Source: a virus (lineage: Duplodnaviria; Caudoviricetes). Taken from it: 39,617 nucleotides of DNA. Under the pieces are notes generated by a model that was given only the letters and a program-made list of their open reading frames with translations, ran no database searches and was not told the origin of the DNA. Location: positions 1 to 39,617 of IMG/VR virus record IMGVR_UViG_3300048848_000258. One strand, given 5' to 3'. A program made the translations under genes and the position numbers. Numbering within the stretch: the first letter of the stretch is position 1; every line of letters begins with the position of its first letter. Positions 1 to 39,617 of the stretch are shown in pieces.

Positions 1-75
1 GCCCTGCGCGAGCGTGTCGCATTCGTTCTGCAGGGCTTCGTTGCGGCGCTTCATGGAGCTGATCAACATGGACAT
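1..75 (-). CDS. Hypothetical phage protein, 5' part only (MSMLISSMKRRNEALQNECDTLAQG...)
   Basis: ATG at 75 preceded by AAGGA RBS; frame open to the window edge; co-oriented with the tail operon. Confidence 0.6.
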   Translation of the reverse strand, partial: MSMLISSMKRRNEALQNECDTLAQG

Positions 76-125
76 GCTTAGTTTCCTTGTGAGGTTGTCG
101 TGGATGGAGAGTTTTCTTCGGCGGC

Positions 126-809
126 TCATTCCGCCGCCCAGGTGACGTTACCGGCGGCAGCGATCGCGTCCGCCGTGCCAGCCAGCGCGATCGCCTTCTT
201 CGCGGCCATGCGCTTGGCCTCGACGCCGGCCGAGATGTGCTGCCACGCCGCAAAGGTGTCGACGATCTGCTGTGCCTTCTCGGTCGCGGTCATGTCGTCG
301 GCCTCAGCCTCGGCGACGATGTGCGGGATCCTGTCGTTGGCGATGCTGCTGTTTGCGAGCTTGCCGCGAGCTTCTTCCAGCTTCTGCTGGTAGGCCATGA
401 CCTGCCCGAAGCCGGGCGTGATGAACTGCATCCGGTACGCCTCGGCCGACCGGTCGACCTTCAGGACCGCAGCGGCGCGCAACGCATCGAGATCGACCTC
501 GGCTGCCGGCGGGTTCCACCCGGCGATCAGGCTGCCAAGCGCGTCCGGCAGCACCGGCCAGTCGCCTTCCGTTTCAAACAGAGTGTCCTCTGCCTTGGAG
601 AACTGATCCTCGATCGAGCTGATATCTGCGAGCGGTAGCTGCCAGATCATCTTTGCAGCCGCCGTGTACCAGAAGTCCCGGCCGTTGAAGATCTGCTGAC
701 GGGCAAGCCAGATCGCTGCGCACACGGCCCATCGTTCGGCCCTCTTGGCCTTGACGGCCGCGATGACGGCCTCGGCCATGCATTCGTACATGCTGTCGAT
801 ATTGTACAT
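126..809 (-). CDS. Putative tail fibre assembly/accessory protein
   Basis: Start reassigned to ATG 809 (AAAGGA RBS, just after the tail tip gene stop); position after the fibre gene; C-terminal half (FITPGFGQVMAYQQKLEEA) resembles tail assembly proteins. Confidence 0.65.
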   Translation of the reverse strand: MYNIDSMYECMAEAVIAAVKAKRAERWAVCAAIWLARQQIFNGRDFWYTAAAKMIWQLPLADISSIEDQFSKAEDTLFETEGDWPVLPDALGSLIAGWNPPAAEVDLDALRAAAVLKVDRSAEAYRMQFITPGFGQVMAYQQKLEEARGKLANSSIANDRIPHIVAEAEADDMTATEKAQQIVDTFAAWQHISAGVEAKRMAAKKAIALAGTADAIAAAGNVTWAAE

Positions 810-823
810 TACCGTTCCTTTGC

Positions 824-3800
824 TTAACCGGTTTTCGTGCCGAGCTTCACGCCAATGCGTCCGACGCCGATGGTGAAGTCGGAGGCAGCCGTGTTCTTCT
901 TGATTTCGAGGGCGTAGCTGTAGTTGCCGGACGGCCCCGCCGGCTTCATGTGGATGAGGTAGGCGGAGATGACGTCGTTCACGTCCTGCGACGTGTCGGT
1001 AAAATAGACCTTCCCGTATTCGACATCGGCCGTGTAGGCGCCGTTCAGATACTCCCGAAGGCGGAATTGGACGGAGGCACTCGTGGCGCCACCGAGGTTC
1101 GTGCATCGCACACGGAAGCTCGCAACCACTTCCAGCCCATCCTGCGACGGCTTGGTCACGTCGGCCGAAACTCGCGCCTGGAACGCCGTAGTGATCGTGA
1201 ATGCATCGGGGTTTGAACTGATGCCGAGATAGCCCGTGGCCCGCGCCGCAAGCTTGTCATAGGACACGCCGCCGACCACAAGCTTGTCCGTCGTGACAGA
1301 TCCTGCCTGCAGCATCGCGGTCGTGATCGCGTCCGCAGCGATCTGAGCTGCCTTGATCGCACCATCGACGATCAGCTCGCCGGCGTTGCGCTCGAACGCA
1401 CCAATACTGCCGAAGTAGACCGGCCCACCTGTGTTGTTGCGCTGAACGAACAGCTCGATGATCGCGCTTGCCGCGCCGACAGGAGAGACAAGATTGACGG
1501 TCTGCAGCCCGGTCCCGCCGGCGCCACGGTTGCCCGTACTGGCGTGGTCGTAATAGCTGGCGAGTGCGCCGTTTGCATCGAGCCAGAGAACGCGGATGAA
1601 CGCGTTGTAATTGCTGTTCGAGTAGATGGCCCCGGTGAACCGATAGGATGTCGCCCCTTTAACCGGGAACGAGCGGCTCTGGCAGTTCGTGTAGCTTCCA
1701 GATCCCCAAGGCCCAGCACCAAACTGCATCCCGTTGTAGGACTGGAACAGCCCGTGGTCGCCCCACACGATCCAACCGGGGATCGTACCGACCCAGGCCT
1801 CAGTGGACGTCATCTGGTTGTCCGGCACCAAGTTGCTGAAGTTGGTGATGACGAGCTGCTTTGCAGAGATGGAGTCGGCCGCGATCTCACGCGCACCAAG
1901 GGTATTAGCCTGAAGCTTGTCGCCAGAGATCGTCGCGCCCTGGAGCTTGTCACCCGTAATGGTGCTGCCCTGGATGTTGATAGCCGAGATCGCATTCGCA
2001 GCGATGGTGCCGGCTGTCACGGCGTTGGCCGCGAGCTTGCCGGCCACAACGGAGTTCGCAGCCAGCTCGTTCGCCGTGACGGTCAGAGCGGCGATGTGCG
2101 AGCCGGTGATCGTATCGGCCTTTATCTCGTAGCCGGTGATCGTCGCGGCAAGAAGGCTGTCAGCCGAGATGGTGCGGACCGCGAGCTTGTCCCCTGTGAT
2201 CGTACCACCTGCGATCTTGACCGCCGTGATCGCGTTAGCCGCGATCTGGTCGGCCGACACGGCGCCTACCGCGATCGTGCCGGCAGTCACCGCGTTCGCT
2301 GCGATCGTGCCGGCCGTCACGGCGCCTGCGGCCAATTTCCCAACTGTGATCGCGCCGGCAGCAATTTTGTCCGCTGTGATCGCGTTGGTGACGATGTTGC
2401 CAGCGTCGATCAAAGTGACGCCGGCCGGCCCCCAGGGAGAAAGCTCCGTCTGGTTCGGATTGCATTCGCCAAAGTAAGGCAGCGCAAGCCACGTGTAGCT
2501 GTCGACACCATACGCTGCAGAATGGCCCCAGCAGCGGAAGAAGACATAGGCGAAGGCCGTGCCGGCTGGCGCGGGATTAAGTCTGCCTCCGATGCGTGGA
2601 TAGTTGCTCAGCTGACCCTGTGGATCGAAGTTTTGATGCGACGGACCATCATACCAGGCGTAGCCGAGGTTGTTGCCGTTCAGATCCCGCCAGTCAACGT
2701 GGGCACGGACGTAGTTGCTGCGGTGACCGAAGGCGTAGATTGAGATCTCATAGTTACCTCCAGCCTTGACCGGAAACCTCATGATCTGCTTCGTGGCAGG
2801 ATCGATTGGAGAGACGTCAGCGAACTGATCGTTCACCTGGGCTCCGCGCTGCAGAACCTGAAGCGAACCTGTCCCCGCGATGCCATATTTGTCGGTGCGC
2901 ATTTCGAGGATAGGGTTGCCCCAGTCGCCTCCCGAGGCGTTCGCCTGCCAGCCGGTTGTTCCTGCCCGCAGATCCGAGTTCGGGATCATATTGCGGCCGG
3001 TTCCAACCGCCAGCTTATCCGCGCTGATGGCGCCTGCCGCAATCTTTGCGGCCGTGATCGCATTAGCAGCGATCTGGTCGGCAGAGACCGCGCCCACAGC
3101 GATCTTTCCAGCAACGATTGCGTTGGCTGCGATTTCGTTGGCCGTTACAGCGTTCGCAGCGATCTTGTCGGTCGTTACCGAGTCAGGACCGATCTGAGTG
3201 GACGTGATCTGACCCGTGACGTCGACCGCCGGTACGCTCGCTGTGAAAGAGCCTCCGGTGTATCGATAGAGCTTGCCGTCCGTCGTGAGGAAGACAGTCC
3301 TGCCCTGAACATTGCCGGTCGTCGGAAGAGCCGAGACGGTCTCGACCGGACGGATGCCCGAAGCGAACTTCGTGGCGTCGATCGCCGCAGCGGCCAGCTT
3401 CTGCGCAGTGATGGCCGCATCTGCGATCTGCGAGCTGATGATCGTGCCGGAGATCTCCACGGCCGGAACGGACGCCGAGTAGGCGCCGTTGGTCCAGCGA
3501 TAGAGCTTGCCGTCGACCGTGATGATCTCTTGCGTCTTCGTCGTCGGGACGACGGTACCTGCGACAACGCCGATCGGTTGGATGCCGGCCGCGAACTTCG
3601 TGGCATCGACGGCCTGGGCGGCAAGCTTGTCGCGCTCGATCGCGCCATCGGCGACCTTCGACGCGATGACAGCACCGTCCTGGATCTTAGAGATCGTGAC
3701 AGCGGCATCGGCGAGCTTGGCGGCGATGACCGCACCATCCGAGATCAGCAGCGACGTCACCGCAGCCAAGGCGATCTTTGCTGTCGTCACCGCCTGATTG

Positions 3801-5899
3801 GCGAGCTTGACGCCGGTCACCGCTTCGTCTGCGATCTTGGACGCGGAGATCGCGGCCTCGGCGATCTTCTGCTGCGTCACAGCGTTGTCAATCAGGTCCG
3901 CTGACGAGAATCCGATGTCCGCCGTCGTCACTGAGATCCAAGCTGACGGGTCTGTCTTTCGAGCAGAAAACGGAACAAGCCTTCCCTGCACCTCATATTC
4001 CGTTGCAGGCCAGAGCCAGAGTCCGGTTAAGATCCACGCGCCTGTCGCAGACGCGTAGGGAAACTGATCGCTGTCAAAGACGATGGCGCCCGTTGCCTTC
4101 AGTCGCACTTTTACCCACACGCTTCTGACATCGTCGAGGTTGGCAGCGGCTGTGACCACGATCGCCGGTCGCCGGGAAACGCCGTTCGCATCCGTGATCG
4201 TCGTGGCCGTGACGGTCCAGCCTTCCATAGGCTGTGTCGGCACGAGCATCGGACCGAGATAGCCGGAGGATGTTGGCAGATCGAATGTCGGCGACCAGTC
4301 ATAATCGGCCGGGTCGATCTCTCGGATCGTTACCAGCTGGTTCATGGTCACCTCGCCTTGGATATCGACGATGATGAACTTCTTGTTGGAGTAGCCGTTG
4401 CGTGCCGACGACCAGGCGATGACGTCGTTCGGCTCCAGCACCCACGCCTCAGGCGGCAGCCAGAAGCGGTGCGTGTGGAAACGGCGTTCTTCCTTGATCA
4501 TCGCGCGGCGGATGCGCTGTGCCTGGCGCGCAAACGGCACGGCTGGCAGCTGGACGTCAGCCGCCAGCACACGGTTGCCGTCGACCTCAAACAGCGTCTT
4601 ACCCGTGGCGGGGTCAAGCGTGTCCTTTGCCGTCAACGCCGGCGCGTCTTTCGTGACCCACTTCTCGTCAGGGTTTGGATAGCTGATGTTGATCTGGTTA
4701 ATCGTGTCGTCGAGCGTCGGAAACGGCTCGAACGTCTGAACCTTCGTAACCACGATATCAGCATCAGTGAAGCTGAAGACGGCGGCCCCAAAGGCGCCGA
4801 TCTGGATCTTGAACGAGCCACCGACTTCCGCGATCCGTCCATTGCAGGCAGCCCGCAGATTGTCGATGACGTCGAGAGGTTCCATGTCGCCGGTGATCTC
4901 AATGCCGGCACGGAACTGCGGCTCTGATGGCTGCCCCGCGATCTCGATCAGACGACCAGCCTCGTTTGCAGCGGCGATCCAGTTCGACGATGGCAGGCGG
5001 GATGCGGCCAGGTCCTGACCGCCGAAGAACCAGTCGCCGTTGTAGCTCAAGCCGCGGATGACGTTGTAGGTCATCACGACGGCGTTGACCGAGGGCTCCC
5101 AGGTCGATTGGTCGTTCCAGCGCTGCGGGCCGTTACCGCCATTGGTGGAATCCTTGCGGATGTCATAGAGCGGTATGCCGCGCGACACGATCAGGGTGTT
5201 GGGAACCGTGTTGAAATACTTTGGCCGATAGCGATAGGTCATGACGGCGTAAGGCACGCCGCGACCGATCATTGTCGCAAGCCAAGGCCGATCTTCCAGG
5301 TCGCCGAACGTCTCCAGCAAAAACGGATCGGTCGCCGTCTGCGTCCCGTTGTAGAACTTGATCCACGCATAGTCGTCGATGCCGCTCCCGACATCGCCGT
5401 CCCGGTCGTCGTCGTCCCGGAATTCCTTGATCGGATAGCCGTTCTCATCGGGTGTTTCCCCTGTGAGAATGGTCACCTTCTGATCGTCAACCCAGAGATC
5501 AATATCCTGAAGAAGCGTCTTCGACATCGGCAGATTGCCAAGCTCGATGACCTGGGTGAGATAGGCGTTCGGTGTCTTCCGGAACTTCCCCCAAGTGGCG
5601 ACGTAGTTTCGCTTGCCAGCGGTCGGGTAGTAGCCGATCACGGCTGACACCGGGATGTCGTCGCCAATTTCGATATCGAGCTTGACGCCAATCGCCTTCT
5701 GCTCAGGCTTCTTCGTCAGAACCTTCTGGAGAAGCGAGACGGCGACGTTGAGCACGATGCCCAAGACGACCTTGCCGATCGTTGTCGCTGCGATGGCTGA
5801 GAACAGCGCAGGAATGCCGAGCAGCGGTCCTGCCTGAGCAGGCTCCGCCGCCGCCAGCACGCACCATGCGACGTTCAAAAGCAGATTGAAAAGCTTCAT
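824..5899 (-). CDS. Tail tip / host-specificity protein (J-like) with fibre repeats and putative receptor-binding domains
   Basis: 1691 aa; N-terminal J-like hub region (GIPLYDIRKD, GRIAEVGG) followed by many 10-aa AITAxKIAAG-like repeats and Trp/Tyr-rich globular inserts; last large gene of the tail operon. Confidence 0.9.
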   Translation of the reverse strand: MKLFNLLLNVAWCVLAAAEPAQAGPLLGIPALFSAIAATTIGKVVLGIVLNVAVSLLQKVLTKKPEQKAIGVKLDIEIGDDIPVSAVIGYYPTAGKRNYVATWGKFRKTPNAYLTQVIELGNLPMSKTLLQDIDLWVDDQKVTILTGETPDENGYPIKEFRDDDDRDGDVGSGIDDYAWIKFYNGTQTATDPFLLETFGDLEDRPWLATMIGRGVPYAVMTYRYRPKYFNTVPNTLIVSRGIPLYDIRKDSTNGGNGPQRWNDQSTWEPSVNAVVMTYNVIRGLSYNGDWFFGGQDLAASRLPSSNWIAAANEAGRLIEIAGQPSEPQFRAGIEITGDMEPLDVIDNLRAACNGRIAEVGGSFKIQIGAFGAAVFSFTDADIVVTKVQTFEPFPTLDDTINQINISYPNPDEKWVTKDAPALTAKDTLDPATGKTLFEVDGNRVLAADVQLPAVPFARQAQRIRRAMIKEERRFHTHRFWLPPEAWVLEPNDVIAWSSARNGYSNKKFIIVDIQGEVTMNQLVTIREIDPADYDWSPTFDLPTSSGYLGPMLVPTQPMEGWTVTATTITDANGVSRRPAIVVTAAANLDDVRSVWVKVRLKATGAIVFDSDQFPYASATGAWILTGLWLWPATEYEVQGRLVPFSARKTDPSAWISVTTADIGFSSADLIDNAVTQQKIAEAAISASKIADEAVTGVKLANQAVTTAKIALAAVTSLLISDGAVIAAKLADAAVTISKIQDGAVIASKVADGAIERDKLAAQAVDATKFAAGIQPIGVVAGTVVPTTKTQEIITVDGKLYRWTNGAYSASVPAVEISGTIISSQIADAAITAQKLAAAAIDATKFASGIRPVETVSALPTTGNVQGRTVFLTTDGKLYRYTGGSFTASVPAVDVTGQITSTQIGPDSVTTDKIAANAVTANEIAANAIVAGKIAVGAVSADQIAANAITAAKIAAGAISADKLAVGTGRNMIPNSDLRAGTTGWQANASGGDWGNPILEMRTDKYGIAGTGSLQVLQRGAQVNDQFADVSPIDPATKQIMRFPVKAGGNYEISIYAFGHRSNYVRAHVDWRDLNGNNLGYAWYDGPSHQNFDPQGQLSNYPRIGGRLNPAPAGTAFAYVFFRCWGHSAAYGVDSYTWLALPYFGECNPNQTELSPWGPAGVTLIDAGNIVTNAITADKIAAGAITVGKLAAGAVTAGTIAANAVTAGTIAVGAVSADQIAANAITAVKIAGGTITGDKLAVRTISADSLLAATITGYEIKADTITGSHIAALTVTANELAANSVVAGKLAANAVTAGTIAANAISAINIQGSTITGDKLQGATISGDKLQANTLGAREIAADSISAKQLVITNFSNLVPDNQMTSTEAWVGTIPGWIVWGDHGLFQSYNGMQFGAGPWGSGSYTNCQSRSFPVKGATSYRFTGAIYSNSNYNAFIRVLWLDANGALASYYDHASTGNRGAGGTGLQTVNLVSPVGAASAIIELFVQRNNTGGPVYFGSIGAFERNAGELIVDGAIKAAQIAADAITTAMLQAGSVTTDKLVVGGVSYDKLAARATGYLGISSNPDAFTITTAFQARVSADVTKPSQDGLEVVASFRVRCTNLGGATSASVQFRLREYLNGAYTADVEYGKVYFTDTSQDVNDVISAYLIHMKPAGPSGNYSYALEIKKNTAASDFTIGVGRIGVKLGTKTG

Positions 5900-5902
5900 G
5901 GA

Positions 5903-6331
5903 TTATCCGACCCGGAAGGCGCGCACCGCAACTGCACGGTCAATATGGTTGATACCCGTCTCGGCAAGCGTGAAGATCCGCTCGCCGTTGAGCACACCGA
6001 GGGAATGGCCGAACGGCGTGGTCACCGGCATTGCCATGATGTCACCGATCTGCGCTTCAGACGGATGGGCATATTCCGGCAGGTAGGCGGCAACCATGTC
6101 GGCAAGATCCGTGAAGCCCGCCGCGCGCATCACCCGGTAAGCAGACGCGGCATCGTCATAGGTGCCATCGAACTCGGCGTAGAGATTCTCGCCGGTCAGC
6201 ACCTCGACAATGCGGCCGACGAATTTGCATGCGCAGTCGTTGGTCTTCCAGTCGAACGGCTCGCGCCGCATGTCGTCCAACACATCGTTGAACGGCCCGA
6301 CCCATAGCGGGCGTCGCTTCAGCTCGATCAT
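5903..6331 (-). CDS. Tail-associated NlpC/P60-like protein
   Basis: PFDWKTNDCA Cys motif, AQIGDI and HSLGV His motif; ATGA overlap with the upstream gene; position equivalent to lambda K. Confidence 0.75.
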   Translation of the reverse strand: MIELKRRPLWVGPFNDVLDDMRREPFDWKTNDCACKFVGRIVEVLTGENLYAEFDGTYDDAASAYRVMRAAGFTDLADMVAAYLPEYAHPSEAQIGDIMAMPVTTPFGHSLGVLNGERIFTLAETGINHIDRAVAVRAFRVG

Positions 6332-6954
6332 TCTTGCCCCCAGTTCGGCTTCCAGTTTTTGACGGCGCCGGCATACTTGCGCCACTCGTCGCCCTGCCGT
6401 CGCTTCTGCTCTTCGGCTGAGGACTTTGCCGGGTTCTTGCGTGTCAGCATCGAGATCGCGTCGGAGACCGTGTTGATCTTGACGCTTCCTGACTGGCTAC
6501 CGACTGGCGGTGTCTCGATCGGAGAACCGTCTACCTCACCCAGCCACACCAGTGCAGGCGGCGCGGCCAGCAGGCGCGATGTCGGATCGAGCAGCGCATC
6601 CCAGATCTCGACCTTGGCCTGACGGATGTTCACGCCGCGGACGGCTTCTTGCACGGCCGGTGCGATCTGGCTTGCCGTGAGGGCAACGGTCTGGATGGTC
6701 AGATTGGCAACGCGTGGGATGGCGCTCACCATCAGGTTGACGCCACCGAAGAAAAGCCGCGTGGACGTTGCCCCGGTCAGGCCGCTCGTAACGGTGATGT
6801 CTTGGTCATCGTTCTCTGACCAGAAGCTGATCGGGTCGAGGAGTGCGCCCGTGGTAATCGACCGGCCGGTGATGCTGACCAGCTTGCGAGGCACGATCCC
6901 GCGTTCGCGCGCATTGACTAGCGCGGCGTAGAAGTCAGGATGAGGATCTCTCAT
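6328..6954 (-). CDS. Minor tail / baseplate hub protein
   Basis: Coupled ORF between the distal tail gene and the NlpC-like gene; C-terminal QKRRQGDEW...WG pattern typical of this position. Confidence 0.7.
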   Translation of the reverse strand: MRDPHPDFYAALVNARERGIVPRKLVSITGRSITTGALLDPISFWSENDDQDITVTSGLTGATSTRLFFGGVNLMVSAIPRVANLTIQTVALTASQIAPAVQEAVRGVNIRQAKVEIWDALLDPTSRLLAAPPALVWLGEVDGSPIETPPVGSQSGSVKINTVSDAISMLTRKNPAKSSAEEQKRRQGDEWRKYAGAVKNWKPNWGQE

Positions 6955-7604
6955 TTCTTCTGGATCACCTTGAAGCCGGCGCCCTCGGTGTGCAGCTTGC
7001 GAGCTGTTCCAGGGTTATGTGTGCCGGGGAAAATGGCGCATTTGCAGAAAGGCTTGGCAAGCCGGACGTCGAGGCCGCCGCTGATGCCGGACGGGATGTG
7101 CGGGAACACGCCCACCATTCCCGTCACGCCGGAACCAGACGCTGCGACCGTCTCCGAGACCTCGAAGAACCCCACACGCTGGGGGTTGCTCCCGTACAGG
7201 ATGGTGAGCTTGTCGCCGACCGTCAGGACATAGCCGGCTGGGAGCCCGGCAAAGGACATCGAGGCGCGGTCGGTGTCGATATTGAGCACCTTGACGCTGG
7301 CACTACCGAGTACGGCGCCTGCAGGGTCGGACTGCGGATAGAGCGAGAGCGGATCGCAAAGGTAAAAGCTCTCCTGCGTGCCGTGCAGCTTGCGGATCAT
7401 AGCCGCAATTTGCTTGGCGCGATTATTGGACAGCATGATCAGCTCGACCGTTCCGATCCAGAGCGGGCTGGACAGTTCGGCTTGCCAGAACCGGCCGTCA
7501 CCGCCAGCCGACGTCTCGTCGTTGCGCTGGATGTCCCAGATCACAGTCGAGATTGCCAGCTGATCGGCGAAGACGGCAAGGCTGTAGGGATATGCGACCG
7601 TCAT
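6951..7604 (-). CDS. Distal tail protein (Dit-like)
   Basis: Immediately downstream of the tape measure gene with ATGA overlap; 217 aa. Confidence 0.7.
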   Translation of the reverse strand: MTVAYPYSLAVFADQLAISTVIWDIQRNDETSAGGDGRFWQAELSSPLWIGTVELIMLSNNRAKQIAAMIRKLHGTQESFYLCDPLSLYPQSDPAGAVLGSASVKVLNIDTDRASMSFAGLPAGYVLTVGDKLTILYGSNPQRVGFFEVSETVAASGSGVTGMVGVFPHIPSGISGGLDVRLAKPFCKCAIFPGTHNPGTARKLHTEGAGFKVIQKK

Positions 7605-10600
7605 CGCACGGCCTTTCTCTTGCGCGGGTTCTGCCTATGGCCGTTGATGACGTCGAAGATGTTGGCGTCATAGTCTTCGACGGCTTCGCCTGCAGCACGC
7701 TGTCCCTGTTGGTAGGAGATGTTCTCGACATAGGTCTGCAGGGTTCCATCCTGCTCCATGCGTGTGACGACCTCGACCTTTACTTTGTCTCCAGCGCCTG
7801 ACCCCGTATTGTCGTTCAAAGAGTTCGGGATGGTCGAGCGGCGTGAAGGTGTGGTGGCAGGGCCGCCAACAAGGCCGCCGCCGGCATATCCCTGCCAGCC
7901 GAGCCGCATACCCTCAACGGCTCCAATGCCGCCGGCGCGAGCGATGTCCATCTGCGACCAGACGATTTCGCCCTTATGGACAACGCCGGCTGGCTCATTG
8001 ATCCCACCCGGTCCGGTGTAGCCGCCGCCCGCCTTGCCGGTCATCAGGAAGCCGCCCAGCGTCGTGTTCGGCGCCCAAAACGAGCTGGTCGGGTCGATAC
8101 CGCCAAGCAGACTGCCGAGGCCGCCAAGAAGGCTGCTCGGGCTGTTGGCGCCAGAGGCCGCGTTCATAAGCTGCTGGCTGAACTGACCAAGACCGGCGCC
8201 GAAGTCACCAACACCCTTCAACGCGCCTGACGTAGCGTCCGTCAGTCCGCCAAGATTGGTGGCAGCCTCATTTGAATTCGCTGCCATTCGCTCCACGGCC
8301 GCTGCAGCCGTGTCCGAGTTCATGCCTTCACTGTTGGCCCTAGGCCAAAGCGACCGCTGGCTGGAGTTGAGACCGCCCTCCCAGGACCCGCCACCCATGC
8401 CGGCACGCTTGCCGCCAAGGTCAAAGTGCATCGTGTCGACGGCGCCGTACTTCCCCTTGCCGCCGCCGAAGTAGCCGCCCCAACGGAGGTCCTGAGCGAG
8501 TTCCGGGTATTTTTCCATCTGGACGGAGCGGGCCGTCTGAGCGAACTGCTCATAGGTGCGGAAACTGGACGCATCCTGGTAATTACCGAGCATCTTTCCC
8601 GACGACAGGTCTGTGAGCTTGACGTCAGTTGCCAGACCCTGACCATGGAAACGCGGATCGCCCGCACGAAAACCCGACATGGCATCGACCTTGAAGCCGG
8701 GGAACCGCTGGGCAGCCGTGTTCAGGATGTCCGTCAGCTTCGCGTCGACACCGCTCTTGTAGTTCCCGACGAAGCTCAAGGCAGAACCGGCAGCACTGCG
8801 GGCGGCATTGTCATTGGCCGCGGAAGCAACCGCGCTTGCAATGCCAGCGCCAGCGGAGGCGGCCGGAGCTGCAGCGGGCGCAGCAGCGCCACCAATCAGG
8901 CTGAAGATCCCTGTTCCCGCCGTCGAGCCGCTGCCCGGCTTGCCGATGATGCTTGAGACGAAGCTGTCGATCAGGCTGTCGGTGATCCGGTTCGTGACCT
9001 TCATCAGACCGTTCAGCAGCGCATTCCCGAAGGCTTCGCCGATGCTGTCACCCTGCTGGAGCCCTTCCCGGAAGTCGGTGAAGAAACCGGTAATGCCTTC
9101 GCGCAAGGATGCCAGCTGCATGTTCTGGCGCATGATCAGAGCGTCTTCCGACGACAGGTCGACGGAGAGCCCGGCGCCGCGCTGGCGAGAGGCTATCTGC
9201 TGGTCGCCGGAGGAGCGGTAAAGCTGGTCGCGCTCGAACTGAAGATCGTTCGACAGCTGCGCCCGCGCCCGTGTCTCCGCAAGCCGCCCATGGGCTGCCG
9301 CCGCCTGGTTGAGCAGATCGATCTCTTGACCGAACACACGCTGGAACTCGGTTTCCGACGTGATGCCGTTGCGCGCCGCTTCCGTGCGGAGCTGCGACAG
9401 GAGCGAATATTGCGACTGCAGCTCGGTGGTCTTGCCAACGGTTTGGCCGATGACCGTGACTTCGAGTTCCTGCTGGCGGATGCCGTCTTGCAAAGAGCGC
9501 ATCCGCTCCTGCTGAGCTTCTGACAGTTGATACTCCGCCTGGACGCGGGCCTGCGTGCCGGCCATGGCGATCCGCGACTGCCGGGCCGCTGCGTCCTCAC
9601 CATCGACGATCTGGACGCCGGCCTGTGCGCGAGCGGCCGCCTCTTTGTCCGCCGGGGACTTGGCGCGCATAGCGGCCATATCGGCATCGTATTGGCGCAC
9701 GCGCTGGCTCTGCGCTTCTTTCAGCTCATGTTCGGCGCGTGTCAGTGCCTGCGTTTCCGCAAGCTGGATGCGCATGGTTCGAGTTGCGACTGACTCTCTT
9801 GGATCATAGGTGTTTTCTTCCCGCTGACGCGCAACGCTCGCGTGCTCGGCAGGCGTGCGAGCTCGAAGCTCTGCCGCCTCTAGATCCGCAGATCGCTGCA
9901 TCGAGAGCTGACGGAAGGACTGGTCAGCCGCAAATGCCGCGCCGGCGTCGCCATAGCTTCGGCTTCCCGCATTCTGCAGCGCCCGCTGCGCCCGCTCCAT
10001 CTCCGTCAAAGCCTGTGTGGCTGCCTGCAGAGGCGCAACCAGCTTGGCGATCTCGTCAGCCTGCTTTGCATATTCAGGTTTCAGGGCAGCGGTCTTGTAG
10101 AGGCTGTCATAGAAGGCTTCGAAGTCGGGCTTGCCGGCCTTTACGCCGTTACGAAGGTCTGTGATCGCGTCGTTGAACGCTGCGAAATCCTGACCAAAAT
10201 ATGTACTCTTGGCGACATAGCCACCACGCGTGAGCGTCCCGACTTCACCGAAGAACTCTTCGCCGGCGGCTTTCGTCGAGTTACGCAGGCTGCGGATATC
10301 AGCGCCGGTCTGGAAGTTGAGCGCGTTGACGCCTTGCATCGAGAAGCTTCTGGCCTTCTCAATGAGCGTGCCATACCGCTCTTCCAGGGCCTTCAGCACG
10401 TTCCCGTGGTTCTGTAAGACGGCGTCGAGCTTTTTGGTATCTTCCTCGGACGTCGCCAAGCCAATCCCGAACTGGATGGCAGCAGCCGCACCCGCCGTCA
10501 GTCCGATGGTCGCGAGAGATAACGGACTGACCAAGCCGGCAAGCGCTGCACCCGTCGTGGTCACAGCGTCTTTCAGACCCATTCCGGCAAAGCCCCCTGC

Positions 10601-11686
10601 CAGCTGGGAGCCCTGCTGAAGACCGATCATGCCAGGACTCATCCCCCCAGCCGCAGTCACCGCAATGTCCTGAAACTGGAACATCGCATTGGTTGCCGCA
10701 TGGTTGGGCGCGTTGTCATTGACAGGGTTACGATCCAGGCTGGCGACATACTGCTCGTGACGAGCCCGCGCCATGGTTTGCGCCTGAGCGAGTTCTGTCG
10801 TGCTCAGCTCTGCACGATCCGCAAGCATGGCATATTCCGCCAGTTCGCTATTCAAGCGCGCCTGTGAGGCGCCAACCGGGTCAAGCTGGGCTCGCAGCGC
10901 CGTCGCCTTTTGCGCAAATCGCTCCGCTTCGCGTGCGGCCTCTTCGAACACAGCTGCAGAGCCGCGTGCCGAGGTGCCATTCCCGTTGACGCCAAGCCGA
11001 GAGTTCAGGTCGCTCGCAAACGCGCCGCCTGCCTGTGTCGCACGGAGACGTTCCATTTCTTCGCGCCGAGCAAGTTCTTCGGCAAAGACCGATGCCGAGT
11101 CCGAAGCGCGACCGCCAGCCGCAGTTCCCACGCCGAGCGTCCTGTTGATGCTGGCCTGCGCCTGCGATGCCGCCTGCTCTGCCGCTTGGGCTAGTCGAGC
11201 CTCTGCCGCCATGCGCTGGTACGACAGCGCAAGATCGTCGACCGCACCGCTTTGTGCCGTGATCCGGCCGTTGGCTTCGGAAATGGCTTGCGACAGTGCA
11301 GCATTGCCCTTGGCAACTGCATGAGACGCGTCGGCGGCAACGCCGTATTTGCGCGACAGGTTTTCGACCGCGACCGAGGCCTGCTCGGCGGACAGCCGCC
11401 CCTTGTCGAGGCCGTTACCAACCGTCTTCAGCCCTCGGTCGAAATCGGCCTGGGCAGCATAGCCGCTCACGAACTGTCGCTTGATGCGCTCGATACCGTC
11501 AGCGGCCGACGAGATCTTGGTGTTGGTTGCAACTGCCGTCGTGCCAACAGCGTCCATCGCCTGAGCAGCTTGGCGACCGGACTCGGACATTGCGCGATCG
11601 GCGGCAACCTTGCGAGCGGCGCCAGCGGCATAGCCGTTCGCGTCGAGGTCCGCAGAGACCCTCAATGTCCGAAGTTCGACAGCCAT
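7601..11686 (-). CDS. Tail tape measure protein with C-terminal M15-type peptidase domain
   Basis: 1361 aa, Ala/Gln/Arg-rich helical; FQFQDIAVTAAGGMSP..QQGSQL and lambda-type AGGGYTGPGG..PAGVVHKGE motifs; follows the chaperone genes. Confidence 0.93.
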   Translation of the reverse strand: MAVELRTLRVSADLDANGYAAGAARKVAADRAMSESGRQAAQAMDAVGTTAVATNTKISSAADGIERIKRQFVSGYAAQADFDRGLKTVGNGLDKGRLSAEQASVAVENLSRKYGVAADASHAVAKGNAALSQAISEANGRITAQSGAVDDLALSYQRMAAEARLAQAAEQAASQAQASINRTLGVGTAAGGRASDSASVFAEELARREEMERLRATQAGGAFASDLNSRLGVNGNGTSARGSAAVFEEAAREAERFAQKATALRAQLDPVGASQARLNSELAEYAMLADRAELSTTELAQAQTMARARHEQYVASLDRNPVNDNAPNHAATNAMFQFQDIAVTAAGGMSPGMIGLQQGSQLAGGFAGMGLKDAVTTTGAALAGLVSPLSLATIGLTAGAAAAIQFGIGLATSEEDTKKLDAVLQNHGNVLKALEERYGTLIEKARSFSMQGVNALNFQTGADIRSLRNSTKAAGEEFFGEVGTLTRGGYVAKSTYFGQDFAAFNDAITDLRNGVKAGKPDFEAFYDSLYKTAALKPEYAKQADEIAKLVAPLQAATQALTEMERAQRALQNAGSRSYGDAGAAFAADQSFRQLSMQRSADLEAAELRARTPAEHASVARQREENTYDPRESVATRTMRIQLAETQALTRAEHELKEAQSQRVRQYDADMAAMRAKSPADKEAAARAQAGVQIVDGEDAAARQSRIAMAGTQARVQAEYQLSEAQQERMRSLQDGIRQQELEVTVIGQTVGKTTELQSQYSLLSQLRTEAARNGITSETEFQRVFGQEIDLLNQAAAAHGRLAETRARAQLSNDLQFERDQLYRSSGDQQIASRQRGAGLSVDLSSEDALIMRQNMQLASLREGITGFFTDFREGLQQGDSIGEAFGNALLNGLMKVTNRITDSLIDSFVSSIIGKPGSGSTAGTGIFSLIGGAAAPAAAPAASAGAGIASAVASAANDNAARSAAGSALSFVGNYKSGVDAKLTDILNTAAQRFPGFKVDAMSGFRAGDPRFHGQGLATDVKLTDLSSGKMLGNYQDASSFRTYEQFAQTARSVQMEKYPELAQDLRWGGYFGGGKGKYGAVDTMHFDLGGKRAGMGGGSWEGGLNSSQRSLWPRANSEGMNSDTAAAAVERMAANSNEAATNLGGLTDATSGALKGVGDFGAGLGQFSQQLMNAASGANSPSSLLGGLGSLLGGIDPTSSFWAPNTTLGGFLMTGKAGGGYTGPGGINEPAGVVHKGEIVWSQMDIARAGGIGAVEGMRLGWQGYAGGGLVGGPATTPSRRSTIPNSLNDNTGSGAGDKVKVEVVTRMEQDGTLQTYVENISYQQGQRAAGEAVEDYDANIFDVINGHRQNPRKRKAVR

Positions 11687-11704
11687 GATTACCTCAAGAA
11701 GACG

Positions 11705-12091
11705 TCAGCTCGTCGGAGCCGTGATTTTCTGCTTTGCCTTCAGCGCTTCCGTCTCCAGATGGACACCATCCAGAACGGCGATGAAGCGCCGGAACTGCTC
11801 GAACTCGTCGAGCGTCAGCCCATGATCGCGCGCATACTGGCTCATCACCATGTACGAGATCGGGCTTTCGCCACCCATCGCGCCGTACTGCCGGTCGAAC
11901 CGGATGGCATCGAAGGCGCGAAAGTAAAACTCGTGCCAGGCGCGAGGCTCAAAGTCCTCGTCCCCGGCATCATCTTCGGCCGTCAGCCATCCCTCATCGG
12001 GAAAAGCCTCAGCAATCTCGTCGATCCACGATTGATGCTTCGCAGCCCCCGAACGCTCTAGGCGGTTTCGGAAGGCTGCTCGGAGTTTCCC
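11705..12091 (-). CDS. Tail assembly chaperone gpT-like segment, expressed by -1 frameshift
   Basis: Open -1 frame from the GGGAAAC slippery site to TGA at 11705-11707 (GKLRAAFRNRLERSG...WHEFYFRAFDAIRFDRQYGAMGGESPISY...TAPTS); absent from the ORF track. Confidence 0.85.
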   Translation of the reverse strand, partial: GKLRAAFRNRLERSGAAKHQSWIDEIAEAFPDEGWLTAEDDAGDEDFEPRAWHEFYFRAFDAIRFDRQYGAMGGESPISYMVMSQYARDHGLTLDEFEQFRRFIAVLDGVHLETEALKAKQKITAPTS

Positions 12092-12477
12092 GCTTCTTCC
12101 TCGTCGTACTCAACCTGGATCTCGCTCACGGCCGCTGCGCACCATTCGACAGCGGAGATGACATTCCGATATTCCGGGTTGGTCATGATGTCGGCCGCCG
12201 TCGTCTTTTCGTATTCGACATCGAGGCCGCGCCAGCCGTGCAGGAGATGCTCGTGGTAGAGCTTACCGAGTTCGACCAGCATCACGTTCGGCGGCACGGG
12301 CTTTTTCTTGTACTTCCGGCCGAGGCGCTGCATGAGCAGCTCGCGCTGCGTCCGGTACGCCGGCAGGTGGAGAGACGAGACGTTGAACTCCACACCCGGC
12401 CAGTCCGGGAACTCGATCCAGTCGCCTTTTTCCTCGCGGGTCAGGTCAGCCTTGAGGGATGCAAGCTTGACGGTCAT
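12058..12477 (-). CDS. Tail assembly chaperone gpG-like
   Basis: Between tail tube and tape measure genes; LLHGWRGL motif; slippery heptamer near the 3' end. Confidence 0.85.
   Translation of the reverse strand: MTVKLASLKADLTREEKGDWIEFPDWPGVEFNVSSLHLPAYRTQRELLMQRLGRKYKKKPVPPNVMLVELGKLYHEHLLHGWRGLDVEYEKTTAADIMTNPEYRNVISAVEWCAAAVSEIQVEYDEEEAGNSEQPSETA
12085..12091 (-). other. Programmed -1 ribosomal frameshift site G GGA AAC
   Basis: X XXY YYZ heptamer in the correct phase (GCG GGA AAC) followed by a 128-codon open -1 frame; canonical lambda G/GT arrangement. Confidence 0.85.
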
Positions 12478-12680
12478 TCGGAGACTTCCTCTTTGGGTTC
12501 ATGCAGCTGCGTACGCGGGGCGATCAGCCCCTTGTCTCGCATCAGCTGGGCGTAGGACTCGGGAACCGGCGCGCTTTCCACGCCAGCGGTAAATCGGACC
12601 TTCGTCTTTTCGTCAGGGTATCCGTCGAAGCTCTCGGACGGCGTGAAGGTGACCTGCTTTTCGTCCGGCTTCTTCGTCAT
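12474..12680 (-). CDS. Small hypothetical tail-region protein
   Basis: 68 aa, ATGA-coupled on both sides. Confidence 0.75.
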   Translation of the reverse strand: MTKKPDEKQVTFTPSESFDGYPDEKTKVRFTAGVESAPVPESYAQLMRDKGLIAPRTQLHEPKEEVSE

Positions 12681-13609
12681 GCGACGGCCCTCGTCAGCAC
12701 CATCGAAGCCGCCGAGGTCGGATCGAACTTGGCCTGGAAGGGCATTTCGATGATGACGGACTGGTTGTTGCCGCGAACCATCGGCCCGCCGCTCATGCCC
12801 TTCAACTTCGGGATGTTCAGCGTGTACTTGGCGCCGGTTGCCGCCCCGACCGTTAGCGCAAGCGACAGGTCGTCGTGGTTGAGGATCGCATTGTAGAGAT
12901 CGAGGTTCTCAAACAGCGCGGTGATCGAGCCAGTCACATCGAAGCGACCGAGGCCATGCGAATAGGTCTCATACTGCCCCAAGACTTCGTTCGCATAGAT
13001 GTTGTTGTTGATCCGGATCGAAGCGGCCTGAAGCTTAGGAGAGGCAGCAACACCGCCGAGCGTCAGCGTGCCAATATTGAGCGCCGCGTTCAGAACGGGC
13101 GTCGTGGATGCTGCAGCATAGGTCGCGCCGGCAATGATAGCCGTAGCCGGGACGGGCGAACCAAGCCCCATCACGCCGAAGTTGGCGGTGATGAACTGCT
13201 TGGCATTCAGCTGCAGATCGAGCGTGTTGATCCGGCAGCCGCGGTAGCGCGTGAACGCATCCGTTGCGCCCTGTTCGAACGTCTTCTCGAAGGCCAGCGT
13301 CTTTGGCGTGCGTCCGTTCTTCAGGACATCAGCCGCCCAGTCCGAGCAGAACAGCGCGGCCAGGAGGTCGTCATAGGTGCCATAGCTCAGCACGCCGTTG
13401 ATCGGGCCTGTGACCGACCGTCCGACATCGACGATATCGGACACGTTCCGGTCGTCGCGGATCTCGTCCGGGATGGCCGTCTGCTTTTCGAGCGTGATGC
13501 TTTCACTCGTGTAGCGCAGCGACTTCCACGAGGGCGTGGCGGGAATGACGCCAATGGCGGTTTCCACAAGATAGGCAAGCCGCGTCTGCGACCCTTCAGC
13601 AACGGTCAT
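12677..13609 (-). CDS. Major tail (tube) protein
   Basis: 310 aa, GGAGA RBS, beta-rich; position between tail terminator and chaperones. Confidence 0.88.
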   Translation of the reverse strand: MTVAEGSQTRLAYLVETAIGVIPATPSWKSLRYTSESITLEKQTAIPDEIRDDRNVSDIVDVGRSVTGPINGVLSYGTYDDLLAALFCSDWAADVLKNGRTPKTLAFEKTFEQGATDAFTRYRGCRINTLDLQLNAKQFITANFGVMGLGSPVPATAIIAGATYAAASTTPVLNAALNIGTLTLGGVAASPKLQAASIRINNNIYANEVLGQYETYSHGLGRFDVTGSITALFENLDLYNAILNHDDLSLALTVGAATGAKYTLNIPKLKGMSGGPMVRGNNQSVIIEMPFQAKFDPTSAASMVLTRAVA

Positions 13610-13639
13610 GGCTGTTCTCCAGGTTAAGGCCCGCAGGCG

Positions 13640-14053
13640 TTATGAGTGGGTGTAGTCCTGACGGTCCCACGTGATCGTGGTCGTCATGGCGAAGTAGCCG
13701 CCGAAAGTACGACCGGGGTCACCGGCGCCGATCGACATCTGGCGAGGGTGGAGGTCTCCAAGCGGACGCTCCCGGAAGAGCTTGGTCAGGCGCTCTGCGA
13801 TGCCCCGCGCATCCCGGCTTCCGGCGCTGTTGGGCGTCATCACATGCAGGTAGACAACACCCGACTCCAGCCACATGTTGTTGCCAGGAGCACCAACCGT
13901 CTGCTGTTCCAGTAGATCGCCGACCACCTCGATATACACGAATGGTGCCGGCACTTCCGGCGTGTCGAAACCGTCATTTTCCTCGGAGATCGGCGTCTCG
14001 GTCCATTCGACAAGACGGGCCATGATCAGGTTGTAGGCACTGAGACTGGACAT
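13640..14053 (-). CDS. Tail terminator-like protein
   Basis: 137 aa directly upstream of the tail tube gene; GVVYLHVMTP..G pattern. Confidence 0.75.
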   Translation of the reverse strand: MSSLSAYNLIMARLVEWTETPISEENDGFDTPEVPAPFVYIEVVGDLLEQQTVGAPGNNMWLESGVVYLHVMTPNSAGSRDARGIAERLTKLFRERPLGDLHPRQMSIGAGDPGRTFGGYFAMTTTITWDRQDYTHS

Positions 14054-14704
14054 TCAGAACACCATGTTCATGACGACAGAGGGATAGGTGATTGGCATGC
14101 CCTTTTGCCGATCCTTGCGGCCGCCCCCGCGCTTGAGGACGTATGGCATCTGCGGGTGCACGCCCGCGCGGATGTCGAGCCACTTCGTCTCGAACTGGAA
14201 GGCAGCCGGCGTATTGCGACCCTCGTTGCCGAACCGCCGTGCCGCGTCGCGTTTCGCGCCGTCGAAGATGGCATTGCGCTTGGTGCTCAACTGCCCCGTC
14301 TCCGCCTTGCGGACATACGGCTGGAAGTTCGTAATCACCACCTCGGCCCGGCCGCTGATCGTGTCGAAGTTCGTTACCGGGACTTGATCAGCCAAGACGA
14401 TGAACGATGCCCTGAAGCGTCCCGACCGAGCTGGTGCCCGTTGGCGAAGACGATCGAGCACGAAGGTGATCACTGGTTCCCAAAGCGCAAATTCGTAGAT
14501 GATCGGACCAGGCGCGACGACCTCATCCTCGGAGGATGCCGCACGACCGTTCACATAGAGATCATAGACCTTGCTGGCGCCTGCACTCTGGGCCTTCTGC
14601 AGCTCCTGCCGGGCAAAGACGGCCAGCGCCTTGTTGATCTGCTCGGGCTCAAGATCCACTGTTGCCAGCTGCAGTTCGCGGTCGAACGCATCGAAGCTAC
14701 TCAT
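14054..14704 (-). CDS. Neck / tail completion protein (HK97 gp10-like)
   Basis: APARSGRFRAS and ITNFQPYVRKAE motifs; synteny. Confidence 0.7.
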   Translation of the reverse strand: MSSFDAFDRELQLATVDLEPEQINKALAVFARQELQKAQSAGASKVYDLYVNGRAASSEDEVVAPGPIIYEFALWEPVITFVLDRLRQRAPARSGRFRASFIVLADQVPVTNFDTISGRAEVVITNFQPYVRKAETGQLSTKRNAIFDGAKRDAARRFGNEGRNTPAAFQFETKWLDIRAGVHPQMPYVLKRGGGRKDRQKGMPITYPSVVMNMVF

Positions 14705-15051
14705 TAGCCACGCACCAGGAGTGTGTAGCGCACGAGCGCATTTCGCTTCCGGATCGGCTTCGGGATCTCGATGTTGAGTTCCCGTCCGTCAACGACGACC
14801 TTGTCGCTCTTCTTCAGCGGGGCAAGGCCTTCCAGGCCGGAGGGGCTGACGATAACCACCAAATCGGTAAGCTTGATGTCGCCGACGAGCTCGTCGTTCT
14901 TCACCGGGCGGACGAAAGCGTTGACCGTGACCTCGTGAGCCTTCATCCGTGGCGAGACACTGCCATCGTAGCGATAAAGAGAAATGACTTCCCCGGTCAG
15001 TGCCAGCGCCTTGTCCAGCTCCGCGATAGCCTCCTCAGCCTTGAACATCAC
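14704..15051 (-). CDS. Head closure / head-tail adaptor protein
   Basis: 115 aa coupled ORF between connector and neck genes. Confidence 0.7.
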   Translation of the reverse strand: MMFKAEEAIAELDKALALTGEVISLYRYDGSVSPRMKAHEVTVNAFVRPVKNDELVGDIKLTDLVVIVSPSGLEGLAPLKKSDKVVVDGRELNIEIPKPIRKRNALVRYTLLVRG

Positions 15052-15701
15052 GGCCCCAACAGGTTGCGATATCGAATGAGCTGACCCGCCACGAAAGGCG
15101 GCACAGCGGCTTCACCGGAACGTCCGGGAATCGCCCCGACCCAATAATCGCGCTTTGTGCGCATCACGTCGGGAACATCGATCTCCTCGCTCTTCAACGA
15201 GGGATCGCGTTCGCGTTCCAGCCAGGCGAAGCGGAAGAAGTCGAACGCGGCCATCTTCAGGTCCGCTGGGACTTCTTCGAAGCCCGCCTTGTATGTGACG
15301 ACGATCTTTCCCGCCCCCCAAGACACGATCCGATCGTCGTACAGCCGGCGCACGATCCCGGCTTCCGGGTCAACATAATGGTCACCTCCCATCAGCACCG
15401 ATCCGCCGACATTCAGCGAGACGATCTCTACCTCGTGACGTCGCGCCAACAGGAGATCTTCACCGCGAATGCCACGGAACGTCTCTTCCAGGGTTTCCTG
15501 CAGAAGCGTCGGTGGAGAACCCGCTGCAACGGCGACATTGCATTCCGCGCAGATCGCCGCAGCGACACGCCGATCCATCGCCTCGAGCATCGAATCTTGA
15601 GAACTGTCCACAGAGCGCAGGCCGGCTGCAACGCGCCGTTCCTCCGGTGTCAGCAGCGGCAGATCTGCCGCTGGCGTGACGGTCCGCAGGACGCCCCGCA
15701 T
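15048..15701 (-). CDS. Head-tail connector protein (gp6-like)
   Basis: IVVTYKAGFEEVPADLKMAA motif; synteny after the capsid genes. Confidence 0.8.
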   Translation of the reverse strand: MRGVLRTVTPAADLPLLTPEERRVAAGLRSVDSSQDSMLEAMDRRVAAAICAECNVAVAAGSPPTLLQETLEETFRGIRGEDLLLARRHEVEIVSLNVGGSVLMGGDHYVDPEAGIVRRLYDDRIVSWGAGKIVVTYKAGFEEVPADLKMAAFDFFRFAWLERERDPSLKSEEIDVPDVMRTKRDYWVGAIPGRSGEAAVPPFVAGQLIRYRNLLGP

Positions 15702-16240
15702 CAGGCCTGCGCCTCGGATGCCTGAAGCGCAGCCTGGCTAGCAGCCTGGAGTGCGGCAATGACGTCGTCTTTGGTGCGCGCGCCAGACGCGTCGACGCCG
15801 CGGTCGGCCGCAAGAGCTTCGAGCTCCTTGCGCGTCAGTTTCTCGAAATCGATCGGCGGAGTAGATCCGACTTCGGTTTCGACTTCGGCCTCAGCTTCGG
15901 CCTCGACATCAGGAGTGGCAGTCGTGCTCTGCGACGCAATGAGATCGGTAGCAAAGGACCTGGCAGCCGGAAGGTTCGGAAGGCAACCCCCGTTGAGGAT
16001 AACGCCTCCATCGTCGACGACATCAAAGCCGCCGCCAAGAGAGGGAACCGCACGCAACCCACGCGGCATCTCTTCCGGGGACGGATGCCGGAACTCTTCG
16101 ACCGCAAGGAGGCCGGCCTCTGCGATCTCCTCGTCCGTGACCGGGGCGCAGGTGCCCATGGCAAGGCTCGACGTCGCGGCGACATACGGGAGGGTGATGA
16201 TATTGCCGGCTTCGCGGCCGATCAGTTGGCGAACGAACAT
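15701..16240 (-). CDS. Hypothetical head-region protein with C-terminal HeH/Rho-N-like domain
   Basis: C-terminal LTRKELEALAADRGVDASGARTKDDVIAAL; acidic linker; GAAGGA RBS. Confidence 0.7.
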   Translation of the reverse strand: MFVRQLIGREAGNIITLPYVAATSSLAMGTCAPVTDEEIAEAGLLAVEEFRHPSPEEMPRGLRAVPSLGGGFDVVDDGGVILNGGCLPNLPAARSFATDLIASQSTTATPDVEAEAEAEVETEVGSTPPIDFEKLTRKELEALAADRGVDASGARTKDDVIAALQAASQAALQASEAQA

Positions 16241-16295
16241 GGGAGATCCTTCTGCTGGAGCAAGGCACCGCCGACGAGCGGCGGAGCTTCAGCAA

Positions 16296-16781
16296 TCAGT
16301 TGATGATGGCGGAGGGCGGCGTGGCCTGCTGGTATCGAAGATCCACCAGGATGAAGTCTGCCTGCGTGATGTTCGCGGCATTCGAGGCGCCCGTGGTCAG
16401 GTAGATGCAGTCGAAACCATTGGCGAGGTCGAGCTGTGCGGGGTCGATCTCGAAGATGACCTGCTTGTTCTTCACCGCCGCATCCGTGACGTAGCTCACC
16501 GCATCGCTGCGCCGGATCAGCGTATCGGTCAGCGAGGTATCGAGGTTCGCCCAGATCGGCACGGCATTGGCGATGGGCTTGGCGCCGGTCCCGGCGACAT
16601 CTGTCGCCTGCATGATGGCAAGGGCGACCGTTGCGGCATTGCCCTGTGCGAGATGGACTTTCACGTACGCCTTGCCGGCGTTCTTGAGGCTGACGATATC
16701 CGAAGAGCGGCCGGCGGCATCGGCGGCAGGTGGCAGGGCTTCAACCAGCTTCATCTGCTGGGGAAATGTGAACTTGGTCAT
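16296..16781 (-). CDS. Putative capsid decoration/accessory protein
   Basis: 161 aa beta-rich ORF immediately after the major capsid gene; AGGAG RBS. Confidence 0.65.
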   Translation of the reverse strand: MTKFTFPQQMKLVEALPPAADAAGRSSDIVSLKNAGKAYVKVHLAQGNAATVALAIMQATDVAGTGAKPIANAVPIWANLDTSLTDTLIRRSDAVSYVTDAAVKNKQVIFEIDPAQLDLANGFDCIYLTTGASNAANITQADFILVDLRYQQATPPSAIIN

Positions 16782-16812
16782 TCCGTTGATCTCCTGTGTG
16801 AATCTGATGAGG

Positions 16813-16838
16813 CAAAGGCCGGGGCCGAAGCCCCGGCT
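16813..16838 (-). terminator. GC-rich UUCG hairpin downstream of the capsid gene (weak terminator or mRNA stabiliser)
   Basis: GCCGGGGC-TTCG-GCCCCGGC followed by CTTT on the minus strand; U-tract is short. Confidence 0.55.
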
Positions 16839-16850
16839 CGGTTCAGCTCG

Positions 16851-18185
16851 TTACGCGCGGGTTTCGAGCGTGATGAACGGGCTCTGCGTGGCCGTGCCCT
16901 TGTAGGGCGTCATCGGGTTGGACCAGATGGGCTGGCCGTTGAACCGGTAGACGAAGCGGAAGCACGTCTCGTCGTAGATGAAGCGGACATGGATCGACGA
17001 CGCGAACTGCGTCGGGCCCTTGTCGATCGCCAGATACTGCGACAGGTCGACCAGCATGATGTCGCCAGCCGTGCCGAGCGTTGCGGCATACTCGACGGGG
17101 ATGATCGGCCGGCCCATCAGAGTTGCATACTGGCTGCCGTTGGCGCCGGGCGGCGTGAACATGATGGCAGGCGCTGCGATGCCGCCGACATTCTCGGTAC
17201 CGGCTGCGTTCTTGACCTTGATCACGAACTGGTAGAGCTGCGGCTCGACGTCCTGGTTGATGACCCAGACCGCAGTCTTGCGCGACCGCGCGGGCATCCG
17301 CGCCCACATCTTGAGAATGTTTTCCGCTACGATGGTGCCACCCAACTGATTGGCTTCCTTCGGAACGGTGATCATCGAGCCACCATTGAGGAACCCGAGC
17401 GGCATGCCGGCGCCGGTACCGTTGATGATCGCATCTTCGATCTTGAACAGGAATTCGTCAGCGAAGGCCTGGCGCAGCCAGGATTCAAGCGCGGTCGAAT
17501 CCTGCAGAAGTTCGTCGGTCGCGTAGCAAAGACCGGTGAGCTTATCGAGCTCCATCTTGATGCGACGGAACTTCGGCGTGCTGTCGCGCTTCAGGCCAGC
17601 TTCGGCCGTCCAGAAAGACTGGATGCCGCCCCAACGGGAACCGTTCGCCCGGCTCGTTTCGTCGACGCCGTTCATATGGATGCCGTTGGAGTTCGGGCCG
17701 ATAGGAATGCGGCGCACGCGACTGGCGATCTCGCCACCCTCGTAGGTGTTCTGCAGAAGCTCGTTGGAGAAATCCGTCTGCACGAGGAAGCCACCGTCAG
17801 CGGCCACGCCTTCCGACATGCCGGTCGGGCCAGCAAAGATCAGCCGGGGATCGGCACTGCCGCGACGATCGGGGTTGGCAGCGCCGGCGATCGCCAGCAT
17901 CTGCTCGCCGAGCGAGGAGAAACGAGCGCCTTCGCGGCCCTGCGCATTGTTGCGGTCGGCGTTTTCGTTCGGGTCGATCACGCTACCGACCGAGCGCTGG
18001 CGCTCCATCTGACGTTCGGCGCGAACGATCTGATCGTCGAGCGCCGTCAGCTCGGCAGAGATCGCGTCATCGCGAGCAGCTTCCTGATCGGTCAGGCCGC
18101 GGTGTTCGGAGGCGGCCAGATCGAAAGCGCTCTGCGCTTCCTTGACCAGATCGGCACGCTTCTGGCGAAGAACCTTGATTGTCAT
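16851..18185 (-). CDS. Major capsid protein, HK97 family
   Basis: N-terminal coiled-coil delta domain, DGGFLVQTDF, INGTGAGMPLG and TLMGRPII motifs; GGAG spacing favours ATG 18185 over 18191. Confidence 0.96.
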   Translation of the reverse strand: MTIKVLRQKRADLVKEAQSAFDLAASEHRGLTDQEAARDDAISAELTALDDQIVRAERQMERQRSVGSVIDPNENADRNNAQGREGARFSSLGEQMLAIAGAANPDRRGSADPRLIFAGPTGMSEGVAADGGFLVQTDFSNELLQNTYEGGEIASRVRRIPIGPNSNGIHMNGVDETSRANGSRWGGIQSFWTAEAGLKRDSTPKFRRIKMELDKLTGLCYATDELLQDSTALESWLRQAFADEFLFKIEDAIINGTGAGMPLGFLNGGSMITVPKEANQLGGTIVAENILKMWARMPARSRKTAVWVINQDVEPQLYQFVIKVKNAAGTENVGGIAAPAIMFTPPGANGSQYATLMGRPIIPVEYAATLGTAGDIMLVDLSQYLAIDKGPTQFASSIHVRFIYDETCFRFVYRFNGQPIWSNPMTPYKGTATQSPFITLETRA

Positions 18186-18313
18186 GTACATGCTCCGTTG
18201 ATGAGAGAACCGGGTGAATGGGGCGCAGGAAGTCAGCCCACTGTCCCGGCGGTCGTGGGGCGCTGAAGAGATGTCGGTGGGATGCGGCCTATCGTGTCAG
18301 TGACCGCGCGTGA

Positions 18314-19447
18314 TCAGCCGTTGCGCGACCGATGAGCGTGGCGCCGGCGCCGGAAGGCATCACGGTCGCTTTCCGTGGCGCACAGCGCAGAAGCTTCGAG
18401 CGGATTGCCGCTCTCCTGCGGCTCCGATGGAACGTCAACAGGAGGCGAAGGTGGTGCTTCCTGTTCGGTAGCATCGGCGGTCGCATGCAGGATGGTGTCA
18501 TGATCTGCGCGAGGTCCGGATGTCGTCTTCATGGAGGCAACACGGCGCAGCGTCTCGTCCAGGGTGGCAACCCGATCAGCCATGCCGAGCTTCACCGCGA
18601 CTTTGTCTTTCTCGACGCGTCCTTCCCCGAAGCCGCCGACAACATCGCTGACCTTGACGCCACGACCACGGGCAACGTCCGTCGTGAAGTCGCGGTAGTA
18701 GTCGTCGATCTGCGCCTGCAGCGCCTGCGTCGCCTCGTCCGTCAGGGGTTCGTACTGGTTGCCTTCGACCTTGTACTTGCCAGCCGAGACGAACGTGAAC
18801 TTCACGCCTTGCGCTTCCGCTGCCTTCGAGACGTCACGGTGCAAACCATAAACACCAATCGAGCCGACCTGACCGCCGGGTGTCACCACGATCTCGTCGC
18901 AGGCCGATGCGATCCAATACGCCGCCGACGCGGCCAAGCTGTCGACCTGCGCAATGATCGGCTTCTGGCCGCGCGCCTTGAAGATGTCGTTTGCCAGAAC
19001 CTGCACGCCGTGGACGTTTCCGCCCGGACTGTTGAAACGCAGCACGATGGCCTTCACGGATGCATCGCCAATTGCATTGCGGAAGCTCCGCATCACGCGT
19101 TCGGTAGACGTCCCGCCTGGTCCGCTGATGTCGTCGACCTCAGACGCATGCTGTGCGATGATGCCGAACACAGAGATGACCGCGATTACGGATGCCACGG
19201 GCGCCGGCGAACCGCCCTCACCGCGACCGACAACACCGAGCGGATCCAGCGTAGCCGCACTGAAGAGTGCCGCGACACCGTTCGGCTCGCGCTCGCCCTT
19301 GAGTGCTGCGATCTCACTGGCCGATAGGCGAATGCCCTCGGCACGCCGCTCGACGACTTCCGCGATGGCTTGAAGCCGGTCGGGCGTGATCGCCCAAGGG
19401 TGCTGGACGATGGCTGCATGCAGGTGAGGAAATCTAATTGTCATCAT
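18314..19447 (-). CDS. Prohead protease, S49 (SppA-like) family
   Basis: NSPGG, AASAAYWIAS (catalytic Ser), GSIGV and AGKYK motifs; between portal and capsid. Confidence 0.93.
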   Translation of the reverse strand: MMTIRFPHLHAAIVQHPWAITPDRLQAIAEVVERRAEGIRLSASEIAALKGEREPNGVAALFSAATLDPLGVVGRGEGGSPAPVASVIAVISVFGIIAQHASEVDDISGPGGTSTERVMRSFRNAIGDASVKAIVLRFNSPGGNVHGVQVLANDIFKARGQKPIIAQVDSLAASAAYWIASACDEIVVTPGGQVGSIGVYGLHRDVSKAAEAQGVKFTFVSAGKYKVEGNQYEPLTDEATQALQAQIDDYYRDFTTDVARGRGVKVSDVVGGFGEGRVEKDKVAVKLGMADRVATLDETLRRVASMKTTSGPRADHDTILHATADATEQEAPPSPPVDVPSEPQESGNPLEASALCATESDRDAFRRRRHAHRSRNG

Positions 19448-20747
19448 CAGGCTCCGGAACGGTGTCAGAGATCGAAGGGCCGCCGTTGTGACCGATCAAG
19501 GCGCTGGTCGTGTCGTCGGACCGGTGGTTCGGCATGTTGTCGGGCGTGGTCGTGTTCGTGGGCACGAGGGGCTCATCGAGACCGTCGAGCGGATTGTAGC
19601 CAAGCGCCTCGCGGGCCTCGTTGCGCGTGAGGATCCCGTTGAGAACGAGCCGTGAGAAGAAGTCGGCCTGCGCCTTGGAATCGCCCGCAATCAACGGCTC
19701 CACATCGAAGGCGGCCTCGTAGATGTTCGGCGCGAGAATGAGGTCGCGACGGATTGCCCCGGTCCAGCAGCTCAGCCACGGCATCAGGTTGTTGCGCACG
19801 AAAGCCAGCATGATGGCCTCGACACCGGTGCCCCACGAGCTGGTCTTGGTCATGTGGTGCAACAGGACGAGCGGCACATCGAACCAGCGCGCAATTTCCT
19901 CGATCTGGAATTCCCGCGTTTGCAGAAACTGCGCTTCCTCGGAATCAAGGCTGATACTTTCGAACTTCGCGCCCTGTTCGAGGATAGGCGTCTTGCTGGC
20001 ATTGCCGAGGCCGGAGAAGTTAGCATTCCACTGTGACTTGAAGCGCTCGAACGCAGCGTCGCTCATCTGCTTTTCGACAGTCACGACACCGGATGGCCGA
20101 GCCCCGTTCGAAAACAATCGCGCACCGTGCTCTTCAGCCGCAAGTGCCAGACCGATGGTTTCGCGAGCGTAGGCGACCGGGCTTACGCCGACGAGGCCAC
20201 CGGGCGCCATGTGCGATCGCAGATGCAGAACCTCGTCCTGTAGCAAGATCCGGTTGCCCTTGATGGGGTCCGCGATCAGATATCGAATGCTCTGGTCGCC
20301 CAGACGCTCGACATGCACGCGATCCGGATGGATGGGCTCAAGGCTGTTGGCAAACCCGCGCGGTCCGGAGACGATCTCGGAGTAGGCATTCCCCCTCAGC
20401 GCCAGATGCCCCATCATCATTGCCTTGAAGTCCCACGCCGACTGCCAGTGGTTCGGCTGGTATTCCAGAAGGTCGTTCAGGGGATGTGATGGTGCCTCGG
20501 AACGCTTCTTCGTCACGGGATCGCGCTGATACATCCGCAGCGGAAGCGTCGCGACCGTCTTTGACAGAAGGCCGATGCACGCGTAGGCGGCCGACACCCG
20601 CATCGCGCCGTCTTCCGTGACGCGGCGACCGGACAGGCTCATGCTGGACACACCGCCCCCGTCGTACCAGCGATCATCGTCGGCCGGCGGCACCTTGCTG
20701 TCCTTCGAGGCGCGCACGCCGCCAAGCATTGCCGAGAACAAACCCAT
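19434..20747 (-). CDS. Portal protein, HK97 family
   Basis: LALRGNAY, EVLHLR, GVSP, FSNGARPSG, QFLQTR..EEIARWF and ILTRNEAR motifs. Confidence 0.96.
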   Translation of the reverse strand: MGLFSAMLGGVRASKDSKVPPADDDRWYDGGGVSSMSLSGRRVTEDGAMRVSAAYACIGLLSKTVATLPLRMYQRDPVTKKRSEAPSHPLNDLLEYQPNHWQSAWDFKAMMMGHLALRGNAYSEIVSGPRGFANSLEPIHPDRVHVERLGDQSIRYLIADPIKGNRILLQDEVLHLRSHMAPGGLVGVSPVAYARETIGLALAAEEHGARLFSNGARPSGVVTVEKQMSDAAFERFKSQWNANFSGLGNASKTPILEQGAKFESISLDSEEAQFLQTREFQIEEIARWFDVPLVLLHHMTKTSSWGTGVEAIMLAFVRNNLMPWLSCWTGAIRRDLILAPNIYEAAFDVEPLIAGDSKAQADFFSRLVLNGILTRNEAREALGYNPLDGLDEPLVPTNTTTPDNMPNHRSDDTTSALIGHNGGPSISDTVPEPDDDN

Positions 20748-20749
20748 GC

Positions 20750-20944
20750 TCAGCGTCCGCCGCGCACAGTGCCGAGAACGGCCAGGCCGACGAGAATGCC
20801 GCCGGCGACCATGAAGCCCGCCGGCGGGTAGTGCAGCCAGGCGCCGTAGCCGGACAGTGCCGCGCCACAGATGCCGATGATCTCGCGGCCGGTCTGCCCA
20901 TCGATCTTGATCGACGACGATACGGCCTTGGTGTCTTCTGTCAT
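20750..20944 (-). CDS. Small membrane protein between terminase and portal
   Basis: 64 aa with two hydrophobic segments; TGATG coupling to terL. Confidence 0.7.
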
Positions 20945-22680
20945 CAGGCTACCCTCAATCCACGTTCTTCATAGACGGACCGACCGGCCGCCTCGGGGTT
21001 GGTAATCATGACCGTGACCGCGTCGAACAACGCCATGGCAGGGTCGATCTTGGCGTCGCCGGCGTTCTGCTTGGTGGCGCGGATCGCAGTCGCGGTCGGC
21101 TCGATCTTGATGTTGCCGATGCACCAATCCATCATCCGGCTGGCCGAGTGGACAAAGGTGCCATTCGCGAGCTTTCGCTCGGTAGTCTTGATGGCGTTCA
21201 TCAGCTTGTAGCCCTGCCCGACACCCTCGATCTGGCCGCCTTCCGGCGTAATCCCAATCTTGGCGAGCTCCTCAACGAACTCGCCGTAAGGGCCTTCGTT
21301 ATCGATGGCGACGCAGGCGAGCAGCCCGGCTTCGTTGATCTCTGCGATGATTTCGATGATCTCACTGACGTCCTTCAGCTCGTCGTCGACAATAGTGAGA
21401 TCACCGTCCGCCTTGAAGTCCAGCAGGGTCGAGGCAATCGACTGGCGCCGATCGAGTACACCCTCGTGACACCATGCCCGCGACACGCTGAGCCAGCGCC
21501 TCGTTTCCTTCTCGCGTCCAAGGGCTGCAAACCCGAACAGGTCGTCCAGCCCACCGCCATCGATCCCGACGACGATGACTTCCGAGCGCTCCATCAGCGT
21601 TTTCATCGTGAGCGTCGTGTCGATCCGCCGGTCCCAGAACTCCGCCCCCGGCCACGCATCGGTCTTGATGCCGATACCGATCTCGATGTTGAGATGCTGG
21701 CTTGCCCAGATGCGGATGTCGCGCTCGCCTTTGACGCGCTCGCCTTCCCAGTCCAGCACCAGGCTATGAAGTCGCATTGACCGACCGAGGTTCGGCATGA
21801 CCATCCCCCAGTTCTCGGGGTCCTGCCACTTGAACGGGTCGGTGGCGATATCGTCCGGGAACTCGTAGAGGATGGGCAGCATTGCCCGGATCAGTTTGCC
21901 CCGGTAGTCGCCATTGCGGATCTTGCGCGCCGTGATCAGCTCGTCACGGAAGACGCCAGCCGGCGGCGCATCGCTCTGCGTCGTGATGATGATCAGCAGG
22001 CCTTCGGCATTCTTCTCGAGGCCGCCGCGGATCTGGCGCATCACCTGCGCCGCATGCGGGTTGCGTCCGAGCAGATGAAGCTCGTCGAGCAGGACCACGA
22101 CAGGCATCGAGCCTGTGAGGATGTCCAGCGCGAAGGTCTTCACTTTCATCATTGAGCCGTTCAGAAGATCTTCGATCCTCTTCTCGTGCCAGACGATGTG
22201 AAAGCGGCCGGACCGACCAGGCCCGCCGTAGAGCTCCGGTGCAGCCTGGATCATGCCCGCCGCCTGCAGAAAGGCCCGGTCAGAGACGGACTGTGTCGGC
22301 CCGATGAACAGCATCTCGGCATTGTGCCGGCGGTTCATCAGCATGGCGACGATGATCAGCCCGCCACTGTACGTCGTCTTCGATTGACCTTTCGGGACGA
22401 GCGCAAAGATCTCGCGGATCATGCGGACGTGCTCGGCCGGATCGTAGCAACCGAAGGCGGCGCGCACGATGCCGCGAAACCAGGGGCCGCAAGCATCGCG
22501 CATCTTCGGCTGGCCGATCACATCCGGCAGTCGGAGCTCGTCGAAGATCTCAACGGCGAGGTCGGCCTCTTCCTCAAACAGCGGGAGATCCGGGATCAGC
22601 GATTGGCCGTTGCGGATACGGTCCTCCCAGTCGACGCAACTCAAATCCCATCCCACGGGCTGGCGAACATGCGCGGTCAT
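20944..22680 (-). CDS. terL: Terminase large subunit
   Basis: Walker A-like VPKGQSKTT, Walker [14 protein letters not shown] coupling motif, nuclease GIDGG and KIDPAMA. Confidence 0.96.
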
Positions 22681-22681
22681 G

Positions 22682-23173
22682 TCAGTTCAACTTGTCGCTG
22701 TCGGTGGTCCGCATCGCCATCAGGCGACCGAGCGGCGTCGCGGTATCTGGCGTGCGCGCATCCTGCAGGGCCTGCTCTTTCTTGCCTAACTTCACCGGCT
22801 TCTTCGGCTGGCTCTGCTCGGCAACCCGGCGGGCGAAATCGCTGTCGGCGATCGCCGCCTTGTCGATCTTCTTGCCCAGTTCCTTGATCGCCGCGACGTT
22901 GCCCGCTTCGACTTCCTCGTAGAGACGCAGGAGCACAGTGCCTTCAAGCTGAAAGCGCGCCGTCTGCCGACAAGCCAGCTCACGAAAATAATGTTTGCGC
23001 AAAGTCGGCTCTGTGATGCCGAGAGCTGCGGCAATCTCGGCTTCCTTCCGGCCCATCGCCAGCAACAGTCTGACTTTGCAACGCTTTTTATCATCGACCA
23101 GATGAGGGGGACGTCCCCGCTTTCCCCAGCCTTCGGGAACCTCATCACCAAAGAGGTCAAAAACTGCTGGCAT
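22682..23173 (-). CDS. terS: Terminase small subunit
   Basis: HTH (EIAAALGITEPTLRKHY), GRPP and GNVAA motifs; directly upstream of terL; start uncertain. Confidence 0.8.
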   Translation of the reverse strand: MPAVFDLFGDEVPEGWGKRGRPPHLVDDKKRCKVRLLLAMGRKEAEIAAALGITEPTLRKHYFRELACRQTARFQLEGTVLLRLYEEVEAGNVAAIKELGKKIDKAAIADSDFARRVAEQSQPKKPVKLGKKEQALQDARTPDTATPLGRLMAMRTTDSDKLN

Positions 23174-23273
23174 AGAAAAAAACCTCTCGCTCGCACCCAA
23201 GCGGTTGGGGCCCTTGGACCCTGTGGACTTTCAACCCCCTACCCCCTCCGGCGCTCCTGCCACCGGCCAGACG

Positions 23274-23590
23274 TCACGCCCGGTCGGCCGGTCCCGTCAT
23301 CGCTTTGATGCCGTGCATCAGCCTCTCGACCTCGGCACTGACGTCTGGTCGGGCGTGACTGACGAAGCTTTCGTGAAGAATGACCCTGCCGCGACGGCCG
23401 ATCAGCTTGGTGGTGGATGACCGCCTCAGGATGCCGACGACCTTGCACCTGCGCGCAGGTGTCGAACCGCACCGCTCACTGATGCCTTGGCCAACCAACG
23501 AGCAATCTCATTGCTGGCCGTTACAATGACGACATCTCCATCCGGCAGGGCATCGATGAAAGCCTTGGCTCGATCCATCTGCTCACCCAT
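23274..23590 (-). pseudogene. Hypothetical gene apparently split by a 1-nt frameshift near 23487
   Basis: ATG 23590 is coupled to the HNH stop; MGEQMDRAKAF...EIARWLAK would join GISERCG...GPADRA of the 23274-23498 ORF if one base were restored. Confidence 0.5.
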
Positions 23591-23907
23591 CAGAACCGCT
23601 CCGCCATCCGCTTGGCTCGCTGCGCCAAGGTCTTGGTCGTGTGGCACGAGCCACAGAGAAGCTTGATGTTCGAGGGATCGAGCAGTGGCCCGCCATCCTT
23701 CACCTCAACGATGTGGTCGCCGAAGATGCGCGTATTGACCCGGCCGCAACCCATCTCCTCGCATCGCCGACCGCGCTCAGCGATCAGACGGTTCATAAAC
23801 GTCCGCCATTCCGGAGACAGATAGAAGGCGTCGGCCGTCTTTGGCTTCGGCTTGACGGCCCGCGCATCGATCTGGCGAATGGAAGGCTTGATGGAACGAA
23901 GACGCAT
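23590..23907 (-). CDS. HNH endonuclease (terminase-associated, HK97 gp74-like)
   Basis: FYLSPEWR, CxxxxC, DHIVEVKDGG, N and LCGSCH motifs; upstream of terS. Confidence 0.9.
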   Translation of the reverse strand: MRLRSIKPSIRQIDARAVKPKPKTADAFYLSPEWRTFMNRLIAERGRRCEEMGCGRVNTRIFGDHIVEVKDGGPLLDPSNIKLLCGSCHTTKTLAQRAKRMAERF

Positions 23908-23914
23908 ACTTCTA

Positions 23915-23943
23915 GAACAGAAAAGGCGACCTCTCGGCCGCCT
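23915..23943 (-). terminator. Intrinsic terminator in front of the late operon (tR'-like)
   Basis: AGGCGGCC-GAGA-GGTCGCCT stem-loop followed by TTTCTGTTCT, a few nt before the HNH start codon. Confidence 0.75.
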
Positions 23944-24098
23944 CGTAGTCTGATCATAGCTTTCGCACTGGCCCTGAATCGGTGCCTCGGTTGAGGCTGT
24001 CAGGGCAGGGTCCGACCGGCGTACCGACCCCAGACTTCCGTCCCGCATGCTACTGCGTTCTCGGGGGCTCACTTCAGGATCATCGGATAATCCGTGAC
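23915..24098 (-). ncRNA. Putative structured late-leader RNA (candidate antitermination element)
   Basis: 200-bp intergenic gap packed with hairpins read by eye: GCCCTGA/TCAGGGC enclosing GCCTC/GAGGC, GGGTC/GACCC, GAC-GGAA-GTC, CGCA/TGCG, CGGA/TCCG. Confidence 0.5.
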
Positions 24099-24100
24099 GA

Positions 24101-24130
24101 TTGATACTCACACTTTCTCGACTTGCGCAA
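24101..24130 (-). promoter_or_regulatory. Putative late promoter (pR'-like)
   Basis: TTGCGC-N18-TATCAA overlapping the stop codon of the NusG-like gene. Confidence 0.4.
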
Positions 24131-24788
24131 CATCCAAATCGATCGGGGTCTTTCGTCCAAAGATCTCGATTTCCACTACGACCCTGTTAGCCGCAGCATC
24201 AAACGACGTCACCAAACCGAGAAAAGAGACGAACGGGCCGTCTATGATTTTTGCCTGCTCACCCAATGCGTAATAGATGGGTGATGGCGGCCTAAAGTCA
24301 TAGGCTCCGCTTTTAGCCTTCTCGATGAATTGGTTGATGAATTTTGGGCTGACACGATGGAAGACAACGCCATTTCCAAGCACGCCGGTGACCCTTTTTT
24401 CCCGGTCGAAACGAAGGACGCCTTGCACCGCCTCGTTGCTTGGAACGCACCTGACGAGCACATAACCAGGCAGAACTGGAAGGATGGGAGCAGGTATAAT
24501 CCGATGCCGACGCTTGATCTGTTCACCCTTCCGGCGAGGGATAAGAGCATGAACATTCTGCGATGTGAGTGCCTCTTCCACAGCAAATTCACACCGGGCG
24601 CGCACGCTGAAGCAGAGCCAAGCGGCCAATTCCGGATAATCATCAGCGATTCGCCGGCTAGCCATTCCGAGCTGCGAGATCCTGATTCGGTTCTCACGCC
24701 GCGCTTTCTCCTGCTTGAACTCGGCATAAGGCCGGATATCGATTGCCCGCGCCTGCTCAAACTCACCCGTTCTATGCCGCATGTTCAT
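24108..24788 (-). CDS. nusG: NusG-family transcription antiterminator (NGN + KOW), phage paralog
   Basis: NGN motifs PVLPGYVLV and VTGVLG; KOW motif GEQAKIIDGPFVSFLGLV and C-terminal VEIEIFGRKTPIDLDVAQVEKV; start at ATG 24788 with GGAG RBS. Confidence 0.9.
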   Translation of the reverse strand: MNMRHRTGEFEQARAIDIRPYAEFKQEKARRENRIRISQLGMASRRIADDYPELAAWLCFSVRARCEFAVEEALTSQNVHALIPRRKGEQIKRRHRIIPAPILPVLPGYVLVRCVPSNEAVQGVLRFDREKRVTGVLGNGVVFHRVSPKFINQFIEKAKSGAYDFRPPSPIYYALGEQAKIIDGPFVSFLGLVTSFDAAANRVVVEIEIFGRKTPIDLDVAQVEKV

Positions 24789-26091
24789 CGCCTCGCTCCA
24801 CCCTTGCTGCCAAAGCAGCTGCCTTGAATGCATCCAGACCGCTTGGCCCACCCTTCGGGAACCAGACAACCTTCATCGTTCCGGGATCGGGTACGAAGGG
24901 CTTACTGTTGGTCTCGTGCCAAGCCTTCCAATGCCTCCACATGTCCGAGCCAACCTCAACAGGTTCACAGATCTCGCTGAACACCGCCGCCCATGCGTCA
25001 GCCTCTTCGGACTGCCTGTCGGCGGCCAAACGGTTCAGTCTATTCGCTTCGGGGTAGCCGATATCGAGAGCCCGCCGCTTGCCTTCGGCTTCCTCGAAGT
25101 CATCAGGGAACACGAGGTCATTGCCAGCCAATGCAATGCCCTTGCGTTCAAGATAGGCCAGCGCGCGGCTCTCGCTCGAACGGCGATGGGCGTCGAACGT
25201 CGTCCTGATCGTCTCACGCAGGTTCTCAGGGAGATCCACCGACGTGGGCGAACGGAGGAGCGGCAGCATGCGCAGCCCTGCCCACAGAGGCCCAAACGGC
25301 GCGACCTTGACCGGTTCCGCAGCCTGAGCCCTGCGCACCGCATTCGGAGCAATCGCCTGAAGATCGTTGAAGAGCTTGTCCCGGAGGTAGACACCGAGCA
25401 CGACAGCGTCAGGCTCACCCTTGCGCTCGCCGTTCTTGATCCGAGGGCACAGAGCCAGATAGGCGTCTCGCCTCTCCTCGGCCATCTCTCGTTCTTCTGG
25501 CGTCAAGGCAAGGAACTGCCTGAAGCTCCAATCCTTCGATTGCTTCAACACAGCTGGCCACGGGTTTCCATGCTTGCCGATCCGCAGAGCGTCATGCCGC
25601 TTTTCGAGATCCTTCAAATCTTCTTTCGATCCGTCTCGCGCACGCCCTCTCTCATTTACTGGTTCTCTTACTGGTTCCCTTACAGGGTTACTGTCCAGAT
25701 TCTGGACACGGCTTTTGCCATTTTCTGGACACGGCTCAGGCTGATTTCTGGACACGGCTTCGTCGGACCCGTGTCCAGTTTCTGGACCCGGCTTCAGCGC
25801 ATTTTGTCGCTCGAAACCCGGCTCGAACGGAAAGCGATACCGGGTCGATTCCTGCCTGCGCGTACCCTTGCTGCGGCGCTGCTCGCGCGCGATCAGCCCG
25901 GCCGCTTCGAGGTCGTTCAGGTGCACGTTCAGCGTGGAGCGCGGCAGCTCGCAATCGTCCGCAAGCGTGTCCTGGCTTGGAAAGCAGCCATGATCAGGAT
26001 GATACCTGTCGCACAGGTGCCAGAGGACGATCTTTGCCGCAGGCTTCAGCCCACGCTGCTTGATCGCCCAGTTGGTTGCGTCAAAGCTCAT
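24772..26091 (-). CDS. Phage replication initiator (N-terminal winged HTH, lambda O-like position)
   Basis: AKIVLWHLCD..CFPSQDTLADDCELPRSTL..LEAAGLI HTH; internal iteron cluster; ATGA coupling at 26091. Confidence 0.85.
   Translation of the reverse strand: MSFDATNWAIKQRGLKPAAKIVLWHLCDRYHPDHGCFPSQDTLADDCELPRSTLNVHLNDLEAAGLIAREQRRSKGTRRQESTRYRFPFEPGFERQNALKPGPETGHGSDEAVSRNQPEPCPENGKSRVQNLDSNPVREPVREPVNERGRARDGSKEDLKDLEKRHDALRIGKHGNPWPAVLKQSKDWSFRQFLALTPEEREMAEERRDAYLALCPRIKNGERKGEPDAVVLGVYLRDKLFNDLQAIAPNAVRRAQAAEPVKVAPFGPLWAGLRMLPLLRSPTSVDLPENLRETIRTTFDAHRRSSESRALAYLERKGIALAGNDLVFPDDFEEAEGKRRALDIGYPEANRLNRLAADRQSEEADAWAAVFSEICEPVEVGSDMWRHWKAWHETNSKPFVPDPGTMKVVWFPKGGPSGLDAFKAAALAARVERGDEHAA
25657..25793. 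repeat. Iteron cluster, putative replication origin
   Basis: TTCTGGACACGGCT at 25700, 25723 and 25746, TTCTGGACCCGGCT at 25780, plus three 12-bp TTACTGGTTCYC-like repeats at 25657-25692. Confidence 0.8.
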
Positions 26092-28073
26092 TCCGCCGCC
26101 TCCGCATAGACCGAGAGGTGCGCGCAGTTCGCCGCGACGATCGCAGCATAAGGCGGCGGGGACACGCTGTTGCCGACGCAAGAGACCTGAACCGACTTCG
26201 GAAACGACACCCAGACCGGCCCCTGACCGCCCTGATAGTCCCAAGCCCCGTCGATCTTGTAGTCGGGCGGAAAGCCTTGCGCGTTGTAGAGCTCGCGCGG
26301 CGTAAGCATCCGCATGCCGATGTCAACGATGACAAACGTCTGTTCGCCGATGACCAGCGTCACGAACTCTCGCTCGTCCCAGAAGCCGTATGAGCGGAGG
26401 AAGGCCGCAACCTCCCGCGCCCGATCTTCCTGCTCGACGGTGAAAGGCGGCGCACCGATGGCTGCCTCGACATGGCCGTGCCTGTCCTTCGTGGTGACGG
26501 TGCGGCAAGGCTCGTCTTCCGCGCCCCCGTCACCCGTGCCGTAGTAGGCTTGAAGGTATGGTGCAACGAGCTGAGACTTGCCCGCTCCATCCGCCATGAC
26601 CGTTGCTGAAGGCTGATCGATGGCATGGCCTGTCGATGTGCCGAACTGGCGCGCGACGAAGGCCGATACCACGTTCTGTTGGCTGCCAGATTGTGTGGCC
26701 GTAGACATCGGCTTGTCGGCAGATCTGCCAGGGTTGACGCCGCCCACGCGCCGACTGTCATTGTTGTGCTGAGCGAGGAAGGCGACCGAGGCGCAGCCAT
26801 CCGCCTTGCTAGTGATTGTCGCCAGCGGCTCATTGCCGCCGCGCGGACGGCTCTGGCCCGCCCGGCCGCCGCAGCCGACAAGCGTCGGAATGATGACGGC
26901 GTTCTGATCCTTGGTGCTGGCTGTGATGGTATGATGTGGCTCCGCGACCGAGCGATTGGAGCCGCCTTGCTGCGCCGCCGAGAGCACTGGCGCCAGCACG
27001 CCGAGGGGCGCCGCGCCACCAGGTCGTTTGATGAAGCTGTTCGGCGTTATGGTCGACAGCGGCTCTCGCATGTCCTGCCCGGTCGCACCCGTGTTGAACC
27101 GGATAATGGATGGTGAGATCGCAGCCTTCTCGCCACGGTTCGCACCGGTGATGGTATTGAAGGGCTGATCAACATCTTCGCAGCGCACACCATGCGTCAG
27201 GTTGACGATGAACGGCCGCGTAGCGTCGAGCACATACCGCTTCATGCCGCGGGCAACACGCGCCATCGTCGCATCCGCGAGTGGCCGCACAGCCCGCAGG
27301 CCATGCTTTGCCATGATCTCGCTCGACGTATCGAAGATCGACGGGCAGGCCAGTGACCAGTCGATGCACTCTGCCGCTGTCCGCCACGGCTTCTTGCGCC
27401 CCGCGATCACATCCGCGTCGTCAGGCTTGGCATGCGTCGGCTTCGGCCACAGGATAGGCTTGCCGTCACAACGTGCGACCAGGAACAGTCTATTGCGGAT
27501 CGTCGGCGCACCGTAGTCGCATGCGCGCAATTCGCGCTTCTCGATCTTGTAGCCGAGCCGCCGCAGCGCCTTGCACCACGCCTGATAGGTTTCGCCGCGG
27601 CGATCCGGATCGGGCATCAGCCCTTTGTCCGTCTCGATCAGCGGGCCCCATTCCTTCCATTCCTCGACGTTTTCCATCGTGATGACATCGGGCCGAGCCC
27701 TTTCTGCCCAGAGAACAATCACCCACGCGAGGTCGCGAATGTTGCGCTCGACCGGCTTCCCGCCCTTGGCTTTGGAGAAGTGCTTGCAGTCGGGCGAGAA
27801 GTGCGCGAGGCCGACATGCCGGCCCTTCACATAGTCGAGCGGATCGACCTTGTAGATGTTCTCGGACAGGTGCAGCGTCTCGGGATGGTTGGCAGCATGC
27901 AGCGCCAGCGCCGCGGCATTATGGTTGATGGCGATATCGGGCGAGCGACCAAGCGCCATCTCAATACCGGTCGATGCGCCACCGCCGCCGGCAAAGCTGT
28001 CGACGATAAGCGGGCGGCCTGTGTCGGGCACGACCAGTGTGCCCGCGAGTTGCGCAGGGTCAAAGAGATACAT
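26088..28073 (-). CDS. DNA (cytosine-5) methyltransferase with expanded variable region
   Basis: Motif I DSFAGGGG, catalytic SPDC, motif VI MENV, RxR (IRNRLF), RMLTPRE..AQGFP and GNSV. Confidence 0.93.
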   Translation of the reverse strand: MYLFDPAQLAGTLVVPDTGRPLIVDSFAGGGGASTGIEMALGRSPDIAINHNAAALALHAANHPETLHLSENIYKVDPLDYVKGRHVGLAHFSPDCKHFSKAKGGKPVERNIRDLAWVIVLWAERARPDVITMENVEEWKEWGPLIETDKGLMPDPDRRGETYQAWCKALRRLGYKIEKRELRACDYGAPTIRNRLFLVARCDGKPILWPKPTHAKPDDADVIAGRKKPWRTAAECIDWSLACPSIFDTSSEIMAKHGLRAVRPLADATMARVARGMKRYVLDATRPFIVNLTHGVRCEDVDQPFNTITGANRGEKAAISPSIIRFNTGATGQDMREPLSTITPNSFIKRPGGAAPLGVLAPVLSAAQQGGSNRSVAEPHHTITASTKDQNAVIIPTLVGCGGRAGQSRPRGGNEPLATITSKADGCASVAFLAQHNNDSRRVGGVNPGRSADKPMSTATQSGSQQNVVSAFVARQFGTSTGHAIDQPSATVMADGAGKSQLVAPYLQAYYGTGDGGAEDEPCRTVTTKDRHGHVEAAIGAPPFTVEQEDRAREVAAFLRSYGFWDEREFVTLVIGEQTFVIVDIGMRMLTPRELYNAQGFPPDYKIDGAWDYQGGQGPVWVSFPKSVQVSCVGNSVSPPPYAAIVAANCAHLSVYAEAAE

Positions 28074-28377
28074 GGGAAAGCCCCTCCTGCGCGTCGCCAC
28101 GCGCAATAATGGTGAGCCCGATACGGGCATAAAACTGAGCGAATTGAACAAGGTCAGGGATCATGCCGGTGCGCGGATCGCGAACGGCGGAAAGGGCGGC
28201 CATCTCCGCGTCAAGCGCCTCGACACCCTCACGGAAGTTGGCGGCTCGCAGAACAGCCCGGATTGTGGTCTGATCGCGCCAGAGAACGGATTGCGGCACG
28301 GCAAGCAGCCACTGCGCGCGCTCCTGATTGGTCACGGCTTCGGCTAGCCCTTCGATGATAGGAAGGAGCAAGGTCAT
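28060..28377 (-). CDS. Hypothetical protein
   Basis: 105 aa ORF overlapping both flanking methyltransferase genes. Confidence 0.7.
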   Translation of the reverse strand: MTLLLPIIEGLAEAVTNQERAQWLLAVPQSVLWRDQTTIRAVLRAANFREGVEALDAEMAALSAVRDPRTGMIPDLVQFAQFYARIGLTIIARGDAQEGLSHVSL

Positions 28378-29834
28378 GCGGCCTCGCTTTCTCTTGTCAG
28401 CACCATGTGCACGCCGGCTTCATCCGGAAGGCCAAGCAAGCCGTGCGACACCCACTCGTCGATCAGCAGCTGTGCGACGCTGTCACGCACCCCGATCTGC
28501 TGGCGCAGTTCACGCCGTGTGACATCCGCACGTCTGGCAATCCACGACTGCGCCCGTTCCCGCGCTTCGGCCGTGCGCTCGTCGAGCGTTAGTCGCGGTG
28601 TCGTCCGGCTGAAATCCTCGTCGTCGGCAACGAAGGACGCGAGCCCGAAAGAGCCGGAAAAGCCAGGGCGCAGCGAGCCCTTGTCGGCATGTTCCATCCA
28701 GTCGACCCGCCGCATCGCCGTCTCGCTGCCATAGCTACCGTCCGGCTGACGCTCCCAGACGAACCAGGCTGTGTTCATCCGGCTAGAGGCCTTTGGCCCC
28801 TCCCAGCCTTCCCGATGCATCATCGGCAAGCGCCGCTTGAACACGTAGACGCGTGCCGGCGGGTTCTCGTCCATGACGAAGGACCGCGCATCATCCTTGA
28901 AGCCGCAGAGGAAATTCAGGTTGAGAAGCATGGCTATCTTGCGCGGCCGGTGCGTTCGCAGCGCATGCGCGACGAAGTCGTTCAGCAACTCGCCATAGGG
29001 CGGGTTGGTAACGATATCCGGCCCATCGCATTCGCCTGCCGTGGTCGTCAGGAAGCTGCCGACGCTCTGAAGTTCGCCATTGCGATCAGACGTTCCACGA
29101 TCAACAAGATCCGAAAGGCGGACATCGTAGCCTGCCTCCTCAAACACCCGCGAGATCGCGCCATAGCCACAGGCCGGCTCCCACACGGTTGAGGTAAAGC
29201 GCTCAAAGGCAAGCAGAGTGCGGGTGGCGACATCGGGCGTCTGGTAGAAATTATCCCCGCGATCATCCTTCGAGGCAGATGCCGTGCCGATAGCGGCCCG
29301 CAGGTTCGCCTTCGGCGATGTTATGATCCGTTTCAGGTCCGCCTTCGTCGCCTCAGCGCCTGCCTCCCGCTTCTCGTCGAGAAAGCGCTTGATGATATCC
29401 GGATCTTGCCTGACAGCATCGCGGATCTGGCGAGCCTCAAAGATCTGCGGGCGCGTCAGCCCGATGTCGGCAACGCTTGGAATTTCAACGTTGTCGTCTG
29501 CAACCTTGAAATTTCGCCCGCCGCCATGGCCAGCGACCTCGCCACGATCGCGAGCAGCATCGTACTCGTCCGCCAGGCGCCGCTTGGCGAGCGCCTCGAT
29601 TTCCAGCGCATCCGCCTGCGTCCGGAAGATTGCCGAGACCACGTCATCATGCGCGCCCTTGGCTTTCAGCAGCCGCGCAGCCGACTTCGTTGCGTCATAA
29701 GCAAACGCCGCCTGATCGCGCGCATCAAGCACGTCGGCTGCCATGACGGCGCGCGCCAGCGTGTCGGCCGCGCGATCAACGAGCGTGCGGATTTCGCCGT
29801 GTTCAGCCGGGAGGATCTTGAGGACCTGCGCCAT
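28374..29834 (-). CDS. Amino (probably N6-adenine) DNA methyltransferase fusion protein
   Basis: NFYQTP, SAM-binding VWEPACGYGAI followed by IVTNPPY; extra helical N-terminal and winged-helix-like C-terminal domains; start ATG 29834. Confidence 0.85.
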   Translation of the reverse strand: MAQVLKILPAEHGEIRTLVDRAADTLARAVMAADVLDARDQAAFAYDATKSAARLLKAKGAHDDVVSAIFRTQADALEIEALAKRRLADEYDAARDRGEVAGHGGGRNFKVADDNVEIPSVADIGLTRPQIFEARQIRDAVRQDPDIIKRFLDEKREAGAEATKADLKRIITSPKANLRAAIGTASASKDDRGDNFYQTPDVATRTLLAFERFTSTVWEPACGYGAISRVFEEAGYDVRLSDLVDRGTSDRNGELQSVGSFLTTTAGECDGPDIVTNPPYGELLNDFVAHALRTHRPRKIAMLLNLNFLCGFKDDARSFVMDENPPARVYVFKRRLPMMHREGWEGPKASSRMNTAWFVWERQPDGSYGSETAMRRVDWMEHADKGSLRPGFSGSFGLASFVADDEDFSRTTPRLTLDERTAEARERAQSWIARRADVTRRELRQQIGVRDSVAQLLIDEWVSHGLLGLPDEAGVHMVLTRESEAA

Positions 29835-29836
29835 CG

Positions 29837-30319
29837 TCAGCCACCGAGCCGATTGATGACGCCGCGCAATGCCTTCTTGAGCCGGTGGCACTTGTCGACG
29901 ATGGTTCGCCTCTCAAGAGGGTCGATAAAGTCGTCTTCCCGCGCAGCGAAGATTTCTTCGCAAAGGGCCATAGCATTGCGGGCGATGGTATGCGCATCAG
30001 CCTCGGTGACCGTGCCTTCGGCCTCGTCGGCCGGCGCAGCCACAACGATCTGAAAACCAAGGATTTCACCGAAAGCCGTCAAGATGATCGGTGAGCCGGC
30101 GGCCCGGTCAACCTCTGCGGCGATATCGAGCGGGATCAGGGTCTCGGCATTCTCGGAATTCGTCGATGCATATTTCGATAGCTGGCTGATGCTCGCGCGC
30201 GTACGCGTGGTGACGACGCTGACGCCACCGGCAAGCCGGTAGGCGGCCTCCGTCGCCTTCTTGATGATGCGCACCTCTTCAGCGGAGATGCCACGCACAG
30301 TGTCGGATTTCAGGCGCAC
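29837..30319 (-). CDS. CII-like phage regulatory protein
   Basis: Downstream of cro; HTH-like ASISQLSKYAS, IPLDIAAEVD and DDFIDPLER motifs; GTG start uncertain. Confidence 0.7.
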   Translation of the reverse strand: MRLKSDTVRGISAEEVRIIKKATEAAYRLAGGVSVVTTRTRASISQLSKYASTNSENAETLIPLDIAAEVDRAAGSPIILTAFGEILGFQIVVAAPADEAEGTVTEADAHTIARNAMALCEEIFAAREDDFIDPLERRTIVDKCHRLKKALRGVINRLGG

Positions 30320-30442
30320 GGAAACACCCCGCAAAATGGCAAGGAAAAAAATTCGGATAAGGATTCGGTGAAGCGCGCCGGGCGGCGGCTTAGACGTTTG
30401 TCATCACATCACGGAGGGCCTTGGGCCGATGACAACCAGAAT

Positions 30443-30482
30443 GAAAAGCCACCGGAGTGCTGGAGGAAGTCACTCCGGTGGC
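30443..30482 (-). terminator. Strong hairpin/terminator downstream of cro (tR1-like)
   Basis: Perfect 12-bp stem GCCACCGGAGTG/CACTCCGGTGGC, 11-nt loop ACTTCCTCCAG, followed by TTTTCATT. Confidence 0.75.
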
Positions 30483-30536
30483 AGGTGGCAAAGCAGGCGA
30501 CGTGCCGGCTTGGCAGGGAGTTTGAATCATGGCGCT

Positions 30537-30755
30537 TCATTCGGCTGCCTCGGAATGAAGCAAGGGTCGAGGACCGAAAACATCAGGACGCAAGTCATAG
30601 CGAGAGACGCCGGTCACTCGCTCGACCTCAAGAACACGCTCAGGCGGGACCTTCTTCCACTGAGACACAGCTTGGGGGGTTACGCCTCCCAAAGCCTTAG
30701 CTAGCGCAGCGGGGCCGCCTGCCTCCTGCTTGGCCTGATCGCAAAAATTCTTCAT
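30537..30755 (-). CDS. cro: Cro-like repressor (YdaS/Cro family)
   Basis: GGPAALAKALGGVTPQAVSQW HTH and LRPDVFG; divergent from cI. Confidence 0.92.
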   Translation of the reverse strand: MKNFCDQAKQEAGGPAALAKALGGVTPQAVSQWKKVPPERVLEVERVTGVSRYDLRPDVFGPRPLLHSEAAE

Positions 30756-30762
30756 GAGTAAC

Positions 30763-30819
30763 TGAAAGCATATCTTTCAGTTTTCCGCAAGCATCTCTGT
30801 CGGTGAAAGTGACTCTTTC
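30763..30819. promoter_or_regulatory. Right operator region: three GAAAG-N5-CTTTC sites
   Basis: GAAAGCATATCTTTC 30764-30778, degenerate GCAAGCATCTCTGTC 30787-30801, GAAAGTGACTCTTTC 30805-30819 between cro and cI. Confidence 0.8.
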
Positions 30820-30837
30820 GTGCTGCATATTCCTGAA

Positions 30838-31578
30838 ATGAAAACACCTAGAAAACTTGACCCGGCACGCGGCGAGCGCATCAATCGCGTTAGAACGGAA
30901 GTGCTAAACCTAAAATCTCAGGAGGCGCTGGCGAAGCTGCTCGCCAAGGAAGGGAGGAACGTTACCAGAGGCGCAGTCGGCAACTGGGAGCAAGGCAAAG
31001 AAGTCGGCATTGAGAGCCTTACAGCGATTTGCAGGCTTTCAGGCGTCGATTTGGAATGGCTAGCTTTTGGGAAAGGAGAGATGGCGGCGGCGCCATCAAC
31101 GGAAGAGACAGCCAATAAGCGCGTCAAGTCGAATGCGAGCTTTCCGCCGATGTACCAACGCTTCGACGGTGACAGTAGCTTGCCACTGCTTGGACAGACA
31201 GTAGCAGGACCAAACGGACGTTTTATTCTGAACGGAACCGAGGTCGGCAGGGTCTTCACGCCCCCGATGTTGGAAGGTGTAGAAGGGGCGTATGCTGTCC
31301 GAGTGTATGGAACCTCAATGGAACCACGATATTTTGCGGGCGAAACAGTCTGGCTCAACCCACATGAGCCTGTTCGACAGAATGATGATGTCGTTGTCCA
31401 ACTGCTGACAGACGAAGAAAATGTAACCGAAAGCTACATCAAAAGATTCTCGTCGAAATCCTCAAGGGTTACGAGGCTGTGGCAATACAACCCCGAAGAA
31501 GGCGAGACGAACGAACTCGAATTTGACAGTGAGCGAGTTTTTACTATCCACAAGATTGTTTTTCATGCGGCAGCATAA
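30838..31578 (+). CDS. cI: CI-like repressor (XRE HTH + S24 autopeptidase)
   Basis: SQEALAK..VTRGAVGNWEQG HTH; Ala-Gly cleavage site (TVAG), catalytic Ser (GTSMEP) and Lys (YIKR). Confidence 0.95.
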   Translation: MKTPRKLDPARGERINRVRTEVLNLKSQEALAKLLAKEGRNVTRGAVGNWEQGKEVGIESLTAICRLSGVDLEWLAFGKGEMAAAPSTEETANKRVKSNASFPPMYQRFDGDSSLPLLGQTVAGPNGRFILNGTEVGRVFTPPMLEGVEGAYAVRVYGTSMEPRYFAGETVWLNPHEPVRQNDDVVVQLLTDEENVTESYIKRFSSKSSRVTRLWQYNPEEGETNELEFDSERVFTIHKIVFHAAA

Positions 31579-31829
31579 CTGTCGCCCTTCTCTATCCAAG
31601 CTGGCCTGATCGTTAAATTTCGTTTATTTGGCGGCACTTTTGGGCATTCTCTGCAGCGTATCTTTCGACATAGCTGCATGTAGTTGTGAACGCCGAGGTC
31701 CGACACCTTGGTGAGGTTTTCGCGCATAAGAACCCGTGAATGACCACAGTCATCGCACGCGACATAAATACTAGAGAGCTCGACGATCAGCCTCATTGCA
31801 TCGGGATGATTGACCGCAGGACGAGGCAT
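31563..31829 (-). CDS. Small zinc-binding protein (CxxC...CxxC), putatively SOS-regulated
   Basis: 88 aa, CDDC and CREC motifs, AGGAG RBS, LexA box just upstream, overlaps the cI 3' end by 16 bp. Confidence 0.8.
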   Translation of the reverse strand: MPRPAVNHPDAMRLIVELSSIYVACDDCGHSRVLMRENLTKVSDLGVHNYMQLCRKIRCRECPKVPPNKRNLTIRPAWIEKGDSYAAA

Positions 31830-31844
31830 GTCGAGCTCCTGTTT

Positions 31845-31859
31845 GTTCTCTTTCCGTTC
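31845..31859 (-). promoter_or_regulatory. Alphaproteobacterial LexA (SOS) box
   Basis: GTTC-TCTTTCC-GTTC on the plus strand (GAAC-N7-GAAC on minus), exact match to the alphaproteobacterial consensus, 15 bp upstream of the ATG at 31829. Confidence 0.8.
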
Positions 31860-31968
31860 ACGTTATAAAAAGCAGAAGACCGCGCAAGAGTCGATTCGAT
31901 TCTTGCGGTTTCCGATCACGAATTTTGCACGCTTGCCTTTTCCAACGCCAACCCACGGGTCCGCGTCC

Positions 31969-32018
31969 GAAAGCTTTGCTTTCTTTTCAGTTGCACAATT
32001 CAGAAAGATATGCTTTCA
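31969..32018. promoter_or_regulatory. Left operator region and putative early promoter
   Basis: GAAAGCTTTGCTTTC 31969-31983 and GAAAGATATGCTTTCA 32003-32018, the latter the exact reverse complement of 30763-30778; TTGCAC at 31991 as candidate -35. Confidence 0.78.
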
Positions 32019-32072
32019 TTGATGAAGAGATGACAATGTTTTCTGTCTTACTCTTCAACGAAGGAGCACATC

Positions 32073-32261
32073 ATGAACACCTACAATCCCGTCACGACAC
32101 GCCATGTGGCCGCCGAAATGGCCAACGCCCAGCGCGAAGCAGGTCGCAGCCTGACCAAGGCTGAGCTTATGTCCGAACTCGGCCTGACCGACGAACAGGT
32201 TACATCCAGCGCCGGCGAGGCATCCCGCCTTTTTGCTCGCAGCGAACGTCGCGCAGCCTGA
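32073..32261 (+). CDS. Small hypothetical early protein
   Basis: 62 aa, AAGGAG RBS, first gene after the left operator. Confidence 0.8.
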   Translation: MNTYNPVTTRHVAAEMANAQREAGRSLTKAELMSELGLTDEQVTSSAGEASRLFARSERRAA

Positions 32262-32327
32262 TCCTCAATCCGCTTCGGTGACCGCCCCGCATGGGGCGGC
32301 ATCCGAAACGGATGAAGGATCTCCAAC

Positions 32328-32501
32328 ATGTCCCGAGTACCTGAAGATGCGGCCGCCGCGCGGGTTCGCAGAAGCGATACTGCACCCTCCGTCCGGCGCG
32401 TCGGCGCTTTGCTTGTCATCTTTGCTGTGATCATCGGCCTTGTTCTGTTTGCCGCATTTGCGGCGCTCTTGGTCGCTGCGCTTACGGGAGGATTTTTCTG
32501 A
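32328..32501 (+). CDS. Small single-pass membrane protein (57 aa)
   Basis: AAGGA RBS; MSRVPEDAAAARVRRSDTAPSVRRVGALLVIFAVIIGLVLFAAFAALLVAALTGGFF; below the ORF-track cut-off. Confidence 0.7.
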   Translation: MSRVPEDAAAARVRRSDTAPSVRRVGALLVIFAVIIGLVLFAAFAALLVAALTGGFF

Positions 32502-32680
32502 TGGTCAGGCTCCCCCCGATCACGGGCGAAAATCATCCGTACCGCATGCAGAACCCCTGCCGCGGCATGATCATCGCGCTGCTGGGCGTCCTCTTCCTTG
32601 GCCTTATGGCAGCCGTTCCGCTGGCAACGTCCGGCATGGCACGTCAGGCTGCCTACCAACAGGCAGAGGCCCGCATATGA
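32501..32680 (+). CDS. Small single-pass membrane protein (59 aa)
   Basis: GGAGG RBS, TGATG coupling; MVRLPPITGENHPYRMQNPCRGMIIALLGVLFLGLMAAVPLATSGMARQAAYQQAEARI. Confidence 0.7.
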   Translation: MVRLPPITGENHPYRMQNPCRGMIIALLGVLFLGLMAAVPLATSGMARQAAYQQAEARI

Positions 32681-32889
32681 AGCCGGTAGATCCCCACATG
32701 CAGGCCGCACTGCTTGCCTGCTACGTTACTCCGGACGCTGAGTTTCGGCAGATCGCCGTCGCGCACGGCGTCGATCGCGAGCAGCTCCAGGAAGAGTGGT
32801 TCGACCTCGAAGAGCAGCGCCGCGCGTATCGCGCGCGTGAGGTCTGCTTACCAACGACAGCGCCGTCGAGGATGGCAGCTCATGCGTAG
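32677..32889 (+). CDS. Hypothetical protein
   Basis: ATGA coupling and GAGG RBS; MKPVDPHMQAALL... Confidence 0.65.
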   Translation: MKPVDPHMQAALLACYVTPDAEFRQIAVAHGVDREQLQEEWFDLEEQRRAYRAREVCLPTTAPSRMAAHA

Positions 32890-33169
32890 CGCTGCTCCTC
32901 AGTCCCTCCCATCGCCTGATGTCATCACGCAGAACGAGAAGAGCCTGTGCGTTGCAGCGGCGATGTCCGCGACCGAGGCGGCGACTGAACTGCTGCGGTT
33001 CGTTCGTGAAGGCGAAGGTTTGAACGGGATGTTCGAGATCGATGATCTCGTCGAGAAGCTTCTCGACGCCGCCAAGATGACGATCGACGCCATGGGCAAT
33101 CGCGAAGAGGCGGTTCGCTACGTCGATATCCACCGCGACCTCAAGCACGAACTTACGGCTTGGATTTAA
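32882..33169 (+). CDS. Hypothetical protein
   Basis: Overlapping start with GAGGA RBS; helical 95-aa product. Confidence 0.65.
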   Translation: MRSAAPQSLPSPDVITQNEKSLCVAAAMSATEAATELLRFVREGEGLNGMFEIDDLVEKLLDAAKMTIDAMGNREEAVRYVDIHRDLKHELTAWI

Positions 33170-33186
33170 CCATGAAAGAGAGCGCC

Positions 33187-33375
33187 ATGACGAGTAGCAA
33201 CGCCTGCCACGGTGACGTCGAGCGGTTATATCGCGCCATCGCTGATCGAGAGCCTACGCATGAGCTCCTGCAGCTCGTCTACGACATGTTCGGCGCAGAG
33301 TATGGTCTCCGTCCCCCGGCTCTCGAACTTCGCGTGCAGCGCCTTTGTGAAACTCAGGTGCCCCCGCATGGCTGA
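33187..33375 (+). CDS. Hypothetical protein
   Basis: Fills the operon gap and overlaps the start of the clamp gene; start could be 33172. Confidence 0.6.
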   Translation: MTSSNACHGDVERLYRAIADREPTHELLQLVYDMFGAEYGLRPPALELRVQRLCETQVPPHG

Positions 33376-34546
33376 AACGCTTTTCTCAGTGCATCGCTCG
33401 CAAATTTTCACAGCAATGCAGCACGCCGGTCGTGCCGTCAGCGGCAAAGACACCATCCCAATTCTGTCTCATGTCCTTCTGACGGCCGAAGGCGAGACGT
33501 TGCGCCTGCGCAGCACAAACCTTGATCTTCAGATCGAAGCGGAGTGCGAAGCGATGGACGTGAAGGCGGCGACATCAATTGCGCTTCCTGCTGCCCGACT
33601 TGGCGACATCCTGCGTCAGCTTCCGGAGAGTGCCGAGGTTCATTTCGAAAAAGGCCGGCTCAATCACCAGGTTGGAATTCGCGCCGGCCGTTCCGTGTTC
33701 AACCTGTCGTATCTTCCTGCCGTCGATATGCCTGACATGTCGCCGCGTCACGGGTTCGAATGGACCGAGATCAACGGTGCGGCGCTCGCGGAGGCCATTG
33801 CGAAGTCGAGTTATGCGGACAGCAAGCTGAAAGACCGGCCTTTCCTTGAGGGAATGTGCATTCGCTCCGGGGAAGACGGAACTGGCATTGAGGTCTGCTG
33901 TCTGGACGGCTTGTCGCTTGCTCGTATTCGCCTACCGGACGCTGGATCTCCCCGGTTTCCGGAGAAGCTCGACAGCTACCCGCATGTGCTCTTGCCGATG
34001 AACACCGTGACGGCGGTTCACAAGCTCTTTGATGATGCCAAGCGGCCTGCCGAAATGGCCACCACTGACACGATGGTCGGCTTCCGCTTCGATGGGGTCG
34101 AGATCCGCTCGAAGCTGCTTGACTACGTATATCCGCTTTACGAGAAGGCGATCCCGCCGCGAACCGATACGACGATCATTGTATCGCGGGAAACGCTCCT
34201 TGGCGCCGTGAAGCGGGTTTGCGCTGTCGGTATCAACATGACCGGCCAGAAGCATCGCGATGGGGTTCGCATCAAGGTCCAAAACGGGCAGATCCGCATT
34301 GACCTCCTGAACGAGGAGGGCGGCTACGCCGAAGACTACATCTCTGCTGAGATCACCGCTCCCGAAGGCTTCACAATCGCATGTGATGCCGCGCTGTTTG
34401 AGCGCACCCTGTCCGCCATCAAGGCCACTGATGTCGAGTTGGTCGTAACAGATACGGCGACGGCCTTTCGTGTCGAGCCCATCGGCCGCTCCACAGAGAC
34501 GCACATACTGATGCCGCTCAGGCCTCGCTTTGCGGCGGTGGACTGA
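33368..34546 (+). CDS. dnaN: DNA polymerase III beta sliding clamp homolog
   Basis: TIPILSHVLL, LRSTNLDLQI, RPFLEG, DGLSLA, SKLLDYVYPLY and terminal ILMPLR motifs; 392 aa, full three-domain length. Confidence 0.92.
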   Translation: MAETLFSVHRSQIFTAMQHAGRAVSGKDTIPILSHVLLTAEGETLRLRSTNLDLQIEAECEAMDVKAATSIALPAARLGDILRQLPESAEVHFEKGRLNHQVGIRAGRSVFNLSYLPAVDMPDMSPRHGFEWTEINGAALAEAIAKSSYADSKLKDRPFLEGMCIRSGEDGTGIEVCCLDGLSLARIRLPDAGSPRFPEKLDSYPHVLLPMNTVTAVHKLFDDAKRPAEMATTDTMVGFRFDGVEIRSKLLDYVYPLYEKAIPPRTDTTIIVSRETLLGAVKRVCAVGINMTGQKHRDGVRIKVQNGQIRIDLLNEEGGYAEDYISAEITAPEGFTIACDAALFERTLSAIKATDVELVVTDTATAFRVEPIGRSTETHILMPLRPRFAAVD

Positions 34547-34548
34547 CG

Positions 34549-35067
34549 ATGAACTCGCAAGCGCCGTCCGAAAATCAGAAACGCATGAATGCTCTTCGGC
34601 GCAGCGTCGATGGCGCCATGCAGGATTGGACGATCGAGGTCGATCACACCGGCACATATGTCGTCGCGTCAGACGGGCCGAACAGCGAGCGCGTGTTTCG
34701 GATTGAGGATGGCGCGAGCTTTGAGAACAGGGAGCTTGCTCTGGGCGCCGTTGGTTTCCTGCTGTTCCTGTTGAAAATGTACGATGCCGTAGTGACACGT
34801 TTTGTGCCGAAGCGCCCGGCGCAAACTCAGGAAAAGCGAGCCGCGAACTACGCTGCTGAGTGCGCAATGAAGTGTGAGGACAGGAAATTCCGGGAGTACC
34901 TCCACGTCTGCCACGGCGTAGATGTCTCGGACTCGAAGCGTATTGTTACGCGCGTTCGCTCCGTTCTCGGCATCAGCTCGCGAACCGAGCTCAACAGCGA
35001 CCCTAAGGCGGCTGCCCGCTGGCGACAGTTGGTCGGCGATGCCGATGCATGGGGGCGAAGCAATTGA
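34549..35067 (+). CDS. Hypothetical phage protein
   Basis: 172 aa; C-terminal VRSVLGISSRTELN..AAARW pattern; in operon. Confidence 0.75.
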   Translation: MNSQAPSENQKRMNALRRSVDGAMQDWTIEVDHTGTYVVASDGPNSERVFRIEDGASFENRELALGAVGFLLFLLKMYDAVVTRFVPKRPAQTQEKRAANYAAECAMKCEDRKFREYLHVCHGVDVSDSKRIVTRVRSVLGISSRTELNSDPKAAARWRQLVGDADAWGRSN

Positions 35068-35417
35068 CCCTTCCTCGGCGAGAAATCATCCAGGCGAAAA
35101 TCATGGCGCGGGTCCGCGTCGACGAGGATACGGGCTGCTGGATCTGGACCGGGCCGACGTCCGGCGAAGACGGCCGCGGTGCAGGCTATCCACGCATGAG
35201 CCTCGCAGGGCAAACCGTGGCAGTCCACAAGGTCATGTGGACCAACGAGCACGGATACATTCCGGGCAAGAAAGAGCTCGATCACAAGTGCCGCAATCGG
35301 CTGTGCGTCCGCCCCGACAATCGAGATCACGTCGAACTGGTCACGCGCAAGCGCAATGCGCTGAGGCGCGAGGCAGCGAAGCGCATTTTGAAATGTACTG
35401 AGGAGACCGCACGATGA
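35064..35417 (+). CDS. HNH endonuclease
   Basis: GCWIWTG, GYP, VHK and LDHKCRNRLCVRP..H..N motifs; TTG start coupled to the upstream stop (alternative ATG 35049). Confidence 0.88.
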   Translation: MTLPRREIIQAKIMARVRVDEDTGCWIWTGPTSGEDGRGAGYPRMSLAGQTVAVHKVMWTNEHGYIPGKKELDHKCRNRLCVRPDNRDHVELVTRKRNALRREAAKRILKCTEETAR

Positions 35418-35818
35418 AGAGATTTGCTGATGAGGTCGCGTTGGAGATGGCGGGAAAGGCCGTCTTCGACGTCATGGATCACGATGGGCCGATCGGAAGC
35501 GATCGCCCTGAATGGGTGACGTGCGCCAAGACGCCAAGGCAGGAAGCGGCAAGGCGCTATGCGAGCGCTGCGCTTAGTGCCGCGACCCCATCGCCCCAGG
35601 CAGATGTGGTGGGACTTGAGGCCATTGGAGAGATCAACTCCAGCGGCACCCTCACATGGTTCAACCCACCGATCAGGCGTGGCACGAAGCTCTATGCGGC
35701 TCCAGGCTCCACGCTGAAGCCTAGAGAGATCGAATGCGTCTGCAAGCGCGCCATCTGCACCTACGACCACGACTTCGGTTGCGGCCTGGATCGGTCGAAG
35801 GAGCGCCACGATGTCTGA
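35414..35818 (+). CDS. Hypothetical protein
   Basis: GAGGAG RBS, ATGA coupling; Cys-rich C-terminus. Confidence 0.7.
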   Translation: MKRFADEVALEMAGKAVFDVMDHDGPIGSDRPEWVTCAKTPRQEAARRYASAALSAATPSPQADVVGLEAIGEINSSGTLTWFNPPIRRGTKLYAAPGSTLKPREIECVCKRAICTYDHDFGCGLDRSKERHDV

Positions 35819-36584
35819 TCCCCGTATTGTCTGCCGCTTCTCCTGCGGCGCTGCGTCAGCCGTCGCAACGAAACTCGCTCTGCGGAAGTATGACCCAGAT
35901 CGGGTTGCGATCACCTACAGCAACCCGGGCAGCGAGCATCCTGACAACGTCCGTTTTCTGGCAGACTGCCAGCGCTGGTTTAACCACGAGATTATCGTCC
36001 TAAAATCGGATGAGTACGCCGACACATGGCAGGTTTGGGACCAGTCGAACTTCATCGTTTCTCGCCACGGCGCAGCCTGCACGGGCCTGATGAAGCGCGA
36101 GCCGACTTATGCGTTCTCCCGCCCAGATGATGTTCTGGTCTTCGGGTACACGACAGAAGAGCGAGGTCGCGCCGAGCAGTTCAGAAAGCAGAACTTTGAG
36201 GTGGCATTCGAGACGCCGCTTATTGATGCCGGGCTGACCAAGGTAGATTGCCTTGCCATGATTGAGCGAGCGGGCATTGAGTTACCGGCGATGTACCGCC
36301 TCGGCTACCACAACAATAACTGCATCGGGTGCCCCAAGGGCGGGATGGGCTACTGGAACAAGATCCGCGTGGATTTTCCCGAAGTCTTTGAGCGGATGTC
36401 CATCTTGCAGCGCCGCCTTGGAAAAGGCTCCGGTTTTTGGCGCGAGCGAGACACCGGAGAGCGGATCACACTTGATGAACTTGCTCCGGATCGCGGCAAC
36501 CACAACTCTGAACCGAACGTCGAATGCTCGCTGATGTGCCATTTGGCAGAGCTGGGTGCTGAAGACGATAGCGAGGCAGCATGA
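35811..36584 (+). CDS. PAPS-reductase-like / adenine nucleotide alpha-hydrolase (PP-loop) protein
   Basis: FSCGAASAVA PP-loop variant, EHPDNVRFL, ACTGLMK, HNNNCIGCPKGG Cys cluster. Confidence 0.78.
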   Translation: MSDPRIVCRFSCGAASAVATKLALRKYDPDRVAITYSNPGSEHPDNVRFLADCQRWFNHEIIVLKSDEYADTWQVWDQSNFIVSRHGAACTGLMKREPTYAFSRPDDVLVFGYTTEERGRAEQFRKQNFEVAFETPLIDAGLTKVDCLAMIERAGIELPAMYRLGYHNNNCIGCPKGGMGYWNKIRVDFPEVFERMSILQRRLGKGSGFWRERDTGERITLDELAPDRGNHNSEPNVECSLMCHLAELGAEDDSEAA

Positions 36585-37486
36585 CCAATACCGAAAGCCG
36601 ATCGCATTGGATTAGGACGCACACGCGAGAAGAAATCGCGAGCATGATCTCTGTCGCGAACATCCGAGAACATATGGATCACGGTGACCTCACCGGATGG
36701 TGCGAGAGGATACGGGGCTTCATTCGTAATTGCGAAAACCCATCGCCCCAACCGAAAAGCATACTGCCTTGGGTCGAGGGAACGTATGTCTCGACAGACG
36801 ACGATAATGGCCCGATGGAGGGCATACCGGTCAATCTGAAGGCATCGCGGGCCGGCACCTATACGATCATTAGGCAGCGGCGCGAAGACGGGCTTTTCTT
36901 GTTGAGGGGTAGGCTGACCTTTGGGACATCCGTATTTGCGCGACTTGAAGATGCTCAGGCCGCAGCGCAAGCCGACTACGACAGCACCCTTCCACCCCAA
37001 GAACATGGGCCGGGGTTTCAAAACCGCGTTGCAGCGGCACACCATGCGCTCTTCCACGACGATCCGACAGACGTTGCAGAGCGTGTCGCCCGGTTCTTTG
37101 AGGAAGCTGCCGAGACCTGCCAAGCACTTGGCATGACTCACTACGACGCTGATAAGCTGCTGAGCTACACTTTCGGCCGCCCGGTTGGTGATCCTGCGAA
37201 GGAGATCGGCGCGGCCAAGCTCACTCTCGCATCGCTCTGCGTTGTGGCTGGCTATGACATGGATGCATGCGGTGAGGCCGACTTGGAGAAGCTCCAGCGT
37301 CCCGAGACCATCGCTCGTATCCGCGCCAAACGCTCGACGCGCCACGGTCGCGGGCCGCTGCCAGGGATCGATCCGGCTGCTTCAAGCATGCTGCAAAGCG
37401 CCGAAACCATTCGCCAGATCAACGACCGCGAACCTGTCGATGAATGGGTCTCGCGCGCCGCCACGGAGGGCTCTGCCGATGTCTGA
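36581..37486 (+). CDS. Hypothetical protein with C-terminal MazG-like NTP pyrophosphohydrolase domain
   Basis: RFFEEAAE and PVGDPAKEIG acidic helical motifs; ATGA coupling. Confidence 0.6.
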   Translation: MTNTESRSHWIRTHTREEIASMISVANIREHMDHGDLTGWCERIRGFIRNCENPSPQPKSILPWVEGTYVSTDDDNGPMEGIPVNLKASRAGTYTIIRQRREDGLFLLRGRLTFGTSVFARLEDAQAAAQADYDSTLPPQEHGPGFQNRVAAAHHALFHDDPTDVAERVARFFEEAAETCQALGMTHYDADKLLSYTFGRPVGDPAKEIGAAKLTLASLCVVAGYDMDACGEADLEKLQRPETIARIRAKRSTRHGRGPLPGIDPAASSMLQSAETIRQINDREPVDEWVSRAATEGSADV

Positions 37487-37988
37487 TCTGCTTATGACAC
37501 GTCGCGTCGTCTTCTCAGAATGTGGGCTTTATCGATATCTGCTTGAGCATGATTTTGGCGGCAATGGACCTGTCATTTCGCTCGGCATGGTCAACCCTTC
37601 ATTAGCCGATGGAAAGAAGAATGACCCGACCATGACAAAGGTCGATGGCTTTGCCATGCGCATGGGCGCAAGCAAGGTCAGGGTCTGGAACCCCTTCGCG
37701 CTCATCGCCAAGGATGTGCGAGATCTGCGTGACGCCGCCGATCCTATTGGGCCGGAGAACGACACCCATATCGCTCATGCAGTTCGTGACGCTGATATTC
37801 ACATCGTTGCCTGGGGCCCTCTATCGAAGCTTCCCCGCCCACTACGCTCGCGCTGGAAAGATGTCGTGACAGTTCTGATCGAGGCGGGGGGCAAGCCGAT
37901 GTGCTGGGGAACTGCGCTTGATGGCCATCCACGTCATCCTCTCATGCTTGCCTACGCAACGCCGCTCGTTCCGTGGAGCGCACCATGA
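37479..37988 (+). CDS. DUF1643 family protein
   Basis: SECGLYRYLL, NPSLAD...DPT, IVAWG and GHPRHPL motifs; GGAGG RBS before ATG 37479. Confidence 0.85.
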   Translation: MSDLLMTRRVVFSECGLYRYLLEHDFGGNGPVISLGMVNPSLADGKKNDPTMTKVDGFAMRMGASKVRVWNPFALIAKDVRDLRDAADPIGPENDTHIAHAVRDADIHIVAWGPLSKLPRPLRSRWKDVVTVLIEAGGKPMCWGTALDGHPRHPLMLAYATPLVPWSAP

Positions 37989-38242
37989 CCGACACCAAGA
38001 CCCCTTCATCCCAACCGAATGAGCTTGACGACAACATCTGCCCGATCTGTGCCGAGCGGTTCAAAGCAGACGATACATGCGCGATGGACATCGAGATCGG
38101 CCCTGTTCATGCAGAGTGCTTGGACGGCTGCGATGTCGTCGATCTCGATACCGGCGAACCAACCGATGAGCCTTTGAGCACATTTCGCTACGGCGAGATT
38201 ATCGACTCGACGTCCCAAAAACTGTCGAAAGGAGGTCAGTAG
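37985..38242 (+). CDS. Small Cys/His-containing hypothetical protein
   Basis: CPIC...C...HAEC; ATGA coupling. Confidence 0.65.
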   Translation: MTDTKTPSSQPNELDDNICPICAERFKADDTCAMDIEIGPVHAECLDGCDVVDLDTGEPTDEPLSTFRYGEIIDSTSQKLSKGGQ

Positions 38243-38536
38243 ATGCCTTCTCCAGGACGATCTGTTCGCTCAGACATCCTTCCCATCTCTCTTCCTCCAC
38301 TTGGCATCAATCGAGAACAGGCCGCTGCGCTGATCGGTATCGGCGTGAGCCTTTTCGACAAGGCCGTAGAGGCGGGCACCATGCCAGCACCACGCATGAT
38401 TGGTGGCCGGCTGATCTACGATGTGCAGGAACTCATAGAAGCCTTCCGCCGACTCCCCCATACCCGCGAGACGCTGGATCTTGACGGAGACCGGCCAACG
38501 GGCAATGCTTTCGACAATGCCAAAAAAAGTCACTGA
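38243..38536 (+). CDS. xis: Excisionase / AlpA-like DNA-binding protein
   Basis: REQAAALIGIGVSLFDKAV..G.MPAP..IGGRLIYD winged HTH; AGGAGG RBS; directly upstream of the integrase. Confidence 0.8.
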   Translation: MPSPGRSVRSDILPISLPPLGINREQAAALIGIGVSLFDKAVEAGTMPAPRMIGGRLIYDVQELIEAFRRLPHTRETLDLDGDRPTGNAFDNAKKSH

Positions 38537-39617
38537 CAAGCTGCCTAAGGGCGTGAGCATGGATCGCGACTTCCGCACACGGGAGCCGCGATACTATTTC
38601 CGCGCTGCAGGGCAGAAGAAAATTCGATTGCGAGAAACCCCAGGCACGCCTCTCTTTGAAAACGAGGTTGCATGCGCTCGGCTTGGCGTACCGTATCTGC
38701 CAGACGGGCCGACGATACAGCCGCAACCTGTTGCCCCACGCGAAAAGCCCAAAGACAGCATCGATTATCTGGTCGAAGAGTACAAGCGCCGCACGTCGGG
38801 ACGCGTGAACGACATTCTGTGGGGACGACGTGCCCGTATGCTGGAAGAGATCTCTGGCTACCTATTTGGCACGACCCGTTGCGGTGCCCTGCCATACGCG
38901 GACATGAAGCGTCGACACGTTCTGGAGATGAGGGATGCCCTCCGGACGACACCAGGTGCCCAAAACGAGATCATCCGCGCCCTCTCAGCAATGTATTCGT
39001 GGGCAATCGAAAACGATATCGAGGGGGTGTCTACCAACCCCGCTGCGAAGATCCGGCTTCTCAGATCAGGTGATGGATTCCACACTTGGACCGTAGACGA
39101 GGTCAAGGCATTTGAGGCAAAGCACCCAGTTGGAAGCAAAGCCCTGCTACTGCTTCATCTCGGACTTTTCACAGGTCTGCGCCTTAAGGATCTTGCTGTC
39201 CTTGGTCGCCAGCACATCCGCAACGGCGCACTGACTTTCCGCCCTGGCAAGACCGAGAAGTCGAGCAACATAGTCGTGGAGATCCCTGTTCTGCCTACCC
39301 TTCAGGCGACCATCGACGCTTCGAAGACGGGGAACATGACGTTCATGGTGACCGAGTTCGATAAGCCTTTCAGCGTCAACGGCCTCGGAAACAGGATGCG
39401 CAAATGGTGCGATGAAGCTGGACTTCCTCACTGTACAACGCACGGCCTGCGCAAAGCCGGCGCCACGATCGCCGCCGAGAATGGCGCAACAGATGAAGAA
39501 TTGATGGCTATCTTCGGATGGACGACGAAGAACCAGACCACAACCTACACGAAGAAAGCTCGTCGAAAGCTGATCGCCGCAGGGGCCATTCACAAGCTCA
39601 TACCAGAACAAAAGTAG
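38517..39617 (+). CDS. int: Tyrosine recombinase (phage integrase)
   Basis: TGLR, KT, HGLRK, FGW and catalytic Tyr (TTYT) motifs; start uncertain. Confidence 0.95.
   Translation: MPKKVTDKLPKGVSMDRDFRTREPRYYFRAAGQKKIRLRETPGTPLFENEVACARLGVPYLPDGPTIQPQPVAPREKPKDSIDYLVEEYKRRTSGRVNDILWGRRARMLEEISGYLFGTTRCGALPYADMKRRHVLEMRDALRTTPGAQNEIIRALSAMYSWAIENDIEGVSTNPAAKIRLLRSGDGFHTWTVDEVKAFEAKHPVGSKALLLLHLGLFTGLRLKDLAVLGRQHIRNGALTFRPGKTEKSSNIVVEIPVLPTLQATIDASKTGNMTFMVTEFDKPFSVNGLGNRMRKWCDEAGLPHCTTHGLRKAGATIAAENGATDEELMAIFGWTTKNQTTTYTKKARRKLIAAGAIHKLIPEQK

Follow-up and report, generated by a model that had tools for sequence, protein, structure and literature searches.

The DNA analysed here, called the window, comprises the 39.6-kb virus record IMGVR_UViG_3300048848_000258 in full and represents a temperate rhizobial siphophage. 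Its genes include those for an integrase, methylases, a replication initiator and regulators resembling CI, Cro and CII, and a late operon on the minus strand proceeds from HNH and terminase genes to the tail genes. Named relatives of the phage are phages and prophages of Rhizobium, Neorhizobium, Agrobacterium and Sinorhizobium. Also present are a DNA polymerase III beta clamp homolog (33212-34546, plus strand), a PAPS-reductase-domain gene (35811-36584, plus strand) and two DNA methyltransferases (26088-29891, minus strand). The features at and around the junction of the early and late genes are:

24772..26091, minus strand: replication initiator with an HTH domain (PF13730; phrog_270)
24108..24788, minus strand: phage NusG paralog of 226 aa, with an N-terminal helical extension, an NGN domain and a beta-type KOW domain (PF02357, PHROG 6386, AlphaFold)
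24101..24130, minus strand: predicted late promoter, -35 TTGCGC, 18-nt spacer and weak -10 TATCAA, identified by codon constraint; start predicted at about 24094-24095
24008..24093, minus strand: RNA domain 1, comprising a GGAYGA junction (24093-24088), helix P1 (24087-24083 with 24015-24011), a variable branched insert with hairpins at 24057-24044 and 24042-24033, and a CCC junction (24010-24008); covariation, 42 sequences
23971..24006, minus strand: RNA domain 2, comprising helix P2 (24006-24000 with 23977-23971), an internal loop and a nested hairpin (23997-23984); compensatory changes
23955..23970, minus strand: tail with a 2-bp GC-N4-GC mini-hairpin (23966-23959) and an invariant TG (23956-23955); 42-sequence alignment
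23917..23944, minus strand: predicted intrinsic terminator, 9-bp stem and U-tract, at which a leader RNA some 180 nt long would end
23590..23907, minus strand: HNH endonuclease, the first late gene (PF01844; phrog_589)
126..23200, minus strand: late operon with probable terS, terL, portal, protease, capsid and tail genes (Pfam/PHROG matches)

The 3' end of the initiator gene overlaps the start of nusG, which makes nusG the last early gene, placed after the replication initiator and before HNH, terS and terL, as an earlier note on this DNA had described it. The same overlap is found in annotated phages, and six isolated phages share the order of replication initiator, overlapping nusG, short gap and late genes. 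Many distant NusG paralogs also precede terminase genes. The probable terS gene of the window was assigned by its position, its PHROG (phrog_12540) being one of unassigned function. The earlier note had recognized no homolog of lambda Q, and our searches agree: there was no Q-family match among the 45 ORFs compared with Pfam or the 59 compared with PHROGs, nor did these ORFs match any other late activator family. Terminators are not in excess within the late operon.

The product of the ORF at 24108-24788 is, as had been proposed, a complete protein with NGN and KOW domains. It matches PF02357 above the cutoff (E 6.5e-11) and the PHROG 6386 family ("transcription antiterminator"), and its AlphaFold model (pLDDT 82) shows, besides the NGN domain and a KOW domain that is all beta, an extra N-terminal helix at residues 20-42; it thus has both of the domains that define the NusG/Spt5 superfamily. 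A profile match to E. coli NusG (4e-27), a Foldseek match of the model to NusG (E 2.8e-13), best solved-structure matches to housekeeping NusG, and retention of the housekeeping-like GPF and IFGR motifs in the KOW domain place it near the housekeeping protein. Its scores lie below the cutoffs of the four family models examined, those for housekeeping NusG (TIGR00922, 73 vs 135.7 bits), RfaH (TIGR01955, 26 vs 144.5 bits), UpxY (NF033644, 32 vs 100 bits) and LoaP (NF033641, 41 vs 125 bits). The secE-nusG-rplK context of the housekeeping gene is absent, the paralog being found in a phage rep-nusG-HNH context. The alpha-helical autoinhibitory CTD characteristic of RfaH is not seen in the model, which has a beta CTD, a single predicted state that is still compatible with fold switching. 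Two details of the earlier description need revision. The N-terminal extension, given as basic and about 55 aa in length, is present and extends about 48 aa beyond E. coli NusG, but it is only mildly basic, with 12 K/R vs 9 D/E in residues 1-55. The Arg-rich loop of the NGN domain is not a special feature, since it aligns with the ordinary beta-hairpin of NusG. Naming of this protein family as an antiterminator is not new, as it exists in both GenBank and PHROG 6386. Members of the family at the same position are annotated as "transcription antiterminator" in phi2LM21, phi3LM21, PPF1, Rivra, Nsp-JY10 and MseS-P1; these names were given by homology, and the leader element is annotated in none of the six records.

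A promoter overlapping the end of nusG had also been suggested. TTGCGC (24130-24125) lies within the last nusG codons and TATCAA is at 24106-24101, so that the pair straddles the stop codon as stated, but a strict sigma70 scan did not call a promoter at 24130-24101. Codon usage argues for the -35 element. Among 112 unique loci, all 103 Val/Ile/Leu codons at the position of the -35 TTG end in T, vs 24% (877/3672) of such codons elsewhere in the same nusG genes. The residue encoded there varies (Leu 68, Ile 24, Val 11), and the uniform third base despite this variation indicates a constraint on the -35 at the level of DNA. The GG of the conserved core follows the nusG stop by 14-16 nt in 99 of the 112 loci. 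Promoters of Alphaproteobacteria often lack the -7T, according to the portion of PMC7703639 available to us.

Past the nusG stop, the order of conserved parts is GGAYGA, P1, a variable insert, P1', CCC, P2, tail and terminator. In 42 aligned sequences the named structure is 93.4% paired, a level reached by 0 of 500 shuffles and not approached by slid controls (at most 54%); both sides have changed at 16 of its 25 pairs, although kinship among the sequences inflates such counts. P1 is a long-range helix that is 98% paired in these sequences, shows compensatory changes at all five of its pairs, and holds four of the top five MI-APC pairs in a plain MAFFT alignment of them. P2 is 89-90% paired, again with compensatory changes, and domain 2 folded alone gives a z of -4.7. 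Covariation gave no signal for a pseudoknot, or for an enclosing helix joining the 5' flank and the tail. The clade of NusG paralogs to which the window belongs has 99 members (FastTree support modest, 0.79); 14 of their leaders were unparsed and 7 were dropped as mis-parsed, leaving 78 for counts of spacing and folding. P1 pairing in all 78 is built into the parser and has no evidential weight. The insert within P1 ranges from 14 to 87 nt across loci. P1 is rarely the minimum-energy fold, with a median probability of 0.03 over the 78 loci and a penalty of 5.5 kcal/mol in the window, and it would thus need tertiary contacts or a bound protein.

Structural conservation among homologs is therefore borne out by P1 and P2, with a fold that differs from the one first drawn. 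All six stems named in the earlier note do fold alone. Two of them, 24084-24094 and 24008-24030, belong to the computed minimum of the window and are alternatives specific to it; we rejected them as conserved structure, since they use up the arms of P1 and have z values of only -1.0 and -0.9. That description did not include what is most conserved, namely the two junctions (GGAYGA and CCC) and the 3' tail at 23970-23955. The comparison with Rfam proposed there yielded no family matching the leader: the Rfam 15 covariance models, among them such put, EAR and JUMPstart-type motifs as the collection contains, gave three chance matches, with a best E of 0.2 and none within the leader. The Rhizobiales-1 and -2 alignments of PMC2864571 appear by eye to be unrelated to it. 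The window contains no second copy of the element, the best other match having an E of 0.45.

In alignment A2 of the same 42 sequences, the GC, GC and TG of the tail are invariant and no indel follows P2. The final AT stands 14-16 nt from P2 in 77 of the 78 parsed loci, whichever subtype of the element they carry. RNA polymerase holds about 15 nt of RNA, which matches this spacing; with polymerase paused at the TG, the mini-hairpin would fall within the non-template strand and P2 would have just emerged from the exit channel. We therefore regard the tail, from its sequence and position, as a candidate ops-like loading or pause site in non-template DNA. The 2-bp stem is invariant and hence without covariation. 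Its loop is variable, with 10 different tetraloops in 68 loci, and the second subtype carries a looser RATGG-N5-AT tail in place of the mini-hairpin; for both reasons the ops-like reading is weaker than the RNA structure. The ops hairpin itself (GCGGTAGC) does not occur in the leader, where the GC..GC stem is kept but GGTA is found in none of the 10 loop types of the 68 loci. The window has a GCG..AGC stem that resembles the opsX-type leader-pause hairpin YGCGNAGCR, with a loop one base longer, and polymerase may pause there. The earlier note had offered a folded RNA or an ops-like element as the loading signal, and the locus appears to have the two side by side. The last bases of the tail form an NTG, and a start-stop mini-ORF may exist in homologs: an in-frame stop lies no more than 6 codons past the NTG in 34 of 67 loci, vs 18 and 11 in the other frames. 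The NTG frame of the window (23957-23793, minus strand) is open for 54 aa.

The terminator just ahead of the late operon (23944-23917) holds up as described and is widely shared, being found within 70 nt downstream of the element in 72 of 80 loci vs 14 of 741 control windows. In 60 folded leaders, the terminator formed with p>0.9 in 52, and abolishing it raises the energy by 10.6 kcal/mol or more in every one of the 60. On these grounds we rejected a riboswitch- or attenuator-type mechanism in which another hairpin acts as antiterminator, since read-through cannot come from a hairpin switch when the terminator is so strongly favoured. Loci of the second subtype have a terminator in only 1 of 10 cases. 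Where it is missing, the leader runs directly into late genes or a tRNA. At one such locus (L030:3771-3847) a tRNA-Met gene stands directly past the element in the place of the terminator, and the same was seen by eye at L389 and L377. Lambdoid phages likewise carry tRNAs after Q.

The element was found in all 46 of the close loci that were collected by way of the protein (L007-L017 and L019-L053, some of which represent one contig in two collections), and all six isolated phages carry it. A scan of viral contigs that used DNA only recovered 119 loci of an estimated 230 or so; 80 had long flanks and were counted, and 39 with short flanks were left out. The stop codon of a NusG paralog lies 88-150 nt upstream of the element in 79 of these 80 loci, and in the exceptional one the element is 232 nt from the contig end. 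In the host family, represented by 401 genomes, there were 19 matches to the pattern, 18 of them 91-146 nt past a NusG-paralog stop. We considered host targets regulated in trans and rejected them: the sole match without nusG (1 of 19 in the 401 genomes) also lacks the core, and a reversed control pattern matched once. Wherever the upstream DNA sufficed, neither the viral scan nor the 401 genomes contained a full element without the paralog, and no element was seen behind another regulator in either scan. The strict co-occurrence with a phage NusG that had been predicted is thus observed among viral and genomic loci alike (79 of 80 and 18 of 19), but gene and element are adjacent, so that co-occurrence is in part plain linkage. 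The FastTree tree shows shared ancestry and not co-evolution. A class-wide search with model R1 matched only the seed genome among 151 genomes; given the excessive specificity of the model and the small number of candidates scored, this single match does not show absence elsewhere. RNA contigs assembled from eight public runs, for relatives of one further locus (L164), span the leader and its flanks or nothing, and yield no transcript start, end or level.

A sister clade of NusG paralogs (19 loci) lacks P1 and P2. In 15 of the 19, tandem CCAC repeats are found instead (shuffle rate 22/1075), usually followed by a tail similar to that of the window and a terminator. These loci (L266, L267, L271, L273, L277, L285, L308, L310, L312-L316, L083 and L057) have 2-5 repeats and a TGC..GC tail in the first 120 nt past the nusG stop, and appear to represent a second cis element. 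Several members of the sister clade have a longer NGN hairpin. Among more distant paralogs, several of which carry strongly basic arms at the N terminus, inspection by eye shows a promoter of TTGAC type or a 5' spacer, together with a divergent GGAY..P1..CCC..P2..TG core (L078, L081, L082, L094, L096, L087, L340 and L350), and the RNA family may therefore extend beyond what model R1 detects. Large AT-rich viral contigs (L070, L071, L077, L090, L286, L294, L295, L360, L367 and L372) encode housekeeping-like NusG proteins that have neither extension nor leader and appear to be a separate acquisition. Gp34 of phiLM21 (L377:1710-2480) is NGN-like but distant, has no KOW match and is not a close relative of the paralog; the phiLM21 leader and L369 share another motif, GGACC..CAAC..GGGAATACTCG. 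It is gp34 that is named as the conserved antiterminator of phiLM21-like prophages in the accessible part of PMC12429752.

The layout of the locus resembles several known systems. In phage lambda, Q is the last early gene, the promoter pR' lies at its end, and a leader of about 180-190 nt and the terminator tR' precede the late operon. The same succession of regulator, promoter, short leader, terminator and late operon is described for the Q21-like BrrG/GafZ of gene transfer agents, in the portion of bioRxiv 10.1101/2024.11.20.624540 that was available. The window differs from lambda in having no Q-family protein and in placing the conserved signal in the transcribed leader and not in promoter DNA, and resembles it in that a tRNA sometimes lies downstream of the element. 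LoaP of Bacillus velezensis is a NusG paralog that works with the dfn/mln leader hairpin and a leader terminator (PMC12691694, in part). As with LoaP, the paralog is encoded beside its target operon and the leader contains an RNA element and an intrinsic terminator; unlike LoaP, the operon is a phage late operon in Alphaproteobacteria, and a two-domain RNA of 100-160 nt replaces the UNCG hairpin, no conserved example of which occurs in alignment A2. RfaH at ops (GCGGTAGC, E. coli) and UpxY at opsX (YGCGNAGCR, Bacteroides) use non-template DNA hairpins of the same stem kind, as given in the available text of PMC11685472. What the window has in common with them is a NusG paralog and a GC..GC mini-hairpin of 2-3 bp in the leader, 3' of an RNA stem. 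It differs in its variable loop, in a CTD predicted to be a constitutive beta KOW near that of housekeeping NusG, and in the large covarying RNA upstream. Like HK022 put, EAR and conAn (PMC8191782, seen in part), the locus places a structured leader RNA near the promoter and ahead of a long operon, but this RNA has no Rfam match and is always paired with a NusG-family gene. We infer from these comparisons that the window encodes an antiterminator of the LoaP/RfaH type in the position of lambda Q, one that falls outside those families by their defining tests. The literature that we searched contains no phage NusG late system and not this RNA; subscription papers were thinly covered, and catalogues of structured RNAs may list the motif. 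PMC5537653 has no text on the leader element or antitermination, and PMC12429752 no leader element, in the parts of each that were available. The element is real and conserved, and as a cis element it appears to be undescribed.

Taken together, the paralog, the promoter-like site, the covarying leader, the ops-like tail and the terminator probably constitute a system of processive antitermination, analogous to that of Q, acting at a bipartite RNA and DNA site. Transcription by host RNA polymerase would begin at the promoter that spans the nusG stop codon and would normally end some 180 nt later. The paralog, as the product of the last early gene, would be loaded when polymerase pauses at the tail; at that point the GC-N4-GC hairpin would lie exposed on non-template DNA, and P1 and P2 would just have left the exit channel as RNA. 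The paralog would then take the place of host NusG and enable polymerase to pass the terminator and transcribe the 23-kb virion operon. The weak -10 box, the position of P1 off the minimum-energy fold and the presence of a terminator in only 1 of 10 loci of the second subtype are points against reading the locus as a late switch.

Three other explanations were considered. The RNA itself might be the antiterminator, binding polymerase in the manner of put, EAR or conAn2, with the paralog serving only as a processivity or anti-Rho factor or being recruited through nothing but the DNA tail. The pair of neighbouring stems near the promoter, with their invariant junctions, would fit such an RNA, conAn combines a bipartite RNA with protein where put and EAR act alone (PMC8191782, in part), and the sister clade dispenses with the folded RNA. 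An element that needs no factor and stands immediately before its own terminator would, however, provide no timing switch, and the full element never occurs without the paralog where upstream DNA sufficed; we consider this explanation unlikely. It is more improbable that the 180-nt transcript serves as a phage small RNA in its own right, or as an element in the 3' UTR that controls nusG mRNA, with the paralog acting on early transcription or on the host and the late genes being switched by other means. A predicted promoter and terminator of its own and an ornate, variable insert would suit a small RNA, as would a terminator that is dispensable in one subtype, and a second late promoter was sought by a strict scan only. 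Yet no other late activator family is present in the window, the ops-like tail keeps a fixed distance, leaders that lack the terminator run directly into late genes or tRNA, and in none of the 401 genomes did the element turn up away from nusG.

In the explanation that we judge least probable, the paralog acts mainly by way of translation: its housekeeping-like KOW would recruit ribosomes, either to the NTG of the tail or to the start of the late genes, and termination would be suppressed by coupling. The KOW domain of NusG contacts ribosomal protein S10, and the GPF and IFGR motifs of the paralog are consistent with such a role, the invariant TG is always within an NTG, the early in-frame stop is enriched (34 of 67 vs 18 and 11), and in some terminator-less loci the ATG of the tail appears by eye to open the first late gene. 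Conversely, there is no conserved peptide and no Shine-Dalgarno sequence before the NTG, half of the loci have no early stop, and the TG also fits a pause consensus.

Antitermination by the paralog at the bipartite site remains the reading that we prefer. It is a more tentative proposal, which we put at somewhat less than even, that these loci represent a widespread and undescribed class of late antiterminators, in which a NusG derived from the housekeeping protein takes the place of Q and is loaded by a two-domain RNA and an ops-like DNA hairpin one polymerase footprint downstream. If so, the class would unite the loading modes of LoaP and RfaH, and different protein clades would be paired with different 5' elements. 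Little has been characterized of how temperate phages of rhizobia and related Alphaproteobacteria control their late genes, and antitermination of this kind would add a phage branch to the RfaH/LoaP/UpxY family, as well as a new RNA motif. One gene and 210 bp, carried by isolated phages of laboratory hosts, would make a compact test bed for two questions: how a NusG paralog selects the operon on which it acts, and whether signals in RNA and in non-template DNA may act jointly.
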